Shown here: piece by piece, positions 1-64,000 of the stretch
Position numbering within the stretch: the first letter of the stretch is position 1
Layout: the number at the start of each line of letters is the position of its first letter
Notes under the pieces: generated by a model
Told to the model about the DNA's origin: nothing
The model's database searches: none
The model's input: only the letters and a program-made list of their open reading frames with translations
Made by a program: the position numbers and the translations under genes
From: Chloroflexota bacterium
GTDB taxonomy: Bacteria; Chloroflexota; UBA11872
Assembly (NCBI GenBank): GCA_965198185.1
Contig: CBDAOU010000002.1
Location: 1,986,904-2,050,903 of the forward strand
Direction of reading: 5' to 3'
Length of the DNA stretch: 64,000 bases

Positions 1-15
1 AGCGACTTAGCTGTT

Positions 16-2301
16 GTGACGGTGGACGAGGCCGACGCCGACACCGGCGAACTGACCCTGACGTTCACCATGGCCGAGATGACGGACGAGGCCGACACCT
101 TCGGGTGGGGCGAGCCGCAGACCGTCACGGTGACTGCTCTCGAGGACGGCGACACCGATGACGGCAGCGCTTCGCTCTCCGTCATGGTGTCCTCAATGGA
201 CGACACTTACGACGGGCGGAGCGCGACGGTGCCGGTGTTCGTGAGCGACAAGGATCCGTTGCTAGTTCCGGTTGTAGGCCCAGGTCTAACGATCAGCCAG
301 CCTGAGCCCGTGCCCGAAGGCGGGAGCGGTCAGTTCACGATCTTCCTGAATGCGGCGCCCGAGGCCGACGTGACCATCGACATCAGCAGCGGCGACGCCG
401 CGGTGACGGTGGCGCCGACGAGCCTGACGTTCACGGCGGACGACTTCGGCACGGCGCAAGCCGTGATGGTGATGGCTGCCGAGGACGATGACACCGAGCA
501 CGTCACGGCTTCGCTGACCTTGGCGGTGACCTCGACGGATACCCGTTACAGCGGGCTGACCTCGACCGTGGTGGTCCTTGTCGCCAACAACGATGCGGTG
601 GAGGTGGATCGGCCAGTTCCGGTTGTAGGCCCAGGTCTAACGATCAGCCAGCCTGAGCCCGTGCCCGAAGGCGGGAGCGGTCAGTTCACGATCTTCCTGA
701 ATGCGGCGCCCGAGGCCGACGTGACCATCGACATCAGCAGCGGCAACGCCGCGGTGACGGTGGCGCCGACGAGCCTGACGTTCACGGCGGACGACTTCGC
801 CACGGTGCAAACCGTGATGGTGATGGCTGCCGAGGACGATGACACTGACCACCTCCAGGCTTTGCTGAGCTTCGCGGTGACCTCGACGGATACCGATTAC
901 AGCGGGCTGACCTCGACCGTGGTGGTCCTTGTCGCCAACAACGATGCGGTGGAGGTGGATCGGCCAGTTCCGGTTGTAGGCCCAGGTCTAACGATCAGCC
1001 AGCCTGAGCCCGTGCCCGAAGGCGGGAGCGGTCAGTTCACGATCTTCCTGAATGCGGCGCCCGAGGCCGACGTGACCATCGACATCAGCAGCGGCAACGC
1101 CGCGGTGACGGTGGCGCCGACGAGCCTGACGTTCACGGCGGACGACTTCGCCACGGCGCAAGCCGTGATGGTGATGGCTGCCGAGGACGATGACACCGAG
1201 CACGTCACGGCTTCGCTGACCTTGGCGGTGACCTCGACGGATACCGATTACAGCGGGCTGGCCTCGACCGTGGTGGTCCTTGTCGCCAACAACGATGCGG
1301 TGGAGGTGGATCGGCCAGTTCCGGTTCCAGCCGCAGGTCTAACGATCAGCCAGCCTGAGCCCGTGCCCGAAGGCGGGAGCGGTCAGTTCACGATCTTCCT
1401 GAATGCGGCGCCCGAGGCCGACGTGACCATCGACATCAGCAGCGGCGACGCCGCGGTGACGGTGGCGCCGATGAGCCTGACGTTCACGGCGGACGACTTC
1501 GCCACGGCGCAAACCGTGATGGTGATGGCTGCCGAGGACGATGACACTGACCACCTCCAGGCTTCGCTGAGCTTCGCGGTGACCTCGACGGATACCGCTT
1601 ACAGCGGGCTGACCGCGACCGTGGTGGTCCTTGTCGCCGACAACGATCCCGTGGTCGAGGAAGTCGAGGTCGCAGGTCCGACGGTTACGGTCACCAGAAC
1701 GGTCACCCGGACCGTGACGGCGCCGGCACCGCCGGCACCGCCGGCACCGCCGGCACCGATGGCGCCGATGGATGGCGTGATTGGCAACACGGCTTCGGCC
1801 ACGGCCACCTTGGTGGACGGGCGCGTGGTGGTGACTCGCCACGACGGCGGGGCCTCGCTGGTGGTCAACATTGGTGGATTCATCCGCGACGAGTCGCTGG
1901 GCCAGACCTACCAGGTCGTGCGCCGAATGGACGGCATGATCGTGCGGCAGTGGGTGGCACCGGGCAGCCCGCTGGTCTACCAGATCCCGTGGGCCGTGGT
2001 GAACAGCCAGTTCAGCGTCCCGGTGGGTGTGGTTGGCGCGATCCCGTTGGACGACCAGTCAGGCGCGCCCGGTCAGCTGGTGCGGCGCTTTGACGGCGGC
2101 GACGACCGGATCTTCAGCTACGACGGTATGGGTGGCTGGCGGCATGTGCCGGACATCCCGACCTTCCAAGCTCTGGGTCTCTACTGGTGCGACGTGACGG
2201 CGGCTGACGCGGGCTTCTTTGACCGCATCACCATCGGCGCGCCGCACCCGGCGACCGACCAGCCCGCCAGGAGCGACTACCCCAGTTGCTCCACCGGGTA
2301 A
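16..2301 (+). CDS. Large secreted/surface repeat protein, 5'-partial. It has at least 4.7 tandem ~117-aa Calx-beta-like repeats, a PAPPAPPAPPAP linker and a C-terminal domain of unknown function.
   Basis: Long ORF open at the window start. The 117-aa unit (VPVVGPGLTISQPEPVPEGGSGQFTIFLNAAPEADVTIDISSG...AEDDDTEH...VVVLVANND) repeats almost identically. The acidic DDD/E motif pattern resembles Calx-beta. The antisense 71-aa ORFs at 286, 637 and 988 are repeat echoes. Confidence 0.8.
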   Translation: MTVDEADADTGELTLTFTMAEMTDEADTFGWGEPQTVTVTALEDGDTDDGSASLSVMVSSMDDTYDGRSATVPVFVSDKDPLLVPVVGPGLTISQPEPVPEGGSGQFTIFLNAAPEADVTIDISSGDAAVTVAPTSLTFTADDFGTAQAVMVMAAEDDDTEHVTASLTLAVTSTDTRYSGLTSTVVVLVANNDAVEVDRPVPVVGPGLTISQPEPVPEGGSGQFTIFLNAAPEADVTIDISSGNAAVTVAPTSLTFTADDFATVQTVMVMAAEDDDTDHLQALLSFAVTSTDTDYSGLTSTVVVLVANNDAVEVDRPVPVVGPGLTISQPEPVPEGGSGQFTIFLNAAPEADVTIDISSGNAAVTVAPTSLTFTADDFATAQAVMVMAAEDDDTEHVTASLTLAVTSTDTDYSGLASTVVVLVANNDAVEVDRPVPVPAAGLTISQPEPVPEGGSGQFTIFLNAAPEADVTIDISSGDAAVTVAPMSLTFTADDFATAQTVMVMAAEDDDTDHLQASLSFAVTSTDTAYSGLTATVVVLVADNDPVVEEVEVAGPTVTVTRTVTRTVTAPAPPAPPAPPAPMAPMDGVIGNTASATATLVDGRVVVTRHDGGASLVVNIGGFIRDESLGQTYQVVRRMDGMIVRQWVAPGSPLVYQIPWAVVNSQFSVPVGVVGAIPLDDQSGAPGQLVRRFDGGDDRIFSYDGMGGWRHVPDIPTFQALGLYWCDVTAADAGFFDRITIGAPHPATDQPARSDYPSCSTG
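265..1668. repeat. Near-identical 351-bp tandem repeat, 4 full copies, with an additional diverged partial copy upstream extending to the window start. It lies inside the surface-protein gene.
   Basis: The seed GTTCCGGTTGTAGGCCCAGGTCTAACGATCAGCCAG recurs at 265, 616 and 967, with a variant at 1318. Period is 351 bp. Copies differ by only a few substitutions. Confidence 0.9.
1722..1757. repeat. 9-bp microsatellite (GCCGGCACC)x4 encoding the PAPPAPPAPPAP linker.
   Basis: Direct reading of gccggcacc x4. Confidence 0.85.
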
Positions 2302-2341
2302 CTTGAGGTAGTCCGCTCCCAGCGGACACGGCGCAAGTCAA

Positions 2342-2378
2342 CCGGTGCGCTGGCTCCCGAAAGGGGCCAGCGCACCGG
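2342..2378 (+). terminator. Strong GC hairpin downstream of the repeat-protein gene. Probably an intrinsic terminator lacking a U-tract, as is common in high-GC genomes.
   Basis: CCGGTGCGCTGGC, an 11-nt loop, then GCCAGCGCACCGG: a perfect 13-bp stem 41 nt after the stop codon. Confidence 0.55.
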
Positions 2379-2529
2379 GCGCTTAATCCCCGCGCCTTGG
2401 GCATCGGCCAGCACTACGCGCCGGAAGTCCGTCCCGAGACGTCGCGCACGCGTAAACGCGCGACAATGCCCGCGTCAGCGACGACCGCGCCGGTCGGACT
2501 CTTGATCCCACGGGCGCAGGAGAAGGACC

Positions 2530-4137
2530 GTGTTGCTACTCGAACGACGCACATTCGGCGAATCCATCAACGCGGTGGCGCTGCTGCCCGACGGCCGCCT
2601 CTGCAGCTGGAACACCGAAGGCCCCGGCTTCTACATCGCGCTCGAGAAAGGCATCTTCGACGACCCGTGGGCGCGGCAGCATCTCACCGTTCGCTACGGG
2701 TCCTACGCCGAGGGCAAGGTCACTTGGGACGCGCCGCAGCGCGTCATGGAGCTCCCGATTGGCTTCGGCTATTGGGGCGGCGGCCCGATGCTCGTGGATC
2801 GCGACGGCGCCATCCACCTCTTCGGCATGCGCGTCCTGATATGGCCCGAGGACATCGAGCGTCCCGGCCGCGACGAGCTGCGCTGCGACGTCTATCACAT
2901 CGTTTCCCGCGACGGCGGCGCCAGCTGGGAAGGACCGCAGCGCATCGACTACGGCCACCCATATACCGGCGCGTTGCGCCAGGCGGCTCAAATCGACAGC
3001 GGCCGGATATTGCTGCCGCTGGAGTACTACGACTGGGACCAGACGGAGGGCATGTATTGCTGCAAGACCTGCTATTCCGACGATGGCGGGCGCACCTGGC
3101 ACAACGACTCGACCGACCTGCACGTGGCCTCGGGGGGACGGCACAGCCACTCCGGCGCCAACGAGCCCACGCTGACCCAACTGGGCGACGGGCGCATCTA
3201 CAAGATCATCCGCACCCCGGGCCGCTGGCAGTACGAGTCGTACTCGGACGATGGCCGGACCTGGTCGGAGCCGCGGCGCAGCCGGTTCAAATCGGCCAAT
3301 TCTCCGGGCTACCTTTTGCGCCTGCGCGACGGACGCCTGCTGTTTACCTGGAACAACACCCAGGGGCCGCCGTTCGGCGGCGAGCACAAGGAGGTCTACT
3401 CCGCGCGGCATGTGGTCAACGCCGCGGTCTCGCACGACGACGGTCGAACGTGGCATGGCTACCGGGAGTACGCCCGCCAAGCCCTGCCCGAGCTGATCAA
3501 TGATCAGGTCAGCTACCCGCGCATGCTGGAGCTGCCGGACGGTCGCGTGCTGATGATGTTCAACCACATCACCGACGCCTGGATGCACGTGGTTTTGGAC
3601 TACGTGATCCTGGATCCCGACCGGCTGGACCAAACCGAGGACCACGACGACTTCGAGCACGGCCTGGATGGGTGGTCGACAAACGGCACCGCGGGCGCGT
3701 CAGTGGTCGATGCGGACGGCGGGCGAGTGCTGCGTCTGCGTCACACCGGCGACCTGCCGCTGGGCGCCGAGCGCAACTTTCCCATCGGGGCCCGCGGCGC
3801 GCTGTCGTTCGAAATCCGCCGCGACGAGGGGTCCGCGGGTATCGATGTCGTCCTCGACGAGACCTTCTGGCGCCCGGACGACCGGCGTCCCGATGCCGCC
3901 GTCGAGCTCGCGCTGGACGCGGAGACGCTGCCAGCCGGCGCCTGGACGCCAGTGACCATTCGCTGGGACATCGCAGCAGGAACAGCGACAGCGTCGGTGG
4001 GCGAAACCGAGCGGGCGGTTCCCATCCGGGATGGGCGTTTGGGCCTGAGCTACCTCACGCTGCACGGGCGGGCCGACGCAGCCGAACGCGGCGCGACCGA
4101 CGTGCGCCGGCTGCGGGTGCAGGTGGAGAACGCCTGA
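2530..4137 (+). CDS. BNR/Asp-box repeat glycoside hydrolase (sialidase-like beta-propeller) with a C-terminal lectin/ConA-like domain.
   Basis: Four S-x-D-x-G-x-(T/S)-W Asp-box motifs: SRDGGASW, SDDGGRTW, SDDGRTW and SHDDGRTW. GTG start follows the SD sequence GGAGAAGG. Confidence 0.75.
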   Translation: MLLLERRTFGESINAVALLPDGRLCSWNTEGPGFYIALEKGIFDDPWARQHLTVRYGSYAEGKVTWDAPQRVMELPIGFGYWGGGPMLVDRDGAIHLFGMRVLIWPEDIERPGRDELRCDVYHIVSRDGGASWEGPQRIDYGHPYTGALRQAAQIDSGRILLPLEYYDWDQTEGMYCCKTCYSDDGGRTWHNDSTDLHVASGGRHSHSGANEPTLTQLGDGRIYKIIRTPGRWQYESYSDDGRTWSEPRRSRFKSANSPGYLLRLRDGRLLFTWNNTQGPPFGGEHKEVYSARHVVNAAVSHDDGRTWHGYREYARQALPELINDQVSYPRMLELPDGRVLMMFNHITDAWMHVVLDYVILDPDRLDQTEDHDDFEHGLDGWSTNGTAGASVVDADGGRVLRLRHTGDLPLGAERNFPIGARGALSFEIRRDEGSAGIDVVLDETFWRPDDRRPDAAVELALDAETLPAGAWTPVTIRWDIAAGTATASVGETERAVPIRDGRLGLSYLTLHGRADAAERGATDVRRLRVQVENA

Positions 4138-4167
4138 AACATCCGTCGAGCTGCGAGTGCATTGCCG

Positions 4168-5136
4168 TCAGGCGATGGCGAGGTCGACCCAGAGCCCCCA
4201 GTGATCGGATGCGAACAGGTCGTCCACGCGATGCCGGGTGCCGAAGCGTCCGGTGTCGGCGATGCGGAGTGACGCGCCATGGGGGCTGTGGAAGAGCGCG
4301 TGGTCGACGCGTATTGGCCGTTCTTCAGGGGCGCGAAGCCGCTCGGTGCTCCCCGAGTCCAGCATCGCCCGGTTGAACATGGCATTGCTTGTTGGATGCG
4401 TGGGCGGCGCCAGGGACAGCGAAGGCGCCGATTCAAGATTGGCGGCCTGCATGAGGTGGCGCAGACCCGGACTGCCGGGCCGCAGGTTCAAATCGCCGAT
4501 GAGCAACAGCAGATTGGACTCGCCCGCCAGCGAGGCCAGCACCTGGGCCAGCAAATGGACGGCAACATCCTGGGCGGCGGGCAACCGCGACCCTGGCAGG
4601 TGCGTCGTTGCCACCGTGGCGCGGAATTCACCGATCCTCCACTGTGTCGTTAGCAGCCATGGCTCGTGAAAGCCAAGGTCGGCGACAGAGTCGCGGTCGG
4701 CGAGCCGCACTCGCGTTGTATTGGCCGGCGGAACGCGCGCCAGCAGGGCCGGTCCCATCCGCGCGGTGGGGTGCGACGTTGGCGCGTCGATCCACTCGAC
4801 GAGGGGGATGCCCGTGTCGCCCGCAACCTGCTCGGGCGTGGACTGGCCGGCCTCCCACGGACGACGGGCCGCGCGAGCCTCGTGGAGGAAGACGACATCC
4901 GGCGCGAGGTCGGCAAGCTCCGCGGCAACGAGCGGGCGTCGGCGCTCCCACTCCCACGAATAGCCAAAGATGTTCCACATCGCGATGCGCAGTTTTGGCC
5001 GCGGATGATTCGGAGGGCGGCGCGCCGCGCTCGGAGCCGTCACGAATACCAGCCTGTCGAGAGTGTCCCGGACACCGTCGAGGTCCGGGATTGCAATAGT
5101 CGGAAGTAGAGCTTCCCATCGTGCCGCACGCCGCAC
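4168..5136 (-). CDS. Endonuclease/exonuclease/phosphatase (EEP) family protein.
   Basis: The motif IAMWNI...VVFLHEA and the C-terminal SDHWGLWVDL are typical of the EEP fold. Confidence 0.7.
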   Translation of the reverse strand: MRRAARWEALLPTIAIPDLDGVRDTLDRLVFVTAPSAARRPPNHPRPKLRIAMWNIFGYSWEWERRRPLVAAELADLAPDVVFLHEARAARRPWEAGQSTPEQVAGDTGIPLVEWIDAPTSHPTARMGPALLARVPPANTTRVRLADRDSVADLGFHEPWLLTTQWRIGEFRATVATTHLPGSRLPAAQDVAVHLLAQVLASLAGESNLLLLIGDLNLRPGSPGLRHLMQAANLESAPSLSLAPPTHPTSNAMFNRAMLDSGSTERLRAPEERPIRVDHALFHSPHGASLRIADTGRFGTRHRVDDLFASDHWGLWVDLAIA

Positions 5137-5172
5137 GGCCTGGGTCGATGCGGAGGGACGGGCGACGCTTGG

Positions 5173-6300
5173 CTAGGCCACCACCACGAGATGCGGCGGC
5201 GCCCAAATGCGCCACCCGGAGGGCGTGGGATCGAGGCCGAAGATCTGGCGCGGGGTCATGACCGGCGTGTCCGAAAACCGGGGCGCGTGCCGGTTGTGCT
5301 GGAAGATCTTGATGCCGCGCCACTCGAGCTGCGGGTACGCCGTGGGATCGGTGATGGCGTTGTACTTGTGCACCTTCGCGTTGGGGGTGCCAAACCCATC
5401 GGCGTCGAAGACCAACTCGACCTCCGGGTAGATCTCGATGTCTTGCTTGTTGGGAACCATTGACCAGGAGTCGGAGATGTCGTCGACGAACTGATGCACG
5501 ATGAGCACTTTCTTGTGCGACAGGCCCTCCTCGCGCACGTAGGCGGCCAGGGCGGCCTGGGCCTGGTTGATGCTGGCGGCGGAGAGCGTGCCGATCGGCT
5601 TGCCGGGCATGTCCTGGTCCGGCGCGGTGGCGAACTCAGGGTCCAGCGCGATATGCACGTTGGGATAGGCCAGATAGCCGGCGTCGATCATCCGCTGCAC
5701 GAAATAGGTCGGCTGCAGGCGGCCGATCTGAGTGTCGAGGATCACGGCCATGTCGCGGTCCGCGGCCGGCTTGATGTAGTCCTCGATCAAGTCCACGCCA
5801 GAGGCGTCCAAGAAGATCACGCAGGAGTCGTCCGCGCTTTGGCAGGGCGTCGCCAGCCCGTAGATCAGATGCGGCGCCACCATGACGGGCGCCTCGCCGA
5901 GATCCGACATGGCGCTGGTCCACGGCGCGACGCTGCGTTCCAGCTCATCAAATGAACTCAGCGCCCCGAGCATCCCGAGCACCGGGGCCACGCCGAAACT
6001 GCGGCCGTAGACCGTGAGTACCTGGTAGGACTGCAGAACCGATTGGGGTCCTGTGGCCGCAGAAGGATCCGACCACCACTCGCACTCGGTCGGTTCAAGG
6101 TCGGCAGCCTCGCAGATGCGGTCGAGTATCGACGCCGCTGGCCGAGATCTTTCCGACTCGGCGGGAGGGCTAGGGCTGGCTGACGCGCCGTAGGGCTCAG
6201 TCGGAGCCGATGCGGCGGCAACCCTCCCCAAGAGTGTGCCTGCCGCGCCTCCCGACAGCAGCCCCAGGCCGTGCCTGAGGAACGACCGTCGCCCGTACAT
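5173..6300 (-). CDS. Secreted hypothetical protein with a Tat/Sec-type signal (RRSFLRHGLGLL...). Possibly a hydrolase.
   Basis: Long ORF with a twin-arginine signal and good codon structure. No motif recognised. Confidence 0.55.
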   Translation of the reverse strand: MYGRRSFLRHGLGLLSGGAAGTLLGRVAAASAPTEPYGASASPSPPAESERSRPAASILDRICEAADLEPTECEWWSDPSAATGPQSVLQSYQVLTVYGRSFGVAPVLGMLGALSSFDELERSVAPWTSAMSDLGEAPVMVAPHLIYGLATPCQSADDSCVIFLDASGVDLIEDYIKPAADRDMAVILDTQIGRLQPTYFVQRMIDAGYLAYPNVHIALDPEFATAPDQDMPGKPIGTLSAASINQAQAALAAYVREEGLSHKKVLIVHQFVDDISDSWSMVPNKQDIEIYPEVELVFDADGFGTPNAKVHKYNAITDPTAYPQLEWRGIKIFQHNRHAPRFSDTPVMTPRQIFGLDPTPSGWRIWAPPHLVVVA

Positions 6301-6518
6301 TCCTCAGAGCAAGCCTAACATAACGGGTACAACATCTAGAAGAATGCCAGGATGCTACCCCACATATGGTAGAGACAGGCACTCTCCTTAGGTCCACTGC
6401 GCTCGTTTCCGCAGCGACATGCACAGTGGCGCCGTCTCGGGGCCGGCTAGCGATATCGCCCAAGCGGGGCGTGCGAAACCGTCAATCGCGGCAGGAGATG
6501 TCGCGCATCGACCGGCGT

Positions 6519-9320
6519 CTAGGCCTGCGCGCTGGTCAGTGAGCGGGACTGGCGGCTTGGTTGTTGCTCCAACACCTCAATCTTGCAGGCGCAGATTTTG
6601 TATTCGGGGATCTTGGAGATCGGGTCCAGGGCGTTGATGGTGAGCAAGTTGGCGGCGGCCTCGACAAAGTGCCAGCCCATGTAGACGGTGCCGGGCGGAA
6701 CGCGGCGAGTGATCCAGGCGCGGGCCTCGAGGCTGCCGCGGCGGCTGCTGACGCGCACCAGGCCGCTCTTGGGGATGCCCAGCCGGTCGGCGTCCTCCGG
6801 CGACACCTCGACCAGCGGCTCGGGATAGGCATCGTCCAGGCGCGAGCGGCGACTGACCGAGCCGGTGTGCCAGTGGTAGAGCACCCGCCCGGTGTTGAAG
6901 ATGAACGGATATTCCGCGTCGGGGATTTCCACATTCTCGGTCCAGTCGATAGACGTCATGGTGGCCTTGCCGTCGCCGGTGGGGAAGCGGTCGCCGAAGA
7001 GCCACAGCGCGCCGGGGTCGGCGTCATCCAGGCACGGCCAACGGAGCCCCCCCTCACGGTCGAGGCGCTCGTGGCTCAGTCCGGCGTGGCTGGGCGTGAG
7101 GCGGGCAATTTCTTCAAAGATCTCCGCCGGAGTATCGAGTCTCGGGTCGTAGCCCATGCGCCGCGAGAGGTCCAGGACGATTTCCCAGTCCTGCCGCGCT
7201 TCACCCGGCGGGTCGAGGATGGGTCGAACCCGCTGCACGCGCCGATCGGTGTTGGTGAAGGTGCCGTCCTTCTCGGCCCAACTGGCGGCGGGCAGCACGA
7301 CGTCGGCGATCTCGGCCGTCTCCGTCATGAAGATGTCTTGCACCGCCAGAAAGTCGATGTGGTTGAAGTGCTCGCGGGCCGCGTTGAGGTCCGGGTCGGA
7401 CATCAGTGGGTTTTCGCCCATGATGAACATGGCCCGCAGGTCTCTACGCCCGACGGCATCGGCGATCTCCATGGTCGTCAGGCCCTTGACCGGAGGCAGC
7501 GCGACGCCCCAGGCTCTCTCGAACACCCCACGAACCCCTGCATCCTCGACCGAGCGGTAGTCGGTGAAATACATCGGAATCGCGCCCACGTCGCTGGTGC
7601 CTTGGACGTTGTTCTGCCCGCGCAGAGGATTGAGGCCCGTGCCGCGCCGCCCCACGTTGCCGGTGGCCAGGCAGAGGTTGATGAGCGTGAGGCAGGCGTC
7701 GGTGCCGTGGGTTTGCTCGGAAATGCCGACGCCCCAGTAGAAGGCCGTCTTGCCGGCCTCGCCGATGATGTGGGCGGCGCGCTCGATGTCAGCCGCCGGA
7801 ATGCCGGTGAGCGCCTGCTGCCGCTCGGGCGTCCAGGCGCGCACCGACTCGGCCACGGCCTCGAAGTTGTTCACCCGCGCGGATACGAACTCCTCGTCCA
7901 CCAGTCCGTCGCGGATCACCACGTGCAGCAGGGCGTTGTACATGGGCACGTCGGTGCCAGTGCGGAACTGCAGGTGCACGTCGGCCCAGCGGGTGAGCTC
8001 GATGGCGCGCGGGTCGGCCACGATCAGCTGGGCTCCGTCCCGCACGGCGGCCTTCATCTTGAGGGCCGTGATGGGGTGGGTTTCGGTGGTGTTCGAGCCG
8101 GTGACGAAGATCACGTCGTTCTCGGCGATCTCGTCGAGCGAATTGGTGAAGGCGCCGGTCCCGAGGGAAATGTCGAGCGCCGCGACGGATGAGGCGTGGC
8201 AGAGCCGGGTGCAGTTGTCGATGTTGTTGGTTTGCAGCGCCGCGCGCGTGAACTTCTGCAGCAGGTAGTTCTCCTCGTTGGTGCACTTGGACGACGCATA
8301 GACCGCCACCGCGTCGGTTCCATGCGTGTCGCGGTGGTGCGCCAGCCGCTGCGCCGTCAGGTCGAGCGCCTCGTCCCAACTCGCGCGCCGCCAGCGACCC
8401 TCGCCACGCGCGCCGACGCGGATGAGGGGGTGCGTGAGGCGGTCCTCGTGCTGCGCGTAGTCCCAGCCGTAGCGGCCCTTGACGCACAGCCAGCCCTGGT
8501 TGACCGGGTGATCGTCGGGCGAGTCCACGTGGGTGATGGCGCCGTCGCGGACGTGCGCGGTGAGGCCGCAGCCGACGCCGCAGAATGAGCAGGTGGTCTC
8601 GACGACGCGGTCGTCGGTGAGCTGCCCGCGCTGCTCGGCTTCCCATTGGGCACGACCCTTGAGCGCGCCGCTGGGACACACCTGCACGCAGTTGCCGCAA
8701 TAGACGCAGGTGGTGTCCATCATGCCGTCGTACTCGGAGGTGCCCACGCGGACCTCGAATCCACGCTCCGCCGGCTCGATGGCAAAGGTGAACTGGACCT
8801 GATCGCCGCAGACATCCACGCAGCGCCAGCACATGACGCACTTGTTGTAGTCGCGGATGTAGTAGGAGTTGTCGACATAGATGGGAAAGGGCGCTCGCTC
8901 GGCGTCGGTGCCGGCCTCGACGCCATAGGCCGCACACAGATCCGCCAGATCGGGAGCTTCGCTCAAGTCGACACCGCCAAGGAGCAGGCGCAGCGACCCG
9001 CGGCGCGACGCGCGCACGTTGTGGCTGTTCGTGTAGACCACCTGGCCCGGCTCGGCCTTGGCGCGGCAGGACGGCAGCAGCTTGGACGCTTGGCGTTCGG
9101 GGGCGCCGGGCGAGGGTTCGGCGTCGGAGCCGTTGGGGCTGAGCGACTGTTCGACGACACACAGGCGGCAATTGGCCGACGCCGCGATGTTGGGGTGGAA
9201 GCAGAGCGTGGGCACGTCCAGGCCCGCCGCGCCTGCCGCGTCGAGCAGCGTCGCGCCCGACGGGACCGACACGGGTCGCCCATCGATCGTCAGGCTGATG
9301 TCGTCGGCCGCCACAGCCAT
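6519..9320 (-). CDS. fdhA: NAD-dependent formate dehydrogenase alpha subunit. It is a molybdopterin oxidoreductase with a NuoG-like N-terminus carrying 2Fe-2S and 4Fe-4S clusters.
   Basis: N-terminal 2Fe-2S ferredoxin-like region (LTIDGRPVSVPSGATLLDAAG...PTLCFHP) and CxxCxxC clusters. MopB motifs are present. Active-site CTRLCHASSVAAL carries Cys, not Sec. Start taken at MAVAADD. Confidence 0.8.
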   Translation of the reverse strand: MAVAADDISLTIDGRPVSVPSGATLLDAAGAAGLDVPTLCFHPNIAASANCRLCVVEQSLSPNGSDAEPSPGAPERQASKLLPSCRAKAEPGQVVYTNSHNVRASRRGSLRLLLGGVDLSEAPDLADLCAAYGVEAGTDAERAPFPIYVDNSYYIRDYNKCVMCWRCVDVCGDQVQFTFAIEPAERGFEVRVGTSEYDGMMDTTCVYCGNCVQVCPSGALKGRAQWEAEQRGQLTDDRVVETTCSFCGVGCGLTAHVRDGAITHVDSPDDHPVNQGWLCVKGRYGWDYAQHEDRLTHPLIRVGARGEGRWRRASWDEALDLTAQRLAHHRDTHGTDAVAVYASSKCTNEENYLLQKFTRAALQTNNIDNCTRLCHASSVAALDISLGTGAFTNSLDEIAENDVIFVTGSNTTETHPITALKMKAAVRDGAQLIVADPRAIELTRWADVHLQFRTGTDVPMYNALLHVVIRDGLVDEEFVSARVNNFEAVAESVRAWTPERQQALTGIPAADIERAAHIIGEAGKTAFYWGVGISEQTHGTDACLTLINLCLATGNVGRRGTGLNPLRGQNNVQGTSDVGAIPMYFTDYRSVEDAGVRGVFERAWGVALPPVKGLTTMEIADAVGRRDLRAMFIMGENPLMSDPDLNAAREHFNHIDFLAVQDIFMTETAEIADVVLPAASWAEKDGTFTNTDRRVQRVRPILDPPGEARQDWEIVLDLSRRMGYDPRLDTPAEIFEEIARLTPSHAGLSHERLDREGGLRWPCLDDADPGALWLFGDRFPTGDGKATMTSIDWTENVEIPDAEYPFIFNTGRVLYHWHTGSVSRRSRLDDAYPEPLVEVSPEDADRLGIPKSGLVRVSSRRGSLEARAWITRRVPPGTVYMGWHFVEAAANLLTINALDPISKIPEYKICACKIEVLEQQPSRQSRSLTSAQA

Positions 9321-9366
9321 TCCCCTCCACCCCTGTAACACCAGACTACGCCAGGAAAGGCGCCGG

Positions 9367-9561
9367 TCACTGCTTGTCGGGCGGCGGTCCTTCAGGCGGC
9401 TCCCGAAAGAGGAGGCGAAAGATATAGGCCAGCCAGGCCAGCGAAACCAAGATCACGGGCGGAACCAGGACCGCCAGCAGCAGGCCGGCGTCGACCGTCG
9501 CGCCGCCGGCGTCGGGCGCGCTGCCGGCCGGGCCGGCGCACGTGGCGCCCATCAGCGCCAT
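9367..9561 (-). CDS. Putative small membrane protein, about 64 aa with one or two TM segments.
   Basis: Hydrophobic C-terminus LLLAVLVPPVILVSLAWLAYIFRLLF. Start uncertain. Confidence 0.25.
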   Translation of the reverse strand: MALMGATCAGPAGSAPDAGGATVDAGLLLAVLVPPVILVSLAWLAYIFRLLFREPPEGPPPDKQ

Positions 9562-9640
9562 GAGCAGAAGCGTGGCAAGCGCGGCGGTTCGCAACCGGCC
9601 ACTCGCGGTGGATCCCCGCAGCCGGGAGGGACCTGACACG

Positions 9641-10138
9641 CTAAGGCTGCGCCGGTCCGGCCAGCCGCGCCAGCAGATCGGCGAGACTCCGCAGCGGGCC
9701 GCGGTCCAGCGCGGCGTCGAGCGCCAGCGAGACGACGCAAACACCGAAGAGCGCCCATCCGAGCGGGTAAACGCCTACCGCTACGAATACCGCGCCGGCA
9801 AGCGCCACGGTGCCCGTCAAGGCGTCGGCGCGTTCGAACGTCAGCTGAGGCTCGGGCGCGTGTTGGCCTCGCAACGGCGCGAAGAGCCATCGGTGCAGGG
9901 CGCGCGGCGGGCTGAGGCGGGAATTCATCGACCCGGCAAGTTGGACGAGCACGCCCAGCAGCGTGAGCCACGGCGCGACCGCGGTGCTCGCCACGACGAT
10001 GCCGAGGGCATACCACGCCGCCAGTGCGCCTTGGTGGAACCGACGCTCGGCGCGGTCGCCGGCTGGGCCGCGCGTCAAGCGGTCACTCGTCCCGGTCGCG
10101 GTTCGCGGTAGCGCAGCGCCAGGCGCGCCAGTCGCAAC
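9641..10138 (-). CDS. Putative integral membrane protein. Start very uncertain.
   Basis: Only the C-terminal roughly 150 aa of the 284-aa ORF look protein-like (multi-TM: AWYALGIVVASTAVAPWLTLLGVLVQLAG...). The N-terminal part is Arg/Pro-rich and probably untranslated. Confidence 0.25.
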   Translation of the reverse strand, partial: VATGAPGAALPRTATGTSDRLTRGPAGDRAERRFHQGALAAWYALGIVVASTAVAPWLTLLGVLVQLAGSMNSRLSPPRALHRWLFAPLRGQHAPEPQLTFERADALTGTVALAGAVFVAVGVYPLGWALFGVCVVSLALDAALDRGPLRSLADLLARLAGPAQP

Positions 10139-10317
10139 ATGGCACGCTGATCGGGGCGGCGGCGGTCGGGCCTGTACAGCCGCAGGCGCCGCAACCGGAG
10201 TACGGTGAACAACAGCATGAACGCGATCTGGAAGACGCGGCGCGGCGTCGGAATCCCCGGGTCGATACTGCCGACGGGCGCGATGCGCAGGACCACTGTT
10301 GATACTCCGGCCCATGC

Positions 10318-11868
10318 GTGTTTGGATGGTCGACTCGAATGGTAGCCGGTGCCCGACGTCGCCTGACGCGAGCGGGGCCTCCAGCCGCCGTGGCAATGGC
10401 GTCGGGCGCGCTCTATGCCGCGAGCTTTCCGCCGCTCTCGTGGACGGCGTTGGGCTTTGTTGCCTGGGTGCCGCTGATGCTGGCGGTGCACGCACCCGCC
10501 CGCTCGAATGCGGCGGCGCGGGTGCTGGCGGGACTCGGTTGCGGCACGCTCTTCGGTCTTCTCGCGCTGAGCATCGATCCGCCGGAAGTAGTCACCGGTC
10601 CCACATGGGTTGGGGTGAGCGTGGCGGTCGCCGCGGCGTTTGGCCTCGCGGCGGGGCTGCTGGCCGTGCCGGTGCTGACGCCGCGCCTGCATGCGGCGCT
10701 GCGTGGCTGGGGGATCGTGTGGCTGCCGGCCCTGGTGTGGGCGGGCATCGAGTACCTGCGGCTGGTGACCACGGCGGGCCATCAGTGGGGCATGACCGCC
10801 ACCGCGCAGATCGACGTCGCGCCGCTGCGGGCGTTCCTGCCGCTGGCTGGCATGTGGCCGGTGCCGATCGTCGTGATGGCCACCAACGGCGCCATCGTGG
10901 CGCTCATTCTGGCCGCGCGGGGCCGGTGGATCGGGTCGCGGCCGGCCCTGGGCTGGACCGTGGGCGCGGTGGCGGCGGCCTGGATCCTCGGCGGAATTCT
11001 TGCGCTGCTGCCGCCGCCGGCCGCAACCGGCACGCTGCGCGCGGCCGTGGTGCAGCCGGGCGAGCACGTGCCGGATCACCCCCTCACGCGACCGCTCATC
11101 GTGCGCCGCCAATACGCCGAACTCACCGAGGTCATTACGGCGCTGCACGCGCCGCCAACCGCCGCGGCAAAGGGCGCCCAACTGGTGGTGTGGCCGGAGG
11201 CCTCGGGCTGGGTCGATCCGCTGACGCCGACCGGACAGGCCCTGGCCCAGCAGGTGGCCGACGTGGCGGTGCGGTCGGACACGACGATCGTGTGGCCCTA
11301 TTTCATGCGCATCGACGGCGATCGCACGCGCAACGAAGCCGTGCTTGTCTATCCCGATAGGCGGCTCTCGGCCCCCACGACCAAGGCGCATCCGGTTTGG
11401 GTGATCGGTGAGCGCAGCATCACTGCCGACCTGCACCCCGTCTACGCGGTCGACGGAGTGACCCTGGGGCTGGCGCTGGGGCCGGATGGCAGCTACACGG
11501 ACGCCCTGGCGCGGCTGGCCCGGGACGGCGCCCAGGTCGTGGCGGTGCCCACGCACGACTGGGCCGCCTATGCCGGCACGCAGCTGGCGCACCTGCGCGT
11601 GCGGGCGGCCGAGCACCGCGTGGCGATTGTCAAAGCCGACTGGCGCTACGGCTCGGCGATCGTCGCTCCCGATGGAAGCATCGTCGCGGCAACGCCCGTC
11701 GCCACTCCGCTGGAAACCATGCTGGTGGCAGACGTGGCGGTTATGACGCCGGGCACTCCCTATAGCGCCAGCGGTGACTGGCTGGGGGTTGTGAGCCTTG
11801 TCACTGCCGTGGGGGCGGTTGCGGCCGCCGTCGTGACGGGGCGCCTGGGCCGCCGGCGTTCGAGCTAG
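10318..11868 (+). CDS. lnt: Apolipoprotein N-acyltransferase-like protein: N-terminal polytopic domain plus C-terminal carbon-nitrogen hydrolase fold.
   Basis: N-terminal 6-TM region followed by nitrilase-superfamily motifs (VVWPEASGW and the TKAHPV lysine region). No Cys is present in the C-terminal domain (see findings). Confidence 0.65.
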   Translation: MFGWSTRMVAGARRRLTRAGPPAAVAMASGALYAASFPPLSWTALGFVAWVPLMLAVHAPARSNAAARVLAGLGCGTLFGLLALSIDPPEVVTGPTWVGVSVAVAAAFGLAAGLLAVPVLTPRLHAALRGWGIVWLPALVWAGIEYLRLVTTAGHQWGMTATAQIDVAPLRAFLPLAGMWPVPIVVMATNGAIVALILAARGRWIGSRPALGWTVGAVAAAWILGGILALLPPPAATGTLRAAVVQPGEHVPDHPLTRPLIVRRQYAELTEVITALHAPPTAAAKGAQLVVWPEASGWVDPLTPTGQALAQQVADVAVRSDTTIVWPYFMRIDGDRTRNEAVLVYPDRRLSAPTTKAHPVWVIGERSITADLHPVYAVDGVTLGLALGPDGSYTDALARLARDGAQVVAVPTHDWAAYAGTQLAHLRVRAAEHRVAIVKADWRYGSAIVAPDGSIVAATPVATPLETMLVADVAVMTPGTPYSASGDWLGVVSLVTAVGAVAAAVVTGRLGRRRSS

Positions 11869-11943
11869 CTGCGCTTCCAGCACGGCTTGGGAGCCGCGTT
11901 AGATGGCTTCGTCCCGATGCGGGTCTTTGTCACCAGGGCTCGG

Positions 11944-13350
11944 CTAGCGTCTCCCAATGGCGTCCATGTGCGCCAGGAAGGCCTCGCGCACTCGCCGGCG
12001 GCGCGTCGCATCCGTGTCCGCATCGCCTGATCGCAAGACGTAGAGCCGGGCGAGACGCTCGGGTTGCCCGGCCGCGCCCTGCAGCGCCGAGCCCGGGATC
12101 TCGGCAATAGGACGCAGCTCCCCGCCGGGGTCGCCCACCAGCGGCATCTCACCGGCGCCCTGGTTCCCGTCGCTGTCCGCCACACCCGTGACGACTTGAT
12201 CGGTGAAGAAGATCTCACCAACATCGACCCCTGCAGCGGCGGCAATCGCGACCCTGGCCGCATTGAACGCCGCCAATACGCCGGACTGCGCCTGCCGCCC
12301 GCGAGCACGGTCCTCCCATGCCAGCAGCGGGGGCTGTCGGTCGATGAGGGCGGAGGCAATGCGCGCGGTCATGCCGCGGCCAGCCGGGTCGGCACGGCGC
12401 GCGGCTTCGTTCCACAGCCAGTGATCGTCGAAGCTCCGGAACGTGCCGTCGTCCAGCGCTTGGTGGAGGCCGGCCAGGGAGGTGAAGGGCGCACCGTCCC
12501 TCACCGCCAGCGACACCCAGAACGCCGCCACAAGCACCGAAAACGCGGTGACAGTCTTGTGAAAGATCACCTGGCTATACATGAAGCGCCGGGCCAGCAG
12601 GTAGTGCTCGAGCGCCGGCTGGCCTCGCGTCTCGACGTACACCACGTGATCACCGGTGCCGTCGGGTCCGATCCGCATGCGGCGAACCAGATGCTCGAGC
12701 TCAACCCCGCCGTAGCGCACGCCGGTGTTGTGCGCGTCGCGCAGCAGATAGTCGAGGCGATCGACGTCAAGGTGTGAGCCGATGAGCTGGCGGCGATAGC
12801 GACGGGTGGCGCGGTTCTGCAATAGCTCCCGCACCTCGGCGGCGGCACCGGGTCGGCCCACATAGGCATCGATGCCGTGGCCAAGCGCCGGGTCGCGCTT
12901 GATGATCTCAGCGGCCAGATGCTCGTGGTGCACCTCGGAGTTCGGGGCCGGACTTGAAGCGGCCGTTGCCGCGAGCTGCAGCCAGTCCGCCTCGCACGCT
13001 GGATCCAAGGCGAGCGCTGAAGTGGGAACGGTGGACTGGTGCAGCCGCGCCGCGATCGGCTCCACGACGTGCGACAGGGGATAGTGCCCCAGGTCGTGCA
13101 GCAGTGCCGACGCGCGGAGCAGGCGACCCTCGGCGGCGAGGTCGATACCCGGCGGCGGCTCTGTCGTCTCCAGCCGTCGCCAGACGCGGCGCATGATCTC
13201 CTGGGCCCCGATGGAATGGGCAAAGCGCGTATGCCGCGCGCCGGGGAACACCAGCGAGGCCGTGCCCAGTTGCTCCAGCCGCCGGAGACGCTGCATCGCC
13301 GGATGATCCACCAGCGCCAGCAATGGCGCCTCGATCTCGATCGGCCCCAA
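11944..13350 (-). CDS. HD-domain phosphohydrolase, SAMHD1/dNTP triphosphohydrolase-like (COG1078-type).
   Basis: QRLRRLEQLGTASLVFPGARHTRFAHSIGA and the LLHDLGHYPLSH motif are characteristic of SAMHD1-like HD enzymes. Confidence 0.7.
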   Translation of the reverse strand: MGPIEIEAPLLALVDHPAMQRLRRLEQLGTASLVFPGARHTRFAHSIGAQEIMRRVWRRLETTEPPPGIDLAAEGRLLRASALLHDLGHYPLSHVVEPIAARLHQSTVPTSALALDPACEADWLQLAATAASSPAPNSEVHHEHLAAEIIKRDPALGHGIDAYVGRPGAAAEVRELLQNRATRRYRRQLIGSHLDVDRLDYLLRDAHNTGVRYGGVELEHLVRRMRIGPDGTGDHVVYVETRGQPALEHYLLARRFMYSQVIFHKTVTAFSVLVAAFWVSLAVRDGAPFTSLAGLHQALDDGTFRSFDDHWLWNEAARRADPAGRGMTARIASALIDRQPPLLAWEDRARGRQAQSGVLAAFNAARVAIAAAAGVDVGEIFFTDQVVTGVADSDGNQGAGEMPLVGDPGGELRPIAEIPGSALQGAAGQPERLARLYVLRSGDADTDATRRRRVREAFLAHMDAIGRR

Positions 13351-13486
13351 TACGTTGTCGTGAATGACCGTGGCTATTGCGAGCAGCGCGTCCCCAGCCG
13401 GTCCGGCGTCCGCGCCAGAATATCCGGTGTCTGCGCGGCAGAACTCAACCGACCTGCCAGCCTGGCGCTAGTGGCGCACCGCAGAC

Positions 13487-16042
13487 TCAGCTAACGTCGG
13501 GCACGACGCGCCACAGGCGTGCGCCCGACGCCCCCGGGTCATCCTCCGGCGGATGGTCGGCAAAGAAGTCGACGAAGTAGAGCCCGTCTGCCAAGTAGGC
13601 GACTCCGGTGATCGTGGCAAAGCCGTCGCCGACGTACTTCACGAATACCGTTGGCGCACGTGTCACCGCTCCGCCAGCATCCAGCTGAATCTCCCAGATC
13701 TCCTTGCCCCGATCAACGGGTCCGAGCATGAAGGGGATTCCAAACGCGCCCATATAGAGCCGTCCCTGCCGCTCGGGCGGAAACACCCCGCCACTCGCGA
13801 ACGCCATCCCCACAGGGGCCACGGAGGATGGGCCAAAGAGCCTGAGGGCACCATGTCCGTCCCCGCCCTCCTCGTAGGGCCGGCCGTAGTTTCCGCCGGC
13901 GTCCAGTCGCAGCAGGCGGTCGATTGACTGGCCGTTTTCGGACACATAAATCCCGCCGTCCTCCGGGCGTTGGACAATCGCGAAGACATTCCGCAGCCCC
14001 TTGGCCCATTGGTAGGACAGCGGCGCGTCGGGTGCCGACGGATCGAAACGCGGATTGTCGGCGGGCGCGCGGCCATCTCGCTGCAACCGCAGCACCTTGC
14101 CGCCGAAGACGGCGTCGTCCTGCGCTCGCTCCGGCACTTTGCCATCGCCGACCGCCGCATACAGCCGATCGTCCCGCCCGAAGATCAATCCGTGAATCTG
14201 GTGGGAGATGTCCGTCGCTTCACCATCCATGCGCAACACGTCCACGGCGCGCGCGGCCGTGCGGCCGCCGTCGTCGCTCTCCAACCGCACGATCTTGTTG
14301 AAGAGCTTGCCGTCGCGCTTGTACACGGTCGAGACGAACACGTCGCCCGTGGTCGGATCGACGGCGACGCCTGATGTTCCAGCCTCTCCCGACGGGCGAG
14401 ATGGCGGTTCGTCAAGTTGCTCGTTGAGCACATTCGTCGCATACGTCCACACCGAGCCATCCTTACCCAACGCCTTGACCGAACCTTGGAGCTCGGTGAT
14501 ATAGGCCACGGGCGCGTCCGGGGCGTCCGCTGGCGACGGCACGGGCGCCATCTGGACCGGCAGCGTCAATCCGCCAGCCACCAGCTCGACGCGAAATCCC
14601 GCCGGCACGCGCCACGGCACCGCAGGGGCGCGGCCGCGAGAACCGAAAAGGAGCAGAGGCTGGGGAGGAAAGAGCGTAGTCGACGTAGGGGCGACGCCGA
14701 GTGGCGTGGCCTCCGACTCGAAGTAAAAGGCGCCCTCAGCTGTCGGCGCGCCAATCAGCACACCACCCGGTTGCAGCCGCATCCATGGCAGCCAGACGGT
14801 CCGCCGCGCGCCCGTCCCGTCCAGGAACGAGAGCGTCGACGCCGGGATTTCCAGCCCCGCCGCGCCCACGCTGAATTTGAGGAACACGCTCTCATAGCGT
14901 TCGGCCGGCCCGAAGTCGCGCACATCGTTGATGCCCGATAGGCCCATGATTTCGTGTAGCTGGCTAGTTGACCCGGTGACAAGCAGCGAATTGCCGGCGC
15001 CAAGGGCCACCGGTGCGCCGTCAGACGTCTCCCAGCGCAAGCCGACTGGCTGAATATCACGCAACCGCATCGGTCGGGGCATGGCTTCGTCTTGCGGAAT
15101 CGTGCGCGTCACCGTTGGCGACGACCACGCCGACCATTCGCTCACCGGATCGCCGCTCGAATCCCGGTGGCGGGCACGAATCGCGTACGCCGTGTCGTGC
15201 GCCAGACCCATCCGCCCCGCCAGTCGCCCCTCGAAATTCCCTAGCTCCAGCGTGGCTTGGTCGAGCGGCGCCGCCATGACCGTCACCCCCCACACGCGCA
15301 CGCCATCCTGGATTCTGCGGATCTCAAATTCGGTCGCCGAATGCTGGTCCCCCGGATCCGCGTCGACAAACCCGCCGGTCTGCAGGTGAATGAAGTAGGG
15401 CGAAAGCCCTCGCCACAGCAGCGCTGGTGAGGGCTCCAGAATGGTCGGCGCTCGTGGCGGGATGTTGTCGCTGGCGGCCAGCGCCGGTGGTGTGGTGGGA
15501 GTCGCCGTCACCGGCAGCAGGCCCCTCGTCGGCACGGGGGGCGCCGCGGGCGCCAGCGAAATCCCAGCTGCGTTGGCCAGGGTGAGCGCCCCGGCGCCGC
15601 CCACGCCCCGTTCCGCCAGCACGAACGCAGTGACGGCCAGGTAGTCCTCATCCGTCAGACCTCCCGGTCCCACGCCACCTACGGGCATGCGCTCCTTGAT
15701 GAACTCAAATAGATCTAGCGCCGTGGGAAGCCGGTGGTGCAGACCAGATCGGGAGAGTGCGGGGCCGGCCGTGCCCCCCTCCAGACCCGCCCCGTGGCAT
15801 ACGGAGCAGTGCGCCGCATATACCGTCTGTCCCACCGCCGTGGCTGCCTCCGAGGTGACGTCGGCGCGTGGCTCCGGGGTCACCTCCACAATCGGCGATT
15901 CGGTGCTCCGTTCATCCACTGCCAGCACGACGAGGAAGGCCGCCATGGCAATTGCCGCAGCGGCGATCCCCGGCAATGCGCGGACCACCATTCCGCGGTT
16001 CATATCAATCAGCCAGTGTCCTATCGCCTGCCAGCGTCTCAA
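13487..16042 (-). CDS. Membrane-anchored cytochrome c domain fused to a glucose/sorbosone dehydrogenase-type (GSDH/SDH) beta-propeller. Alternative start at 16003.
   Basis: N-terminal TM segment, a CSVCHG haem-binding site, then the long propeller region with motifs typical of PQQ/soluble aldose dehydrogenases (GLRNVFAIV, IYVSENGQ, GGNYGRP). Confidence 0.65.
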   Translation of the reverse strand: MRRWQAIGHWLIDMNRGMVVRALPGIAAAAIAMAAFLVVLAVDERSTESPIVEVTPEPRADVTSEAATAVGQTVYAAHCSVCHGAGLEGGTAGPALSRSGLHHRLPTALDLFEFIKERMPVGGVGPGGLTDEDYLAVTAFVLAERGVGGAGALTLANAAGISLAPAAPPVPTRGLLPVTATPTTPPALAASDNIPPRAPTILEPSPALLWRGLSPYFIHLQTGGFVDADPGDQHSATEFEIRRIQDGVRVWGVTVMAAPLDQATLELGNFEGRLAGRMGLAHDTAYAIRARHRDSSGDPVSEWSAWSSPTVTRTIPQDEAMPRPMRLRDIQPVGLRWETSDGAPVALGAGNSLLVTGSTSQLHEIMGLSGINDVRDFGPAERYESVFLKFSVGAAGLEIPASTLSFLDGTGARRTVWLPWMRLQPGGVLIGAPTAEGAFYFESEATPLGVAPTSTTLFPPQPLLLFGSRGRAPAVPWRVPAGFRVELVAGGLTLPVQMAPVPSPADAPDAPVAYITELQGSVKALGKDGSVWTYATNVLNEQLDEPPSRPSGEAGTSGVAVDPTTGDVFVSTVYKRDGKLFNKIVRLESDDGGRTAARAVDVLRMDGEATDISHQIHGLIFGRDDRLYAAVGDGKVPERAQDDAVFGGKVLRLQRDGRAPADNPRFDPSAPDAPLSYQWAKGLRNVFAIVQRPEDGGIYVSENGQSIDRLLRLDAGGNYGRPYEEGGDGHGALRLFGPSSVAPVGMAFASGGVFPPERQGRLYMGAFGIPFMLGPVDRGKEIWEIQLDAGGAVTRAPTVFVKYVGDGFATITGVAYLADGLYFVDFFADHPPEDDPGASGARLWRVVPDVS

Positions 16043-16125
16043 GAACCCTGCGCCGCTGGGCGCGCCAGTCTATTACTCGTCTCCGCATTGCACGGCCCGC
16101 TCCGCCGTCGTAGCGTAGGGACACC

Positions 16126-17595
16126 ATGGCCACCGCCGCCGCCTCGACGTTCAGCGTGGGCCGGATCGCGCTTGCCGGCGCGCTGCGCCGCGCCATTGGC
16201 GACGACTGGGTCATGAGCGAGCCCGATGAGGTGGCCATCTACGCCTACGACGGCTCCGTGGAGCACGCGCTGCCCGACGCGGTCGCGTTCCCGCGGGACA
16301 CCGCCGAGGTTCAGGCGGTGGTGCGCATCGCTCACGAGCTTGGCGTGCCGATCATCGGCCGCGGCGCGGGCACCGGGCTCAGCGGCGGCGCCATCGCCGC
16401 GTGCGGCGGCATCGTGGTGAGCACCTCCCGCATGAACCGCATCCTCGAAGTGGACTACCGCAACATGCAGGCCGTGGTGGAAGCCGGCGTGGTGAACGCC
16501 GACCTCAGCGCACACACCTCCGGCTACGGGTTTCACTACGCCCCGGACCCGTCGAGTCAAGCGGCCTGCACCATCGGGGGCAACATCGCCACCAACGCCG
16601 GCGGGCCCCACACCCTGCTCCACGGCGTGACCACCAACCATGTGCTCGGGGTCGAATTCGTCACCCTTGACGGCCGCATCGTCAACGCCGGTGGCCCGGC
16701 CCTGGACCAGCCCGGCTACGACCTGGCGGGGCTCTTTTGCGGCAGCGAGGGAACGCTGGGCATCGCCACCAAGGCCGTCGTGCGCCTGGTCCGCACGCCG
16801 GCTCAGGTGCGCACCATGCTGGCGTCCTTTGCCGAGGTCGCCCAGTCCAGCGCCGCGGTCTCCGGCATCATCGCCGCGGGCATCGTTCCGGCGGCGATGG
16901 AGATGATGGACCAGATCTCGCTGGAGGCCATCTCCCAGTACGTGCCGGCGGCCAGGCTGCCCACCGACCAGGCCGCCGTGCTGCTGATCGAGCTGGAAGG
17001 CGTGGCCGCTGAGCTGGAACCCCTTGAAGCGGCGATCCGCGGCGTGTTCGCCGAGCATGGGGCGCACGAGGTTCGCGTGGCCGCCGACGCGCGCGAGCGC
17101 GCTCTCCTCTGGCTCGGCCGCAAGAGCGCATTCGGCGCCATGGGTCGCATCTCGCCGAACTACTACGTGCAGGACGGTGTGATCCCCCGCACGAAAATCA
17201 CCGACGTGCTGGCGCAAATCGCCGGCGTGAGCGACTTCTTCACGATCCCCATCGCCAACGTCTTTCACGCCGGCGACGGCAACCTGCACCCGCTGCTGCT
17301 GTTCGACGACCGCGAGGCCGGCGCGTTGGACCGCGTGATCGAGTGCGGCACCGCCGTGCTGAAGGTGTGCGCCGACGCGGGCGGCATGCTCAGCGGCGAG
17401 CACGGTATCGGGATGGAGAAGCACCGCAACATGGGGCTCGTGTACAGCGACGCCGACCTGGAGCGCATGCAGCGCCTGCGGCAGGTCTTCAACCCGCGCA
17501 ACCTCTTCAACCCGGGCAAGATCTTCCCCACCGCGGTCTCCTGCGCCGAGGTGAACAACCTGCGCCGCCGCGTCACCGCCGGCGCCCACCCATAA
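16126..17595 (+). CDS. glcD: FAD-linked oxidase (glycolate oxidase subunit GlcD/D-lactate dehydrogenase family).
   Basis: FAD-binding PCMH motifs (GRGAGTGLSGGA) and the C-terminal FAD-oxidase_C region. Confidence 0.8.
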   Translation: MATAAASTFSVGRIALAGALRRAIGDDWVMSEPDEVAIYAYDGSVEHALPDAVAFPRDTAEVQAVVRIAHELGVPIIGRGAGTGLSGGAIAACGGIVVSTSRMNRILEVDYRNMQAVVEAGVVNADLSAHTSGYGFHYAPDPSSQAACTIGGNIATNAGGPHTLLHGVTTNHVLGVEFVTLDGRIVNAGGPALDQPGYDLAGLFCGSEGTLGIATKAVVRLVRTPAQVRTMLASFAEVAQSSAAVSGIIAAGIVPAAMEMMDQISLEAISQYVPAARLPTDQAAVLLIELEGVAAELEPLEAAIRGVFAEHGAHEVRVAADARERALLWLGRKSAFGAMGRISPNYYVQDGVIPRTKITDVLAQIAGVSDFFTIPIANVFHAGDGNLHPLLLFDDREAGALDRVIECGTAVLKVCADAGGMLSGEHGIGMEKHRNMGLVYSDADLERMQRLRQVFNPRNLFNPGKIFPTAVSCAEVNNLRRRVTAGAHP

Positions 17596-17597
17596 GC

Positions 17598-18240
17598 GTC
17601 CCGCCCGCGCCCAAGCTCTGCGCGGTCGTGCTGGCGGCCGGGCGCTCCGAGCGCTTCGGCTCACCCAAGCCGCTAATCCGCTGGGGCAACGTCTCGCTGA
17701 TCGCGCACCAGGTGCGGACGCTCGCGGGCCTCGCAGAGGTGGCTGAAGTGTTTGTCGTCACGGGCCATCGCGCCGACGAGGTGCGCGCGGCGCTGGACGG
17801 CCTACCCGCGCGCACCGTGCACAATCCCGACTACGCGCGCGGCCGCGCCACGTCCGTCGCCTGCGCCGCCCGCGCTATGCCCGAGAACTGCGACCGGAAT
17901 CCTGCTGGCCAGCGTCGACCAGCCGCTGCACCCGGGAGCTCTGGCCGACCTGATCGCCAGTTGGCGCGCTGCGCCCCACGACATCGTCAGGCCGCTGCAC
18001 GAGGGCCAGCACGGTCATCCGGTCATCTTCCCCGGCGATCTGCGCGCCGAGCTGACCGCCGTGGACGACGCCACCGAAGGCCCCCGCGCCGTGGTCCGCC
18101 GCCACGCCGAGCGCCTGCGCGACGCGCCCACCGCCCATCCCCACGTCCTCCTGAACCTGAACACCCGCGCGGCCTACGCCGACGCCCTGGCCGCGTTCGA
18201 CCTGCCCGACTCCGACGCGCCGCCCGACAGCGGGGCATAA
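17598..18240 (+). pseudogene. mocA: MobA-like NTP-transferase (molybdenum-cofactor cytidylyltransferase MocA-like) with a +1 frameshift near 17892-17897. It may be a pseudogene or a sequencing error.
   Basis: Frame A reads CAVVLAAGRSERFGSPKPLI...VHNPDYARGRATSVACAARAMPEN. Frame B continues GILLASVDQPLHPGALADLIASW...GHPVIFPGDL and stops at 18240. The join matches the MocA order (NPDYAQG...GDMP). The start codon is not identifiable. Confidence 0.6.
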
Positions 18241-18251
18241 TGTCGGCCCCG

Positions 18252-18327
18252 GGGCCCATAGCTCAGCTGGAAGAGCGCCTCAATGGCATTGAGGAGGTCG
18301 TCGGTTCAAGTCCGACTGGGTCCACCA
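18252..18327 (+). tRNA. tRNA-Ala (anticodon GGC).
   Basis: Cloverleaf read by hand. Acceptor GGGCCCA pairs with TGGGTCC and carries the G3:U70 Ala identity pair. U8, D-arm GCTC/GAGC, anticodon stem CCTCA/TGAGG, loop AT-GGC-AT, T-arm GTCGG-TTCAAGT-CCGAC, discriminator A, encoded CCA. Confidence 0.9.
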
Positions 18328-18344
18328 TTCGCAGGGTTTTGACC

Positions 18345-18818
18345 TTGACGGCACCAGTTATTGCGCACCGCAACGACTGCATTTACCTAGTCGCTTGCGT
18401 CAAGAAGAAGCGTTCGAAACCAGCAAAGGCGAAGGACCTCTACGAGTCGTCTTTGTTCGTCAAGTCGCGTGCCTATGTCGAGAAGACGGGACGGTCATGG
18501 TTCATTCTGTCCGCCAAGCACGGTCTCGTTCATCCTGAGACGGTCGTTTGCCCCTACGATCGCGCGCTGAACAATATGCGCATCAACGCACGGCGAGCGT
18601 GGGCACGGCAGGTCCTCAGCCAACTTGAACCGCATCTCGACGGAGTCAGCTCCGTCGTATTCCTGGCCGGCGAGCGATATCGGGAGCACCTGAAACCCAA
18701 TATTCGAGCGCGGGGTATCAATGTAATCGTGCCCATGAAGGGACTTCGCATCGGAGAAATGCTTGGTTGGCTGACCGAGAAGTGTCGAGACCACCCGGGC
18801 CAAGGTCAACCGCTGTAG
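18345..18818 (+). CDS. Small conserved hypothetical protein (about 157 aa) with the N-terminal motif IYLVAC-VKKKR and ...WFILSAKHGL...PYD... It lies in a low-GC islet. TTG start (18339 or 18345).
   Basis: Frame continues from the tRNA 3' end. GC content drops sharply relative to the flanks. Protein-like α/β pattern. The family is not confidently named. Confidence 0.5.
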   Translation: MTAPVIAHRNDCIYLVACVKKKRSKPAKAKDLYESSLFVKSRAYVEKTGRSWFILSAKHGLVHPETVVCPYDRALNNMRINARRAWARQVLSQLEPHLDGVSSVVFLAGERYREHLKPNIRARGINVIVPMKGLRIGEMLGWLTEKCRDHPGQGQPL

Positions 18819-19576
18819 AGCGATCCTTGAGACACCCCACAGGCAGGGCAAACGACGTCGCTAGGTTCTATGCCCTGGTCGACCGCCTGGAGGCCGGCGT
18901 TGGCGGCACCCGGGTGCTGGCCGACTGCAACGGCAAGCTTAACTGGCCGCGGCGGGGCGTCTACTTCTTCTTTGAGGATGGGGAGATTCGCTCGCGGTCT
19001 GGTGCCGGACTCCGGGTGGTGCGCGTCGGCACTCACGCGTTGAAACGCCGCGCCCGGACCACAATCTGGGGGCGGCTCTCGCAGCATCGCGGCGTAGCGC
19101 GGACCGGCGGCGGGAATCACCGTGGATCAATCTTCCGCCTGCTCGTGGGCAAGGCGCTGGCTCACCGGGGGGACCTTCCCCTGCCGCAGTCGTGGGGCGT
19201 TAAGGGTGACCTCGGCGCGGCGGCACGACGATTCGGTGTGGACCGCCCTGCAGGCAAGCAAGACGAGTCTGCGTTGGAGGTGCTTGTCAGCAAGCACATC
19301 GGCGCCATGCCGTTCCTTTGGCTCAATGTGGACGACGCGCCCGGGCCTGACAGCCAGCGCGCCGCAATCGAGCGACACGCCATTGCCCTGCTTAGCGGCG
19401 GGGATGACGGCGGATCATCCCTCGACCCGCCGTCGGACGGCTGGCTCGGACGCTTCAGCGACCGCGATCTCGTGCGCCGCTCCGGCCTCTGGAACAACCG
19501 CCATGTCGGGGAGCGCTATGACCCTTCCTTCCTTGATGTGTTGGCCGAGCAGGTTGACGCAACTGAGCCTCCCTAG
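18767..19576 (+). CDS. GIY-YIG nuclease-family protein with a C-terminal domain of unknown function. Overlaps the upstream gene by 52 nt.
   Basis: WPRRGVYFFFEDGE ... RVVRVGTHAL ... TTIWGRLSQHRG ... RGSIFRLLVG fits the GIY...YIG...R...H/E core. ATG at 18767 is the only start that keeps the conserved FYALVDRL N-terminus. Confidence 0.6.
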   Translation: MADREVSRPPGPRSTAVERSLRHPTGRANDVARFYALVDRLEAGVGGTRVLADCNGKLNWPRRGVYFFFEDGEIRSRSGAGLRVVRVGTHALKRRARTTIWGRLSQHRGVARTGGGNHRGSIFRLLVGKALAHRGDLPLPQSWGVKGDLGAAARRFGVDRPAGKQDESALEVLVSKHIGAMPFLWLNVDDAPGPDSQRAAIERHAIALLSGGDDGGSSLDPPSDGWLGRFSDRDLVRRSGLWNNRHVGERYDPSFLDVLAEQVDATEPP

Positions 19577-19654
19577 CGTGCCGGATCTTCCCGGATACGG
19601 TTCGCCAATTTGGCCTGATGAATTGCGGTCAGCCGAGGAAATGGGCACGTCCAG

Positions 19655-20281
19655 CTAGCTCAACCACCGCTCGAACAGGGCCGCGCCGCCAAGGGCAAGG
19701 AAGGCGACTAGGACGTTCTTGATGAGGCGTCCGGCCCATGAGGCGACGAAGAATCGCTTCCAGCCGAGGCCGGCGGCGCCCGCCACCGCGCCCGCAATGT
19801 CGAACACGGGGTTTGGCGTTGCGGCGATGACGAATACCACCACAAGGCCCCAGCGCCGGATCCAACCCTCGACCCGCTGGTAGGCCTTTTGCCGGCGAAT
19901 CCAGGGCGACCCGGTGACGCCCAGCAGGTACGACACCATCTCGCCGATGACCTGACCCGTGGTGCCCACCAGCGCCGGCAGCCAGGGGTCGCCGAACACG
20001 ATGGCGAAGGCGCCGATGCTGGCGAAGCCGAACCCCGGAAGCATGAACAGCGCGCCGGACTGCACCGACAGGATGAACAGCAGGAGGAATCCCGCCAGCC
20101 CGACCGCGCGGATCTCGCCGGCGAACGGGATGGCGGCGATGCTGCCGGCCATGGCCACCACGAGCAGCACGATTTGCGGCGCCAGCAACCGCCGGCTGGA
20201 CGGTCGGGGCGGATCCTCGGAGGGTGTTGCGGCTCCGGGATCCGCCGGCTGCGAGGCGGGGTTCGTATCCTCAGCCGTCAT
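19655..20281 (-). CDS. DedA/SNARE-associated (VTT-domain) membrane protein.
   Basis: Multi-TM protein with the DedA-type motif G..G...G.P...W. Confidence 0.65.
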   Translation of the reverse strand: MTAEDTNPASQPADPGAATPSEDPPRPSSRRLLAPQIVLLVVAMAGSIAAIPFAGEIRAVGLAGFLLLFILSVQSGALFMLPGFGFASIGAFAIVFGDPWLPALVGTTGQVIGEMVSYLLGVTGSPWIRRQKAYQRVEGWIRRWGLVVVFVIAATPNPVFDIAGAVAGAAGLGWKRFFVASWAGRLIKNVLVAFLALGGAALFERWLS

Positions 20282-20301
20282 CGAAACCGCTTACGCCAGC
20301 C

Positions 20302-21123
20302 ATGCCCGAGTTGCCCGAAGTCGAGACGATTCGACGTGATCTCGCTGCCGCCATCGTGGGTCGCCGCGTGTTGCGGTCCGAGGTTCTCGACGCAAGCCTA
20401 GTCCACGCACCGTCGGTCGCGGCGTTCAGCCGCGGGCTTTGCGGAAAGACCGTGCAGCTCGTGGGTCGCCGCGGGAAGTATCTGCTGGTGCACCTGGATG
20501 ACGGCGTGCTGGTGCTGCACCTGATGATGAGCGGCCGCATCTTCCTGCGGCCGGCGGACGATCCGGTGGAGCACACACGGCTGATCGTCGAATTCGACGA
20601 GGGACCAGCGCTGCACTTCGTGGACACGCGGCGCTTCGGCAGGGCCTGGCTGCTGCCGCCGCCGGCGATTGACACGCTGTTGGCGAGCCTGGGGCCGGAG
20701 CCGTTGGAGCCAGGATTCGACGGGCGCGTCCTGCACACCGCGCTGGAAGGACGCCGCCGGGCGATCAAGCCCACGTTGCTGGATCAGCGGATCGTGGCCG
20801 GCGTGGGGAATATCTACGCGGATGAGGCGCTGTGGCTGGCCCGCATCCACCCGGACACTCCAGCCGGATCGCTGAGCCTCCGGCGACTCGACAACCTCGC
20901 GCGGGCGATCGTCGCCACGCTGCGGGCCGGCATCGAGCACGGCGGCACGAGTTTTCGCACGCACGTTGGAAGCGACGGCGAGCGCGGGCGGTACCAGGAG
21001 CGGCTCAACGTCTTCCAGCGCACCGGCGAGCCTTGCCCGCGCTGCGGCCGCGCCATCGAGCGGTTGGTGATCGGGCAGCGGGGCACGCACATCTGCCCCC
21101 GCTGCCAGCGGCGCCGCGCCTAG
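20302..21123 (+). CDS. mutM: Formamidopyrimidine-DNA glycosylase.
   Basis: N-terminal MPELPEVE and the C-terminal zinc finger CPRCG...CPRCQ. Confidence 0.9.
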   Translation: MPELPEVETIRRDLAAAIVGRRVLRSEVLDASLVHAPSVAAFSRGLCGKTVQLVGRRGKYLLVHLDDGVLVLHLMMSGRIFLRPADDPVEHTRLIVEFDEGPALHFVDTRRFGRAWLLPPPAIDTLLASLGPEPLEPGFDGRVLHTALEGRRRAIKPTLLDQRIVAGVGNIYADEALWLARIHPDTPAGSLSLRRLDNLARAIVATLRAGIEHGGTSFRTHVGSDGERGRYQERLNVFQRTGEPCPRCGRAIERLVIGQRGTHICPRCQRRRA

Positions 21124-21162
21124 GCGAGCTTGCGATCGCCCTGGTTGACCCGGGAACGGGCA

Positions 21163-21193
21163 CCCTTCGACAGGCTCAGGGCGAACGGGCGAG
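21163..21193. repeat. Dispersed REP-like element CCCTTCGACAGGCTCAGGGCGAACGG between convergent mutM and rqcH.
   Basis: Shares a 26/27-nt core with 45949-45975 and the GCTCA...CGAACGG core with the 27162 array. Confidence 0.6.
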
Positions 21194-21198
21194 GTGGG

Positions 21199-22890
21199 TT
21201 AGCCGTCGTCCGCGAGCGGCGCGACGCGGATGGTTCGGTGGCGGCGGTAGGTGACCTGACCCGGCCCGGCCCCACGGATCGCGCGCACGTGACGGCGGCG
21301 GGTGACGTCCACGTCGACGGCGGTCGAGGCGTGGCCGGCGCTCAGGTACGCGGCGATCCGCGCCACCGCGTGGATTAGCTCTGGCGCGGGATCGTCGCCC
21401 GGATCGCGCAGCAGGACGTGCGCTCCCGGCATGTTGCGGGCGTGAAACCAGAGATCGTCGGGCGCCGACTCGCGAAACGTGAGGCGATGGTTTTCCGCCG
21501 CGGTGCGGCCGGCGACCACCTGGCGCCCCTGGATGCGGCGCACCGCCGCCGCCGCGGATTCCGGCCTTCGCTTGCGTCGCGGCTGGCGCAGGTAGCCCGC
21601 CTCGGCGAGGAGGCCTTCGATCTGGCGCGAGACGGCCGGTGAATCCGACCGTCGCAAGTCGTCCGCCGCCTGCCGCAGAAAGGCCAATTCCAGCTCCGCC
21701 CGTCGCAGTCGTCGTGGAACGAGACGCGCGGCGCGCTTCAAATCCCGATAGCGCGCGAAGTAGGTCTGGGCGTTGGCGCCGACCGACTTGGCGGGGTCGA
21801 GCGTGAGCCGCTGGCCGTGCGCCTCGAAGTGGGTAGCGCCGGCCGGTATGACGTGGGCGTATTCCAGCAAGGCCGCGCCGGCGGCTCGCGCGGCGCTGAT
21901 GTCGGCGCCAGTCGGCACCGCCGCGCGCAGCGAAGCGATGCGACGTTCGACCCGTGCAATCGCCGTGTTCAGCGGCTCCAGCACGCGAGATTTCACCGTA
22001 TCCACAGCGGTCGGGGGTTCGTCCGCCTCGTAGTAGCTCTCTAGCGCTTCGCTCATCGAGCCGACCGGCTGGCAGCTACGGTCCAGGTGGGTCAGCGGGT
22101 AGGGGGCATAGGCCTGCCAGCCGCCGTCGATGGGCACCAGACACGGCTGCGCCGCGCCGGCGTCGATTCCAGCCGCGATATCGCGCAGGGCTGCGAGCGC
22201 CTCCGGCCAGGCGGCAACGTCGCGGCTTGAGATTCCGGGATCCACCCCAGCGCGCGCCAACGACTCGCGGGCGAGCGTGGGGCTCACGCCCGCCGCCGCC
22301 TGCAGCAGGGCGCGCCAGGCCGGCACGCCCCGTGCGGCTTGCGTCGCCACGTCGGCGGGCGCGGCAATGCTTGGGCCAGGCAGGGACAGTTGGGCAGGTG
22401 GCTGGTACGGCGCGCGCGGCATCAGGCGGCGGCGACCTCCGTCGCCGCTGACCCGCCGCAGCGCATCCCGAATGAGCCCCTGCTCGTCCACCAGGATGAC
22501 GTTGGCCTGCCGGCCAATGATCTCCACGATGACGCGGTGCTCAGCCACCGGCCCGTCCGGGTCGGGGCGCGCGCGCACCTGCAAGACCAGCACACGTTCG
22601 AGGGGAAGCTGCGTCGCGCCGACGAGACGGCCGCCGCGCACCCACTTGCGCAACAGCAGGAGCAGCGGACTGGCGGGCGCCTTGCCGGCGTGGAGCCGTC
22701 CGCTCACAAAGTGCACGCGGGAGTGAACCGGGCCGGCCTGAATCAGCAGGTGATGCGCCGCGCGGTTGGCGTAGATTTCCAGCGCGATCTGGTTGGGCTC
22801 GGGCGCCGCAACCCGCTGAATGCGTCCGCCGACGGCCCGGTCCTCGATCTCGCGGCGCACCGCTGCCAGCGTGAGCACGTCAAAGTTCAT
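21199..22890 (-). CDS. rqcH: NFACT-family ribosome quality-control factor (RqcH/FbpA-like) with a C-terminal NFACT-R/DUF814 domain.
   Basis: N-terminal MNFDVLTLAAV...IQRVAAPEPNQIALEIY, a coiled-coil middle, and C-terminal FHARNMPGAHVLL. Confidence 0.75.
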   Translation of the reverse strand: MNFDVLTLAAVRREIEDRAVGGRIQRVAAPEPNQIALEIYANRAAHHLLIQAGPVHSRVHFVSGRLHAGKAPASPLLLLLRKWVRGGRLVGATQLPLERVLVLQVRARPDPDGPVAEHRVIVEIIGRQANVILVDEQGLIRDALRRVSGDGGRRRLMPRAPYQPPAQLSLPGPSIAAPADVATQAARGVPAWRALLQAAAGVSPTLARESLARAGVDPGISSRDVAAWPEALAALRDIAAGIDAGAAQPCLVPIDGGWQAYAPYPLTHLDRSCQPVGSMSEALESYYEADEPPTAVDTVKSRVLEPLNTAIARVERRIASLRAAVPTGADISAARAAGAALLEYAHVIPAGATHFEAHGQRLTLDPAKSVGANAQTYFARYRDLKRAARLVPRRLRRAELELAFLRQAADDLRRSDSPAVSRQIEGLLAEAGYLRQPRRKRRPESAAAAVRRIQGRQVVAGRTAAENHRLTFRESAPDDLWFHARNMPGAHVLLRDPGDDPAPELIHAVARIAAYLSAGHASTAVDVDVTRRRHVRAIRGAGPGQVTYRRHRTIRVAPLADDG

Positions 22891-23732
22891 CGCGGATCGA
22901 GGATCGTGGGCTCCGGGCTCGACGGGGCCGGAGGGAAGGCGTCCCACCGACGCTCGACCCATTGAGTAGCGACCGTTGCCGCAGTCTGCACCGCCTCGCC
23001 AAGCCGGCCCGTGCGCTGGAGGCTCACGAACAAGGCAGTCGCAAACACGTCGCCGGCGCCGGTTGGACCGGCATCGGTCACCCGGCGCACGGGCACTTCC
23101 GAACAGCCGCCGTCCGCAAACACCTGCACCGGCAGCGGACCGCGGGTGAGCACGCCGACTTTCGCCCGCTGGAGATATCCAACACCGGCCACAGGGTCGA
23201 ACTGGATGTCTTCGCTGCTGAGCACGAGCACGTCAATCGCGTCGAGAAACGCCTCCGCGTCGGGCCAGTCTCCGCCATACACGGCGCCGTCGGCGGCCAC
23301 GCGGCGGAGCAAGCCCTGCGCGGTGAGGCCCGTGACTTCGGCGTGTGGCAGTTGGCCGAGCAATTCGGGGCCGATCTCGCCGACGACCGGCGCCAGGTGC
23401 ACGACGGCGAACTCTTGCGGCAGCCCAGCCAGGTCGGCGGTCTCGACGGCAGGAGCAACCACCGGGGCGTGCTGGGTTCGGCCGTGCGACCCATACGTGT
23501 TGCGCATCGCTGTTGTCGCCGCGGCCGGGCGAGCAATCCACCGAATGCCCGGGCATGCGGTTGCCAGCGCGTCCGCGTCGGCCGCGGCGGCGCGGGCGAC
23601 CGCCGTGACCTGCATTCCAAGCCGCTGCGCCACGAGGCTGCTGTAGAACGCCGTCCCGCCGAACTCCCAGCCCGACGGGTGGAGGTCGCGGGTGACGTGC
23701 CCGACCGTCAGGTAGGTCGAGCCGCGGCGCAC
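22887..23732 (-). CDS. PfkB-family carbohydrate kinase (ribokinase-like).
   Basis: DAGPTGAGDVFATA matches the PfkB signature 2. Confidence 0.7.
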   Translation of the reverse strand: MRRGSTYLTVGHVTRDLHPSGWEFGGTAFYSSLVAQRLGMQVTAVARAAAADADALATACPGIRWIARPAAATTAMRNTYGSHGRTQHAPVVAPAVETADLAGLPQEFAVVHLAPVVGEIGPELLGQLPHAEVTGLTAQGLLRRVAADGAVYGGDWPDAEAFLDAIDVLVLSSEDIQFDPVAGVGYLQRAKVGVLTRGPLPVQVFADGGCSEVPVRRVTDAGPTGAGDVFATALFVSLQRTGRLGEAVQTAATVATQWVERRWDAFPPAPSSPEPTILDPR

Positions 23733-23742
23733 CGCAGCCGTG

Positions 23743-24603
23743 CTAAGCCTTCGGGCTGATCACGACCCGACGCTCATCGCCTTCACCGATGCTATAGGTG
23801 CGGACGTTTTCGTCGTCGGCCAGGGCCACGTGGATGAGCCGGCGTTCATTGGCCGGCATGGACTCGAGCGTCACGGGCTCCTGGGTCTCGGATACCTCGT
23901 CCGCGAGAGTCTCGGCGAGCTCCTGCAGGTGATCGGCGCGGCGCGCGCGATAGCTATTGACGTCGATGAGCACGCGGCACGGTTGGCCGAGTTGCCGTCC
24001 GGCCATGAGGTTGATGAGGTAGCCGAACGACCGCAGCGTGGACCCATGCCTTCCGATCAGCTTGGAGAAATCGTCGTCGCCGACGACGTTGAAGGCGAGC
24101 GGGTCTTCGTCGACGAGCTCGATCTCCGCGATGAAGCCCATGCGATCGAGCATGCCGGCGAGCATGTCCTCGACGATGTCCTGCAGCTCTTCGCCGCTCT
24201 CAACCAGAGAGCGAGACGCGCGGGGGCGGGGCGCGGGTTGCTCCGCGACCGGCGCCTCGCTGGGTTCCGACACGGTTGGAGCGGGCGGCGGCGGCGGTGG
24301 GACGGCCGGCTCGCTCGGCTCGGCGACGCGGGCGGGGGGCTCCACGTCCGGCTCGGCCGGGGGCTCATGCTCCGCCTCGTCGATGGTGGCGGAAAAGGGC
24401 CGCTCGCGGCGCACGACGCGCACGCGCGCTTCGGCATCCCGGCGCAGCAGGCGCGAGCCGCCACTGGACAGGATTTCGACGTCAACGTCGTCGATGGTGG
24501 CATTGAGTTGCCGCAGCGCCTGCCGCAGCGCCTCTTCAACAGATGCGCCGGTCGCTTCGACGCTCTCTGGAGCGTCCGGGGAGTCGGTTGGATGGTCAGC
24601 CAC
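23743..24603 (-). CDS. khpB: RNA-binding protein KhpB/Jag (Jag_N, KH and R3H domains) with a Pro-rich insert.
   Basis: Jag N-terminal domain, a KH-like region and the C-terminal R3H motif (ERRLIHVALAD). It sits immediately downstream of yidC as in the canonical cluster. Confidence 0.75.
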   Translation of the reverse strand: MADHPTDSPDAPESVEATGASVEEALRQALRQLNATIDDVDVEILSSGGSRLLRRDAEARVRVVRRERPFSATIDEAEHEPPAEPDVEPPARVAEPSEPAVPPPPPPAPTVSEPSEAPVAEQPAPRPRASRSLVESGEELQDIVEDMLAGMLDRMGFIAEIELVDEDPLAFNVVGDDDFSKLIGRHGSTLRSFGYLINLMAGRQLGQPCRVLIDVNSYRARRADHLQELAETLADEVSETQEPVTLESMPANERRLIHVALADDENVRTYSIGEGDERRVVISPKA

Positions 24604-26236
24604 TGCGCCTCCTTCGACGTCGCCGTCGCCGCGGTGTGGTCGTCACACCCTCGCCACGGAGCTGGTCCGCGGCTTCGCTGTTTTCGTCGTCATCCGATGT
24701 CTTGGGCTCGGTCGGCGCGACCTTGCGAGCCGTCATATCGCGCGCGATGGGCCAGTGCGCGGGAATCAGCGCACCGGTTCCGGTTGTGAAGTATTGCTGC
24801 ACGATGGCAATGATGCTGGAAATCACCCAATACAGCACCAGACCCGCTTGGAACGACCAGGCGAAGATGACCACGATGATCGGCATGAACTGCATCACCC
24901 GGTTCACGGTTGCCTGCTGCCCCTCGGCGGTCTTCGAGGCCATCATGCGGGCTTGCGCGAACTGGAACGCGCCCGCCAAGAGCGCCAACAGCGAGATATA
25001 AAACCCACCCGTCCCGAACACGTCTTGTTGGATGGGAATCCGAGTGAAGCCGGCGTTGCCGGCGGCGGTTTGTCCCTGCCGACTGTCCCACCACTTTTGC
25101 ACGTACTGTTCGCCGTCGGTTTCGCCCGGCGCCCAATAGACGTACGCCTCGCGGGCCAGGGGATAGTTCTCGTCACGCAGCGCCGCCACATGCGCCGAGA
25201 AGGCGCGTTCGGCGCCGTCGGCTTCAATGTTAATCATGCGAATGTCCTCGCGCAGGATCGGCCCCGAGATGCCGAGCGCTCCAGGGTCGGCGATGAGATC
25301 CGCGACATAGTCATCGACCGTTGCCCGCAACTGAACGATCCGCGGCGGGATGGTCTCGCCGTCGAGGAGCAGCTCCGAGAGCAGGTCTCGACTGCCGATA
25401 TCGTTCCCGAGGCCAAAGATAGTGATCGGGCCGGCGGGCAGGCCGAGCTGAGACCAATTGGTGATCTCGCCTCGCAGAATCTGAGCGGCTTCGGCCTCCG
25501 TGAGTCGCGTGAGGGGGCGATCGCGCTCCACGACGAACGCGGCCGCCTGCATCAGTCGAGCTTCCGTGGTGCCCGGCGGGAATTGGCCAAGCTCCAGCCG
25601 ATCACGGACGAACGCGGCGCTCGCACGCCCGCTCGAAACCGCGGCCGCCGAATCGCCAGGATCGACGGTATCCACCGTGAAGCGGAAATTGGCGTTTTGG
25701 CCCGCAAACTCCGCCGCCACCTGCGATTCCAACGGGGTGATCGGAAACGTGGTCGCCAGATGCACGTCGGTGGGGGCCGTTGGGCTGGACTCGCCGAGGA
25801 CCGGAATCGTCGCGTCCTCACGCGCCAGGTTGAACCAGAGGAACTGCTCGTTGAGGAGCCCACGACCGCTCAAGGTGAGAATGCCGCCGTAGAGCGCGAG
25901 CAGGATCGGCAGCTGCACGAAGATGGGCAGGCAGCCCGAGAGCGGGCTGACGCCGTGCTCCTTGTAGAGACGCATCGTGGCCTGCGACTGCGCCTGCCGG
26001 TCGTTCCTGAACTTGCGGCGGATCTCGGCCATTTCGGGCTGTAGGACCTGCATGCGCCGTTGCGAGCGGATCTGCTTCACGGTGAGCGGGATCATCAGCG
26101 TCCGAATCGCGATCGTGAACAGAATGATCGCGATGGCATAGCTCCCGACGCCGTCGCGGATGAGACTGAGAACCTCGCTGAGTGGGTTGACGGCCCACGT
26201 CTGCCAGGTTTCGCCGATGCTGGAAAAGAGTTCCAT
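24596..26236 (-). CDS. yidC: Membrane protein insertase YidC with a roughly 270-aa inserted extracytoplasmic substrate-binding-protein-like domain.
   Basis: Conserved YidC core TM segments (PLTVKQIRSQRRMQVLQPEMAEIRRKF, GCLPIFVQLPI). A long non-YidC insert lies between core TMs. A Lys/Arg-rich tail follows. Confidence 0.8.
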   Translation of the reverse strand: MELFSSIGETWQTWAVNPLSEVLSLIRDGVGSYAIAIILFTIAIRTLMIPLTVKQIRSQRRMQVLQPEMAEIRRKFRNDRQAQSQATMRLYKEHGVSPLSGCLPIFVQLPILLALYGGILTLSGRGLLNEQFLWFNLAREDATIPVLGESSPTAPTDVHLATTFPITPLESQVAAEFAGQNANFRFTVDTVDPGDSAAAVSSGRASAAFVRDRLELGQFPPGTTEARLMQAAAFVVERDRPLTRLTEAEAAQILRGEITNWSQLGLPAGPITIFGLGNDIGSRDLLSELLLDGETIPPRIVQLRATVDDYVADLIADPGALGISGPILREDIRMINIEADGAERAFSAHVAALRDENYPLAREAYVYWAPGETDGEQYVQKWWDSRQGQTAAGNAGFTRIPIQQDVFGTGGFYISLLALLAGAFQFAQARMMASKTAEGQQATVNRVMQFMPIIVVIFAWSFQAGLVLYWVISSIIAIVQQYFTTGTGALIPAHWPIARDMTARKVAPTEPKTSDDDENSEAADQLRGEGVTTTPRRRRRRRRRSG

Positions 26237-26251
26237 GGCGCGGGCCCGCGG

Positions 26252-26449
26252 CTAGGGCACCGGGTCGAAGCCGCCGGTGGCGAAGGGATGGCAGCGCGCC
26301 ATACGGCGCAACGCCAACCAGATTCCACGCGCCGCGCCGTGGCGCTCGACGGCGAGATAGGCAAATTCGGAGCAGGTGGGTTCGTAGATGCAGTTGGCCC
26401 CGAGGCCCCCGGACAGCCACCGCTGGTAGCCCCGAATCAACGCGAGCAT
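26252..26449 (-). CDS. yidD: Membrane protein insertion efficiency factor YidD.
   Basis: MLALIRGYQRWLS...CIYEPTCSEFA...RCHP matches the YidD signature. Confidence 0.8.
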   Translation of the reverse strand: MLALIRGYQRWLSGGLGANCIYEPTCSEFAYLAVERHGAARGIWLALRRMARCHPFATGGFDPVP

Positions 26450-26457
26450 CGGGCGCT

Positions 26458-26808
26458 TCACGCGAGGCTCGGTGCCTGCGCGGCGCGCACCCCCGCCAAG
26501 GATTTGGCGACGGCGCGCGTGAGGCAGCCCCACGGGGCGTCGCCCGCCGGCGGGCGGGCCTGGGCCACCATATCGACGACCGGCCGAATCGTTGCAGTGT
26601 GCGGCTGGAACGCCGCCCGCAAGCGGCGGCGCATGCGGTTGCGCGCAACCGCCGTGCCGAGCCGGCGCGGCGCCGTGATGGCCAAGCGGGTCGTCTCCGC
26701 CGAGCCTGGGGCGACAAACAGCACGAAATAGGGGCAGGTCACTCGCGTGCCGCGCCGCCGCACGCGCGCGATGTCGGTGGCGCGGCGCAGCCGATGACGA
26801 TTGTTCAC
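26458..26808 (-). CDS. rnpA: Ribonuclease P protein component.
   Basis: HRLRR...FVL...RNRMRRRLR matches the RNR motif. Position is between rpmH and yidD. Confidence 0.8.
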   Translation of the reverse strand: MNNRHRLRRATDIARVRRRGTRVTCPYFVLFVAPGSAETTRLAITAPRRLGTAVARNRMRRRLRAAFQPHTATIRPVVDMVAQARPPAGDAPWGCLTRAVAKSLAGVRAAQAPSLA

Positions 26809-26856
26809 GTCGTGCCCGCGCCGATGAAGCCGCTGCCCATCCCGAGCGCCAGCGGC

Positions 26857-26991
26857 CTAGACCGTGAGCCGCTTGCGACCCTTACGCCGCCGGCGGCGAA
26901 GAATTGCGCGCCCGGACCGGCTGGACATGCGTGCGCGAAAACCGTGCTCACGCTTGCGTTTGCGAACCTTGGGCTGGTACGTGCGTTTCAT
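26857..26991 (-). CDS. rpmH: 50S ribosomal protein L34. It is absent from the ORF track because it is under 60 aa.
   Basis: Reverse-strand translation gives [44 protein letters not shown] (44 aa), the canonical L34. Confidence 0.9.
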
Positions 26992-27161
26992 CGGTGGGGA
27001 AGTGCGCGGCGACAAGACATGCCGCGAGGTCGAAGTGTAGCACCGAGGGACACGCGACTAATGCGGTGCTTTCTCGGTGAGCCGCGTGGGACCGCGGGCG
27101 GGAAGTCGCGCCCGTTCGCCCCTTCGGTGAACTCAGGGCAGGCTCGGAGCGTGGTTCGACA

Positions 27162-27253
27162 GGCTCACCACGAACGGATCGGCAGGCTCACCACGAACGG
27201 ATCAGCGGGCTTACCGCGAACGATCTGGGGGGCTCATGGCGAACGGACAGGGC
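27162..27253. repeat. Tandem array of 4 x 23 bp (GGCTCACCACGAACGGATCGGCA and variants), plus a degenerate fifth copy upstream. It lies between the gltA stop and the rpmH start.
   Basis: Direct reading. Copies start at 27162, 27185, 27208 and 27231. The unit is related to the dispersed GCTCAGGGCGAACGG element. Confidence 0.85.
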
Positions 27254-27265
27254 CGGCTGTCGCGA

Positions 27266-28387
27266 CTAGGCGCGATCCGCCATCGGCACGTACGCCCGGT
27301 CCGTGTGCCCGATGTAGTCGGCGCGGGGTCGGATCAGCCGGTTGTCGCCAAGCTGTTCCAGCACGTGCGCGGTCCACCCGCTGGTGCGGCTCATGCCGAA
27401 GATTGGCGTGAACAGGTTGACCGGCAGCCCGAGCGCGGCGTAGACCGTCGCGGAGAAGAAGTCCACGTTGGAGTCAATCCCCTTCTCGTCCATCATGACG
27501 CGCTCGATCACGCGGGAGATCTCAAACCACTCCGGGTGGCCGGACGTGCGGCTGAGCTCCTGGGACATTTCGCGAAGGATCGTGGCGCGCGGGTCGGCGG
27601 TCTTGTAGACCCGGTGACCGAAACCCATGATGAGCTCGCGGCGGGCCAGCCGGTCGCGCACCCAATCCTCGGCCGCGGCGGGCGATCCGATCTCGAGCAG
27701 CATCTCCATCACGCCCTGGTTGGCGCCGCCGTGCAGCGGTCCTCGCAGCGCGCCGATGGCGCCGGTGACGGCCGAATGCATGTCGGAAAGCGTGGCGGCG
27801 ATCACACGGGCCGCGAAGGTGCTGGCGTTGAGCTCATGGTCGGCCTGCAACACCAGGAGCACATCCAGCGCGCGTACCGCCGTCGCGTCGGGCCGCTCGC
27901 CGGCATACATCTGGAGGAAGGCGTCGGCGACCGGTCCTTCCGCGGAGGGAATCGGCTCGTCGCCGGCCGCAAGCCGGGCGAAGGTGGCGACCACGGCTGA
28001 GACCTGAGCCAGGAGACGGACAGACTTTCGCGCATTGGCTTCGAGGGAGTTGTCGCCCAGGTCCGGATCGAACGCGGCCAACATCGAGACCCCGCTGCGC
28101 AGGGCATCCATCGGCGGGGTGCTCGGCGGGATGAGGCGCAAGGCGTCCACGACCGGAGGCGGCAGGGCATAGGCCGCGGAAAGCTCGTTGAGCAGGTCGT
28201 CGAGCTGACGCTGCGTCGGCAGTTCGTCGTGCCATAGCAGATGCGCCACTTCTTCGAACGTGGCGTCGCTGGCCAGATCGTGGATATCGATCCCGCGATA
28301 GGTGAGCTTTCCGGCCAGACCGTCAATCGAGCTGACCGCGGAAGTTCCGGCCACGACCCCTTCGAGACCACCGGAGCGATTGGTCAT
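27266..28387 (-). CDS. gltA: Citrate synthase.
   Basis: Citrate synthase family motifs throughout: GLEGVVAGTSAVS, GIDIHDL, HRVYK, D...AD. Confidence 0.85.
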   Translation of the reverse strand: MTNRSGGLEGVVAGTSAVSSIDGLAGKLTYRGIDIHDLASDATFEEVAHLLWHDELPTQRQLDDLLNELSAAYALPPPVVDALRLIPPSTPPMDALRSGVSMLAAFDPDLGDNSLEANARKSVRLLAQVSAVVATFARLAAGDEPIPSAEGPVADAFLQMYAGERPDATAVRALDVLLVLQADHELNASTFAARVIAATLSDMHSAVTGAIGALRGPLHGGANQGVMEMLLEIGSPAAAEDWVRDRLARRELIMGFGHRVYKTADPRATILREMSQELSRTSGHPEWFEISRVIERVMMDEKGIDSNVDFFSATVYAALGLPVNLFTPIFGMSRTSGWTAHVLEQLGDNRLIRPRADYIGHTDRAYVPMADRA

Positions 28388-28535
28388 CGCCTGTCCTTCA
28401 TCAGCCGGGGGTGCCAGGCAGCGCGCCACCCGCCCGCAGATGCGGCGCTCTCGGTGAGGCGGGAATCCTGGTGAACTCCGCGCGCGGGTCCGGCCGGGCT
28501 ACGATTTTGTCCGAGTCATGGTAGCCGATGGCGCG

Positions 28536-29951
28536 CTATGCCTCCGGGTGCGGCGGCTGGGTGTGCGCCTTGGGCCAGTGCGCGTCAAAGGCCGCCGCGA
28601 AGCGGAGCACATCGGCATCGGCATGGCGGGCGCCGACGATCTGAAGCCCGACCGGCAGCCCGTCGCGCGTGACCCCCGCGGGTACGGTGGCTGCCGGCTG
28701 TCCGGTCATGTTGAAGGGGTAGACGTGGCGGAACCAGCGTTGGGCCCAGACGGTGGGGTCCGCGGGCCTGCCACCCGGTTCGTCGATCGGGAGTGGCGGC
28801 ATCAAGAGCGTGGGCGTCACCAGGACGTCGTGCTGGGCGAACAGGTCGGTCATCTCTTCCCAGAGTCGGCGGCGCGCCGAGCCGGCGTTCATCATGGCCA
28901 TGCCCGACACCGCCAGACCGGCTTCGGCGGCCGCGAGCAGGCTGGCCTCGCTCACGTCCCGCACCTCGTCCATCCGATGGCCCACCTGGGCGGCGAGGAG
29001 CGTGGTGAACAGATCGGCCCATTCACGCGTCGCGTCGCTGAGCATCGGCGGGACGGCGGCAATCTCGCATCCGGCCGCGCGAAAGGCATCGAGGGCGGCG
29101 GTACAGATATCCACCACCTCGGTGTCGACCTCATCGGCGCCCAGACGCGGCGCCCAGGCCACGCGGGCGCCGTGCGCGCCGGCGGCCGCCGCTTCGAGGT
29201 AGTCGGTCTCGTCGTGTGGCAGCGTGATCAGATCGGCTTCGTGCGGTCCCGCGATGATCGATAGCCCGAGCGCCATATCCGCTGCCGACCGCGCCATGGG
29301 TCCCAGGTGCGAGACCGCGTCGCGGCCACCGACGATGGGCACGTATGGCACCCGGCCCAACGAGGGCTTGAGGCCCATCACGCCGCAACAGCTTGCCGGG
29401 ATGCGGATGGACCCGCCGCCATCGGACCCGAGGGCCAGCGGCACGCAGCCGGCGGCCAGCGCAACGGCGGAGCCACTGCTCGACCCGCCGCAGGTGTGGG
29501 CGTGACTCCAGGGGTTGCGGGTGGTCGGCCCCATCGGGTTGTGGGCGAAGGCCAGGTGCCCGAACTCCGGCATCGCGGTCATGCCGACGACGATGGCGCC
29601 GGCCCGCTTGAGCCGCTCGACGGCCGGGGCGTCGCGCTCGCCCACGTCATCCGCGAACAGTCGCGATCCTCGGTGGAACGCCATCCCCCGCACCTGAACC
29701 TGCACCTTGACGGCCACCGGGACCCCGTGCAGCGGTCCGAGCGCGTCGCCGCGGCCAACCGCGGCGTCGGCCGCGGCGGCCGCGGCCAGCGCCTGCTCCG
29801 GCGCAAGGTCCACAAACGCGTGCAGGCGGGCGTCCGTCGCTTCGATCCGGTCCAGGCTCGCCGTCACGGCGGCGTGTGCCGTCAGTTGGCCGCCGCGAAT
29901 CCAGCGCGCAATGTCCACCGCGCGCGCGTAGGCGAGATCATCCGGTGACAT
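28536..29951 (-). CDS. Amidase (amidase-signature family, GatA-like).
   Basis: AS signature GGSSSGSAVALAAG and the Ser-cisSer-Lys region. Start at MSPDDL is preceded by GGAG. Confidence 0.8.
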   Translation of the reverse strand: MSPDDLAYARAVDIARWIRGGQLTAHAAVTASLDRIEATDARLHAFVDLAPEQALAAAAAADAAVGRGDALGPLHGVPVAVKVQVQVRGMAFHRGSRLFADDVGERDAPAVERLKRAGAIVVGMTAMPEFGHLAFAHNPMGPTTRNPWSHAHTCGGSSSGSAVALAAGCVPLALGSDGGGSIRIPASCCGVMGLKPSLGRVPYVPIVGGRDAVSHLGPMARSAADMALGLSIIAGPHEADLITLPHDETDYLEAAAAGAHGARVAWAPRLGADEVDTEVVDICTAALDAFRAAGCEIAAVPPMLSDATREWADLFTTLLAAQVGHRMDEVRDVSEASLLAAAEAGLAVSGMAMMNAGSARRRLWEEMTDLFAQHDVLVTPTLLMPPLPIDEPGGRPADPTVWAQRWFRHVYPFNMTGQPAATVPAGVTRDGLPVGLQIVGARHADADVLRFAAAFDAHWPKAHTQPPHPEA

Positions 29952-30057
29952 GCCGGCGGCTCCGCAAGATCGTTCGGCCAAGCGGACGCGAGTGTAGGAG
30001 CCGGCACACTGCGCCGCGAGCCGGGACGATATCCTCGCTCACGTTGCGTCAAGAGAT

Positions 30058-31668
30058 TTGCCGTCGCGTGTCTCGTGTCCACTCTCTAGCGGGCGGGCAA
30101 CTATAAGTCGCAAGGGCGACGGGAAGCCTCGAGCGCGCTTGGCCAATGCGCGCGCGGCTCGCGACGCCGCGCGCGGCACGGTCCCGAGGCTGCAATCCTT
30201 ACGGTGGCGCTTGGCGTGGACGGCGCTGCTGGCACTCGTTCTGACGTTTGCCTGGGCATGCGCCCCGTCGGATGTCACGAGACCGCCGGGCGTGACGCCT
30301 GTGGCGGTTGCGACGCCGATCGAGACCCCGCCGGCGGCTCCAACAACCCAACCGGCGGCCGAGACGCAACCACCAGCGAGCCCGCCGGTGGAAGCTTCAC
30401 GTACTGCCGCGGCTGAACAGAAGCCCGCCACGGCGACGCCCACCGTGCCCGCGCCCACGGCTACGCCGACCCCGGCAATCACCCAACAGCCCACGTTACA
30501 GGTGGCACCCGAACTCGCGGGGCTGCTGGCGGACATGGGCCCGAAGGTGGCCGCCTGGCGCGGACTCGAACCGTGGGATGTCCCAGCGTCGCTGATGACG
30601 CCGGAAGAGTTCAAGGTGTGGCTAGCCGCCGAGTTCGAGGAGGAGTATCCGGCGGATGAGGTCGCGGCCGATCAACTGGAGTGGGAGCTTCTGGGTCTGA
30701 TTCGGCCAGAGCAGAGCCTCTACGAACTGCAATTGGCGCTCTATGGCGAGCAAGTTGCGGGGTTCTACGACTCAGAGGCAGAGGAGATCGTCCTGATCGG
30801 CGACCACGATGCAGCGGCCCCGATGCTCGTCGTGACGCTCGCGCACGAATACGTGCATGCGCTGCAGGACCGGGCGTTCGATCTGGACGCGATCGAGGAC
30901 AGCGTCGAAGACAATCAAGATGCGTTGCTGGCATTGCGAGCGCTTGTCGAAGGCGACGCGACGTTGGCCGGCATGCAGTACGCCGAGCAGGCAGTGCGGC
31001 AAGGGGAACTCACCAGGCCGGAGTCGGTCGGACAGCCGCCCGACAACGCGCTCTCCAAGGTGCCGCCGGCTTTGCTGGAGACCTTGATCTTTCCCTACGT
31101 GGAGGGCCTGGCGTACGTGGCGGCGCTGCTTCGCGACGGTTGGCAGGCGGTCGACGCCGCCTACACCAGATTGCCAGCGTCAACCGAGCAGGTATTGCAT
31201 CCGGAGAAGTACGCCGCGAACGAGGCACCGCTGGATGTTGACCTGCCATCGATGATTGATCAACTGCCGCCGGGCTGGAGCGAGGTGCGGCGCGACGTCT
31301 TTGGTGAATTCATGGTCAGCGTGTTGCTCGGGGGCAGGAATTTCTCGGCATCGGCCACGAGCGCGGCTGCAGGGTGGGGTGGCGATGCCTATGCGCTCTA
31401 TCGGAACGAGCATGGCCAGGGGCTATTGGCAATGAAGTTTCGGTGGGATACGGAGCGCGACCGCGACGAATTCTGGACGGCGATAGTCGACCACCTTGTT
31501 GGCGGCGGCCTGGGATCGGGCGTGTCGGAGGTGGATGCCACGACGGCGGCTTGGAGGGGAGACGGGCGCACGGCACACGCGCAGCTTCTGTCGGATTCCG
31601 TGCTGGTGATCATCGGACACGACGCCGCAGTGGTTCGTCTGGCCGCGAATTTCCTCTCGCGCGGCTAG
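30058..31668 (+). CDS. Lipoprotein with a Pro/Thr/Ala-rich linker and a HExxH (AHEYVHALQD) putative zinc-metallopeptidase domain. True start is probably TTG near 30211.
   Basis: Lipobox-like LTFAWAC followed by a low-complexity linker and a globular C-terminal domain with HExxH. Confidence 0.55.
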   Translation: MPSRVSCPLSSGRATISRKGDGKPRARLANARAARDAARGTVPRLQSLRWRLAWTALLALVLTFAWACAPSDVTRPPGVTPVAVATPIETPPAAPTTQPAAETQPPASPPVEASRTAAAEQKPATATPTVPAPTATPTPAITQQPTLQVAPELAGLLADMGPKVAAWRGLEPWDVPASLMTPEEFKVWLAAEFEEEYPADEVAADQLEWELLGLIRPEQSLYELQLALYGEQVAGFYDSEAEEIVLIGDHDAAAPMLVVTLAHEYVHALQDRAFDLDAIEDSVEDNQDALLALRALVEGDATLAGMQYAEQAVRQGELTRPESVGQPPDNALSKVPPALLETLIFPYVEGLAYVAALLRDGWQAVDAAYTRLPASTEQVLHPEKYAANEAPLDVDLPSMIDQLPPGWSEVRRDVFGEFMVSVLLGGRNFSASATSAAAGWGGDAYALYRNEHGQGLLAMKFRWDTERDRDEFWTAIVDHLVGGGLGSGVSEVDATTAAWRGDGRTAHAQLLSDSVLVIIGHDAAVVRLAANFLSRG

Positions 31669-31818
31669 GGGTCCGGGCATAGGGCCTCGCGCCAGGTGCA
31701 CTGCAACGAGAAGCGGACAACCGCCTGCGGGTCGCCTCAGTCCCCATTCGCGATGAGGCGACAACGCCGCCGCGAGCCGGGGATATGATTCCGGGGATCA
31801 CTGTTTCAGGAGTGCGGA

Positions 31819-32832
31819 ATGGACCCCGTCGAATCGCTGCGGCCGGACGCGCAGCCACCGCGCGCGCTGACCCCGGACGAACGGGCGATGGTCGACAACG
31901 TCATGCGCCAGTGCCTGGCGGTGGCCGCCGATGACCGCGTCGTGATCGTCACCGATCCCCCAAAACTGTCCATCGGCGAGCTGTTCTACGCTGGCGCGCT
32001 ACGGCATTCGCGCGAGGTGACGCTGCTGGTGATGCCCGTGGCCGAGCGTCACGGCAGCGAGCCGCCGCCGGCTGTTGCCGAGGCCATGCGCACGGCGGCG
32101 GTGTGCGTGCTGCCGACGTCAATGTCGCTCACCCACACGCGCGCCCGCACGGCGGCGACGGACGCGGGCGCCAGGGTGGCGAGCATGCCGTCGATCACCT
32201 ATGAGATGTCCCTGCGGACGTTGGCGGCGGACTATTCGGCGATCGCCCAAGCCTCCACTGAGCTGGCGGCCATCTTGAGCGCCGGCGTTGAGGTCACGCT
32301 CACCTCGCCCGGCGGCTGCGACCTGACGTTCAGCGCGGCGGGACGGGACGCGCATGCCGACACCGGCCACTTCACGACGCCTGGCGACATGGGCAACCTC
32401 CCGGCCGGAGAGGCGTTCATTGCTCCGGTGGAGGGCACCGCGACCGGAACCGTGGTCATCGACGCGGCCTCGATGATTGAGGAAGCCCCGCTCGGCCCGC
32501 CCATGCGCATTCGCGTGCAGGACGGGCTGGCCGTCGAAGTGGAAGGGTCTGGCGCCGTCCAACTGGAGGCGGTGTTTGCGGACTTGGGCGATGGTGCGCG
32601 CAACCTCGCGGAACTGGGCATCGGCACGAACCCCAATGCCCGGCTCAGCGGAAATATTTTGGAAGCCGAGAAAGTGGCGGGCACGGCGCACGTGGCGCTG
32701 GGCGCGAGCCTCCACATCGGCGGGACGGTTGACGTGCCGTTTCATCAGGACGGCGTGATCGCACGCCCGACCGTTCGCGTCGACGGCCGCGTGATCGTGC
32801 GGGATGGGAAGCGCGTGCCTCTCGCCCGATAG
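31819..32832 (+). CDS. Aminopeptidase-like protein (M29/AmpS-like thermophilic metalloprotease family), tentative.
   Basis: Overall pattern and length are consistent with Peptidase_M29. No unequivocal motif was found. Confidence 0.4.
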   Translation: MDPVESLRPDAQPPRALTPDERAMVDNVMRQCLAVAADDRVVIVTDPPKLSIGELFYAGALRHSREVTLLVMPVAERHGSEPPPAVAEAMRTAAVCVLPTSMSLTHTRARTAATDAGARVASMPSITYEMSLRTLAADYSAIAQASTELAAILSAGVEVTLTSPGGCDLTFSAAGRDAHADTGHFTTPGDMGNLPAGEAFIAPVEGTATGTVVIDAASMIEEAPLGPPMRIRVQDGLAVEVEGSGAVQLEAVFADLGDGARNLAELGIGTNPNARLSGNILEAEKVAGTAHVALGASLHIGGTVDVPFHQDGVIARPTVRVDGRVIVRDGKRVPLAR

Positions 32833-32930
32833 GCACACGATCTCCAGCGGCCCCCTAGAATCGCGGGCCTGCCTTGCGAGGGCCGCCAGCCACGCCACAC
32901 AAAGCCAGCGCGCCGGTTGCGCGCGCCGCC

Positions 32931-33767
32931 ATGAGAGCCGTGGCCGTCACGGTGGTCCTCGGCGCATTCCTGGGAGCGTGCAACTTCCCGGGTGTGGCGG
33001 GCACGACGGCTCGCCCGCCGGCCACGGCCACGCCCGACCCGACCCCCACCTGGACGCCGATCCCGTTCGCCACGGCCACGCCGACGCCCACCCCGTCCGT
33101 GACGGTCACGCCATCCCCCGCACCGGCTCCGCCAGTGACGCCGGATGCCACGTCGACGCCTGAGGTGTCACCAGACGCGGCCGCGTCGCCAACAATCCCA
33201 CCCACGCCGACGGGTCCGGTGCCACCCACCGACGCCGAGCTGCTGGCCCTGTTGCCGGGACCGGCGGACCTTCCGGACGACCCGGCGCTGACGGTCTTGC
33301 AGCCCGGCGCCGGAGACATCACGGCCGATTCGGTGGGTCTGGCCGACCAGTTCCTCGATCCGTTGGTGGTGCGGCGCGGGGAACCGTTCCTCCTGGCGCT
33401 GGTGCTGGTGGGACGCGCCGTCGAGACAGTGGATGCGCAGGTTGTGACGGACATCATTGAGCGGCCCGATACGTTCCTCGAGAGCCTGGCGCGGGGCCTC
33501 GTGGAAGGTCTGCAGTCAGTGGCGCGCGCGGCCGACGTCACGGAGCTTGAGCTGCTGCCGTCGCCGGGCATTGGGACCGCCTCGGGCGCGGCTCGCACCC
33601 GGGTAGCGAGCGGCGGGGACATCTACGAGGCGCGTCTAACCGCGGCCGTGCGCGATGGGGTGGCCGGCATCGTGATCCAGATTGCGCAGATCGATGACGC
33701 GGCGGAGCCACTCGACGCGATTCGCATCCTACGGCGGGTCGTGGAAACGGACCTCGTGCGTGGTTGA
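32931..33767 (+). CDS. Lipoprotein of unknown function with a Pro/Thr-rich linker.
   Basis: Signal plus lipobox (VVLGAFLGAC) and a low-complexity TPTPTP linker. Confidence 0.55.
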   Translation: MRAVAVTVVLGAFLGACNFPGVAGTTARPPATATPDPTPTWTPIPFATATPTPTPSVTVTPSPAPAPPVTPDATSTPEVSPDAAASPTIPPTPTGPVPPTDAELLALLPGPADLPDDPALTVLQPGAGDITADSVGLADQFLDPLVVRRGEPFLLALVLVGRAVETVDAQVVTDIIERPDTFLESLARGLVEGLQSVARAADVTELELLPSPGIGTASGAARTRVASGGDIYEARLTAAVRDGVAGIVIQIAQIDDAAEPLDAIRILRRVVETDLVRG

Positions 33768-33963
33768 GTCTCGGATCACTACACTGCGGCGAGGCAGTCG
33801 TCGTGACGCGACGCGCTGGCTGTTGGGCTTCCGGACGCCGCGTCACCGGTTGTAGAGACGGCAACAGTCGGATGCAGAGTGAAATGGCGCCAGGGCCGAG
33901 TGGCGGTGCCGTCGGACGGCGCTCCGGGCCTGCCGTGCGTTCGTCTCGATAGGCTGCCGGCGC

Positions 33964-34665
33964 GTGGATCGCAGTGCAGCCGAGCTGAATCCCCGGGTCC
34001 TGGCGGTTGACGACGACCCCGAGATCCTCAACATGCTGCGCCGCGGCCTGAGCATCGAGGGATTTGACGTTCGGGTCGCCTCAAATGGCACGCAGGCGCT
34101 TGAGGCCATCAATGCCGGGGCAGCCGACGTGGTGATCCTGGACGTGATGATGCCGGGACTCGACGGTTTCGACGTGCTTGAACACGTGCGGGCGAAGAAT
34201 GACGTGCCGGTGCTGTTCCTGACGGCGCGGGACCGAGTGGCGGACCGTATACGCGGCCTCGACGCCGGCGCCGACGACTACCTGCCGAAGCCCTTCGCCT
34301 TTGGCGAGCTCGTGTCCCGCGTGCGCGCCCTCCTGCGCCGGCATGGTCCGGCCGACCGCCGGATGCTCACCTTCGATGGGGTCGAGATGGACGTTGCGGC
34401 GCGGCAGGTCACGGCGATGGGCGTGCCCGTAAGCTTGACCCAAACCGAGTTTGAGCTCTTGCGCGCGCTGATGGAACAACCGGGCCGGGTGCTGACTCGG
34501 GGAGAATTGCTGGATCGCATGTGGGGCTATCAACCCAGGGCCGTGTCCAACGTGGTGGACGTGTACGTCGGCTACCTCAGACGCAAGCTCGAAACGGATG
34601 GCCGCCCGCGCCTGATTCACACGGTGCGGGGAGTCGGCTACGTGCTGCGAAAGGTGAGCGCATGA
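33964..34665 (+). CDS. OmpR-family two-component response regulator.
   Basis: Receiver domain (VLAVDDDPEI...DVMMPGLDG) plus winged-helix trans_reg_C. Confidence 0.9.
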   Translation: MDRSAAELNPRVLAVDDDPEILNMLRRGLSIEGFDVRVASNGTQALEAINAGAADVVILDVMMPGLDGFDVLEHVRAKNDVPVLFLTARDRVADRIRGLDAGADDYLPKPFAFGELVSRVRALLRRHGPADRRMLTFDGVEMDVAARQVTAMGVPVSLTQTEFELLRALMEQPGRVLTRGELLDRMWGYQPRAVSNVVDVYVGYLRRKLETDGRPRLIHTVRGVGYVLRKVSA

Positions 34666-36101
34666 GCATCCGACTCAAGCTGGCGCTGTGGTACGTGGGA
34701 TTTGTGGTGGTCACGGTGCTCGGGTTTGGGCTGCTGCTGCACTTTCTCCTTGCGGCTCGGGTGCGGAGCGACGTGGACCTGGCGCTGCAAGGCCGTGCGG
34801 CGCACGTGCTGGAGCATTCCCAGGCCGGCCAGCCGCTTGCCGGCATCGAACTGTCGTCGCGCCTCCTGCCGGACCCGATTGCGACGACGCTGGCGCAACC
34901 CGACATCTACCACCAATTCGTGAATCCGTCCGGCGTTCCCGAACTGACGTCGGCCAATCTGCAAGGGCGGCAGCTCCCGGTGACCACGGGCGTATACACC
35001 GTGCTGCGCACGTCGGACGAGCAGTTCGAGGACGTGCGCTTGGAGGGCGGCACCCGCCTGCGCGTCCTGGCTGTTCCAATCATGGGGGAGGGGCAGATCG
35101 AGGGAGTACTGCAGGTGGCAAGCTCGGTCGACATCGCCGAGGGCGCGATTCTCCCGTTCCATGGCTATCTGCTCGGTGGGACAGCCGGGGTCGGCGCCGT
35201 GGCTCTGCTCTGCGGCTGGTACCTGACGCGCAAGTCCCTGAATCCGGTCAAGGTCCTGACCCGCACGGCGGAGGCGATCTATCGCGTGGGGGACCTCAGC
35301 CGACGGATCGAGGTCGGCAAGGGCCGGGACGAGATCAAGACGCTGGGCCGGACGTTCAACCGGATGCTCGACTCGATCGAGCAGCTGGTGACGTCGCAGC
35401 ACCGGTTCCTCGCCGATGCGTCGCATGAGTTGAAGACGCCCCTGACGGTTATCCGCGGCAATGCCGAAATCCTGTGCCGGGGCGCATCATCCGGCGATGA
35501 TGGCGAGGCCGCCGACGCGATCCTGCGCGAAGCCACGCGAATGCAGCGGATCGTGGACGATCTCCTAGCAATCGCGGAGTTGGACGCCGCGACGGAAATG
35601 CGGTTCGAGCTGGTCGAGGTGCGCGCCCTGGCAGAGCGAGCCGTGCACGACCTTGAACCGCTGGCGGGCAGCCGCAAGTTGCGGGTGCACGGGGACGGCG
35701 AGGTGCTGGTCTCGGGGGACGTCGACAGGCTCGAACGCGTGGTGCGAAACCTGGTGCAGAACGCCATTGCGGCGACGGAACCCGCGGGACGGATCGAGGT
35801 TGACGTGCGACGGCACAACGGCATGGCGCGCTTGGTGGTGGCGGACGACGGTCGCGGTATCGACCCGGAGCATGTGCCCCATATCTTCGACCGGTTCTAT
35901 CGGGTGGACCCCTCGCGGTCGCGGGCGACCGGCGGTACCGGGCTGGGCCTGACGATCGTCAAGCGTGTGGCCGAAGCGCACGGCGGCAGCGTGGAAGCCG
36001 GCCACAGCGAGCTTGGCGGCGCGGCCTTCGAGGTGCACCTTCCCGCAGACGGCCACGCGAGCCCGGCGGACGACCACGCGAACGTGCGCTTCCACATCTG
36101 A
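34662..36101 (+). CDS. Sensor histidine kinase (TM, HAMP, HisKA and HATPase_c domains). Start ATG overlaps the regulator stop (ATGA).
   Basis: The H-box HELKTPL and the N, G1 and G2 boxes (GGTGLGLTIVKR). Confidence 0.9.
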   Translation: MSIRLKLALWYVGFVVVTVLGFGLLLHFLLAARVRSDVDLALQGRAAHVLEHSQAGQPLAGIELSSRLLPDPIATTLAQPDIYHQFVNPSGVPELTSANLQGRQLPVTTGVYTVLRTSDEQFEDVRLEGGTRLRVLAVPIMGEGQIEGVLQVASSVDIAEGAILPFHGYLLGGTAGVGAVALLCGWYLTRKSLNPVKVLTRTAEAIYRVGDLSRRIEVGKGRDEIKTLGRTFNRMLDSIEQLVTSQHRFLADASHELKTPLTVIRGNAEILCRGASSGDDGEAADAILREATRMQRIVDDLLAIAELDAATEMRFELVEVRALAERAVHDLEPLAGSRKLRVHGDGEVLVSGDVDRLERVVRNLVQNAIAATEPAGRIEVDVRRHNGMARLVVADDGRGIDPEHVPHIFDRFYRVDPSRSRATGGTGLGLTIVKRVAEAHGGSVEAGHSELGGAAFEVHLPADGHASPADDHANVRFHI

Positions 36102-36223
36102 ACCGACGGCCCAGAACGGCGTGAATCTTCCTCACCCGATTCTCATGATTCGCTCCCGTTGGCGGCCTATGCTTCAACTGACGCGGCGGACGTCGCCCGT
36201 GCTAAACGGAGGAGTGATCGACA

Positions 36224-36895
36224 ATGACGTCGAACACTGACGGAGACCGGACCGTGGGCGCCAAGCTCATGGCTAATCTGCGCGCGGAAGGCGCGCACCC
36301 GGCGGCCTATCGCGCCGGCGATCTCGTGATGGACCCAGCGGTGGACCGTCCGCGCGTTGGCATCGTGTGCGACGGCGCGATCACGGTCTGGCGGCTGAGT
36401 CCGAAGGGCAAGCAGCTTGCCGCTGCCTCGCTGCGGCAGGGGGATTGGTTCGAGAACCTCTTCCCGAGCGAGACCCACGAGCGCACCTTCATCGAGGCCG
36501 ACGCGCCGGCCCACGTGGCCTGGCTCGAAGGAGCCGCCTTTCAGCGCGTGCTGCGAAAGCACCCAAGCTTTGGCGTCGAGCTCGTCCGATCGCAGGTTCG
36601 GCGATTGGCCGCGGTCGAGACGCGGGCGAGCCACACCGCGCTTGCCAGCGTGGCCGATTCGGTGGCGCTGGCCCTTCTGCAGATGGCCGAACGCGAGGGC
36701 ACAACCGACCTGCAAGTGACGCACGAAGAGCTGGCCCAGCGTCTGGGCACGGTGCGCGAGAGCGTCAGCCTGGCCATCAGCACGCTGCGCCGGGCGGGCG
36801 CGCTGGCACCCGCACAGGGGCGCAAGCGGTTGATCTCCATTCTCAGCCTCTCGAAGCTCCAGCAGCTCCTGGGCTACTACCCCTCGGGCATGTAG
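36224..36895 (+). CDS. Crp/Fnr-family transcriptional regulator.
   Basis: cNMP-binding beta-barrel and a C-terminal HTH (RESVSLAISTLRRAG). Confidence 0.75.
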   Translation: MTSNTDGDRTVGAKLMANLRAEGAHPAAYRAGDLVMDPAVDRPRVGIVCDGAITVWRLSPKGKQLAAASLRQGDWFENLFPSETHERTFIEADAPAHVAWLEGAAFQRVLRKHPSFGVELVRSQVRRLAAVETRASHTALASVADSVALALLQMAEREGTTDLQVTHEELAQRLGTVRESVSLAISTLRRAGALAPAQGRKRLISILSLSKLQQLLGYYPSGM

Positions 36896-36901
36896 CCCAC
36901 A

Positions 36902-36926
36902 CCCGTGCGGCAGACTGCCGCACGGG
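36902..36926. terminator. Bidirectional hairpin between convergent crp-like and arsA-like genes.
   Basis: CCGTGCGGCAG-A-CTGCCGCACGG is a perfect 11-bp inverted repeat. Confidence 0.55.
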
Positions 36927-37033
36927 AGAATTCAGGCGCCCAGGCGGTTCGCTGCCTGGGCGCCTGGCTCGTAATCGGCGGCGTCGCAGAAACGCAGGGG
37001 CCCGACTGCGCCCCGACGATCCGCGACGTCTCG

Positions 37034-38257
37034 CTAGGGCGGCGAGGCCACGTCCGACGGCGGTGCGGCCGACGCGCGCGGCGCGAACCTGATCCGCAGC
37101 TGGCCCTCCTCGAGCCGCGCCCGTTGATGCTCCATGCGGGCCAGGGCGCGGGGCAGGACGATGTTGCGGCGCGCCGCACCCATGCGCACCACCAGCTCGT
37201 CTCCGCGACGGATCAGCGCGGCGTCGCGGCGGTCGATGAAGGGCGCCGGAATCTGAAACTCAAATCCGCCGTCGATCTGGGCAATGTGGTAGGGCCGCTC
37301 GCGCACCAGCACCGCGGCCGGGTCCTGATCGCCATGCAGCTGGTCTCCCATTTCCCGCAGGCGGTCGAGCCCGACCACTTCCTCCGGAAATTGGGGAACC
37401 TGGAGCACGGGCAGGGGGTCGAACATGGAGTGGATTTCGCGCATGTAGCGTTGCTGCATGCGGCGCCAGCTCGCGGCAAAGTCGCCCGTGGCCTCCGCCG
37501 GGACGAGGCGGTTCACCACCAGTGCATCGGTTATGTGGTCGTACAGCGTCAGGTAGGTGTAGCTGCGCTGAGCCTCGCGGATGACCATCTTCTCGGGATT
37601 CACCACGATCCTGACCGTCGACTGGCCCGGACGGGTGAGCAACACCCGCAGTTTCTCCAACTCCTCCACCAGCTCGCCCATGGCGACGAAAACGGAATCC
37701 TCGGGTAGCGGCAGATCGGTGACGCGCCGCGCCATCGGGCGAATCATGCGCGCGAGTTGGCGATTGATGGGCAGCAGCTTGTCCATCCACCAGCGACCGA
37801 CCTCGGGAAACGCCAGCAGGCGCAGTGTCTCGCCCGTGGGCGCGCAGTCCACGATCACGACGTCGAAGTCGCCGGACTCGACGTGGCGGGTGATCCAGAG
37901 CAGGTTGGCGAGCTCCTCCATGCCCGGGAGCACGGCGATTTCCTCGGCCAGGAGGTCGCTGACACCGCGCCAGGTCAGCAGCGCCTCGACCCAGGATTGG
38001 ACAGTGCCCCAATAGGTTTCGAGGTTGTAGTAGATGTCGCATTCCTGGGCCCAGAGTCGCTCGGTCACCTCGATCGGCTCGGGGCCAAGCGGCCGGTCCA
38101 GAGAGTCGCCCAGGCTGTGCGCCGCGTCGGTGCTGAGCACGATGGTGCGCGCGCCGCGCTCGGCGCAGCGCAGGGCAGCGGCGGCGGCGACGCTGGTCTT
38201 GCCCACGCCGCCCTTGCCGGTGTACAGGATGACGCGGGCGCTGTCAGCGGGTGGCAA
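37034..38257 (-). CDS. ArsA/GET3-family anion-transporting ATPase.
   Basis: Deviant Walker A GKGGVGKTS and the ArsA family pattern. Confidence 0.75.
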   Translation of the reverse strand: MPPADSARVILYTGKGGVGKTSVAAAAALRCAERGARTIVLSTDAAHSLGDSLDRPLGPEPIEVTERLWAQECDIYYNLETYWGTVQSWVEALLTWRGVSDLLAEEIAVLPGMEELANLLWITRHVESGDFDVVIVDCAPTGETLRLLAFPEVGRWWMDKLLPINRQLARMIRPMARRVTDLPLPEDSVFVAMGELVEELEKLRVLLTRPGQSTVRIVVNPEKMVIREAQRSYTYLTLYDHITDALVVNRLVPAEATGDFAASWRRMQQRYMREIHSMFDPLPVLQVPQFPEEVVGLDRLREMGDQLHGDQDPAAVLVRERPYHIAQIDGGFEFQIPAPFIDRRDAALIRRGDELVVRMGAARRNIVLPRALARMEHQRARLEEGQLRIRFAPRASAAPPSDVASPP

Positions 38258-39329
38258 GGTCGGGCTCCAACTGGGACAGGCTCACGTGCAGCGGGGCTTC
38301 GCGCGCACCGGCGACCCGCCCGACGGTGGCCGTCGCCAACGCCCCCGCGGCGGCGAGCGCCTCGCGCAACGCGTGCTCATCCTCGGGCGGAATGGCGATG
38401 AGCAGCCCACCGCTGGTTTGGGCGTCGGCGAGCAGCAGCCGTTCCGCCGCGGGCAACTGAGCCACCCACTCCACCTGGCCTTCCAGCGCGGCCAGGTTGC
38501 GCTCGGTGCCGCCCGGCACCTCGTCCGCGGCGATGAGCTCGCGCACGTGCGGCAGCACGGGCACCCGGTCGGCAAACACCGTGGCCGAGCAGCCGCTGGC
38601 CTGCATCATTTCGCGCAGATGCCCCAAGAGCCCGTAGCCGGTGACATCCGTCATGGCATGGGCGCCTAACCTGCTCGCCGCTTCGGCCGCCGCTCGATTC
38701 AGCGTCCGCATGCTGGCCACGGCCGCGGCCAACGCCTCGGGCGGCGCCGCGTCGTGCTTGAGCGCGGTGCTGATGACGCCCGTCCCGATCGGTTTGGTGA
38801 GCACCAGCAGGTCGCCGGGACGCGCCCCGGCGTTGGTGATGAGCGCGTCCGGATGCGCCGTGCCAATGACCGCCATGCCGAACTTGGGCACCGGATCGTC
38901 CACGGAATGCCCGCCGGCGACCACGGCGCCCGCCTCCAGCACGGTGTCGGCGCCGCCGCGCTGGATCTCGGCCAGCACGTCGAGCGACAGCGTGTCGCGC
39001 GGAAATCCGGCGAGGTTGAGCGCCAACAACGGCGTGGCGGCCATGGCGTAAATGTCGCTGAGCGCGTTTGCCGCCGCGATGGCGCCAAAGTCGTAGGGGT
39101 CGTCGACGATGGGCGTGAAGACGTCGATCGTCGCCACGATCGCCAGGTCGTCGCGCAGTCGGTAGACGGCGGCGTCATCGAACGCGGCGGCGTCCACCAA
39201 CAGGTCGACGTGGGCCATTCGCGGCATGCGGCGCATCACGTGCGCCAGCTCGGTCGAGCTGAGCTTGCAGGCTCAGCCGGCGCCGGGCGAATACCGCGTG
39301 AGCTTTGGTTGCGTCACATCCGAGGTCAT
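38244..39329 (-). CDS. selD: Selenide, water dikinase (selenophosphate synthetase) with UGA-encoded selenocysteine at codon 19 (plus-strand 39273-39275).
   Basis: The track ORF begins at MMRRMPRM. Extending upstream in-frame gives MTSDVTQPKLTRYSPGAG-U-ACKLSSTELAHV, which aligns with E. coli SelD LTQYSHGAGC17GCKISPKVLETIL. Downstream, TIDVFTPIVDDPYDFGAIAAANALSDIYAM matches the SelD core. Confidence 0.85.
39243..39266 (-). promoter_or_regulatory. Candidate SECIS-like hairpin 3' of the selD UGA.
   Basis: The mRNA reads UGA-GCC-UGC-AAG-CUCAGCUC-GACC-GAGCUGGC. A 7-8-bp stem with a 4-nt loop begins about 13 nt after the UGA. Confidence 0.4.
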
Positions 39330-39391
39330 TCTGGCAATCTACAGTACGCGAGAGGCGCCGCCGGCCCGGGCGCCGGGAGAGGCTCCGAAGG

Positions 39392-40753
39392 ATGCAGGCC
39401 GTGCCGCAGAAATCGACCGTGCAGGCGGGTCGCCGCTGGCTGCGGCGGGCGCGAGCGGCCGCGCTGGGTTTTGGGCTCGTCGTCGCCATGGCGGGATCGG
39501 GCGCCGCCGCCGCCCAAGAGCCGGACGTCGACGCGTCCACGCACGAGTCTCCCGTGGCGATCGCGGTGCCGTCAGGCTGGTTCTATCCGGGACTGGGCGA
39601 GGACAGCACCGGCTTCGGCGTGCGCAACTTTGCCGACGGCCCGCGTTTCTTGGACGCGTTCACGCGCTATGGCGGCGTCGACGTGATGGGGTACCCATCG
39701 TCGCGGCCCTGGATCGGTCCCGGCGGGTTCTACTATCAGCTCACCCAGCGCGCCCTGATGCAATGGTCGCCGACCACCAACGAGGTCCAGCTGGCGAATC
39801 TCTACGAGATCCTGCGTGAGGCCGGTCACGACGACGCCCTCTATGCGCGCTCGATTCCGCGGAGCCAACTCGACGAATCCGAGACGTTTGGCGAAGCGCA
39901 AGCCGCGCGCATGGGCTGGATGACCGATCCGGTGATCACGCAGGCCTTCCTCGCCAATCCCATCGAGGCCGACAGCGTGGATGCCGCCATTGAGCTCCAC
40001 GGCCTGCCAATGTCGCAGCCGGAAGCGTTCGGTCCGTTTGTGGTGCAGCGCTTCCAGCGGACGGCGCTGCAGCACTGGGTGGAAGAGGTCGATGGTGGGC
40101 CGCCGGCGGGCACCGTCGTGCTGGTCAACAGCGGCGACCACTACAAGGACCTGGTCCTCGGGGATTCGGCGGTGACCACGCCTCACACGCACGACGACAC
40201 GCGCATGCTGGATCTGCGGGGCGAGACCGAGGTCTTGGTGGACGCCGTTCTCGCCACCACGACGCAGCGGACCTACAACGTCGTCGACGACGCGCTCGCC
40301 GAGGCGCTGCGCCTGTTGGAAGGGGTGCCGTCGGCTACGCCAGGCCTCGAGGCCGCCGCCGAAGTCTCCGCCCCGATTCGTTTTCGGTCGCTCGCGACCA
40401 ACATCTTCGCCACGTTCACGCCCCCGTCACGCATTGCCGTCAATCGCGACCTTCAAGCGGAGCGCCCCGAAGCCGTGGCGGCCGTCCTCGCGCACGAGCT
40501 GCAGCACCTCGCGGAATTCCATGACCAGCAGTACGAGCCGTCGCAAGCCGCCTGTCTGGAGGCGGAGATCCGCGCCGTGACCGCGGAAGCGAGCGCGTGG
40601 AGCACGCTGATGGGGCCCACCGGCGCCGAGAATCCGCAATCGTCCCTGGAACGGATGGAGAATTCCCGGCTACAGGCAGTGCAGGCGGGCAGCGAGACCA
40701 TCCGCGCGCTGGTTGAGGATGGATGGGCCGAGCAGTGTTCCCAGCACCATTGA
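39392..40753 (+). CDS. Secreted two-domain protein. The N-terminal domain is of unknown function and is paralogous to the N-domain of the 50163-51764 protein. The C-terminal region carries an HExxH (AHELQHLAEFHD) putative metallopeptidase motif.
   Basis: Signal peptide and SD GGAGAGG before the ATG. The two N-domains share GPFVxQRFQRxxLQHWxxEVxGxPxxGxV and other blocks. Confidence 0.6.
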   Translation: MQAVPQKSTVQAGRRWLRRARAAALGFGLVVAMAGSGAAAAQEPDVDASTHESPVAIAVPSGWFYPGLGEDSTGFGVRNFADGPRFLDAFTRYGGVDVMGYPSSRPWIGPGGFYYQLTQRALMQWSPTTNEVQLANLYEILREAGHDDALYARSIPRSQLDESETFGEAQAARMGWMTDPVITQAFLANPIEADSVDAAIELHGLPMSQPEAFGPFVVQRFQRTALQHWVEEVDGGPPAGTVVLVNSGDHYKDLVLGDSAVTTPHTHDDTRMLDLRGETEVLVDAVLATTTQRTYNVVDDALAEALRLLEGVPSATPGLEAAAEVSAPIRFRSLATNIFATFTPPSRIAVNRDLQAERPEAVAAVLAHELQHLAEFHDQQYEPSQAACLEAEIRAVTAEASAWSTLMGPTGAENPQSSLERMENSRLQAVQAGSETIRALVEDGWAEQCSQHH

Positions 40754-40947
40754 CGCTGCGGGCATCCGCCGCCTAGCATCGTCAACGGATAGCTGGAGCG
40801 CCGAGGAGCTTTGCATGCGGCGGGCATATAGGCGGCCGGCGGTCGTCGCCTAGCGATACGCCGCCGGCTTTGCGTGACCACCGCGGTGGCACGCCACCTG
40901 GCGTATTCCGGCGCCCGCACGAGGCGCCTTCCACTACGAGCTTCCCA

Positions 40948-42186
40948 ATGCCTGCCAATGCCTTCGACGTTCTTGACGCGCGCGGCCTAGTCTCGGCCGC
41001 CAGCGACGCCGCCGCGCTGCGCCGCGCGCTCGACCGGCCCCTCACGTTCTACGTGGGGTTTGACCCCACCGCGTCAAGCCTGACCGCCGGCCACCTGGTG
41101 ACGCTGATGATGGCGCACCACCTGCAACAGGCGGGACACCGGCCGATCCTGATTGCCGGCGGCGGCACGGGGCTGATCGGCGACCCGTCGGACCTTCTGG
41201 ACACCCGGGCGCTGCTCACGGAAGAGGACGTGGCGGCGAACGTTGCCGCGATTCGCACGCAATTGGAGCGGTTCGTCGATCTCAATGACGGCGACGCCCT
41301 GGTGCTCAACAACGCCGACTGGCTGTCGCAGCTGGGGTACCTGGGGTTCCTGCGGGACATCGGCCGCCACTTCAGCGTGAACGAGATGCTCGCCACCGAC
41401 ACCTATCGCAAGCGCCTGGACGCCGGCGAGAACCTGAATTTCATCGAGCTGAACTACCGCCTGCTGCAGGCCTACGATTTCCTGCATCTCTACCGGGAAT
41501 TCGACTGCACGCTGCAGATCGCCGGCAGCGATCAATGGTCCAACATCCTGGCGGGCGTCGACCTGATTCGCCGCGAGGAACGAGCGCAGGCATTTGGGCT
41601 GGTCGCCCCGCTGCTGACGACGGCGGAAGGCGCGAAGATGGGCAAGACCGCGGCGGGCGCGGTGTGGCTGGACGCCGACCGCACGCCGCCGTTCGAGTTC
41701 TACCAGTCTTGGATCAATCTGGCCGACGCCCTCGTGCCGCAGGCGCTGGGCATGCTCACCACGTTGCCAACGTCGCAGGTTGCCGCGTTGAGCGAGCTGC
41801 GCGGACCGGACATCCGGCGCGCCAAGCAGGCGCTGGCGCACGACGTGACGGCCACCGTGCATGGCCGCGAGGCGGCCGATGCCGCGCGCGAAACGGCCCA
41901 GTCGCTCTTCGCAGCCGCGGCGGGTGACGCCGAGGCCGTGCCGACAACTACGGTTGCCGTAGCTGAGTTGGAAGCCGGTATCCCAATCATCGAGCTGCTG
42001 GTGCGTACCGGCCTTGCGTCGTCGCGCGGCGCCGCGCGCCGGCTCATTGCGCAGGGCGGCGCTTACGTGGGCGAAACGCGCGCCGAGGACCCCGAGGCCA
42101 TCGTGCACCGCGCCCAGGTGCCGGACGAGGGACTGTTGCTGCGGGCCGGTCGCAAGCGGTATCACCGTGTCACCGCGTCGTCGTGA
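40948..42186 (+). CDS. tyrS: Tyrosine--tRNA ligase.
   Basis: HIGH-type FYVGFDPTASSLTAGHL, the KMSKS-like KMGKT, and a C-terminal S4 domain. Confidence 0.9.
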   Translation: MPANAFDVLDARGLVSAASDAAALRRALDRPLTFYVGFDPTASSLTAGHLVTLMMAHHLQQAGHRPILIAGGGTGLIGDPSDLLDTRALLTEEDVAANVAAIRTQLERFVDLNDGDALVLNNADWLSQLGYLGFLRDIGRHFSVNEMLATDTYRKRLDAGENLNFIELNYRLLQAYDFLHLYREFDCTLQIAGSDQWSNILAGVDLIRREERAQAFGLVAPLLTTAEGAKMGKTAAGAVWLDADRTPPFEFYQSWINLADALVPQALGMLTTLPTSQVAALSELRGPDIRRAKQALAHDVTATVHGREAADAARETAQSLFAAAAGDAEAVPTTTVAVAELEAGIPIIELLVRTGLASSRGAARRLIAQGGAYVGETRAEDPEAIVHRAQVPDEGLLLRAGRKRYHRVTASS

Positions 42187-42251
42187 ATGGCCGGTGATCG
42201 TCGCTGGCCGCTACCCTCGGAGCTGAAGGCGACGCCCGCTGAGGAGGCTGT

Positions 42252-42869
42252 ATGGCATCCCGACGCCAGCCAGACCAGGTAGTGCCCCCGCGCCGCGTGA
42301 AGCTGCGCAAGTCCGCCACCGCGGAGGACATGGCCGACGCGGGGCTGCGTCGCGCGGCGGGGGAGACGCTGCGCTGCGAGTGGGCCCAGCGCAACCCCGA
42401 CCTGACGATCTATCACGATGACGTGTGGGGCGAGCCGCCGGCTGACGACCGCGAGTACTTCGAACGCATGATGCTGGAGATCTTCCACGCCGGACTGAGC
42501 TGGACGCTCATCTGGAACAAGCGCGAGAGCCTGCACCGGGCATACGACCGGTTCGACGTCGGCGCCGTCGCTTCCTATGGACCCGCCGAGGTGACGCGCC
42601 TGATGAATGACCCGAGCGTGGTGCGCAGCGCCAAGAAAATTGACGCGGCCATTGCCAACGCGCGCACGGTGCTCGAGCTCCAGGCCGAGCACGGCGATCT
42701 GGCGACGTTCCTGCGGCAGCTTCCCGACGATGCCGAGGACAAGATCAAGGTCCTCAGGACGACGTTCGCCTTCATGGGGCCGGGCGTGGCGCGCGGTTTC
42801 CTGGAAGCCACCGGTCTCATCCCAACGCCGCACCACCCGTTCTGCTACAAGACCACGGGCGTCGGCTGA
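42252..42869 (+). CDS. tag: DNA-3-methyladenine glycosylase I.
   Basis: RCEWA...YHDDVWGEP...EIFHAGLSW...KRE matches Tag family motifs. Confidence 0.8.
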   Translation: MASRRQPDQVVPPRRVKLRKSATAEDMADAGLRRAAGETLRCEWAQRNPDLTIYHDDVWGEPPADDREYFERMMLEIFHAGLSWTLIWNKRESLHRAYDRFDVGAVASYGPAEVTRLMNDPSVVRSAKKIDAAIANARTVLELQAEHGDLATFLRQLPDDAEDKIKVLRTTFAFMGPGVARGFLEATGLIPTPHHPFCYKTTGVG

Positions 42870-42885
42870 GCCGGAGACGTCAGCC

Positions 42886-43788
42886 ATGAGATTGCTCGTT
42901 GGCACCCGTGACGGTCTGCGAGACAGCGAGGGCGCGCTGCTGGCTCTTGGCGGACGGTCGATCCGCGCGCTGGCCGGGAATCCAGACAACGCATGGATGG
43001 TTGTCGACGGGCGCGAGGTCTGGCGGCTGCGAGACGGGCGGTCAACCCAAGCCACCACTGCCGCATCGCCGGGCGATCCCGCGCTCACGTGCGCCGTGCC
43101 CACGCCCACGGGCGTTCTTCTTGGAACCGAGGGGGCGCATCTCCGACAGTTGGACGACGCAGGGCTGGTGCCGGTTGCGGGCTTCGATCAGGCCGAGGGC
43201 CGCGAGCACTGGTTCACGCCCTGGGGCGGCCCGCCGGCGACCCGGTCCATCGTGATGGACGAGGAAAGCACGCTCTACGTCAACGTGCACGTTGGCGGCG
43301 TGCTGCGGTCGGACGACGACGCCGAGACCTGGCAGGCGACGGCGCTGGACATCCGCGCCGACGCGCACCAGGTCATCGCGCCCCCCGGTCACGACGGCCT
43401 GCTGCTGGCCGCCACGGCGCGTGGGCTGGCCATTTCGCGTGACCGTGGGGATTCATGGAACATGGACGCCCGCGGACTGCACGCCACCTATGCCCGGGCC
43501 GTCGCCCTCAGTGATTCGACGATTCTGCTGTCGGTCGCGCGCGGACCCGGCGGACAGGATGCGGCCTTGTATCGACGCGCACTGGACGGCGACGAGCCGT
43601 TCGTCCGCTGCACGGACGGGCTGCCCGATCACTTCGACGGCAACATCGACTCTCACGGGCTGGTGGCCGACGGGCCCAACGCGGCCATGGCAGGACCCGA
43701 CGGCGCGCTCTATTGCTCGGAGGACGGCGGGCGTACCTGGCATTGCACGCTCACGGGACTGTCCGCGGTTTATGCGCTGGTGATGTAG
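42886..43788 (+). CDS. BNR/Asp-box beta-propeller protein (Ycf48-like).
   Basis: Asp-box-like SRDRGDSW and SEDGGRTW, with propeller-like periodicity. Confidence 0.55.
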   Translation: MRLLVGTRDGLRDSEGALLALGGRSIRALAGNPDNAWMVVDGREVWRLRDGRSTQATTAASPGDPALTCAVPTPTGVLLGTEGAHLRQLDDAGLVPVAGFDQAEGREHWFTPWGGPPATRSIVMDEESTLYVNVHVGGVLRSDDDAETWQATALDIRADAHQVIAPPGHDGLLLAATARGLAISRDRGDSWNMDARGLHATYARAVALSDSTILLSVARGPGGQDAALYRRALDGDEPFVRCTDGLPDHFDGNIDSHGLVADGPNAAMAGPDGALYCSEDGGRTWHCTLTGLSAVYALVM

Positions 43789-43995
43789 CGAGATTTCACC
43801 TAACCGCAGAAGCGCCTTCTCACGGTCGACGCGGTCGCAACGCCACTAACATTCTCAGCACCATTCCACTCGCTCCCTAGGTGGCCACTCCCCAATCCAA
43901 TCCCTGAGCCTCGACCTGGAGATCGAGACGCGCTCGTTGTGTCCCGCTAATGCGCACCGTTTAGAATATGTGACGATTAGTGGAAAGCCAGCCTC

Positions 43996-44970
43996 ATGGA
44001 CCCAACAACCTGCGCTGCGGTTACCACCGCCCTCGACATCGCGATAGCACGGGTGGCAAAGCAGGAACTCACAAGACTCAGCACCGGATTGAGCGACCGG
44101 TGCCGCGCCAGACGCGTTTACACTTCCCTTCGTGAATTAGCTGGCCTACAGGGCAACACCAAGCCTACTTATGATGAGTGGGTTGCCGTGTTCTATTCTC
44201 TCTGGTATCAGCCAGCTCACATTAATCTCGCGTATACCTGCGCCCAACGCATACCGGCAGACATCAATCCTATCGTGAGAGGCGAAGGTGCCTTGCAGGT
44301 CTTCGATTTCGGCTGCGGCGCTCTAGCGACGAAATTCGGTCTCGCGTTGGCGGCGGCTGACGCATTGCGTGAAGGTTCACAACTCCAAACAATCACTGTT
44401 CAGTCGTGCGATGAAAGCGAGGCTATGAAAGACATTGGCAAGAAGATTTGGTGTGACTTTGTGAACGAGATAGAGCCTGTTGCCAACACGGATCCTAAGG
44501 TTGCTGCAGTATGGTTTGCGTGCGAATCGATTGTATTCGATGGGCAAGTCGATTCTCAGGAGTCGACTCGTTGGCTTACTGCCCTTCATGTAGCCTACGC
44601 AACAAATGCACATGAGGTGAAGGCATGCCTTAATCGTAGAGTCAAATTCTGGGCGCCTGATGTAGTCTTAGTTACCTCTCACCCATCGTTTACTCACCAT
44701 AGGTTTTGCCCGCAATGTGGTTACTGTTGTTGTTGGGACGAGACTTTCAAATGTTCACCAGGACCGTATACCCCTGATGTGGAGCGTCTTAGGCTGGAAG
44801 GTATGCTTTCTAATACCAGTAAATTGAGATTGCAAATAGGCGAGTGTATTAGCAATAGCTTACAAGATTGCGAGAGATCCTTCGTATCTCGTTACCTGCA
44901 AACGCGGGCGGTGCATTGGACCGGGGGGACAGACCTTGGGGCAGTTGTGTATGTCAAACAGCCGAACTGA
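43996..44970 (+). CDS. Hypothetical protein in a low-GC islet. It has a Rossmann methyltransferase-like motif I (VFDFGCGALA), a degenerate amino-MTase-like motif IV (DVVLVTSHPSF) and a C-terminal Cys cluster (FCPQCGYCCCWDETFKCSPGP).
   Basis: GC content is about 45-50% against flanks near 70%. Motif-based inference only. Confidence 0.5.
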   Translation: MDPTTCAAVTTALDIAIARVAKQELTRLSTGLSDRCRARRVYTSLRELAGLQGNTKPTYDEWVAVFYSLWYQPAHINLAYTCAQRIPADINPIVRGEGALQVFDFGCGALATKFGLALAAADALREGSQLQTITVQSCDESEAMKDIGKKIWCDFVNEIEPVANTDPKVAAVWFACESIVFDGQVDSQESTRWLTALHVAYATNAHEVKACLNRRVKFWAPDVVLVTSHPSFTHHRFCPQCGYCCCWDETFKCSPGPYTPDVERLRLEGMLSNTSKLRLQIGECISNSLQDCERSFVSRYLQTRAVHWTGGTDLGAVVYVKQPN

Positions 44971-45859
44971 TCTTCCGAGAACCGGCCGTCCCAAGGTTGT
45001 CCGTGAAACGGCCCGCGAGATTCTGACGCGCGCCACCGGCTTCATGGACGCCTACGATTTCACCCTGAATCCGTATAGCGGCTGCGCGTTTGGGTGCACC
45101 TACTGCTACGCGGCGTTCTTCAGCACGACCAAGGAGCAGCGTGAGAATTGGGGCCGCTGGGTCACGGTCAAGCAGAACGCCGTCGACTTGCTGGAGCGGC
45201 GCAAGCCCGGGTATCTCGACGGCAAGCGCATCTACATGAGCAGCGTCACCGACCCGTATCAGCCAATCGAGCGCAAGCTGAAGCTGACCCGCGGCCTGCT
45301 TGCCATCATGGCGGAGCGGCACAAGCCCAAGCTGGTGATTCAAACCCGCAGCCCCGATGTCGTGCGCGACTGCGATCTGTTCACGCAGATCGAGACAGAC
45401 GACCGCGACCTTTTTAGGAAGGTCACAAAGCATGGCGGTCGGGTGCAGGTGAACATGACCGTCACCACCGACGACGAGGACGTGCGGCGCACGTTCGAGC
45501 CCTCATGCCCGTCCAATGCCCACCGGCTGCGTGCTATCGCCCAAGTGCAGGCCGCCGAGATTGACGCCTGCATCACGCTGACGCCGCTGATCTGGGTCAA
45601 TGATCCCAAGGCCTTTGCCCAAAGTCTGCTGGACACTGAGGTCAAGAAATTCATCATCCAGCCGTTCCACTTTCAGCGCGGCAAATTTGTCGCCGGCACA
45701 CGTGACGACGCGATTCGGCTGATGGCTGAGAAGCTGAACTGCAACCTGGGCTCATTCCGTGAGCGGTACGAAGAGCACTATGCGACGGTCCACCGGGTTC
45801 TCAAGGATGCGCTGCCGGAGTTGGGCGAGGGCAAAGACGGGTTCAAGCCTCCGTTCTGA
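44936..45859 (+). CDS. Radical SAM enzyme, SplB-like (COG1533 'DNA repair photolyase'/spore-photoproduct-lyase family). Alternative start at 44951.
   Basis: NPYSGCAFGCTYCYA matches the CX3CX2C cluster preceded by NPY, as in the SplB family. It overlaps the upstream gene by 20-35 nt, which suggests coupling. Confidence 0.65.
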   Translation: MGQLCMSNSRTDLPRTGRPKVVRETAREILTRATGFMDAYDFTLNPYSGCAFGCTYCYAAFFSTTKEQRENWGRWVTVKQNAVDLLERRKPGYLDGKRIYMSSVTDPYQPIERKLKLTRGLLAIMAERHKPKLVIQTRSPDVVRDCDLFTQIETDDRDLFRKVTKHGGRVQVNMTVTTDDEDVRRTFEPSCPSNAHRLRAIAQVQAAEIDACITLTPLIWVNDPKAFAQSLLDTEVKKFIIQPFHFQRGKFVAGTRDDAIRLMAEKLNCNLGSFRERYEEHYATVHRVLKDALPELGEGKDGFKPPF

Positions 45860-45948
45860 CCGTCGTTCCGCCCCTTGCGCTGCCGGCGCTAGGAAATCTC
45901 TGAACAAGGAGGGGGCTCTGGCGTGCATGCGCCCCAATCCGTTCTACA

Positions 45949-45995
45949 GCCCCTTCGACAAGCTCAGGGCGAACGGATCGGGGCGCGGCTTACGA
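45949..45995. repeat. Dispersed REP-like element CCCTTCGACAAGCTCAGGGCGAACGGATCGGGGCGCGG.
   Basis: Core is nearly identical to 21163-21193 and related to the 27162 tandem unit. Confidence 0.6.
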
Positions 45996-46070
45996 GTTTA
46001 TTCAGAGCTTTCCTAGATATACATCCGATGAGCGAGCGCCGCACGCGGGCACCCCGGACGCTTGGGGCAC

Positions 46071-46091
46071 GGGCGGGTCTTAGACCCGCCC
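46071..46091. terminator. Hairpin GGGCGGGTC-TTA-GACCCGCCC between convergent genes.
   Basis: Perfect 9-bp inverted repeat. Confidence 0.45.
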
Positions 46092-46113
46092 CTACGGGCT
46101 ATGCGGAGGTCTC

Positions 46114-49100
46114 CTACGCGCGGAAACGCCTGATGACTGTAGCCGCGGCCGGGAGGGCGTAGCGCTTTCCGGGGCCGAGCGCGGCGGGTGACTGCGGTGG
46201 GCCGGCGCGCCGTGCCGACACTCCGGCAAAGATGCGGAGCTCGTTGCGCCGCCGGGTGTGGGCGGTGCCGACGTGGGCCATTCCGATCTGGCGTCCGTTG
46301 GCGATTCGCGTGGCGCTGGTGACGGTTCCGATCCAGGCGCCGCGTCGATCCGTGACGGGATCGCCCTGGCGCGCCATGGGCACCCGCTCGTCGGCTATCG
46401 AGAAGCGCACGATGGCCGACTCGCGTTCCGCCTCGCGCCGCACGTAGGGATCGCGCCCGACGAAGAACGGCTTGTAGGCCTTGACGAAGCGCCCGAATCC
46501 GGCGTCGCCCGGCGTGAGGTCCAGCGGCCCGGCAAGCTCATGCCCGTAGAGTGGGAACCCGGCCTCGGTGCGGGTGGAGTCGCGCGCTCCGAGCCCTACC
46601 GGCACGACGCCGTCGTCGGCGCCCGCTTCGAGGATCGCGTCCCACACGGCGCGGGCCACCTCGGGGTGCACGAAAACCTCGAAGCCGATCGCTTCGCCCG
46701 TGTAGCCCGTGTGGGCAATCTCAACGTCGGCGCCGGCGAGCGTGAAGGCGCGCACGTGGTTCATGCGCATGGCGTCGAGGGCGCGCCGCTCCTCGTCCGT
46801 GGCGACGATCCGTTGCAGGACCCGGCGCGAGTGCGGCCCCTGGAACGCCAGATCGAGCCGCGCTGCGTCGCCCGCCGACCGGCTGTTGAGGTCCACGAGA
46901 TCAGCGCGAACCGGAAGCCGCGCCGCGCCGTCGCACGAAACGACCTGATAGGCGCCGTCGTTCACGCCCGTCAGCCAGGCCCAATTCTTGGGCGCGTTGG
47001 CCGCGTTGACCACCGCCATGAATCGCTCGCGGGCCAGGCGGTAGATGATGAGGTCGTCGAGGCAGTTGCCGTCGGCGTCGAGCAGATAGGTGTAGGCTGC
47101 ACGTCCCACCGGCAGGCGAGTGGCGCTGCCGGTGACGACGAGGTCCAGGAACTCGGCGGCGGCGGGTCCGGAGACGGCGAAAGCCCCCATGTGCCCCACG
47201 TCGAACAGCCCGGCCGTCTTCCGCACCGCCTGGTGCTCCGCCGCAATGCTCGTGTACCAGACCGGCATGTCCCAGCCCGCGAAGGGGACCAGCTTCTTCG
47301 CTTGCTCGGCGTGGAACGCGTGGAGCGGCGTGCGCCTCAGCTCGTTCGACTCGGGCTCGCGCCATTCGAACGGCTGGGGGCCGTCGCTGCCGACGGGAAC
47401 CGAGCGCCGGCCCACGAACCAGGGACGCGACGCGTCGTCGGCAGGCGCCTCGGGCAACGGCGCGCCGGTGGGCCCGAGGCTTGCCAGGGCGTCCGTCACC
47501 GGCGGTGCATCGCCGTCAGCCACGGTCACCGAGACCGGGCCGCTGAGCTTCCGGCTGGGCTCGTCGGGGTCGACGATTACGTAGCCGTCGGACGCCGCCT
47601 GAAGCCAGTCGGCCAGCTCATCGGCGCGGTTGGGGTCGACGACGATCAAGGCGGAAGCCTCGTCTGCTTCGGCGGGTCGGACCACCGTTGCGCTAACTGG
47701 GTCGCTGCCGGGAGAACCCGCCAGGGCCACTCGGCGCGCCTGCCCCGGCTCGAGATCGCGCACGCGCCGGTTGGCAACCTCGTCCAGGAACTGCAGCGCC
47801 CGAGCGCCGCGAACGAGCAGCAGGCCGGAAGTGCAGGCCGGAGGGTCGGCGGGCGGCGGTCCCTCGGCGTGTCCGCGACGGGCGAAATCGAGCACCTCGG
47901 AGCGCAGCGACCGCATGGCGTCGTAGGCCATGCGGCCACGGTAGCGCGGGGTCCTGCGGCCGCTGTAGGCCACGCCGTGCATGGCGCGAAACGCGCGCGC
48001 CAAGATGCCGGCCAGCGTCTTCATATCGTCCGTGCCGTAGCCGCGCTGGGTTAGCCAGGGCGTGCCCATCCGAATGCCGGTGGGCGCGGCGAAGCCGCGG
48101 TCGCCGGGCACGGAGTTGCGGTTGGCCACCACGCCCAGGGCGTCCAGCATGCGCACGGCCGGCTCGCCGCGCAGATCGCCGGCGGCTCCGACGCGGCGCA
48201 GATTCACCACGAACAGATGGGTGTCGGTGCCGCCGTAGGCCACGCCCACGCCTTCCGCCTCCAGGGCGTCGACGAGCGCCCTCGCATTGGCCGTGATCTG
48301 TCGCTGGGTGCGGTGGAACGCCTCGGTGGCCGCGAGCTTGAACATGACCGCCATGGCCGCGATCTTGTTGAGGTGCGGGCCGCCCTGCTCGCCGGGAAAC
48401 ACGGAGCGATCGACCGAGCGCATCAGGTCGCGCCGGTGCGACAGGATCACCGCGCCGCGCGGGCCGAACAGCGTCTTGTGCGTGGTGAACGTCACGACAT
48501 CGGCGATGCCCACGGGCGAGGGGTAAGCGCCCGCGACGACGAGCCCCGCCGGATGTGAGATGTCGGCCATCAGCAGCGCGCCCACGTCGTCGGCGATGGC
48601 GCGGAAGCGCTCCCAGTCGGGCGCCCACGGATACGAGGTGTATCCGGCGATGATCAGCCGGGGCCGGGCGGCCTTGGCCCGCGCGGCAATGTCGTCGTAG
48701 TCGAGCTGCGCGTCCGGGCCCGGAATGCGGTAGCTGGTCGATTTGAACCGGCGTCCCGACCGGTTCACGGATGCGCCGTGGCTCAAGTGCCCGCCGTGGG
48801 CCAGGGCCAGCCCCATGATGGTGTCGTCGGGCTCGAGCAGGGCCTCCTCGACGGCGTTATTGGCCGCCGCGCCCGAGAGCGGCTGCACGTTGACCCACAA
48901 GGCGTCGGCCGCCACGCGGTCGTTGGCAAAGAGGTCCGCGCAGCGGCGCTGCGCCAGGGCTTCTACCAGGTTGCTGAACTCGTTGCCGCGGTAGTAGCGG
49001 CGATCGCCGTAGCGCCGGGTGCGGGCAAGCTGCCGGTCGAGGTCCGCCAGCGCCGCCTCCTGGTCGCGGATCATCGCGGCCGCCGCATAGCCCTCGGCGT

Positions 49101-49287
49101 AGATGCTGGTGAACGGCGACGCCAGCGCGTCCCGCACCGGCTTGGGCGTGAGGCTCTCGGACGGGATGAGGATGAGCTTGTCGCGCTGGCGTGCGTGCTC
49201 GCGCTCGATGAGGTCGGCCACCAGCGGGTCAACGTCGGAAACGGGGCGGTCGAGCGCGAGGTCGGCGTAGGTCGGGTCGAGGGACAT
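46114..49287 (-). CDS. glyA-gcvT: Fusion protein: N-terminal serine hydroxymethyltransferase-like PLP domain, a roughly 200-aa middle region, and a C-terminal glycine-cleavage T-protein (aminomethyltransferase, GcvT) domain.
   Basis: SHMT motifs (LIPSESLTPKP...; FTTHKTLFGPRG with the PLP lysine). GcvT motifs (RTPLHAFHAEQAKKLVPFAGWDMPVWY, FDVGHMG). Single uninterrupted 1057-aa frame. Confidence 0.75.
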   Translation of the reverse strand: MSLDPTYADLALDRPVSDVDPLVADLIEREHARQRDKLILIPSESLTPKPVRDALASPFTSIYAEGYAAAAMIRDQEAALADLDRQLARTRRYGDRRYYRGNEFSNLVEALAQRRCADLFANDRVAADALWVNVQPLSGAAANNAVEEALLEPDDTIMGLALAHGGHLSHGASVNRSGRRFKSTSYRIPGPDAQLDYDDIAARAKAARPRLIIAGYTSYPWAPDWERFRAIADDVGALLMADISHPAGLVVAGAYPSPVGIADVVTFTTHKTLFGPRGAVILSHRRDLMRSVDRSVFPGEQGGPHLNKIAAMAVMFKLAATEAFHRTQRQITANARALVDALEAEGVGVAYGGTDTHLFVVNLRRVGAAGDLRGEPAVRMLDALGVVANRNSVPGDRGFAAPTGIRMGTPWLTQRGYGTDDMKTLAGILARAFRAMHGVAYSGRRTPRYRGRMAYDAMRSLRSEVLDFARRGHAEGPPPADPPACTSGLLLVRGARALQFLDEVANRRVRDLEPGQARRVALAGSPGSDPVSATVVRPAEADEASALIVVDPNRADELADWLQAASDGYVIVDPDEPSRKLSGPVSVTVADGDAPPVTDALASLGPTGAPLPEAPADDASRPWFVGRRSVPVGSDGPQPFEWREPESNELRRTPLHAFHAEQAKKLVPFAGWDMPVWYTSIAAEHQAVRKTAGLFDVGHMGAFAVSGPAAAEFLDLVVTGSATRLPVGRAAYTYLLDADGNCLDDLIIYRLARERFMAVVNAANAPKNWAWLTGVNDGAYQVVSCDGAARLPVRADLVDLNSRSAGDAARLDLAFQGPHSRRVLQRIVATDEERRALDAMRMNHVRAFTLAGADVEIAHTGYTGEAIGFEVFVHPEVARAVWDAILEAGADDGVVPVGLGARDSTRTEAGFPLYGHELAGPLDLTPGDAGFGRFVKAYKPFFVGRDPYVRREAERESAIVRFSIADERVPMARQGDPVTDRRGAWIGTVTSATRIANGRQIGMAHVGTAHTRRRNELRIFAGVSARRAGPPQSPAALGPGKRYALPAAATVIRRFRA

Positions 49288-49353
49288 CAGGGCATCCTGG
49301 CGATCAACGCCGTAAGCGTACGGCGGCTCAGCGGGGGCGACGAACGCGGCCGG

Positions 49354-50070
49354 CTATTTGACGACCCGCCGACCTTCGCGGAGCGCTCGAGACCGAGCCT
49401 CCTGCATGGTCATGCGCACCCGGCCGCCGAAGCGCTCATCGAGCCAGGGGTCGCCGCGGACGTGGTAGCCGCCCTTTTCCCAGAAGCCGGACTCTTCGTG
49501 GTCCATGAACTCCAGGCCGCGCACCCACTTGGCGCTTTTCCAGAAGTACAGGCTGGGCAGAACCAGACGCAGGGGCCCGCCGTGCTCGCGTGCCAACGGT
49601 GCGTCGTCGTGATTGACGGCGAACAGCACGTCGTCCTGGTCGAGCTCGGCCAGGGTCACGTTGGTGGTGTAGCCCGGGTCGGCGTGAATCATCACGTAGT
49701 CCGCGCCTGGGAGCGGCTTGATGCGCTTGAGCACCTCGCGGACGTGCACGCCCTCCCAACGGTTGTCGTAGCGGCTCCAGTGGGTGACGCAGTGAATATC
49801 CGAGACGATCTCCGTGCGCGGAAGCGAGGTGAACTCGTCCCAGCTCCAGCGCGTCTCTTCCTCCACCAGCCCGGTCACGCGGAAGTCCCAGAGGGTCATG
49901 TCGTAGGTGGCCGGCTCCTGATAGTGCAGCACGGGCCATTTGCTGGTGAGGGTCTGGCCGGGCGGGAGACGCGGCTCGCGCAGCTCGGGCGGGCGTGGGC
50001 TAATGTCGGGCGTGTCCGGCGCCACTGCGGCGCGCGGGCCAAAGAGCCGATCGAACATGGTCCGCTCCAT
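49354..50070 (-). CDS. Sulfite-oxidase-family molybdopterin oxidoreductase catalytic domain protein (MsrP/YedY-like).
   Basis: DIHCVTHWS Moco-binding motif. Start at MERTMFD. Confidence 0.65.
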   Translation of the reverse strand: MERTMFDRLFGPRAAVAPDTPDISPRPPELREPRLPPGQTLTSKWPVLHYQEPATYDMTLWDFRVTGLVEEETRWSWDEFTSLPRTEIVSDIHCVTHWSRYDNRWEGVHVREVLKRIKPLPGADYVMIHADPGYTTNVTLAELDQDDVLFAVNHDDAPLAREHGGPLRLVLPSLYFWKSAKWVRGLEFMDHEESGFWEKGGYHVRGDPWLDERFGGRVRMTMQEARSRALREGRRVVK

Positions 50071-50162
50071 GAGCAACGCGTATCTGTAACCAGATGGTAC
50101 TGCCCACGTCACCCGGTGGTGCGTGGGATCACGCACACAAGCCCGCCGCAGCGTCCGAGAAT

Positions 50163-51764
50163 TCAGCCGGCCGGTGAGGAATCTTGCCCAACTTGGGGGT
50201 CGTAGCTGCTGACGACCATGGATGCGATCTCGGCCGCCGTCGCCTCGGCGTGCCCGTGCCCCGGAACGTCGCGCGCCAGGATCACAACGGTGACGGGACC
50301 GGTCGAGGCGTAGACGACCCCGGCGTCGTTGGAGACGCCGGCCAGGTCGCCGGTCTTGTGGGCCACCGGCGTCCCCGCGGGCAGCCGGGCAGGAATGCGT
50401 TGGTTGCGGGTCTCGCCGAGCAGCAGCGTGCGCATGCCCTCGACATCCGCCAACGAGCGCGACCAGTGCGCCGGTCGCATGCCGAGCGCGACCTCCAGCA
50501 GCTTGGCCGCTTCGCGCGCCGTGGTCACCGTGTGCGTGGTGAGCACGTCGGTGGCCGTGAGGCCGAGCTGACCCAGCGTCCACGTCATGTTGGCGTAGCC
50601 AATGCGATCGGCGAGCAAGACGGCGTGCGTGTTGTCGCTGATGGACATGGCTCGATCCAACGCGTATCCGATGGTGACGCGCTGGCCGGGCGCGAGCGTC
50701 GCCGGGGGATCAATGCGCTCGAGCACGCTCTGGTTCATCTCAAGCAGGGTGTTGAAATCGAGGCCGATGACGGCGCGCTGCCGATAGGCCTCGACGAGCA
50801 CGGCCAGCTTCCACAAGCTCGCCGCCGGCACCACCGTGTCGGCGTTGATGGCAACCTCGGCGTCCGAGCCGGAGGGCGCCGCGTAGACCGCCCAGTTCCC
50901 CGGCTCGCTAGCCAGCCTGGCGGTGATCGCGGTCTCCAGTTGGTCGCCGACGGTGTTCCCGCTCGCGTCGCTCACCGCCGTCGCCGAGTCGACCGAAGTG
51001 AGCGCCGCCTCCGGCATCACGCCGGCGTCCCGCAGCACCTCATCCAGCAGCACCGCCGTCACACTGCCGGGCGCCGGAAGCCCCTCCACTTCGTCGATCC
51101 AGTGCTGCAAGACGCCGCGCTGGAAGCGCTGCGCCACGAACGGCCCGAGCCGCTCGGGCCGGGACATTGGCAGCCCCCACCGATCGCGGGCGTGATCGGC
51201 CGTCCAGACGAGACGACCGATGGGGTCGGGGTTGGATTCGAACACCTTGCGGATAGCGTCGTCGGTGAGCCAGCCGGTGCGAATCTCTACGGCATGCTGG
51301 AACGACGTCGAGCCGTCGTGCTCGATGGGACGGGGCACTTGACGCGCGTTGTAGAGCCAATCGGTGTGTCCCGCGCGGTCCATGATCTCGAGGGCGTTCG
51401 CCAGCACGAGCCGACCCTCGCCCGCCTTCCATTGCAGCAGGCCGTAGCGCAAGGCCTGATACTCGAACCCATTGGCGGCGAATGTCGCGCTGCGCGGGGG
51501 ACCCAGCACCGGCAGGCCGCCGAGGCCTCGGTAGCTATCCCACCACGTGGCGTCGCCGATGTTGCGGATTTCGTACCCACGGCCGGCCTCGTCGATCGCT
51601 TGCGGATAGTGACGCCCGTCTTCGATGGGAAAGTCGTGGTCCGGCGCGGCGGCCGAAGCGTCCGCCCTCGCCGGCAGGGACGTTAGGGGACTTGCCAACG
51701 TCGGGAGCAGCGCCGATGCGGCGCCAATGGCCAGAAAACGACGCCGACTGATATTACGGCGCAT
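50163..51764 (-). CDS. Tat-secreted two-domain protein. The N-terminal domain is paralogous to the 39392 protein N-domain. The C-terminal domain is a class-A beta-lactamase/DD-peptidase-like serine hydrolase.
   Basis: RRNISRRRFLAIGAA Tat signal. SxxK (ASLWK), SDN (SISDN) and KTG (KTGDLAG) motifs. Confidence 0.65.
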   Translation of the reverse strand: MRRNISRRRFLAIGAASALLPTLASPLTSLPARADASAAAPDHDFPIEDGRHYPQAIDEAGRGYEIRNIGDATWWDSYRGLGGLPVLGPPRSATFAANGFEYQALRYGLLQWKAGEGRLVLANALEIMDRAGHTDWLYNARQVPRPIEHDGSTSFQHAVEIRTGWLTDDAIRKVFESNPDPIGRLVWTADHARDRWGLPMSRPERLGPFVAQRFQRGVLQHWIDEVEGLPAPGSVTAVLLDEVLRDAGVMPEAALTSVDSATAVSDASGNTVGDQLETAITARLASEPGNWAVYAAPSGSDAEVAINADTVVPAASLWKLAVLVEAYRQRAVIGLDFNTLLEMNQSVLERIDPPATLAPGQRVTIGYALDRAMSISDNTHAVLLADRIGYANMTWTLGQLGLTATDVLTTHTVTTAREAAKLLEVALGMRPAHWSRSLADVEGMRTLLLGETRNQRIPARLPAGTPVAHKTGDLAGVSNDAGVVYASTGPVTVVILARDVPGHGHAEATAAEIASMVVSSYDPQVGQDSSPAG

Positions 51765-51876
51765 CAGCGGCGCGCCCCCGGTGGCTCTGCCTGCGAACCT
51801 TACGCCACGCACCGCACGCCGGCACCTGGGCATCTCGCGGCGTGACGGACCGGCTGTGGACCGCGTATCGAGCGGA

Positions 51877-53724
51877 CTACCCGAGCGGATCGGTGCGAGG
51901 ACCGAACGTCTGCAACGGCTGATCGAGCGGCGGGAACACATCGGCCATCGAGGGCTGCACCGTCCCGCTCGGATCGTCCGGCTCATGCACGAAGGTCATC
52001 ACGCGGAATCGCAGGTCGCCGGCCGCGCGCTCGAGTTCGGACGCTGGGACCAGCAGCAGCACGCGCCGTCCGTCGATGAAGGCGATCGCGTTCGAGGGCA
52101 GTGCTTGTGACGGCGCCAGCGCGACGCGGCGCTGTATGCGCCACACGGGATCGAGCGTCGGCAGATAGATGAGTTCATACCACTGGTCGGTGCCCTGATA
52201 GAGGTCGAAATCCCGCACCCGCGGTCGCCAGTTGTCCGCTGGGTCGTCGTTGGCTTCGAGCGCCAGGGACACGCGCCAGCCGAGCGCGGACTCGGTCAGC
52301 GGGATCGGGTCGACCATCTCGATGATGGCGGCCACGTAGTCGCCGTCCACCGCGCCGCTCAATCCGCCCACCGTGAAGTACGCCCGACGCAGAACATCGA
52401 GCCCGACGCTGTCGACCGCGGCCGTGCCAAGGGCGACCCGCTGGATGTCCGCGAAGCCGAAGCCCTCCGTCGGCGATAGGTTCGTGATATCGAAGTAGTC
52501 CTCCTGCGCGTCACGCTCGAACGTGCGCACGGTTGGATCATCCGGGCTTGCGCTGATGGCCGTTTCGTAAGGCGTGATGCCAAGCACCACGACGCCAGAT
52601 TCGACCTGCCCGGCAATTGGTGCTGTGGTTGGGCGCACGCGCCAGCGGGTTGCGGCGTCGGCTCGCATGAGCACGAGCGTCGCCGTGCGTGTGGCGCCGG
52701 CGTAGAGCATCTCGCTCGCCAGCGCGTCGGGAACGAGCGTGACCGAGCCCGCGGTGCGCACAACTCTCGCCGCGAAGTCTCCCTCTTCGCCGATATTCCT
52801 GACCGTGCAAACGGCCTCCATGACAATCACCGACTCGATCCACTCAAGCCGGCTCGGACACTCCACCACCGCGAGCGCCGGACGTGAGCCGTCCGGTCGC
52901 GCGGTCGTGGGCAGCGCGAGTTGGTAGTCCTCGACCTCGCCGAAGTCCCAGCTTCCGCTGCCGTCCCACGCCCCACCGCCCAGGCCCTCCCGGGTGAGCA
53001 CCACGCGCATCCACGCGCCGTCAGGTAGGACCTGGCCATCAAGCATGGAAAAGCCCGGGCTGACGAAGGTCTCGGAGGCGCCCGGCTCGAGCTCCACTTC
53101 CCAGTCCTGCAGGACCCATTCCGCCGGGCTCGTCCAGTGGCCGTCACGATCGATGTCGATCAAGACATTGATGCGGCGTGGGCCGGTGGGAGCGGCAGGG
53201 CCCAGCGTGACCGCGACGGTGAGCCGGGCCAGAGCCTGCGGCGGCGCGAGGCTCACCGAGAGTCCAAGTACTCCGTCGTCCCCGGCGTCCTGGTTGACAA
53301 GGTTCGGCAAGCCGTCGGTGTCGGCCGGATCATCGGCATCCGATTCGGTGGTCACGTCAGACCCGAGCCGGTCGAGACCGGGCCGGCGCACGTGGGCCCC
53401 CGGGCCTTCGGCCGTGAGTGAGGACAAACGCGTCGGAAAGCGTCCGATCACCCGCGGGTTGGGGTAGCCGGCGGAGACCCCGTCGGGGGCGTCGCCAAAA
53501 TCGGCGAGCGGCCGCGGGGTTGGCGAACCGGTTGGGAGCGGCGTGGGATCGGGCGTTGGTCGAGGCGTGGGCGTGGCCGCGGGCGTCTGCGCGACCGCGG
53601 CGGGTGAAGGCGCGGCGGTGGGCGCAACGTCATCGGCCGCCGGCTCGCAGCCCCCCAGCGCAAGCAGGGCGAGCAGCCATGGCACGCACAGCGCCGCGCG
53701 CCAGCCCATCAAGACGTCACGCAT
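51877..53724 (-). CDS. Large lipoprotein/secreted protein of unknown function with a GEVED-like motif.
   Basis: Lipobox LLALLALGGC, a Pro/Thr linker, and WDFGEVEDYQL. Confidence 0.55.
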   Translation of the reverse strand: MRDVLMGWRAALCVPWLLALLALGGCEPAADDVAPTAAPSPAAVAQTPAATPTPRPTPDPTPLPTGSPTPRPLADFGDAPDGVSAGYPNPRVIGRFPTRLSSLTAEGPGAHVRRPGLDRLGSDVTTESDADDPADTDGLPNLVNQDAGDDGVLGLSVSLAPPQALARLTVAVTLGPAAPTGPRRINVLIDIDRDGHWTSPAEWVLQDWEVELEPGASETFVSPGFSMLDGQVLPDGAWMRVVLTREGLGGGAWDGSGSWDFGEVEDYQLALPTTARPDGSRPALAVVECPSRLEWIESVIVMEAVCTVRNIGEEGDFAARVVRTAGSVTLVPDALASEMLYAGATRTATLVLMRADAATRWRVRPTTAPIAGQVESGVVVLGITPYETAISASPDDPTVRTFERDAQEDYFDITNLSPTEGFGFADIQRVALGTAAVDSVGLDVLRRAYFTVGGLSGAVDGDYVAAIIEMVDPIPLTESALGWRVSLALEANDDPADNWRPRVRDFDLYQGTDQWYELIYLPTLDPVWRIQRRVALAPSQALPSNAIAFIDGRRVLLLVPASELERAAGDLRFRVMTFVHEPDDPSGTVQPSMADVFPPLDQPLQTFGPRTDPLG

Positions 53725-53795
53725 TCCACTCGACCGCGGTCGAATCGGCCGATGCGCCCCGGCGAACGCCCGCACGGCCATGCGCCCCCGGCGAA

Positions 53796-54254
53796 CTAGG
53801 GAGACGTCACCGCGGCGCGCGCCGCGCCGTTTGGCCGCGCCGCGCGCGCCGGCTCAGGGGCATACGTGGCGTAGGAGTCCGGCGTCTCCCACAGCGTGAC
53901 GGCCACCACCGGCAAGCCAAGCTGCCGCACCTGGTGAAACAGCATGCGGGCCATGTTCTCGGTGGTCGGGTTCTCATCCATGACGAAGGCGCGCTGGCCG
54001 AGGTCCTCGATGGCGTCGATCAACGGGTCGCCGCGCCGCAGGATCATGCGATGGTCCAGATTGGCATTGACCCACGCCGCGACGGTGCGCCGCACGTCAC
54101 GGAAGTCGGCCACCATGCCCAGGTCATCCAGCGACTCCGCCTGGAGGCGTATCTCGGCGCGGCCGTTGTGGCCGTGGGGCTGGTTGCACTTGCCGTCGTA
54201 GTCCAGCAAGCGGTGGCCGAAGCAGAAGTCGATGTGCTTGACGATTTCGAACAT
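53796..54254 (-). CDS. queD: 6-carboxy-5,6,7,8-tetrahydropterin synthase/6-pyruvoyl-tetrahydropterin synthase family.
   Basis: CxxxHGH motif (CNQPHGHNG) and the PTPS fold pattern. Confidence 0.7.
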   Translation of the reverse strand: MFEIVKHIDFCFGHRLLDYDGKCNQPHGHNGRAEIRLQAESLDDLGMVADFRDVRRTVAAWVNANLDHRMILRRGDPLIDAIEDLGQRAFVMDENPTTENMARMLFHQVRQLGLPVVAVTLWETPDSYATYAPEPARAARPNGAARAAVTSP

Positions 54255-54271
54255 CAGAGGCCTCCGTTAGC

Positions 54272-55006
54272 TCACGAGACGGTGCGGCCGCCGTCGACCG
54301 GAATCACGGCGCCCGTCACGAAGTCGGTGCCCGCGACGAGGTAGAGAATCGTCTGGGCGATGTCTTCGGGGTGCCCGATGCGTCCGAGGGGCGTGGCTCG
54401 CTCCACCGCGCGAGTCGTCTCCTCGTCAAAGTCGGCCGGCATCAGAATAGGCCCCGGCGCCACGGCGTTCACCTGCACCTGGGGGGCGAGCTCCTTGGCC
54501 ATGACGCGGGTGAGCGCCACGACGCCGCCCTTGGCGACGAAATAGGGGGCATAGTTCACGTACGGGCGCTCCACCGCCCAGTCGGCGACGTTGACGATCT
54601 TGCCGCGCCCCTGCGCCTGCATGTGCTGCCCAAACAGCCAGCATCCAAGGTAAGGACCCTTGAGATTGACGGCGATGTTGCGGTCGAAATCCGCCTCGTC
54701 CAGCTCGGCGAAGGGCGTCGCGCCGTAGATGGACGCATTGTTGATGAGCACCTCGACCGACTCGAATTCGTCGACCGCCGCGTCCAGGATTGCCTGCACG
54801 CCGGCGCGGGTCGACACATCGGCCTGGACGGCCAAGCTGCCCACGCCCTGCCCGCGGAATTCCGCGACCGCCGCGTCGGCTTCGCGCGCCGAGGTGCGGT
54901 AGTTCACCACGATGTTGGCGCCGCGCTCGGCCAGCCGCCCGGCGACGTGACGTCCAACCCGGAGTGCGCCGCCGGTGACTACGACCGTGGCGCCTTGAAG
55001 ATCCAT
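54272..55006 (-). CDS. SDR-family oxidoreductase.
   Basis: TGGALRVG Rossmann motif and NNAS...YxxxK. Confidence 0.75.
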   Translation of the reverse strand: MDLQGATVVVTGGALRVGRHVAGRLAERGANIVVNYRTSAREADAAVAEFRGQGVGSLAVQADVSTRAGVQAILDAAVDEFESVEVLINNASIYGATPFAELDEADFDRNIAVNLKGPYLGCWLFGQHMQAQGRGKIVNVADWAVERPYVNYAPYFVAKGGVVALTRVMAKELAPQVQVNAVAPGPILMPADFDEETTRAVERATPLGRIGHPEDIAQTILYLVAGTDFVTGAVIPVDGGRTVS

Positions 55007-55126
55007 GGACGACTCATTGGGGCGCAACCGCCGTGGTCACGCAAGGAGGCAGTGGGGTGGCCTCTAACCTAGCATGGGTTCCGCGCGGGTCGCCGTAGAT
55101 TCACGCACACGCCGGGAGCAACCCGA

Positions 55127-55795
55127 ATGCCACGGACGCAGGCGGTGGCCGCATTGGTGAGCGGGCTCGACAGCGCGATCATGGCGGGGTTGCTGACGCG
55201 TGAGTTCGAGCGTGTCACGCCGCTGTTCGTGCGCGCCGGACTGAAGTGGGAAGACGCCGAGCGCGCCGCCCTGGAGCGGTATTTCGAGGCTCTCGGCGAA
55301 CCAGCGGTGCAACCCCTCGTCGAGCTCGACCTTGGCGCGCGGTCGCTCTACGGGCAGCACTGGAGCACCGGCGGCGAGGACGTGCCCGATGCCAGCCAGC
55401 CGGATGAGGATTGGTATCTGCCGGGACGCAACCTGTTGCTGCTCAGCACGGCGGCGACCTATGGCTCGATCCACGGCATTGCCAGCTTCGCCATCGGCAT
55501 CCTGGCAAGCAATCCGTTTCCCGATGCCCGTCCGGCGTTCTTGCGCAGCCTCGAACAGTCGGCAAGCCTGGCGCTGGACGCGCCGATCCACGTCCTCACG
55601 CCGCTGGCCGGCATGCACAAGGCCGACGTGATTCGAGCCGGCGCGCATCTGCCCGTGCAGCACGCGCTGTCTTGCGCCGACCCGGTCGATGGCGGCCACT
55701 GCGGCGTGTGCGGCAAGTGCGGCGAACGCCGCCGCGGCTTCATCGACGCCGGGGAGGACGACCCCACCAGCTACGCGCAGCTCGGCCCGCTGTAG
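55127..55795 (+). CDS. queC: 7-cyano-7-deazaguanine synthase.
   Basis: ALVSGGLDSA PP-loop and the C-terminal CxxCxxCxxR zinc motif (CGVCGKCGERRR). Confidence 0.8.
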   Translation: MPRTQAVAALVSGLDSAIMAGLLTREFERVTPLFVRAGLKWEDAERAALERYFEALGEPAVQPLVELDLGARSLYGQHWSTGGEDVPDASQPDEDWYLPGRNLLLLSTAATYGSIHGIASFAIGILASNPFPDARPAFLRSLEQSASLALDAPIHVLTPLAGMHKADVIRAGAHLPVQHALSCADPVDGGHCGVCGKCGERRRGFIDAGEDDPTSYAQLGPL

Positions 55796-56577
55796 CCGGC
55801 GAGGGGGCGGGTGGCGGACCAGAGCTGCTTGATACCCGGACGGTCAACCTCCGGGAAGGGGTTGAAGGGCGTGCAATCGGCAAGCCCCAGTCCCGCCTGC
55901 GCCAGTCCCGCCCGGACCTCCCGGTCCTCGAACCACCGCGCCCGCAGCACGGCATGGCCGCGCTCAGTGGGGCCGCCCGATCGGCGCTCGATGGTCACAT
56001 GCATTTCCACCCAGGGCCCTTCGTCGTCCCAGACGTAGCGCCGATCGATGGTGAGTCCGGGGCCTCGGTCCGTGCCCGGCTCGCGCCACAGCGCCTCGAA
56101 TCCGGTCCGTGTGTTCAGGTCGAAGACGAATGCCCCACCGGGACGCAGGTGCGCCGCGACGCGCTCGAAGGTCAGCGCCAGGTCGGCGGGACCGGCCAGG
56201 TGGTTGAGGGAGGCGTAGAGACACGTCACGGCGTCGACGGGCTTGGGCAGATCGAACGAGCGCATGTCGCCATGCACAAGCGTCACGGGATAGCCGGCAG
56301 CCTCGGCCTTGGCCCGCGCGGCGGCGAGCATGCCCTGCGACAGGTCGAGACCCGTAACCGCGACACCGCGCGCCGCCTGCAGCAGCGCGTGGGTGCCGGT
56401 GCCGCAGGCGAGGTCGATCAGGTTGCGGGGCGGACCGTCCAGCAGCTGCGCCAGCCGCTCGTCCACCTGCGGCGCGACGAGTTGCGCGTATTCAGCGCCG
56501 TAGGTCTGCTGCCACTGGTCGTAGACCGACGCGAACAGGGTGTAGCCATCCGCGCCGGGCACGGCATCCGCCTCCAC
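55771..56577 (-). CDS. Class I SAM-dependent methyltransferase. Start uncertain, taken at GTG 56577.
   Basis: Motif I LIDLACGTG. Confidence 0.6.
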   Translation of the reverse strand: MEADAVPGADGYTLFASVYDQWQQTYGAEYAQLVAPQVDERLAQLLDGPPRNLIDLACGTGTHALLQAARGVAVTGLDLSQGMLAAARAKAEAAGYPVTLVHGDMRSFDLPKPVDAVTCLYASLNHLAGPADLALTFERVAAHLRPGGAFVFDLNTRTGFEALWREPGTDRGPGLTIDRRYVWDDEGPWVEMHVTIERRSGGPTERGHAVLRARWFEDREVRAGLAQAGLGLADCTPFNPFPEVDRPGIKQLWSATRPLAGYSGPSCA

Positions 56578-56584
56578 TACAGGG

Positions 56585-57130
56585 CTAGCTGTCGCGCAGC
56601 CACTCCGGCACCAGGCCCTGCGCCAGCGCGTCATCCCAGGCGACATGCGACTCAGCCGCGTTCTCGCCGCTGACGTCCGCGGCAATGAGCTGCGGCGCCC
56701 GCACAGTGCCGTCGCGCACGGTCACGCGGCGGGCAACGATGGCCTCCTCGGCCCGCGTGGAAACGCCGGCGTCGATGTCTTCAGCTTCAATGCGGGCCCC
56801 GCGAACAATGCGCGCGCGCACCGACTTGACGCGTAGGAGCCCGATGACCTCGACCTCCTTCGACGTCGTCAGCGCCGTATGCGGGGCTTCGAGGCCTTCG
56901 CCCGCGACCGCCGCGTCGACGATGGTCGGGCCTTCAACGTTCAACTCGGTGCCCTCGATGACGATGGTGAATCCCGGAAAGATGATCGGGGTTTCGACAC
57001 TGGTCACGTCCGCCGGAATGCGCAGCACCTGACGACCATCCACCTCTTCCACCTGACACCCCGGCGGGACGACGGATCCGCGGGGAGAGCGCGCCGGCTT
57101 GACCTCGCGGTAGAACACATCCCCGGTCAT
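56585..57130 (-). CDS. Bactofilin-like (beta-helical polymer-forming) protein, tentative.
   Basis: Repetitive V/I-x-G/A beta-helix-like pattern. AGGAG SD sequence before ATG 57130. Confidence 0.35.
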   Translation of the reverse strand: MTGDVFYREVKPARSPRGSVVPPGCQVEEVDGRQVLRIPADVTSVETPIIFPGFTIVIEGTELNVEGPTIVDAAVAGEGLEAPHTALTTSKEVEVIGLLRVKSVRARIVRGARIEAEDIDAGVSTRAEEAIVARRVTVRDGTVRAPQLIAADVSGENAAESHVAWDDALAQGLVPEWLRDS

Positions 57131-57226
57131 GGGCGTTGACTCCTGCTCGTGGCGCGCGGCGCCGACATGGAACACGTGACGCGCATTGAGCATAGACGGG
57201 GCGTGCGCCGCGCTCCACTCCGCGCA

Positions 57227-57817
57227 TCACGCACGGTCGAGCCACTCGTCCACAAGCCGGGCCTGGGCATCGGCGGACAGACGGTAGTCACAGCCGGTCG
57301 CGGCGCGCTGGCGCGTAGTCTCGTGGAGGCAAATGGCAGCAGCCACGGAGAGGTTGAGGCTGCGAACCATGCCGACCGTGGCGATGCTCATGACCTGGTC
57401 GGCCGCCGCCAGCGCCTCGTCGGAAAGCCCGCGATGCTCGTTGCCGAATAGCAGGGCGAGTCGCGGCGCCGTGAGGTTGGCCGCCGCGAGTTCGCACCCG
57501 CGTGGAGGCGGTGCGGAAGCCACCAGCACGTGGCCTGACGCCCGCAGCGCGTCCAGGCACGCGGCGGTCGAGCGGTGCACCGTGAAGCTCAGCCACTTGT
57601 TCGCCGAGGCGGACGACGCCTTGCCGACGCGTCGCGGCTCGAACGGCGCCTCGTGCTCGAAGACCAGATGCACCTGCTGCACGCCGAACGCGTCGCAACT
57701 CCGAAACACGGCTTCCGCGTTGTGCGGATCGTGGATGTCCTCGAGCACGATCGTCAGCCCGGCCTGCCGGGCAGCCGCCACGGACCGCAGGCGATCGATG
57801 CGGCGTGCGGTCGCCAT
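57227..57817 (-). CDS. SpoU/TrmH-family RNA 2'-O-methyltransferase.
   Basis: SPOUT motifs (LVLEDIHDPHN, LLFGNEHRGLS, SLNLSVAAAI). Confidence 0.75.
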   Translation of the reverse strand: MATARRIDRLRSVAAARQAGLTIVLEDIHDPHNAEAVFRSCDAFGVQQVHLVFEHEAPFEPRRVGKASSASANKWLSFTVHRSTAACLDALRASGHVLVASAPPPRGCELAAANLTAPRLALLFGNEHRGLSDEALAAADQVMSIATVGMVRSLNLSVAAAICLHETTRQRAATGCDYRLSADAQARLVDEWLDRA

Positions 57818-57852
57818 CGCGTGCCTCCTCCGGCTGCCCGGTCGATGTCTCC

Positions 57853-58833
57853 CTAGGCTGTTGCCCCAAGCGCCGCGGGGTTGATGCACCACCGGGGCGC
57901 CTCGCCCGCCAGGACGCGGCGAATCTCCGCCGCCGCGTGCACGGCCATCCGCCGGTTGGACTCCACCGTCAGACCGGCGAAATGGGGCGACAGCAAGACG
58001 TTGGGCGCCTGGAGCAACGGACTCGATGCCGGCGGCTCCTGCGCGAAGACGTCGATGGCCGCCCCGGCGATGCGTTCCTCCAAGAGCGCCTGGGCCAACG
58101 CGGCTTCGTCGACCACCGCGCCACGGCAGGTGTTGACGAGCACCGCCGTCGGCCGCATCGCCGCCAGTGCGTCGGAGTCGATCAGGTGCCGCGTAGCCGG
58201 CGTCAGGGGCACATGCAGCGACACCAGGTCGGCCTGCTCCAACAGCTCAAACAACGTGGCCGCCAGCTCGATCCCCTCGTCCGCGACGTCTGCCGGCGTG
58301 AGATAGGGATCGAAGATCAGCCCCCGCATACCGAACCCATGCACGAGAGCACGAACCACGCGCCGCCCGATCCGCCCCGCCCCAACGACGCCCGCCGTAC
58401 GTCCCGCCAGCTCATACACCGGGACCGTCATGGCCGGCCGCCACTGGCCCGCGCTCACGATGGCGTCTTGGATCGCCAGGCGCTTGAATGCCGCCAGCGC
58501 CGCCGTCACGGCGTGTTCGGCCACCGCCGTGGCGTTGGCCTCGGAGGTGACACTTACCGGAATACCGCGCGCCGTCGCGTGCCCCACGTCAATGGCATCC
58601 ACCCCGACCCCGTGCTTCTGGATGTGGCGCAGGCGCGGCGCCGCGTCGATGACGCGCGCCGTGATCGGCGCCACCCGCACCAGCATCGCGTCGACGCGCT
58701 CCACGTCCTCCATGATGGCGGTTTCGTCGGGGGCAGCGGGAGTGACGACCTGCGCGAACTCGCGCAAATGCTCGACCCCAGCGGCGTCGATCGTCTCGGT
58801 CACCATCACCGTCGGCCGGGCATCGCCGCTCAT
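57853..58833 (-). CDS. D-isomer-specific 2-hydroxyacid dehydrogenase (phosphoglycerate dehydrogenase-like).
   Basis: NAD-binding GVVGAGRIGRRV plus the catalytic R, E and H region. Confidence 0.8.
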   Translation of the reverse strand: MSGDARPTVMVTETIDAAGVEHLREFAQVVTPAAPDETAIMEDVERVDAMLVRVAPITARVIDAAPRLRHIQKHGVGVDAIDVGHATARGIPVSVTSEANATAVAEHAVTAALAAFKRLAIQDAIVSAGQWRPAMTVPVYELAGRTAGVVGAGRIGRRVVRALVHGFGMRGLIFDPYLTPADVADEGIELAATLFELLEQADLVSLHVPLTPATRHLIDSDALAAMRPTAVLVNTCRGAVVDEAALAQALLEERIAGAAIDVFAQEPPASSPLLQAPNVLLSPHFAGLTVESNRRMAVHAAAEIRRVLAGEAPRWCINPAALGATA

Positions 58834-60035
58834 ACGGCGGTCTCACCGCTCGAATGCATGAGATCCGTGTATTTCAGCGCGTTTCCCGTGTTGAGCAACA
58901 CGACGCTCGCGTCGCGCGCCAGGTCGCCGCGGTCGAGCAGGCGCCGCAGCGCCGGCAGCAGCGCGGCGCCTTCGGGGCAGGCGAAGACGCCGTCGCTCTC
59001 GGCAAGCTCCGACATGGCCGCGACCAACTCGTCGTCGCTAACGGCCACGGCCGTTCCGCCGGTCTCGCGGATGGCGCGCAGCACCAGGGCGTGCGCGAAG
59101 GGCAGCGGCACCCGCAGCCCGGGCGCGATCGTGTGCGCGTCGTCCACGCGCTCGGCCGTCGCCGCGCCCGCTTCCCACGCGTCCACAATGGACGCGCATC
59201 CGGCAGCCTGGACGGCGATCAGACGCGGCGGCGGACCCTTGAGCCAGCCCATCTCGTCGAGCTCCCGCATGGCCTTCCAGATGCCGATGAGGCCCACGCC
59301 GCCGCCGGTGGGGTAGAGCACGGCATCCGGCGGTTTCCAGTCGAACGCTTCGGCGATCTCAAGCCCCATGGTCTTCTTGCCCTCCACGCGGTAGGGCTCG
59401 CGCATGGTGGACGCGTCAAACCAGCCGTGGCGCGCGGCGCGCTCCCCGACGATGCGCGCGGCATCGCTGATGAGGCCGTCAACCTCGGTGACGTCGGCAC
59501 CGTAGGCGGCGCATTCCGCCTTGATGGGAAGCGGCGTGTCAATCGGCATCACGACGTGGATCGGCAGGCCGACGGCGGCGCTATAGGCCGCCCACGCGCT
59601 GCCAGCGTTGCCCGCGGTGGGGATGGCCAACTCGAGGGCGCCCAGGGCAGCGGCGGCGGCGACACCCACGGCAGCCCCACGGGCCTTGAAGGTGCCAGTC
59701 GGATTGGCCCCTTCGTCCTTGAGCCAGAGATTCGGCATCCCGAGTTTCAGGCCAACGCCTCGCATGGGCAGCAGCGGCGTATCGCCCGCGCCGAGATGGG
59801 GGCCACCCACCGCCACCGGCGGCAGCAGCTCGCGGAAGCGCCACAGGCCGCGGGGGCGGCGGGCCACGTCATCCGGCGTGATCGCCCGCGCGATGCGGCG
59901 CAGGTCGTAGCGCGCGAGCAGCGACTGGCCGCACGCCTGGCAGACCGTGTGAATCTGATGCGCGTCGTGCTCGCGATCGCACGCGCAGCACGACAGCGCC
60001 TCCAGGTAGTCATCCACTCGCGGCCTGCTTGACAC
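58830..60035 (-). CDS. thrC: Threonine synthase with an N-terminal zinc-ribbon.
   Basis: PLP lysine motif (NPTGTFKARG) and the N-terminal CxxC...CxxC. Confidence 0.8.
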   Translation of the reverse strand: MSSRPRVDDYLEALSCCACDREHDAHQIHTVCQACGQSLLARYDLRRIARAITPDDVARRPRGLWRFRELLPPVAVGGPHLGAGDTPLLPMRGVGLKLGMPNLWLKDEGANPTGTFKARGAAVGVAAAAALGALELAIPTAGNAGSAWAAYSAAVGLPIHVVMPIDTPLPIKAECAAYGADVTEVDGLISDAARIVGERAARHGWFDASTMREPYRVEGKKTMGLEIAEAFDWKPPDAVLYPTGGGVGLIGIWKAMRELDEMGWLKGPPPRLIAVQAAGCASIVDAWEAGAATAERVDDAHTIAPGLRVPLPFAHALVLRAIRETGGTAVAVSDDELVAAMSELAESDGVFACPEGAALLPALRRLLDRGDLARDASVVLLNTGNALKYTDLMHSSGETAV

Positions 60036-60206
60036 TGGTCCCCAAGGTCACCTATTTCCAGCAGCCCGCGAGCCTATCGCACCGCGCCCAGGCCAATCCC
60101 AGGCGACTTCGGTCCACACCGCCGCGGGCCTACTAAACTTGGGGGTGGCGAGTCAACGTGCCGGCGCTGGCCGGCGTGAGGAGCACAGTCCCTGAGCACG
60201 CTATCG

Positions 60207-61532
60207 GTGGTGGGCACTGGCTACGTTGGGCTGACCGTTGGCGCGTGCTTCGCGGACGTCGGCCACGACGTGACGTGCCTGGACATCGACGAGGCGAAGA
60301 TTGAGGCGCTGCGCGCTGGCCACGTGCCGATCTACGAGCCGGGTCTGGAGACGCTGATTGATCGCGGCGTGCGCGCCGGTCGGCTGAAGTTCTCCACCGA
60401 CTACGACGAGGCAGTCCCCGGTCGCGAGTTCATCTTCATCGCCGTCGATACGCCGACCGGCGCGGCCGGTGAGGCCAGCTTGGCGGGCGTCGACGCAGCG
60501 GTGTCCTCCCTCGCGCCCCGCATGACGGCCGGGGCGACGATCGTCACCAAGAGCACCGTGCCGCTGGGCACGGGAGATTTGATCTCGCGCATCCTGCGGG
60601 AGCACGGGGCGGACGATTTTCCCGTCGTATCCAATCCCGAGTTCCAGCGCGAGGGCTCAGCCATCCAGGACTTTCTCAAGCCGGATCGGGTGGTGATCGG
60701 CTCGGGCGACGAAGGCGCCGCCCGGCGCGTGGCAGAGCTGTACCGGACGTTCGACTGTCCGATCATCATCACGGACCTTCGAACGGCCGAGATGATCAAA
60801 TACGCCTCGAACGCCTTCCTGGCGACGCGCATCTCATTTATCAACGAGATGGGCGCGATCTGCGAGGCCCTGGGCGCCGACGTCGAGGTCGTCGGGCACG
60901 GCATGGAGTTGGATCGTCGCGTCGGCCGCGGATACCTGAACGCCGGCATCGGGTGGGGCGGAAGCTGCTTCCCGAAGGACGTGCGCGCGCTCGAGCACAT
61001 GGCGTTGGTCCACGGCTGCCACCCGCAGCTGCTGCGCGCGGTCATGGAGATCAATCGCGACGCGCGGCATTCAGCCGTGCGCAAGCTGCGAGATGGACTG
61101 GGCGATCTGCGGGGCCGCACGGTTGCCGTGCTGGGCCTGTCATTCAAGCCGAACACCGACGACGTGCGCGACGCCCCGGCGGTGGACATCATTCACCTGC
61201 TCACGGGCGAGGGGGCCGAGGTGCGCGCCTACGATCCGGTCGCCGGACCGCGGGCGCAGGAGGCGCTCGGCGACCGGATGACGCTGACGGCTGCACCGCT
61301 CGAGGCGGCGCAGGGCGCGGACGCAGTGCTGATCACCACCGAGTGGAACGAGTTTCGGGAACTCGACTGGGCCGCGATGCGGGCGGCGATGCGCGGGAAC
61401 GTGCTGGTGGACGGCCGCAACATGCACGATCCGGCGCGCATGGCCCAGCTTGGGTTCGCCTACTACGCCATGGGCCGCTCGCCCCGAGCGGCGGCCCACG
61501 AGACGATGGCCTCCGTGGCCAGCGGCGCGTAG
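60207..61532 (+). CDS. UDP-glucose/GDP-mannose dehydrogenase family nucleotide-sugar dehydrogenase.
   Basis: VVGTGYVGL Rossmann motif, the catalytic GGSCFPKD, and the C-terminal UDPG_MGDP_dh_C domain. Confidence 0.85.
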   Translation: MVGTGYVGLTVGACFADVGHDVTCLDIDEAKIEALRAGHVPIYEPGLETLIDRGVRAGRLKFSTDYDEAVPGREFIFIAVDTPTGAAGEASLAGVDAAVSSLAPRMTAGATIVTKSTVPLGTGDLISRILREHGADDFPVVSNPEFQREGSAIQDFLKPDRVVIGSGDEGAARRVAELYRTFDCPIIITDLRTAEMIKYASNAFLATRISFINEMGAICEALGADVEVVGHGMELDRRVGRGYLNAGIGWGGSCFPKDVRALEHMALVHGCHPQLLRAVMEINRDARHSAVRKLRDGLGDLRGRTVAVLGLSFKPNTDDVRDAPAVDIIHLLTGEGAEVRAYDPVAGPRAQEALGDRMTLTAAPLEAAQGADAVLITTEWNEFRELDWAAMRAAMRGNVLVDGRNMHDPARMAQLGFAYYAMGRSPRAAAHETMASVASGA

Positions 61533-61613
61533 GCGGCGATGCGTCGACGCCCGCTGCCGCCAGCCACACCCTCGCCTCCGACGCGCGCGGCGGTCCGTTA
61601 GGCCGGGCGGCGC

Positions 61614-62033
61614 ATGCAGGATTCCGACCGCTCGGTGGGACGCGGGAGCGAACTCTTCGTTGGAATGCTGGTGGTGGCCTTTCTGGTGTTCTTGCTGTGG
61701 TTCCTGCTGCTCCGCCCCGAAGACCCCGCCACGGCTGAACCCGTGCGGACGCAGTCGCCGGTGGTGAGCCCGACGGCGATCATCGACGATGTCAACCGGG
61801 CCTTCGAAAACGTGATCGCGACCCCGACACCCAACCCCACCCCCACGGCGACACCGGTGGCGCGACCCACGCCGACCCCAACGCCGTCCGTCTACACCGT
61901 GCAGGCCGGCGACACGCTGTCCGGCATCGCGGCACGATTTGGATTGACCGTGGACGAGCTCGTGCAAGCCAACCGGCTGGTAGACCCCGACAGCCTGCAG
62001 ATCGGTCAGCAGATCACCATCCCGTCGGAATAG
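61614..62033 (+). CDS. Membrane-anchored LysM-domain protein.
   Basis: TM segment, a Pro/Thr linker and the LysM motif (YTVQAGDTLSGIAARFG...ITIP). Confidence 0.75.
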   Translation: MQDSDRSVGRGSELFVGMLVVAFLVFLLWFLLLRPEDPATAEPVRTQSPVVSPTAIIDDVNRAFENVIATPTPNPTPTATPVARPTPTPTPSVYTVQAGDTLSGIAARFGLTVDELVQANRLVDPDSLQIGQQITIPSE

Positions 62034-62055
62034 CCGCTCGCATACAACCCATCGA

Positions 62056-63225
62056 GTGATGCGCGCAACGCCACACACGCACCGCGCCCTCGCCATCGCC
62101 GCCCACGTGCTGTTTTGGATGTCGCTCTACGTCTACGTGCCCGTGCTGCCGACGTATGCGCGCGACCTCGGGGCCTCGCTGGGAATGGTTGGACTGGTCA
62201 TAGGCGCGTACGGCCTGACGCAGCTCGTGCTGCGCATTCCGATTGGGATCTGGTCGGACCGCGTGGCGCGCCGCAAGCCGTTCCTGATCGGCGGCATGCT
62301 GGCCAATGCGGCGGGGGCAGCCGCGCTGGCGCTGTCGCCCGTGGCCTGGCTGCTGGTCGTCGGGCGGGCGGTCACCGGCGTGGGCGCGTCGACGTTCGTG
62401 ATCGCGTCGGTGCATTTGGCGGAGTTCTTTCCCAGCCGGACGGTGGCCCGTGCGACCGGCATCGCCGTGGGACTGAGCGCGGCCAGTCAGGTCGTGATCA
62501 TGCTGATCGGCGGCGCGGTGGCCGAAGCCAGCGCGGTTGCCACAACGTTCTGGGTTGCCGTCGGGCTCGGATTGGTCGGGGCGGTGGTGCTGCTGCCGCT
62601 GCCAGACCACGCCCGCCCCCCGCGGGAACAGCCGCCGCAAGTGCAAGCGTTGGCACGCGCCGGCACGCAACGCAGCACCCTGGTGGCCGCGGCGCTCGCC
62701 GCCCTGCTGCAATTCGCGCAATTCGGCCTCACGTTCGCCTTCGTTCCGCTCTGGGCCGATTCGCTCGGCGCGAGCAACTTCGACCTGGGGTTGCTCGCGA
62801 CCGTCGCCATCACGGCCAATGGCCTGGGCGCACTGGTGCTGGTCGGCGCCGGGGCGCGGCTGAACGGCCGTCTGGCCACCGTCTTCGGGTTTGGCCTGAC
62901 GGCGGTTTCGAGTCTTCTGATTCCGATCTTGCCGAATCTGGCGGTGCTCACGATCGTGCAGGGGATCGGGGGATTCGGTCGCGGGCTCGTGTTCCCGGCG
63001 CTCATGGCGCACAGCATCGAGCGCGCGGCTCCGGCCGAACGCGCCACGGCGATGGGCGTATTTCAGGGGGTCTATGCGCTGGGCATGTTTCTCGGCCCGG
63101 TGAGCGCGGGCGTGCTGGGCGAGTGGCTGGGGCTGGAGCGCGTCTTCCTGCTGATCGGGGCGCTGATGGTCCTGGGAGCGCTGGCGGCGGCCCGATACGT
63201 TGCCCATGGCGACGACCGGTTGTAG
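62056..63225 (+). CDS. MFS transporter.
   Basis: 12-TM pattern and the MFS motif GxxSDRxxRR (WSDRVARRKP). Confidence 0.8.
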   Translation: MMRATPHTHRALAIAAHVLFWMSLYVYVPVLPTYARDLGASLGMVGLVIGAYGLTQLVLRIPIGIWSDRVARRKPFLIGGMLANAAGAAALALSPVAWLLVVGRAVTGVGASTFVIASVHLAEFFPSRTVARATGIAVGLSAASQVVIMLIGGAVAEASAVATTFWVAVGLGLVGAVVLLPLPDHARPPREQPPQVQALARAGTQRSTLVAAALAALLQFAQFGLTFAFVPLWADSLGASNFDLGLLATVAITANGLGALVLVGAGARLNGRLATVFGFGLTAVSSLLIPILPNLAVLTIVQGIGGFGRGLVFPALMAHSIERAAPAERATAMGVFQGVYALGMFLGPVSAGVLGEWLGLERVFLLIGALMVLGALAAARYVAHGDDRL

Positions 63226-63356
63226 GAACAATATCGGTCAATGTGCGGCGTCGTAGAAGGGGAGGGGAAATTATGTTCCCAAATCCCATAGACGGTGCAT
63301 GTGCGGCGTGCTAGCATCGCGCCCCCGCGAGCGGTGAAACTCTGGAGGGGTGCGAC

Positions 63357-63839
63357 GTGCGGCGCAAGCTGCAGAAGCGAGCGTTTCGCGATATCGACCG
63401 CGGCCCTCTGGGCGCGATGCTGTTCAGCGCCCGCAAGCGCAAGCGCCTGACGCAGGCCGAGCTGGCCAGCCGCATCGACCGCGACCGCCCGTGGGTGAGC
63501 GACGTCGAGACGGGCAAGATCATGCACGTGCCGGACAACGACCTCGACGCGGTTGCGGGAATTCTCGGCCTGGAGGTGGCGATGCTCCGGCGGGCCCGCG
63601 CCCAGTCCGCGCCGCGCGCGGCGGGCGCCTCGCCGGCGGCGAGCGGGACCGTCGACCGCGGCTGCGGCATGTGCGGGGCGTCCAACCCATGGGACGCCCG
63701 GTACTGCGTGAACTGCGGCGAGCAGCTGCCGCTGGAGACCGTGTGCGAGACATGCGGCCGGATCATTCGCGCCGACTCGCGGTTCTGCGCCTATTGCGGC
63801 GAGCCCGCGTCCAGCGCCGCGCCGGCGACGCAGGCCTAG
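63357..63839 (+). CDS. XRE-family HTH protein with a C-terminal double zinc-ribbon.
   Basis: HTH (RKRLTQAELASRI) and CGMCG...CVNCG...CETCG...CAYCG. Confidence 0.65.
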   Translation: MRRKLQKRAFRDIDRGPLGAMLFSARKRKRLTQAELASRIDRDRPWVSDVETGKIMHVPDNDLDAVAGILGLEVAMLRRARAQSAPRAAGASPAASGTVDRGCGMCGASNPWDARYCVNCGEQLPLETVCETCGRIIRADSRFCAYCGEPASSAAPATQA

Positions 63840-64000
63840 TCCCAGTCAGCCAGGCGCCAACGCCGGCCCGGGGTCGGGTCATATACTGCGAAACGGGAAC
63901 CACGAAGACGCGGGGGCACGGGGTAATGACTGAGAGTGCAGCGAACGGGGCCCAGCAGCACGGCGCGCCCATTCGCATTACGATCGAAGTCGACAGGCCC

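Follow-up and report, generated by a model that had tools for sequence, protein, structure and literature searches.

A tRNA-Ala-flanked two-gene cassette from a Chloroflexota bacterium matches the phage-defence candidate PDC-M57 and joins a DpdC-like DUF6884 protein to a putative GIY-YIG-type nuclease

Introduction

Among the described systems that resemble the cassette considered in this work, the one that corresponds to both of its genes is PDC-M57, a phage-defence candidate of PADLOC. In the available text of Payne et al. (bioRxiv 10.1101/2024.01.29.577857), the PDC systems go back to genes that lie inside BREX, DISARM or type I RM systems, and PDC-M57 corresponds to the cassette CAS_00183. 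A mechanism or domain reading for PDC-M57 was not found in the parts of the text and supplements of that work that are available, and the searchable literature yielded neither a paper naming PDC-M57 nor a reported experiment on its anti-phage activity.

The other point of reference is DpdC, which is listed as a DUF6884 protein (PMC11888242) and which in vitro converts preQ0-DNA to ADG-DNA, acting on the base within duplex DNA (PMC10164549). The DUF6884 motifs are CxxxK and LSAxxG, and the family has its fold in common with YaaA, including a positively charged cleft that is thought to bind DNA (PMC11701544). Of the proteins with this fold, E. coli YaaA (DUF328) has been described in the oxidative-stress response, and for the Bacillus subtilis DUF6884 protein YfjM, binding to abasic and ribonucleotide lesions has been reported (PMC11701544). 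Defences directed against phages with 7-deazaguanines in their DNA are also known, namely the glycosylases Dag1 and Dag2 (bioRxiv 10.1101/2025.10.29.685425), and no paper linking GIY-YIG proteins with 7-deazaguanine defence was found in the literature.

Results and Discussion

The window, by which we mean the whole stretch of 64,000 nucleotides that was analysed, contains an islet of 1325 bp (18331..19655), the limits of which are set by comparison with the sister strain L087. The left border is a tRNA-Ala(GGC) gene with an encoded CCA end (18252..18327, + strand, ARAGORN), upstream of which lies a gene for a MobA-like nucleotidyltransferase (17629..18240, +) that carries a frameshift in the window as compared to the related locus L001. 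Two genes on the same strand follow the tRNA, called here gene A (18339..18818, +), which encodes a DUF6884 protein of the DpdC/YaaA superfamily, and gene B (18827..19576, +), which encodes a putative GIY-YIG-like nuclease with the Pfam label PF26468 (GIY_YIG_3). The right end of the islet (19577-19655, 79 nt) is non-coding and is followed by a dedA-like gene (19655..20281, −), annotated from the Pfam match to VTT_dom of the identical gene in L001. Both flanking genes are outside the cassette. The order of tRNA, two same-strand genes and dedA-like gene is the one given in an earlier note on this DNA.

When positions 15000-24000 of the window are compared by blastn with the hotspot loci discussed below, L087 is found to be 98.2% identical to the window over 15000-18330 and 98.75% identical over 19656-20295. 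The homology stops at 18330 and resumes at 19656, both junctions being sharp, and the left one (18328-18331) is located directly 3' of the tRNA. The earlier note had described a drop in GC content over ca 1.3 kb. The dip is indeed there, but values of 0.57-0.61 are confined to ca 700 bp (ca 18200-18950), chiefly gene A, while the GC content of gene B is 0.67, compared to a window mean of 0.685. The GC3 values, on the other hand, are low for both genes (A, 0.67; B, 0.78), compared to 0.83-0.92 for the five neighbouring genes. The composition of the islet is foreign to the host, with an overall GC content that is clearly low in A only.

No integrase was found among the ORFs and Pfam labels of the window flanks, and a search of 18150-19800 for direct repeats of att type, formed by the 3' end of the tRNA, gave only repeats of 10-36 nt at chance level, none of them including that end. 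The earlier note had likewise seen neither, and its description of a degraded island or a cassette mobilised without an integrase fits these results. A scan of 17500-20400 returned no promoter-like site, and terminator-like sites only at chance level. Since the cassette has no promoter-like site and begins only 12-18 nt after the tRNA-Ala(GGC), the two are probably co-transcribed.

We now consider the same site in relatives, for which the MobA-like gene was used as anchor. The tRNA-Ala is present downstream of this gene in L083, L084 and L086-L089, while what comes after it varies. The islet is present in the window and in L001, L087 carries 4.3 kb of other DNA in its place, and the site is empty in L089, one relative of the same clade. 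Elsewhere the cargo consists of Dcm, Vsr, HATPase and AspBHI/Mrr (L083), NmeDI_C (L084), HNH (L086) or DUF5677 (L088), and it is often bounded by extra full or partial copies of the tRNA-Ala. The variable presence at this tRNA that the earlier note had raised is thus seen in the relatives, as an empty site or as other cargo, of RM type in some of them. In this Chloroflexota clade, the tRNA-Ala(GGC) is the conserved point to which a variable hotspot is anchored, and the islet is a horizontally acquired two-gene cassette, located in a hotspot with differing cargo among sister strains. In L001, which is 99.6% identical, a 10-bp insertion truncates gene B, which may be a sign that the system is in decay in this lineage.

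Another option considered was that the link to a tRNA is a feature of the whole family, and this was rejected. Among 80 genome loci retrieved by means of the B profile, none shows a comparable adjacency; only two of them have any tRNA within ca 600 nt of the pair, namely L049 with a tRNA-Lys ca 300 nt downstream and L054 with a tRNA-Leu ca 550 nt upstream, neither placed as in the window. The earlier suggestion of the tRNA as an island integration site agrees with the hotspot of this clade but does not extend to the family, and the association is lineage-specific.

Gene A starts at TTG 18339 or TTG 18345, the latter with an AGGG 9-12 nt upstream, and ends at the TAG stop codon 18816-18818, giving a product of 157-159 residues. 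This protein matches the Pfam family PF21818 (DUF6884) over the full profile (1-135 of 135) with E=2e-50 and 170.8 bits, the cut-off being 30. The length and the motifs ACVKKK, DLYESSLF, WFILSAKHGL and PYD agree with what the earlier note had quoted. The two DUF6884 motifs are found as C20-V-K-K-K24 and L57-S-A-K-H-G62, and among 56 homologues the residues K24, L57, S58 and A59 are invariant, while C20 and G62 are conserved in at least 90%.

The AlphaFold model of A (pLDDT 90.2) has the YaaA-like alpha/beta ('cantaloupe') fold. Its best fold match in the PDB is E. coli YaaA (5CAJ), with E=1.2e-3, probability 1.0 and a TM-score of 0.47, at a sequence identity of only 13% over 121 aligned columns; weak matches to YaaA were also obtained with Pfam and NCBIfam. 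A sequence search of the PDB returned chance matches to eIF4A only. As to DpdC, which belongs to the same Pfam family, four of its PADLOC HMMs match A weakly (E=2.7e-5) and only in the central part of the profile. It is also important to point out the difference in size, as A has 159 residues and is thus about half as long as the DpdC profiles, which have ca 310-320 positions. Furthermore, dpdA, dpdB and preQ0 genes do not accompany A, and no Que, TGT or DpdA gene adjoins the A-B pair in the window or in 82 genome loci. Small in size and YaaA-like in fold, A belongs to DUF6884, the family of DpdC, and because no such gene adjoins the pair it is called DpdC-like here, and not DpdC. The earlier note's reading of the first gene had not included the DpdC/YaaA superfamily.

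For gene B, the longest ORF starts at TTG 18767, preceded by GGAGA 11 nt upstream, and encodes 269 residues with a 52-nt overlap with A. A second start, TTG 18827, lies 8 nt after the stop codon of A and gives 249 residues. The homologues are mostly 237-249 residues long, the conservation in the family sets in at residue 27 of the longest ORF, and the closest relatives begin with MRH, for which reasons the start is most likely TTG 18827, with the upstream TTG 18767 as the second possibility. The overlap and the translational coupling that had been proposed from it are therefore doubtful, and they appear to be an artefact of choosing the longest ORF. With this and the extent of the GC dip corrected, the islet as originally described is largely real.

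The assignment of B as a GIY-YIG protein, also made in the earlier note, finds support in the precomputed PF26468 label, which is carried by more than 6800 homologues, and in the motifs. The conserved residues are G44, Y46, R66, G68, R83, H87, E182 and N223 (numbering of the 249-residue form). In the model (pLDDT 89.5, three-strand topology b1-b2-a1...b3-a3), G44-V-Y46 is located on strand 44-54 and V65-R66-V-G68 on strand 62-70; here G44, Y46, V65, R66 and G68 are invariant, and so are R83, H87, E182 and N223, which are found in elements that could correspond to the GIY-YIG layout, where a beta hairpin bears the GIY and YIG motifs, the first helix the catalytic arginine and histidine, and the helix following strand 3 the glutamate, with an asparagine further downstream. 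The order of motifs, that is, G-V-Y, R-V-G, R83..H87, E182 and N223, and the three-strand topology resemble those of the GIY-YIG nucleases, such as I-TevI, the N-terminal domain of UvrC and Eco29kI. B differs from these enzymes in that the second tyrosine is replaced by arginine, in its much longer loops, with ca 75 residues between the arginine helix and strand 3, and in that no significant profile or fold similarity to them was detected. Namely, Foldseek searches gave nothing significant in the PDB (best E=2.6) or in BFVD, the B profile has no relevant match among PDB sequences, and the GIY-YIG models of the local Pfam copy match none of 54 family members. An hhalign comparison with a small profile of I-TevI-type domains, built around an I-TevI sequence that is 100% identical in T4-like phages, gave a single alignment, which pairs R83/H87 with R27/H31 of I-TevI, at a probability of only 1.2%. 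The GIY-YIG assignment thus stands on the label and the motifs, and the fold and profile searches do not confirm it, such that we describe B as a putative, divergent GIY-YIG-type nuclease. The extra C-terminal domain that had been attributed to B could not be delimited, as the model is compact and confident throughout and conserved residues extend up to residue 236. Finally, a putative nuclease of this type is not among the Dpd genes listed as dpdA-K (PMC11888242).

Both proteins match PADLOC profiles strongly. Residues 15-149 of A align with positions 4-136 of the 138 in PDC-M57A (PDLC04712, E=1.7e-43), and residues 28-266 of B, in the longest ORF, align with positions 4-234 of the 238 in PDC-M57B (PDLC04714, E=7e-82), the gene order and the strand being the same. 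On these profile matches, we assign the cassette to the candidate PDC-M57, which gives a concrete form to the earlier idea of a defence module. It differs in its setting, since PDC-M57 was, according to the available text of its description, nominated from copies inside BREX, DISARM or type I RM, while the cassette here stands alone beside a tRNA.

We now turn to the pair as a unit. The earlier note had asked whether the two genes occur together elsewhere, and of 80 genomes that represent different species, 74 indeed have A directly upstream of B in the same orientation. The gene A is also directly upstream of B in 11 viral contigs. Three independent natural fusions were found (P0048, P0074 and a 420-residue ORF of L104), and the pairwise identities of A correlate with those of B, with a Spearman coefficient of 0.56 that is reached in none of 999 Mantel permutations. 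The dN/dS values relative to L002 are 0.21 (A) and 0.34 (B), and purifying selection acts on both genes in this lineage. A and B travel together, are sometimes fused, and co-evolve.

These observations bear on the possibility, included in the earlier note, of a toxin-antitoxin or toxin-immunity pair in which B would be a toxic nuclease restrained by the small A. The layout of two genes with the small one upstream would suit such a pair, ParE and HTH neighbours (type II toxin-antitoxin) are found near some copies, and the truncated B of L001 could reflect toxicity. However, a toxin and its restraining partner are hard to reconcile with three independent fusions into one polypeptide, A has the character of a conserved, enzyme-like and putatively DNA-binding domain that also occurs alone in phages, and neither protein matches a known toxin-antitoxin family in Pfam or PADLOC. 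We consider this explanation very improbable.

A selfish mobile cassette, with B as a free-standing homing-type endonuclease, A as a DNA-targeting accessory and no benefit for the host, was also considered. Many GIY-YIG enzymes, among them relatives of I-TevI, are homing endonucleases, and the occurrence of the cassette as a solitary insertion among unrelated housekeeping genes, with sharp junctions, no integrase and a high identity across phyla, is what one could expect of such an element. No target gene or flank is conserved among the loci of the pair, however, and B is absent from 50,697 genomes of cultured phages, where homing endonucleases abound. The purifying selection and the co-evolution of A and B also speak against it, and the hotspot gathers unrelated cargo, which means that the mobility need not stem from B. 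This scenario is thus quite unlikely.

The surroundings of the pair are relevant for a third alternative, in which the cassette would be a DNA-repair module. Here, A would flip a damaged or non-canonical nucleotide (abasic, ribonucleotide or oxidised) and B would incise nearby, like the GIY-YIG domain of UvrC. The recovery of YfjM in pull-downs on abasic and RNA-base lesions (PMC11701544) is in line with this, and so is the fold of A, whose best match, YaaA, is a peroxide-stress DNA-binding protein. In the 74 genomes, the genes directly beside the pair have mostly housekeeping functions (126 different families among 142 ORFs), with only a handful of matches to PADLOC models, which means that outside this clade a strong defence-island signal is lacking, and in the window an Fpg/MutM gene is located 650 bp downstream of the cassette. 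The latter proximity is not kept in L002 and L087, however, and a repair function would not readily explain a distribution that is rare and patchy, with 419 loci in 185,579 species and identities of 55-69% across phyla. The foreign composition of the cassette, its absence from the 98%-identical sister strain with RM-type genes at the site in relatives, and the match to a PADLOC candidate derived from RM- or BREX-embedded genes are further arguments against repair, which we regard as unlikely.

The connection to 7-deazaguanines comes from the relatives of A in phages. Viral contigs contain 135 A loci compared to 16 B loci, and at least 17 of the 71 viral loci with A alone have it in the contexts QueC-A-QueD-QueE, A-YhhQ or A-DpdA. 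In Halorubrum virus HRTV-29, the DUF6884 protein is gp32 and adjoins DpdA, and there are also TGT-DUF6884 fusions, in which a DpdA-like transglycosylase is joined to a relative of A. The phage relatives of A are thus tied to the same preQ0/DpdA machinery as DpdC, and all motifs of A are common to the pair-type and the phage-type proteins. It is important to note that this link is by homology only, since no Que or DpdA gene is found beside A-B in the 82 loci. In the prophage L104, the genes in a row are QueC, the A/B fusion, a SIR2-like gene and a nucleoside deoxyribosyltransferase-like gene.

This fusion beside QueC could equally mean a role in modification, in which A and B would jointly carry out a chemical change of 7-deazaguanine, or of some other base, in the DNA of the host itself or of a mobile element. 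Such a role would agree with DpdC, the only biochemically characterised relative of A, being a modification enzyme, with the position of phage A-like genes within modification clusters, and with the outcome of the fold and profile searches, which do not support a nuclease fold for B. On the other hand, the pair is not accompanied in the 82 genome loci by DpdA/TGT or by QueC, QueD or QueE, that is, by an enzyme that would install the substrate. B is, moreover, missing from cultured phages and rare in viral contigs, the opposite of what one would expect for an enzyme by which phages protect themselves. Modification by the pair is therefore, in our estimate, an improbable explanation.

The general reading that we prefer, a defence cassette consisting of a sensor and a nuclease, has in our view about an even chance of being correct. 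A would bind DNA and examine a base flipped out into a pocket with the conserved Cys20 and Lys24, while B would be the effector, most likely a nuclease of divergent GIY-YIG type, cutting the DNA that A has marked. As the cassette contains no methyltransferase or other self-protection gene, the system would behave as a type IV, modification-dependent, restriction system. The target that we favour, only tentatively, is the 7-deazaguanine-modified DNA of phages or plasmids. If so, the conserved cysteine of A could serve as a nitrile-trapping nucleophile. One can then speculate, with some reserve, that the cassette represents modification-dependent restriction of a new kind, in which a miniature DpdC-type protein has been co-opted as a reader of 7-deazaguanines of the preQ0/ADG type and hands over the site to a divergent GIY-YIG-like nuclease.

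With the type IV enzymes and with Dag1/Dag2, the cassette would have in common a reader of modified bases coupled to DNA breakage, as proposed here, and the lack of a cognate methyltransferase. The folds differ, with a YaaA/DUF6884 reader and a PF26468 effector in place of the SRA/HNH, GmrSD and glycosylase folds of those systems.

Conclusion

PDC-M57 is one of ca 145 catalogued defence candidates, and no mechanism is known to have been proposed for it before. The relationship to DpdC and the link of the phage relatives to 7-deazaguanines provide it with a testable hypothesis, which concerns a modification that is a widespread phage counter-measure against restriction. If the proposal is true, a fold known only for modification (DpdC) and for stress protection (YaaA) would also be that of an immune sensor. 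Its confirmation would bring into modification-dependent immunity a reader fold and an effector family that are both new, and would give a function to DUF6884, a Pfam family that is common in phages. For the Chloroflexota clade itself, the tRNA-Ala site is a clean natural example of a small hotspot without integrase that swaps restriction-type cargo between near-identical strains.

Results and Discussion

The tRNA-Ala(GGC) gene (18252-18327, + strand, CCA encoded) is the only tRNA that ARAGORN calls in the 64-kb window. Gene A begins 12 nt past it on the same strand, with a TTG start at 18339 or 18345, the latter preceded by AGGG 9-12 nt upstream, and a TAG stop at 18816-18818. For gene B, the longest ORF starts at TTG 18767, with GGAGA 11 nt upstream, and overlaps A by 52 nt, while an alternative TTG at 18827 lies 8 nt past the A stop. 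Homologues of B are mostly 237-249 aa long, an alignment of 25 B sequences is conserved from residue 27 of the longest ORF onward, and the nearest relatives have the N-terminus MRH... The start is thus more likely TTG 18827, with the longer form from 18767 being possible, and the overlap and translational coupling proposed in the earlier note become doubtful.

The reported drop in GC content is real (0.57-0.61) but narrower than the earlier note has it, as it is confined to about 18200-18950, and gene B is at 0.67 overall compared to a window mean of 0.685. Both genes are set apart from the host more clearly by GC3, which is 0.67 for A and 0.78 for B vs 0.83-0.92 in five neighbours. Upstream of the tRNA, a MobA-like nucleotidyltransferase gene (17629-18240) is frameshifted in the window; strain L001 (99% identical) has it unbroken, at 203 aa. 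As an artefact of this frameshift, its N-terminal frame runs through the tRNA into A as a 491-aa ORF (17343-18818).

Homologous sites of relatives in this Chloroflexota clade were retrieved using the MobA-like gene as an anchor. The arrangement in L001, on a 515-kb contig, is identical to that of the window, while L089 has an empty site, with the order MobA-like gene, tRNA-Ala and DAO-family oxidase gene. In the sister strain L087, the clearest case, identity to the window is 98.2% as far as 18330 and 98.75% from 19656 on; in between, 4.3 kb of unrelated DNA takes the place of A-B, which delimits the islet to 18331-19655. In the other relatives the cargo consists of a Dcm methylase, Vsr, a HATPase protein and an AspBHI/Mrr-type enzyme (L083), or of a gene of unknown function together with an NmeDI_C protein (L084), an HNH protein (L086) or a DUF5677 protein (L088). 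The slot occupied by A-B thus holds restriction genes elsewhere, and the variable presence expected at this tRNA is borne out. Over L083, L084 and L086-L089, the slot equivalent to window 18328-19655 is either empty or carries varied cargo of 1-5 kb, the types being Dcm/Vsr/Mrr-type, NmeDI_C, HNH, DUF5677 and Lactamase_B genes.

Extra copies of tRNA-Ala, full or partial, flank the cargo in L084, L086, L087 and L088, and one copy in L088, 83% identical, includes ca 125 nt of the 3' end of the MobA-like gene. The site is a small, integrase-less hotspot in this clade. Duplicated tRNA-Ala segments, some with part of the upstream gene, often bound its cargo, which suggests homologous recombination, and not an integrase, as the route of exchange. 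Neither an integrase nor an att-like repeat was found in the window, in agreement with the earlier note. In the more distant relative L002 (82-84%), homology to the window ends ca 10 nt past the B stop. Its tRNA-Ala copy before gene A (L002 9480-9555) has decayed by mutations in the acceptor stem, D-loop and T-loop and is not called by ARAGORN; the A and B genes that follow are intact.

It is important to point out that no comparable tRNA adjacency was found in 80 genome loci of other species. The description as an island at a tRNA is therefore valid for this clade, given the variable cargo in the relatives, but the tRNA association is not a feature of the A-B pair itself.

These 80 loci are the best of 419 obtained in a profile search with B of 185,579 species genomes. 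Their B proteins are 53-69% identical to that of the window, and they come from Dehalococcoidia, other Chloroflexota, Alpha- and Gammaproteobacteria, Acidobacteriota, Nitrospirota, Verrucomicrobiota and Binatia. In 74 of the 80, A is the gene immediately before B, on the same strand, and this order is also seen in 11 distinct viral contigs. Three natural fusions of A and B exist (P0048, P0074 and a 420-aa ORF of the prophage locus L104). The pairwise identities of A and B are correlated (Spearman 0.56, a value that 0 of 999 Mantel permutations attained), and when the window is compared with L002, A has a dN/dS of 0.21 and B of 0.34. The cassette is of foreign origin, present in only some relatives, conserved as a unit and subject to selection. 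The original observation is real, with the corrections described here. A caveat is that the neighbours outside this clade are mostly housekeeping genes.

According to the record titles, all 80 loci (L003-L082) are from metagenome-assembled genomes of many phyla, despite the 53-69% identity of B. Several isolate names resemble what we take to be marine or sponge-symbiont bin series; if this naming holds, it would suggest recent exchange of A-B within one community type. A larger YaaA-superfamily gene (about 325-430 aa) adjoins A-B in 6 of the 74 genomes (L007 6750-8039, L016 3651-4820, L024 6763-7881, L035 6778-7896, L042 7008-7979 and L047 6760-7935). The three that were scanned all match PF03883 (E about 1e-8 to 1e-9), and in L047 and L007 the ORF ends in a C-terminal ParE/YoeB-like toxin domain. 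In L001, a 10-bp insertion (CGCTCGATGA, L001 10690-10700, window about 19514) shifts the frame of gene B, whereby the last ca 19 residues are lost, among them the invariant F235 and L236. Either a genuine inactivating mutation or an assembly error may be the cause.

Both proteins match the PADLOC phage-defence candidate PDC-M57 (E=1.7e-43 for A and 7e-82 for B). The system is therefore already catalogued, and is not new as an entry. PDC-M57 belongs to a set of 145 candidates that were put forward because copies of them occur inside BREX, DISARM or type I RM systems (Payne et al., bioRxiv 10.1101/2024.01.29.577857). A search of the accessible literature for PDC-M57 by name returned no paper.

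B is from a large, well-conserved family with more than 6800 matches, all with the precomputed Pfam label PF26468 (GIY_YIG_3), and the invariant residues G44-x-Y46, R66-x-G68, R83, H87, E182 and N223 fit the GIY-YIG pattern. Three strands and no others are present in the confident model of B (pLDDT 89.5), ordered b1-b2-helix...b3-helix. However, Foldseek with this model gave no match in PDB or BFVD, profile searches found nothing, and the probability from hhalign against verified I-TevI-type domains was 1.2%, the sole alignment pairing R83/H87 with I-TevI R27/H31. With label and motifs fitting and the independent searches negative, a GIY-YIG-like nuclease is likely but unproven.

B was not found in 50,697 cultured phage genomes and is rare on plasmids, with nine records. 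A Deinococcus plasmid, one of the nine, has a DUF6884 gene upstream of B, and the remainder are haloarchaeal megaplasmids where the neighbours differ. Distant B homologues (ca 39% identity) on haloarchaeal megaplasmids, as in Haloarcula taiwanensis pNYT1 (L091 4930-7572), have a DUF955 (ImmA/IrrE-like) gene in front of them in place of DUF6884 and an HNH endonuclease gene behind. The B family hence pairs with other partners too.

A is a full-length match to DUF6884 (Pfam, E=2e-50) with both family motifs, CxxxK and LSAxxG. The nearest solved fold to its confident AlphaFold model (pLDDT 90.2) is E. coli YaaA (5CAJ, E=1.2e-3, probability 1.0), and four PADLOC DpdC models match it weakly (best E=2.7e-5). 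The DpdC domain has been given as DUF6884 (PMC11888242), and DpdC has been placed in the YaaA family PF03883 (PMC12839542). A further caveat is that a Bacillus DUF6884 protein has been reported on damaged DNA (PMC11701544).

The link to DpdC was checked independently in viral contigs, in which A-like genes are ca 8 times as frequent as B (135 vs 16 loci). At least 17 of the 71 fetched A-only viral loci have A flanked by QueC and QueD-QueE, or beside a YhhQ-type preQ0 transporter or DpdA, the arrangement QueC-A-QueD-QueE being found in L112, L117, L137, L157, L160, L162 and L175. Two of these viral proteins (L116 and L163) have a TGT/DpdA-like domain fused to DUF6884, and in Halorubrum tailed virus 29 (HRTV-29, genus Dpdavirus) an annotated DpdA gene lies directly beside gp32, a DUF6884 gene (L184 4926-6051). 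All conserved motifs are common to the phage DUF6884 proteins and pair-type A. These contexts, fusions and motifs make A a miniature member of a family that acts on 7-deazaguanine in DNA or together with it. A is distinct from DpdC proper, as it has half the size and as no dpdA, dpdB or que gene stands beside A-B in 82 genome loci. In cultured phages, the annotations of DUF6884 genes go no further than hypothetical, uncharacterized or 'peroxide stress protein YaaA'. Some pair-type A proteins (P0172, P0183 and P0225) have an extra N-terminal region of ca 100 aa with no Pfam match.

Proposed Mechanism

In the mechanism we propose, A would scan DNA, flipping a base into a pocket with Cys20 and Lys24, and the DNA marked in this way would be broken by B. 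The cassette has neither a methyltransferase nor an immunity gene, so that the cell's own DNA must be free of the signal, as in type IV restriction. In view of the relatives of A, 7-deazaguanine bases would be the most economical candidate for this signal. Defences against phages with such bases are known, namely Dag1/Dag2 (bioRxiv 10.1101/2025.10.29.685425), which are glycosylases of unrelated fold.

Repair, a selfish nuclease cassette, a modification module and a toxin-antitoxin pair are rival readings of A-B, and the idea of a compact defence module at a tRNA is partly supported. In L104, a prophage with a lambda-type portal and a GH108 endolysin, four genes stand in a row (4701-8698), encoding QueC, the single-chain A/B fusion, a SIR2_2-domain protein (547 aa) and a nucleoside 2-deoxyribosyltransferase-like protein. 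This row fits a defence or accessory locus, and could also be a modification pathway. For the restriction mechanism proposed here, the link to DpdC provides a concrete, testable hypothesis of how PDC-M57 may work.

Follow-up and report, generated by a model that had tools for sequence, protein, structure and literature searches.

The selD gene of an uncultured Chloroflexota lineage very probably encodes a selenoprotein. Within the 64-kb stretch of DNA that we analyzed (the window), codon 19 of this gene is an in-frame UGA whose decoding as selenocysteine (Sec) would proceed via a SECIS hairpin inside the coding sequence, most likely the stem-loop that we call H2. SelD enzymes of the Sec type are well known and very common, and their genes are regularly truncated by gene callers; the literature ranks SelD second among bacterial selenoproteins in how widely it occurs and describes it as "frequently misannotated" (PMC13326102).

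The selD reading frame extends upstream of an in-frame TGA

Direct translation of the minus strand gives a selD start at ATG 39329-39327, an in-frame TGA at 39275-39273, and a stop TGA at 38246-38244, confirming the start, the UGA position, and the frame that an earlier note on this DNA had proposed. The features of the gene are as follows.

38244..39329, minus strand: complete selD coding sequence of 361 codons and a stop codon, codon 19 being the predicted Sec (from translation, HMM, and E. coli SelD match)
39276..39329, minus strand: 18 N-terminal codons dropped by ORF callers, MTSDVTQPKLTRYSPGAG, with a coding-type substitution pattern in relatives
39273..39275, minus strand: putative Sec codon UGA, codon 19, aligned with E. 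coli Cys17
39245..39263, minus strand: hairpin H1, (C)UCAGCUC[GACC]GAGCUGG, nt 13-31 from the U of the UGA
39230..39246, minus strand: hairpin H2, GGCGCA[CGUGA]UGCGCC, nt 30-46 from the U of the UGA, the most probable SECIS

Around the TGA, the translation reads MTSDVTQPKLTRYSPGAG*ACKLSSTELAHVMRRMPRM... When searched against the PDB with phmmer, the protein matched E. coli SelD (3U0O) over residues 9-344 (E = 2e-79). Its residues 9-22 (KLTRYSPGAG-x-ACK) aligned to residues 7-20 of 3U0O (RLTQYSHGAGCGCK), which pairs the TGA codon with Cys17 and K22 with Lys20. The Gly-rich loop, G-A-G-[UGA]-A-C-K, matches both G-A-G-C17-G-C-K20 of E. coli and the Cys-type relatives, which carry (R/S)(F/Y/L)SHGAGCACKL at the UGA site. 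Profile searches returned the NCBIfam selD model TIGR00476 (381.6 bits against a cut-off of 125, residues 9-317) and NF002098 (365.3 bits against 299, residues 6-350), along with the Pfam domains PF00586 (AIRS) and PF02769 (AIRS_C), and the window SelD retains all invariant columns of our SelD alignment A1. Position 1 of TIGR00476 corresponds to residue 9, which is 5' of the TGA.

Gene calls for this locus begin further downstream. A mechanical ORF list starts SelD at GTG 39239 (331 aa), and the public gene call (P0001) starts it at ATG 39236 (330 aa). Both starts lie 12 to 13 codons 3' of the TGA, inside or directly 3' of the H2 loop, and the catalytic loop is lost from both products. Together with the HMM match that begins upstream, these calls bear out the earlier claim that ORF calling had missed the 5' end of selD. 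The same loss is seen in about 60 related database clusters, in which SelD is stored as products of 320 to 330 aa without the catalytic loop.

The TGA and the codons before it are conserved

We compared nine clade members spanning 62 to 100% SelD identity. Among the matches listed by our scans of genome and metagenome contigs, all SelD relatives were at most 62% identical; closer ones were fetched singly. All nine clade members retain an ATG, approximately 18 codons, a TGA, and then ACKLS, and the same TGA is present in loci L001-L003, L084-L087, and L168-L171. The first of these groups consists of three independent metagenome contigs from two samples that carry an identical SelD with the TGA. 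In the last 10 codons 5' of the TGA, the nine relatives vary at 1 of 10 first positions, 1 of 10 second positions, and 9 of 10 third positions, and 8 of the 10 codons show synonymous variation only. Because variation is biased in this way toward third positions, we conclude that the stretch of selD before the TGA is translated.

The TGA extends well beyond the clade: among 166 SelD loci that we fetched from public genomes and metagenomes, spanning many phyla, 114 have it at the catalytic site. The earlier note had held SelD to be itself a selenoprotein in which UGA occupies the catalytic Cys/Sec position, a reading now supported by the alignment with Cys17, by purifying selection upstream of the TGA, and by these 114 loci. 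Alignment with Sec- and Cys-type SelD sequences, which the same note had suggested, placed the UGA on the Cys position with the upstream stretch retained.

Other readings of the TGA can be weighed against these data. If the TGA were a true stop, the gene would be a pseudogene or would encode a truncated SelD beginning at GTG 39239 or ATG 39236, as the public gene calls of 320 to 330 aa for the window SelD and about 60 relatives imply; the failure to see Sec machinery in the 64-kb window also leans this way. We consider this highly improbable, since such a protein would miss the Sec/Cys-x-x-Lys catalytic loop present in the SelD model and structures, the 18 codons 5' of the TGA carry a clear in-frame coding substitution pattern, the TGA does not vary even among lineages with as little as 62% identity, and the called starts sit in or right past the H2 loop. 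The UGA could instead be read as a residue other than Sec, either Cys via a Sec-like tRNA or Trp by near-cognate decoding. A few bacteria are known to have variant systems with a tRNA-Sec-like molecule, and the present data do not separate Sec from another inserted residue. Even so, we regard this reading as very unlikely: its prior is very low relative to standard Sec decoding, a SECIS-like hairpin of the SelB type is conserved specifically in selD genes that bear the TGA, and TGA serves as an ordinary stop codon of selD and of adjacent genes. A sequencing or assembly error that turned a Cys codon into TGA has a negligible chance of being the explanation; TGA differs from TGC or TGT by a single base, but the identical TGA recurs in the three independent contigs and in eight further lineages.

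Two hairpins lie downstream of the UGA

If the UGA is decoded as Sec, a recoding hairpin would be expected behind it. We scanned for hairpins with the published bSECIS model, which calls for a loop of 3 to 9 nt, an upper stem of 4 to 16 bp, a G in loop position 1 or 2, a UGA-loop spacing of 16 to 37 nt, and a minimum free energy (MFE) of at most -7.5 kcal/mol (PMC13188914); bulges were disallowed as implemented here. This bSECISearch-type scan, another check that the earlier note had put forward, found two compliant hairpins behind the window UGA, H1 and H2. In the wider comparison set, 86 of the 108 Sec-type selD genes had a compliant hairpin, compared to 2 of the 50 Cys-type genes. The 60 nt past the UGA were no more stable than shuffled sequences (z = -0.69), and since the fold is not thermodynamically significant, the argument for a SECIS rests on comparative data.

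These comparisons favor H2, the predicted SECIS of the window selD. H2 has 6 to 7 bp, an energy of -9.9 to -10.5 kcal/mol, and 32 nt from the UGA to the loop, and it agrees with the bSECIS model in loop, stem, G position, spacing, and MFE. It was found in all nine clade members. Pairing at the H2 position was seen in 79.9% of cells across the 108 Sec-type genes, compared to 38.3% across the 50 Cys-type genes, with mean pair probabilities of 0.47 and ≤0.08, respectively; in slid registers, only 30 to 51% of cells pair. Covariation was 0.295, compared to 0.149 in shuffles, and none of 500 shuffles reached the observed value. Part of the conservation of H2 is due to the protein, because the hairpin overlaps the conserved codons A-H-V-M/L-R. 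A compliant hairpin with a GU loop occurred in the H2 zone of 70 of the 108 Sec-type genes. Most Sec-type selD genes may share a two-hairpin layout in which a spacer hairpin is followed by a distal GU-loop SECIS at approximately 33 nt. The 32-nt spacing in the window is near the top of the 16- to 37-nt range.

The earlier note had assigned the SECIS position to H1, CUCAGCUC-GACC-GAGCUGG, with its first base about 13 nt after the UGA. This hairpin exists, with 7 pairs at -9 to -9.7 kcal/mol, and falls within the loose bSECIS constraints (7 bp, loop GACC with G first, UGA-loop spacing of 17 nt), but its first base is 9 nt past the UGA, not 13, and it is poorly kept in L084-L087. Conservation, covariation, and restriction to Sec-type genes point instead to the adjacent downstream hairpin, H2. 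That H1, with its GACC loop, is nevertheless the functional SECIS we judge unlikely, though it merits more serious consideration than the other readings above. The SECIS of E. coli fdhF has its loop G23-U24 counted from the U of the UGA, and the H1 loop lies near it, at nt 21-24. In addition to its 7 pairs, opening G, and -9.0 kcal/mol, H1 has a canonical helix (11-18/22-29) that is enriched in Sec-type genes (69.7% of cells paired, compared to 51.0% in Cys-type genes), and a compliant hairpin falls in the H1 zone of 19 of the 108 Sec-type genes. In a BSepDB example, the Acetomicrobium SelD, the first hairpin also lies here (PMC13326102). Against H1, its register shifts across the nine clade members, in which the zone folds at -3.3 to -12.8 kcal/mol. 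In L084-L087, the four closest relatives tested, the inner pairs are broken, the best fold reaches -3.3 to -4.7 kcal/mol, and none of the four has a compliant hairpin. Furthermore, the GACC loop lacks the usual G[G/U], and when a Sec-type selD gene has a strong H1, the H1 loop is in most cases G-less (e.g., CCC) and the GU sits in H2. We therefore take H2 rather than H1 to be most likely the SECIS, and infer that H2 is the hairpin that SelB would bind.

Proposed synthesis of SelD and comparison with known systems

In the mechanism that we propose, translation would begin at ATG 39329 and the UGA at codon 19 (39275-39273) would be decoded as Sec, with recoding directed by a SECIS in the coding sequence that is bound by SelB carrying Sec-tRNA(Sec). 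H2 (39246-39230) is the element most likely responsible, and its CGUGA loop contains the G-U typical of bacterial SECIS loops; H1 (nt 13-31), just 5' of H2, may serve as a spacer or helper. Sec would be placed in the Gly-rich N-terminal loop G-A-G-U-A-C-K, adjoining the conserved Lys, where it would stand in for Cys17, the catalytic residue in E. coli SelD. As SelD makes selenophosphate, its product would be required for its own synthesis.

Much of this arrangement is familiar. Like fdhF and other bacterial SECIS elements, H2 would be a stem-loop 3' of the UGA within the coding sequence, with a small loop containing a G and then a U. Its GU lies at nt 37-38 from the U of the UGA, compared to nt 23-24 in fdhF, and in the window selD, unlike fdhF, a second hairpin occupies the interval between the UGA and H2. 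Although the catalytic loop of E. coli SelD (3U0O) aligns residue for residue with that of the window SelD, the E. coli gene has a Cys codon (TGC/TGT type) at residue 17 and does not need recoding, whereas the window gene has a UGA and a predicted SECIS. Sec-type SelD proteins, including those of Aquifex aeolicus (2ZOD/2YYE), Haemophilus influenzae, and many Deltaproteobacteria, Clostridia, and Chloroflexota, likewise have UGA in a G-x-G-U-x-x-K loop. They share with the window SelD the AIRS and AIRS_C domains, a SECIS hairpin in the coding sequence, and identical truncation by gene callers (PMC1794560, PMC13326102). Differences from the usual Sec-type SelD are lineage-level only: the usual His of S-H-G-A-G-U is replaced by Pro, CGUGA forms the H2 loop where GUC or GGUCC is more common, and H1 is degenerate.

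Sec machinery and other selenoproteins

Pfam and NCBIfam scans of approximately 40 window proteins found no selA, selB, selU, or yqeB/yqeC, and ARAGORN and Rfam searches for tRNA-Sec in the 64-kb window returned tRNA-Ala only. Within approximately 10 kb of selD, Sec machinery, tRNA-Sec included, was likewise absent from all nine clade loci. A Pfam SelA match near selD in L169 was rejected as a DgaE-family lyase. In other phyla, selA and selB adjoin selD in L053, L044, L034, and others, as judged with E. coli sequences as probes. Because Sec decoding is established to require them, we infer that selA, selB, and selC are encoded elsewhere in the genome. No further selenoprotein genes turned up in the window; in its FdhA, Cys occupies the Sec position, and the one candidate for a TGA-interrupted frame, at 57227-57229, proved to be a regular stop codon, that of a SpoU-type methyltransferase gene, with another gene following in-frame.

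The predicted Sec insertion at codon 19 would leave known selenium biology unchanged, and its main value is for annotation: the window SelD and the about 60 related clusters merit reannotation with U at codon 19. A Sec-type SelD would also indicate that this uncultured Chloroflexota lineage uses selenocysteine, with SelD dependent on its own product although the window FdhA is of the Cys type. Beyond this lineage, comparing Sec- and Cys-type genes provides a reusable control showing which selD hairpin is recoding-specific.

Expression of selD and the adjoining Get3/ArsA-fold ATPase

Three further features, two of them candidate expression signals, flank or overlap selD.

39336..39341, minus strand: TAGATT, candidate -10 element of a leaderless transcript
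38265..38268, minus strand: GGAG, candidate Shine-Dalgarno sequence in the 3' end of selD, 7 nt 5' of the ATPase TTG start
37034..38257, minus strand: Get3/ArsA-fold ATPase with an HSP20-like C-terminal domain (TIGR00345, Pfam)

TAGATT lies 6 nt 5' of the selD ATG and is found at the same distance in eight of the nine clade members; it could conceivably be the -10 element of a leaderless transcript. A consensus scan for sigma-70 promoters and terminators around selD gave no match.

The ATPase gene starts at TTG 38257 and overlaps the 3' end of selD, which ends at 38244, by 14 nt, exactly as the earlier note had read it. The 407-aa product scored 265.8 bits against TIGR00345 (TRC40/GET3/ArsA; cut-off, 135), which places it above the family cut-off, and contains the Pfam domains ArsA_ATPase and ArsA_HSP20. 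Identity with the arsenical pump ATPase ArsA was rejected (TIGR04291, 94.9 bits against a cut-off of 650): unlike ArsA, the window protein has a single ATPase domain plus the HSP20-like C-terminal domain, not a duplicated architecture. Its orthologs come from Chloroflexota/Dehalococcoidia.

The ATPase gene is probably cotranscribed with selD and translationally coupled to it, with the GGAG as a possible Shine-Dalgarno site. The coexpression suggested in the earlier note is thus plausible, given the GGAG and the overlap in relatives, but a selenium-specific link is not indicated, and our literature search found no published link between selD and ArsA/Get3. The ATPase might still be a selenium-handling partner of SelD, such as a selenide chaperone or delivery ATPase, because the overlap or adjacency is retained and because a NifS-like aminotransferase is nearby in a sister lineage, where the gene order is selD, an unknown gene, the ATPase, and the aminotransferase; we think this improbable. 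In six of seven Chloroflexota lineages (relatives with the overlap include L084-L087, L169, and L170), the ATPase gene directly follows selD with an overlap of 8 to 14 nt, and in the seventh it follows after a 7-nt gap, a pairing more suggestive of synteny particular to the lineage than of a selenium-specific association.

The selD frame and its in-frame UGA

39329-38244, minus strand: selD, from the ATG (39329-39327) to the TGA stop (38246-38244), by direct reading and translation.

The minus-strand frame reads MTSDVTQPKLTRYSPGAG, TGA (39275-39273), ACKLSSTELAHVMRRMPRM... An earlier note had placed this UGA at the catalytic Cys/Sec position of SelD and held that ORF calling had missed it. Indeed, a mechanical ORF list starts SelD at GTG 39239 (331 aa), and in public gene calls the identical protein (P0001) starts at ATG 39236 (330 aa). 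With the TGA translated as Cys, the 361-residue protein scored 381.6 bits against the SelD equivalog model TIGR00476, whose position 1 fell on residue 9, upstream of the TGA. A phmmer search against the PDB matched E. coli SelD (3U0O) at E = 2e-79; its residues 7-20 lay opposite residues 9-22 here, setting Cys17 against the TGA codon and Lys20 against Lys22. The note had also proposed aligning Sec- and Cys-type SelD; at the TGA site, Cys-type relatives (55-59% identity) carry Cys, within (R/S)(F/Y/L)SHGAGCACKL. Given the model match from residue 9, the Cys17 alignment, and these relatives, the observation is correct as written. Residue 15 (39285-39287, minus strand) is Pro in this SelD and in its 91% relative L084, and His in nearly all SelD (S-H-G-A-G-U/C).

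The TGA is present in the same SelD on three independent metagenome contigs (L001-L003). We fetched eight further lineages (L084-L087 and L168-L171; SelD identity, 62 to 91%), and all eight keep the ATG ∼18 codons upstream of the TGA, the peptide KLTRY(S/A)(H/P)GAG before it, and (A/G)CKLS after it. When the 10 codons before the TGA were compared across the clade, 1, 1, and 9 first, second, and third positions were variable, and variation was synonymous only in 8 of the 10. Because of this position pattern and these eight codons, we concluded that the stretch before the TGA is a translated frame. The same coding pattern rules out both a SelD start downstream of the TGA, where the gene callers put it, and a selD pseudogene. 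A sequencing error is ruled out as well, as the TGA and the coding pattern are shared across contigs and lineages.

The motif TAGATT (39336-39341, minus strand) lies exactly 6 nt upstream of the selD ATG, as it does in L084, L085, L087, and L168-L171, and no Shine-Dalgarno sequence was visible; selD may have a leaderless mRNA. A sigma-70 consensus scan around selD found no promoter.

Genome and metagenome scans added at least 160 SelD loci, spread over many phyla; among the matches listed, the site was readable in 166 SelD loci, as TGA in 114 and as TGC or TGT in 52. This agrees with published work, in which SelD ranks second in size among prokaryotic selenoprotein families and has its Sec in the N-terminal loop (PMC13188914). 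In a protein search, the best ∼60 clusters were all 311 to 335 aa, truncated like the ORF in the window, and more distant Cys-type matches were ∼347 to 356 aa. The SelD in the window is a textbook case of a Sec-type SelD truncated by gene callers; the note's main interpretation is right and the finding real. What is new here is minor: a better-supported SECIS assignment and a likely clade-specific operon partner.

Two candidate SECIS hairpins

39263-39245, minus strand: H1, the hairpin proposed as the SECIS in the earlier note; nt 13-31 (counted from the U of UGA), 7 pairs, loop GACC, about -9 to -9.7 kcal/mol.
39246-39230, minus strand: H2, directly after H1; nt 30-46, GGCGCA[CGUGA]UGCGCC, -10.5 kcal/mol.

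Folding of the 60-nt stretch behind the UGA was no more stable than that of shuffles (z = -0.69), so the choice between H1 and H2 could be decided by comparison only. A bSECISearch-type scan, as the note had suggested, was run in a simple implementation (a loop of 3 to 9 nt with G in its first two positions, a stem of 4 bp or longer, 16- to 37-nt spacing, -7.5 kcal/mol or lower; PMC13188914). Compliant hairpins were found in both zones of the selD in the window and in the H2 zone only of the closest relatives (L084-L087). H2 is present in 9/9 clade members (-6.9 to -11.2 kcal/mol); across the same nine, H1 energies span -3.3 to -12.8 kcal/mol and the registers shift. Since the post-UGA region aligns gap-free, 108 distinct Sec-type and 50 Cys-type selD genes (alignments A2 and A3) could be compared.

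Table. Post-UGA hairpins in selD genes (measure; Sec-type; Cys-type)
Mean pair probability, H2 helix 30-36/40-46; 0.47; 0.08 or less
Cells paired, H2; 79.9%; 38.3%
Cells paired, canonical H1 (11-18/22-29); 69.7%; 51.0%
Genes with a hairpin passing bSECIS constraints; 86/108; 2/50

In slid-register controls for H2, 30 to 51% of cells paired. Its covariation score was 0.295 versus 0.149 in shuffles (0/500 as high), and both sides had changed in 67 cells versus 23.5 expected. For example, Thr (ACG) at nt 31 goes with Arg CGU at nt 45, forming an A-U pair, and Ala (GCG) codons accompany CGC or CGU. The common helix is GGCGCAG/CUGCGCC, with GGCCCAG/CUGGGCC and UGACUCAA/UUGAGUCA as alternatives; because the loop is a Val codon (GUN), it contains the G-U commonly seen in SECIS loops of bacteria. 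H1 is weaker than H2, yet enriched among Sec-type genes, 19 of which have a compliant hairpin in the H1 zone and 70 in the H2 zone. Thus H1 exists and passes the constraints, as the note would have it, but H2 is better kept, Sec-specific, and covarying. On these alignments H2 is probably the element that SelB would bind; that H1 is the main SECIS element seems unlikely, and a role as spacer or helper is more likely for it.

Most Sec-type selD mRNAs in A2 have two adjacent hairpins (nt 11-46), the first loop often without G and the second a GUN loop at a distance of ∼33 nt from the UGA. In a minority, one hairpin with a GG loop at ∼nt 21-23 takes their place. This pattern suggests two classes of selD SECIS. 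The H2 apical loop and the bases directly behind it contain the GTG and ATG that callers take as starts (39234-39239, minus strand).

The downstream Get3/ArsA-like ATPase

37034-38257, minus strand: ATPase ORF, GET3/ArsA subfamily model, 265.8 bits.

Identity as an ArsA pump was rejected (equivalog score of 94.9 bits versus a cut-off of 650); the C-terminus is an HSP20-like domain. Direct reading bore out the 14-nt overlap with selD described previously, from a TTG start with GGAG 7 nt upstream. The ATPase directly follows selD in L084-L087, L169, and L170, overlapping it by 8 to 14 nt in five of these six and separated by 7 nt in L170; it is absent from this position in L168 and L171. Given the conserved adjacency and overlap and the GGAG before the TTG, cotranscription and translational coupling are likely in this clade.

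Among the at least 160 other SelD loci listed, the ATPase occurred only in L099, 3.4 kb from selD. In a sister lineage (L173, 2574-8429) ftsK is followed by a Sec-type selD (G-U-G-C-K), an unknown gene of 743 aa, then the ATPase (ArsA_HSP20) and a class-V aminotransferase (NifS/Sec-lyase-like), possibly a selenium-delivery link. L099 (4054-8723) shares this order, the unknown gene spanning ∼743 to 850 aa in the two loci, and the aminotransferase was called in L173 only. Named ATPase homologs belong to Chloroflexota/Dehalococcoidia, and in Dehalococcoides mccartyi no selD lies near the ortholog. A literature search found no paper linking selD with an ArsA/Get3 gene. The coexpression proposed earlier is therefore likely within the clade, where five further lineages keep the overlap, but the two genes seem to be paired through inherited synteny and not through any general link to selenium.

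Search for Sec machinery, and other genes in the window

Rfam found no tRNA-Sec in the 64-kb window (only tRNA-Ala), Pfam and NCBIfam scans of ∼40 window proteins found no selA, selB, selU, or yqeB/yqeC, and the 10 kb around selD in nine relatives held no Sec machinery genes. By the rule that organisms with a Sec-type SelD decode Sec (PMC1273633, PMC1794560), we infer that the machinery is presumably present in this genome. A Pfam "SelA" match 9.5 kb from the Sec-type selD of L169 (16860-17373, minus strand) was rejected as a DgaE-family (selA-related) ammonia lyase, a trap for automated Sec-trait calls.

6519-9452, minus strand: FdhA (TIGR01591, 793.6 bits), extended at the N-terminus by a NuoG-like 2Fe-2S/4Fe-4S region.

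This FdhA reads NCTRLCHASS, with Cys where many FdhA proteins have Sec, so SelD uses Sec and FdhA uses Cys in the same window. In a crude scan of the window for further frames interrupted by TGA, the one candidate proved to be an ordinary stop: two same-frame ORFs around the TGA at 57227-57229 (minus strand) resembled a selenoprotein and were rejected, since this TGA normally ends a SpoU-type RNA methyltransferase gene and the 202-aa ORF behind it is unrelated.

Two gene fusions were also seen. A 1,079-aa serine hydroxymethyltransferase-GcvT fusion (46114-49353, minus strand; both NCBIfam models above cut-offs) has counterparts of 1,051 to 1,134 aa near selD in L084-L087, L168, and L170. The second (24596-26251, minus strand) joins a membrane insertase of the YidC type (60KD_IMP) to a PBP_like_2 periplasmic-binding-protein-like domain and adjoins a Jag/KhpB gene.

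Follow-up and report, generated by a model that had tools for sequence, protein, structure and literature searches.

A variable slot of about 2.3 kb in a Chloroflexota chromosome holds an insert of two overlapping genes. It lies within a stretch of 64,000 nucleotides that was analysed as a whole and is referred to here as the window; the features of the slot are collected in Table 1. Its edges were set at the stop codon of the BNR/Ycf48-like gene and at the stop codon of the convergent SHMT-GcvT gene. The overlap between the genes is 35 nt if gene 2 starts at its TTG and 20 nt if it starts at its ATG, so the ORF coordinates bear out the overlap of 20-35 nt that was given in the preliminary description of this DNA.

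Table 1. Features of the variable slot and its flanks (positions in the window).
Feature	Position	Strand	Remarks
Core flank: 300-aa BNR/Asp-box (Ycf48-like) protein	42886..43788	+	anchor for empty-site test
Variable slot (insert)	43789..46113		2325 nt, GC 0.571 vs flank 0.689
Left scar: decayed duplicate of empty-site spacer and SHMT-GcvT 3' end	43789..43845	+	alignment with relatives
-10-like hexamer TAGAAT, 28 nt upstream of gene 1 start	43962..43967	+	presumed cassette promoter
Gene 1, 324 aa, class-I SAM-methyltransferase fold, METTL17/Rsm22-like architecture	43996..44970	+	
Gene 2, 302 aa (ATG), SplB/COG1533-group radical SAM, C45-x3-C49-x2-C52	44951..45859	+	alternative TTG start 44936
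REP-like element CCCTTCGACAAGCTCAGGGCGAACGGATCGG	45951..45981	+	second copy at 21163; 0.01 copies expected by chance
Perfect 9-bp hairpin, 22 nt 3' of minus-strand SHMT-GcvT stop	46071..46091	-	
Core flank: 1057-aa SHMT-GcvT fusion gene, convergent with cassette	46114..49287	-	ORF call

The islet does lie between core genes, as had been noticed, and the synteny is conserved in relatives: homologues of the BNR flank are 79-92% identical, the order TyrRS-Tag-BNR-slot-SHMT/GcvT is kept, and three of the relatives (L142, L146 and L147) have this 1057-aa gene too, with its SHMT and GCV_T domains. The left scar can be aligned to L146's empty site, to the genuine SHMT-GcvT 3' end (46105-46196) and to the slot's left edge in L142, L144 and L145, at a mean column identity of 76%. 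Apart from this decayed target duplication, the cassette contains neither terminal inverted or direct repeats nor an integrase, and no known RNA element was found in the slot. The REP-like repeat and the hairpin said to follow the islet are both real, but they are parts of the insertion site's host-side scaffold and lie outside the cassette proper. L144 and L147, whose cargo is different, have the REP-like element at the slot's right edge as well; it is part of the hotspot scaffold. The hairpin is likely to be the terminator or a stabiliser of the SHMT-GcvT gene: the 74 nt around it fold with -36.6 kcal/mol (z = -2.05), and it is not followed by a U-tract and was not called in a terminator scan.

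When the same slot was compared in six syntenic relatives (L142 to L147), it was found to be empty or to hold other cargo. Only 11 nt separate the flanks in L146; L143 carries the Shedu protein SduA (E = 1.8e-88), L147 carries GmrSD, L142 and L144 carry DUF4062+NACHT-like (STAND-like) proteins, two in all, and L145 carries an NsnB/AriA-like ATPase. The locus is thus a variable site among conserved core genes with known defence systems in relatives, which is the operational definition of a defence island or hotspot. Because the slot in close relatives holds known anti-phage genes or nothing, the insert is a strong candidate for a DNA-targeting system of immunity or conflict that has not been described before. 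In these uncultured Chloroflexota the site itself is a compact defence hotspot, for which one empty-site reference and five alternative cargos are documented. Hotspot location amounts to guilt by association, and we counted it against the defence reading for that reason.

The base composition of the insert is unusual. The GC content of gene 1 is 0.515, falling to 0.45 in 300-nt windows, and that of gene 2 is 0.608, while 900-nt windows elsewhere in the 64 kb have a mean of 0.689 (sd 0.022, minimum 0.617). The resulting z-scores of -7.9 and -3.7 are well outside gene-to-gene variation, and third codon positions show the same profile, with a GC3 of 0.52 in gene 1, 0.80 in gene 2 and 0.81-0.89 in the neighbours. 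These GC and codon-usage data confirm the existence of a low-GC two-gene islet between flanks of about 70%. The accompanying claim, that the islet was acquired horizontally, is upheld by the empty or variable slot in relatives; low GC is not simply a mark of recent acquisition here. In each of 57 loci the GC content of gene 1 is below that of its flanks, and in each of 58 its GC3 is below that of gene 2, so low GC is a trait of the gene 1 family, and this family-wide dip rules out recent transfer as its sole cause.

Gene 1 was described as having no recognisable family and this remains so after searches of the protein against Pfam, NCBIfam and PADLOC, of 41 family members against Pfam and of a profile against PDB sequences; its best match in PADLOC-DB v2.0.0 has an E-value of only 0.048. 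Neither Pfam nor NCBIfam has a model for its family, which comprises about 700 clusters. A lead to the TcmP/DUF5131 'three-Cys partner' was dropped because gene 1 has no NCBIfam match of any kind. The structure model, which is of high confidence, predicts a class-I SAM methyltransferase fold with METTL17/Rsm22 as the closest relatives, in agreement with the methyltransferase-like character first read from SAM motif I. Gene 1 shows the features that define the class-I (Rossmann-fold) SAM-dependent methyltransferase superfamily, namely a seven-stranded Rossmann-like sheet, a D/E-x-G-x-G motif I after beta-1 and an acidic residue at the end of beta-2. The motifs quoted earlier were located at residues 102-111 (VFDFGCGALA), 135-140 (VQSCDE), 222-232 (DVVLVTSHPSF) and 239-255 (the Cys cluster); NPYSGCAFGCTYC, quoted with them, was verified as present. 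The SAM-binding core is intact and invariant: residues D104, G106, G108, D139, S141 and M144 are retained in 37 helicase-fused homologues, as are the lid residues Y59, Y67, W70, Y71 and N77, and also R278, with motif I reading DFGCGALA in gene 1 and the canonical DLGAGTG in those homologues.

Two details of the earlier reading of gene 1 need changing. The segment DVVLVTSHPSF, which had been likened to motif IV of amino-methyltransferases, is placed at strand beta-5 and not after beta-4, where the motif IV position is occupied by H198-x-x-Y201. DNA amino-methyltransferases (N6-A or N4-C) are recognised by (D/N/S)-P-P-(Y/F) directly after beta-4 together with a target-recognition domain, and gene 1 lacks the DNA-methyltransferase motif IV. 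The C-terminal Cys cluster is present as described, but not as a metal-binding feature of the family: the loop that holds it contains no Cys in the closest relative (63% identity), is hypervariable and has a low pLDDT, and the cluster is private to this single protein. Gene 1 is the fast-evolving, AT-rich partner of the pair, and its hypervariable loop spans approximately residues 232-270. Its nearest structural relatives, METTL17 and Rsm22, bind rRNA and not DNA, a point that was counted against the defence reading, as was the missing motif IV.

Gene 2 is the strongly conserved partner. It belongs to the radical SAM superfamily, scoring above the gathering threshold of the Pfam model PF04055 (CxxxCxxC motif for the 4Fe-4S cluster and SAM, partial TIM-barrel core), and its identification as an SplB-like enzyme with that motif agrees with our finding that the closest solved structure is spore photoproduct lyase (SPL), ahead of RlmN/Cfr. 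The structure model of gene 2 is moderate only (pLDDT 75), and this was counted against our main explanation. Its best NCBIfam matches are the PA0069 and Rv2578c families, both in COG1533, and both fall short: 118.9 bits against a cut-off of 360 for NF033668 (the PA0069 family), over residues 17-220 only, and 74 bits against 430 for Rv2578c. TIGR04470 (radical SAM mobile pair protein B) is reached with 88.2 bits against 410, and the pairing differs too, the partner of gene 2 being a methyltransferase-fold protein and not radical-SAM pair protein A. The best matches of gene 2 in PADLOC-DB v2.0.0 are weak (PDC-M41B, 0.0024; pVip, 0.0057), and neither gene corresponds to an anti-phage system in that catalogue. 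With PADLOC, Pfam and NCBIfam all giving no system match, the module is as unrecognised as it first appeared.

The pairing of the two genes is strict. A homologue of gene 2 lies directly downstream of gene 1, in the same orientation, in 57 of 57 genome loci, which answers the question of co-occurrence raised at the outset; the same adjacency is seen in locus L058 and after both WD40 fusions. Genes 1 and 2 are the only genes common to all 58 loci, no conserved third gene was found in either the two-gene or the helicase-fused module type, and one locus (L055) has a tandem duplication of the cassette. The genes surrounding the cassette differ in every species; the commonest neighbours in the 57 genome loci are housekeeping or metabolic genes, which we counted against the defence reading. 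Near-confinement to Chloroflexota (54 of the 57 family genomes) was counted against it as well, since it leaves some probability of a lineage-specific housekeeping role. A phage origin was rejected: no relative of gene 1 was found on IMG/VR viral contigs, and the matches of gene 2 in phage records reach only 28-36% identity. The lack of viral-contig matches was likewise weighed against the defence reading.

The -10-like hexamer upstream of gene 1 is presumed to be the promoter of the cassette; a two-hexamer promoter scan called none upstream of gene 1. Across the 58 loci, the words that recur most often upstream combine into an extended -10 motif, TGTGCTATAAT, with TGCTAT in 15 loci and TATAAT in 13. 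None of the 58 loci has a Cheo-type LexA box (GAAC-N4-GTTC, a consensus that may not be that of these uncultured Chloroflexota) within 200 nt upstream of gene 1. The cassette's own extended -10 motif and the lack of such a box were both counted in favour of the defence reading.

Relatives of the two genes are found in other arrangements. In 54 of 80 metagenome loci the radical SAM gene is followed by a fusion of a methyltransferase-like domain to a UvrD (SF1) helicase whose Walker A, DExQD and V/VI motifs are intact, and in other relatives the gene-1 domain is fused to a WD40 propeller. A type III methyltransferase, HsdR (twice), PtuA and a GmrSD/SspE-like protein are neighbours of the helicase-fused form, as judged from a PADLOC scan of ten large ORFs that were picked by hand and are not a random sample; the neighbours of the WD40 form include transposases, HicB and T5orf172. 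On the conjugative plasmid pRUNSL02 of Runella slithyformis the order is HipBA, module, IS21. More distant relatives of gene 2, which stand alone, occur in AdaA-Ogt-AlkB-like operons on two Bacillales plasmids.

On balance, we favour the view that a chromosomal defence hotspot has here taken up a self-contained mobile cassette of two genes, most likely an anti-mobile-element or conflict system that acts on DNA via two SAM-dependent enzymes. Judging from its context, the cassette probably has a role in defence, and the earlier proposal of a new nucleic-acid modification or defence module is supported, as a candidate, by the fold models, the invariable pairing, the variable slot and the lack of a catalogue match. 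The cassette carries no nuclease or other obvious killing effector, and this was counted against a defence role. We infer that its substrate is DNA; alkylated or methylated bases are the substrate class suggested by the strict partner, by the helicase fusions and by the Ada-operon outgroups alike. Gene 2 may carry out radical chemistry on a DNA base that has been flipped out and is probably alkylated or methylated, because known relatives of its clade, or ones linked to it by context (SPL, the SOS-regulated SplB homologues, the Ada-operon homologues and gp53 of phage M6), repair or remodel DNA bases, and gene 1 would be the variable, target-selecting SAM-dependent component.

These activities could be combined in two ways. 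In the sub-model that we prefer, which is drawn by analogy with DarT/DarG, the genes would form a 'write/erase' pair: the methyltransferase-fold protein would install a methyl lesion or mark on DNA, with the helicase or WD40 sensor steering the fused forms, and the radical-SAM enzyme would reverse or process that mark. The alternative is an arrangement like restriction-modification, in which the methyltransferase would mark self DNA and the radical-SAM enzyme would damage DNA that is unmarked. A more specific form of the write/erase pair, which we offer tentatively and consider rather doubtful, is an immune module in which gene 1 puts replication-blocking methyl lesions on invading DNA and, if unchecked, on that of the host, and gene 2 is an oxygen-independent direct-reversal DNA dealkylase. 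If that were true, the COG1533 clade that includes the Ada-operon and SOS-regulated members would be a radical analogue of AlkB, and a large family long labelled just 'DNA repair photolyase' would gain a function. The cassette also provides a handle on the large COG1533 'SplB-like' family, which is SOS-regulated in several phyla.

The evidence for DNA chemistry can also be read as pointing to a repair module with no immune role, in which the radical-SAM enzyme would directly reverse a UV or alkylation lesion and the methyltransferase-fold partner or the helicase fusion would aid recognition or access. SPL is the closest solved structure to gene 2, whose relatives are found in operons with AdaA, Ogt and a 2OG-oxygenase and whose best NCBIfam matches, PA0069 and Rv2578c, belong to COG1533, a group with genes reported to be under LexA control (PMC4951493, PMC8565304); UvrD-type helicases, moreover, are classic repair motors. 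We nevertheless think this unlikely, given that the slot varies among close relatives and has immune genes as its alternative cargo, that the genomic context is different in every species and that the module adjoins plasmid, IS and toxin-antitoxin genes. The absence of a Cheo-type LexA box from all 58 loci argues the same way, the fast evolution and hypervariable loop of gene 1 are atypical of a repair cofactor, and a repair enzyme has no evident need of a dedicated SAM-methyltransferase-fold partner.

A purely selfish element, either an addiction cassette of the toxin-antitoxin kind or a DNA self-marking one that brings the host no benefit, or else an anti-restriction modification on mobile elements, would account for the strict pairing, the overlapping genes and the presumed promoter, for HipBA, HicB and IS elements among the neighbours and for the tandem duplication at L055. 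It is quite unlikely all the same: no integrase or transposase travels with the cassette, which is absent from IMG/VR viral contigs, and most copies are chromosomal; a cassette with an anti-restriction role should be enriched on phages and plasmids. This reading largely overlaps with the defence explanation, because many toxin-antitoxin modules have a defensive role too.

We regard as very unlikely a pair that modifies rRNA or tRNA, with an Rsm22-like methyltransferase and a radical-SAM enzyme comparable to RlmN/Cfr or the wybutosine enzymes, which might confer resistance to antibiotics or toxins; SPL ranks above RlmN/Cfr for gene 2, gene 1 has no sequence match to the Rsm22 Pfam family, the fused motor is of the UvrD/SF1 DNA-helicase type, the outgroups lie in DNA-repair operons and the alternative cargo of the slot serves DNA-directed immunity. 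A biosynthetic pair that makes a small molecule or peptide (a RiPP or a nucleotide analogue) and has no nucleic-acid target is scarcely credible, with no conserved precursor peptide, transporter or further tailoring gene, negligible scores for viperin models, and helicase fusions and DNA-repair outgroups that point to DNA.

Among known systems, SPL (SplB; PDB 4FHC) is the nearest solved fold to gene 2 at only 14% identity, and a score of 20.7 bits for the SPL equivalog TIGR04070, against a cut-off of 400, shows that gene 2 is not an SplB orthologue; SPL is also a stand-alone enzyme of spore formers that has no methyltransferase-fold partner. COG1533 genes of the PA0069/Rv2578c group are regulated by LexA in several phyla (PMC4951493, PMC8565304), which implies a role in DNA damage. 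These genes have no reported methyltransferase-fold partner, and they differ from the cassette, in whose 58 loci no Cheo-type LexA box was found upstream. The radical-SAM genes of the Ada operons (for example WP_286125477 and WP_156676127) are homologous to gene 2 over their full length (34-38% identity), have the same invariant core and give the same pattern of sub-threshold NCBIfam matches, but they stand alone beside AdaA, Ogt, a 2OG-Fe(II) oxygenase and a DNA glycosylase, have no methyltransferase-fold partner and do not conserve C186 and C207 of gene 2. The likeness of gene 1 to METTL17/Rsm22 (PF09243) is one of fold only, at 7-11% identity and with no Pfam Rsm22 match in 41 family members; those proteins are assembly factors of the mitoribosomal small subunit and operate in an rRNA and mitochondrial context. 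METTL17 possesses a set of Fe-S-binding Cys residues that has no conserved counterpart in the gene 1 family.

To our knowledge, viperins and HXS are the only radical-SAM immune systems, and their mechanism is unrelated to that of the cassette. Both pVip (the prokaryotic viperins) and HXS (PMC13128918) are antiphage systems encoded in defence islands. The products of viperins are chain-terminating nucleotides, and HXS is a maturation system for a repeat-peptide effector; an SPL-like enzyme and a methyltransferase-fold partner are absent from both, and pVip models score E = 0.006-0.14. Our literature search found no description of a defence system that combines a radical SAM enzyme with a methyltransferase or helicase. 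If the cassette is a defence or conflict system, it would bring a new enzymatic logic to prokaryotic immunity, in which an SPL-like radical SAM enzyme and a SAM-methyltransferase-fold protein act together, either alone or with a helicase.

A precedent for an SPL-fold enzyme that alters a DNA base for a purpose other than UV repair is gp53 of phage M6, an SPL-like radical-SAM isomerase that remodels a DNA-base substituent in thymidine hypermodification (PMC8989533). Unlike the cassette, it is encoded by a phage and accompanied by a kinase, a transferase and a PLP decarboxylase. No close sequence relationship with gene 2 was seen, and the hits of gene 2 in phage databases do not exceed 36% identity. 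DarT/DarG is a phage-defence system of two often overlapping genes, in which one enzyme writes a replication-blocking mark on a DNA base and its partner erases it; its proteins, an ADP-ribosyltransferase and a macrodomain, are unrelated to those of the cassette, and the analogy serves only as a hypothesis for the mechanism. The sister module, exemplified by that of Runella (WP_013931222 and WP_013931221, generically annotated), has a radical-SAM protein 52% identical to gene 2 and an N-terminal fusion domain homologous to gene 1 (hhalign 97.6%, E = 3e-12). It differs from the cassette in its reversed gene order, in the C-terminal SF1 helicase of about 500 aa on the partner, in motif I (DLGAGTG in place of DFGCGALA) and in its occurrence in other phyla and on a conjugative plasmid; like the cassette, it is a strict two-gene unit found in defence or mobile contexts.

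The methyltransferase-fold gene (gene 1) and the SplB-like radical-SAM gene that overlaps it (gene 2) travel strictly as a pair and make up a mobile unit of two genes. Pattern scanning, with a single genome taken for each species, found 57 loci; 54 belong to Chloroflexota, mostly Dehalococcoidia MAGs, and at every one of the 57 a gene 2 homologue lay directly downstream of the gene 1 relative on the same strand. The two overlapping genes are present as the preliminary description reported, and the pair is conserved together. When all open reading frames within 8 kb were clustered, only these two were common to all 58 loci; the next commonest neighbour occurred in 11, and the neighbours were mostly unrelated metabolic or housekeeping genes. 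In the reverse query, the gene 2 homologue P0138 proved to have a member of the gene 1 family upstream of it, and one Dehalococcoidia locus (L055) carries two tandem copies of the pair. Gene 2 is the better conserved partner, with 52-85% identity to the window protein versus 24-62% for gene 1 (mean pairwise identity 0.66 versus 0.32). The distance matrices of the two are moderately correlated (r = 0.55, Mantel 0/500), the same nearest neighbour is found for both genes in 11 of 57 cases, and their trees are only partly congruent.

The fall in G+C content that had been attributed to horizontal acquisition is real and large: gene 1 (0.515) and gene 2 (0.608) have z-scores of -7.9 and -3.7 against the other 900-nt windows of the 64-kb stretch (mean 0.689, sd 0.022, minimum 0.617). 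The flanks exceed gene 1 in GC at 57 of 57 loci, and the GC3 of gene 1 is below that of gene 2 in 58 of 58 (mean 0.54 versus 0.73; in the window 0.52 versus 0.80, the latter near the 0.81-0.89 of the neighbours). The anomalous composition thus characterises the whole family, and one recent transfer does not account for it. Candidate causes of the low GC3 are exchange of partners, drift towards AT during rapid evolution, and selection for low expression. The public call for gene 2 (P0114, 271 aa) begins 31 codons in and omits a segment whose residues L25, T26, T29, G30 and F31 are invariant among homologues, so the deposited annotation is probably truncated.

Gene 1 encodes a protein of the methyltransferase fold that evolves fast and retains an intact SAM site. 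It matched no Pfam or NCBIfam model, its profile found nothing among PDB sequences, and PADLOC gave one chance-level 'methyl transferase' match (E = 0.048). Single scans of 41 family members gave sporadic weak methyltransferase matches and none to Rsm22. It is nevertheless a member of a real family, which comprised 113 clusters in a word-indexed search and, in an exhaustive profile search, about 700 at 50% identity, nearly all of them stand-alone proteins of about 315 aa. Its features are motif I (D104-F-G106-C-G108), a beta-2 motif (D139-x-S141-x-x-M144), an N-terminal aromatic lid (Y59, Y67, W70, Y71, N77), the post-beta-4 residues W193, H198 and Y201, and R278. All the motifs quoted in the preliminary description were found, but two of its readings fail. 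The segment DVVLVTSHPSF, likened to motif IV, maps to strand beta-5 in the model and so lies outside the motif IV position; the Cys cluster (residues 239-255), taken as a sign of metal binding, sits in a gap-rich, hypervariable, low-pLDDT loop and is missing in the closest relative (L001, 63% identity). At the same loop (columns ~255-285 of alignment A3), the family members P0002 and P0003 have a four-Cys insert of another kind (C-x4-C-x8-C-x4-C). These inserts and the private six-Cys cluster of the window may be independently acquired small metal-binding knuckles.

Elsewhere the gene 1 domain forms fusions with a DNA helicase or with a WD40 sensor. A metagenome scan with the gene 2 alignment gave 80 loci at 40-66% identity; three have the arrangement of the window, and in 54 the gene directly after the radical-SAM gene is an ORF about 825 aa long. 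In 48 loci the first ~320 residues of this downstream ORF match the gene 1 HMM (E 1e-5 to 1e-20), and the C-terminal half of the ~825-aa ORF is a UvrD-type SF1 helicase that retains Walker A, DExQD and motifs V/VI. The SAM-binding residues, lid residues and R278 are kept across 37 fused sequences, a pattern that points to a functional SAM-dependent enzyme. No conserved third gene was found in this sister module. It is widespread (L067-L138): metagenomes from freshwater, soil and marine habitats contain it, as does a conjugative plasmid, and its annotations read only 'radical SAM protein' and 'UvrD-helicase domain-containing protein'. On that plasmid, pRUNSL02 of Runella slithyformis, it has a HipBA module on one side and an IS21 element on the other; its radical-SAM protein shares 52% identity with gene 2, and the N-terminal domain of the fusion aligns with the gene 1 profile (hhalign 97.6%, E = 3e-12) and bears a motif I of canonical form (DLGAGTG). 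In two relatives a WD40 propeller is fused to the gene 1 domain with the radical-SAM gene next, and transposases, HicB and T5orf172 lie nearby. Of ten hand-picked large ORFs adjoining sister modules, eight had good PADLOC matches: a type III methylase, two HsdR proteins, PtuA, a GmrSD/SspE-like protein, NsnB/AriA-like ATPases and, as the one weaker match of the eight, a ZorD/DpdE-like helicase.

Positions and contents of the cassette, its insertion slot and related loci
Feature	Position	Strand	Description
Gene 1	43996-44970	+	324 aa
Gene 2	44951-45859	+	ATG start, 302 aa, overlap 20 nt; alternative TTG start 44936, overlap 35 nt
Segment omitted from P0114	44951-45043
Window slot	43789-46113
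Left-edge duplicate	43789 to ~43845		decayed copy of spacer and SHMT/GcvT 3' end
REP-like element CCCTTCGACAAGCTCAGGGCGAACGGATCGG	45951-45981; 21163-21181		2 in window, 0.01 expected by chance
SHMT-GcvT gene	46114-49287	-	single gene, 1057 aa
Weaker GC dip	18201-19100		0.617 (mean 0.689)
Weaker GC dip	30601-31500		0.629 (mean 0.689)
L146 slot			empty; 11 nt between convergent stop codons
L143 slot			full-length Shedu SduA (PADLOC E = 1.8e-88)
L147 slot			GmrSD
L142 slot protein	9191-11842		~890-aa protein, weak DUF4062 and NACHT/P-loop matches
L144 slot protein	3377-6085		~890-aa protein, weak DUF4062 and NACHT/P-loop matches
L145 slot			NsnB/AriA-like ATPase remnant
Tandem pairs, L055	10001-14283
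Sister module, pRUNSL02 (L141)	8156-11469
S. saprophyticus plasmid (L148)	4275-7884		2OG-Fe(II) oxygenase, radical SAM, DNA glycosylase, Ada-domain protein, Ogt
Bacillus sp. DX3.1 plasmid (L150)	510-4798		AdaA, Ogt, 2OG-Fe(II) oxygenase, radical SAM; AlkD-like gene beside

Known immune genes also use the slot that the cassette occupies. Homologues of the upstream BNR-repeat gene share 79-92% identity with it, and the order TyrRS - Tag - BNR - slot - SHMT/GcvT - Mo-oxidoreductase is kept in six homologue loci, with the slot empty in L146 and holding other cargo in L142, L143, L144, L145 and L147. PADLOC did not recognise the L142 and L144 proteins, which may be uncatalogued STAND-type immune proteins. 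The left-edge duplicate recurs in L142, L144 and L145, and in L145 the right edge carries a decayed duplicate of the BNR gene 3' end. Such bracketing may reflect recombination at the ends of genes by which cargo is inserted or exchanged, in an islet without an integrase. The REP-like element and hairpin described as following the cassette are both present and lie on the host side of the slot, the hairpin just beyond the stop of the SHMT-GcvT gene; the REP-like element is also found at the right edge in L144 and L147, whose cargo differs. Its reverse-strand translation, PELVEGH, ends ORFs in other Chloroflexota loci such as L041, and the full-length SHMT-GcvT fusion is found in L142, L146 and L147. 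No Rfam family matched in the slot, and no gene 1 relatives were found on viral contigs.

Gene 2 is a conserved SPL-like radical-SAM enzyme, and its relatives offer clues to a substrate. COG1533 SplB-like genes are reported to be under LexA control in several phyla (PMC4951493, PMC8565304), and phage M6 reportedly has an SPL-like radical-SAM enzyme that isomerises a thymidine substituent in DNA (PMC8989533). No Cheo-type LexA box was found upstream of gene 1 in 58 loci, where the most frequent words form an extended -10 motif, TGTGCTATAAT. Plasmid records hold stand-alone gene 2 relatives (32-41% identity) that keep its invariant core and share its pattern of sub-threshold family matches, and two of the four plasmid contexts examined are Ada-type alkylation-repair clusters. 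Such operons, with Ada, Ogt, AlkB-like and glycosylase genes, suggest that COG1533-type radical-SAM proteins are an uncharacterised component of the adaptive response to DNA alkylation. The gene 2 enzyme probably processes an alkylated or methylated base.

We infer that the cassette acts on DNA and serves defence or conflict. Our preferred model is a write/erase logic: the methyltransferase-fold effector would write a modification, which the radical-SAM enzyme would erase. Such a logic would explain why the two genes are strictly paired and overlap, why toxin-antitoxin and defence genes lie near them and why sensors are fused to the gene 1 domain. Less securely, it would explain the poor codon composition of gene 1 as a means of keeping a dangerous enzyme scarce. 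Less favoured alternatives are an R-M-like logic, plain DNA repair, RNA modification and selfish addiction. As for novelty, gene 1 and the two-gene system went unrecognised by PADLOC v2, Pfam (2025) and NCBIfam (2026), and literature searches returned no description of the system; the radical-SAM antiphage systems that they did return were viperins and HXS only. At its most novel, though with low probability, the cassette would have a categorically new mechanism. Both proteins come from known superfamilies, and their genomic behaviour is that of a defence-island cassette.
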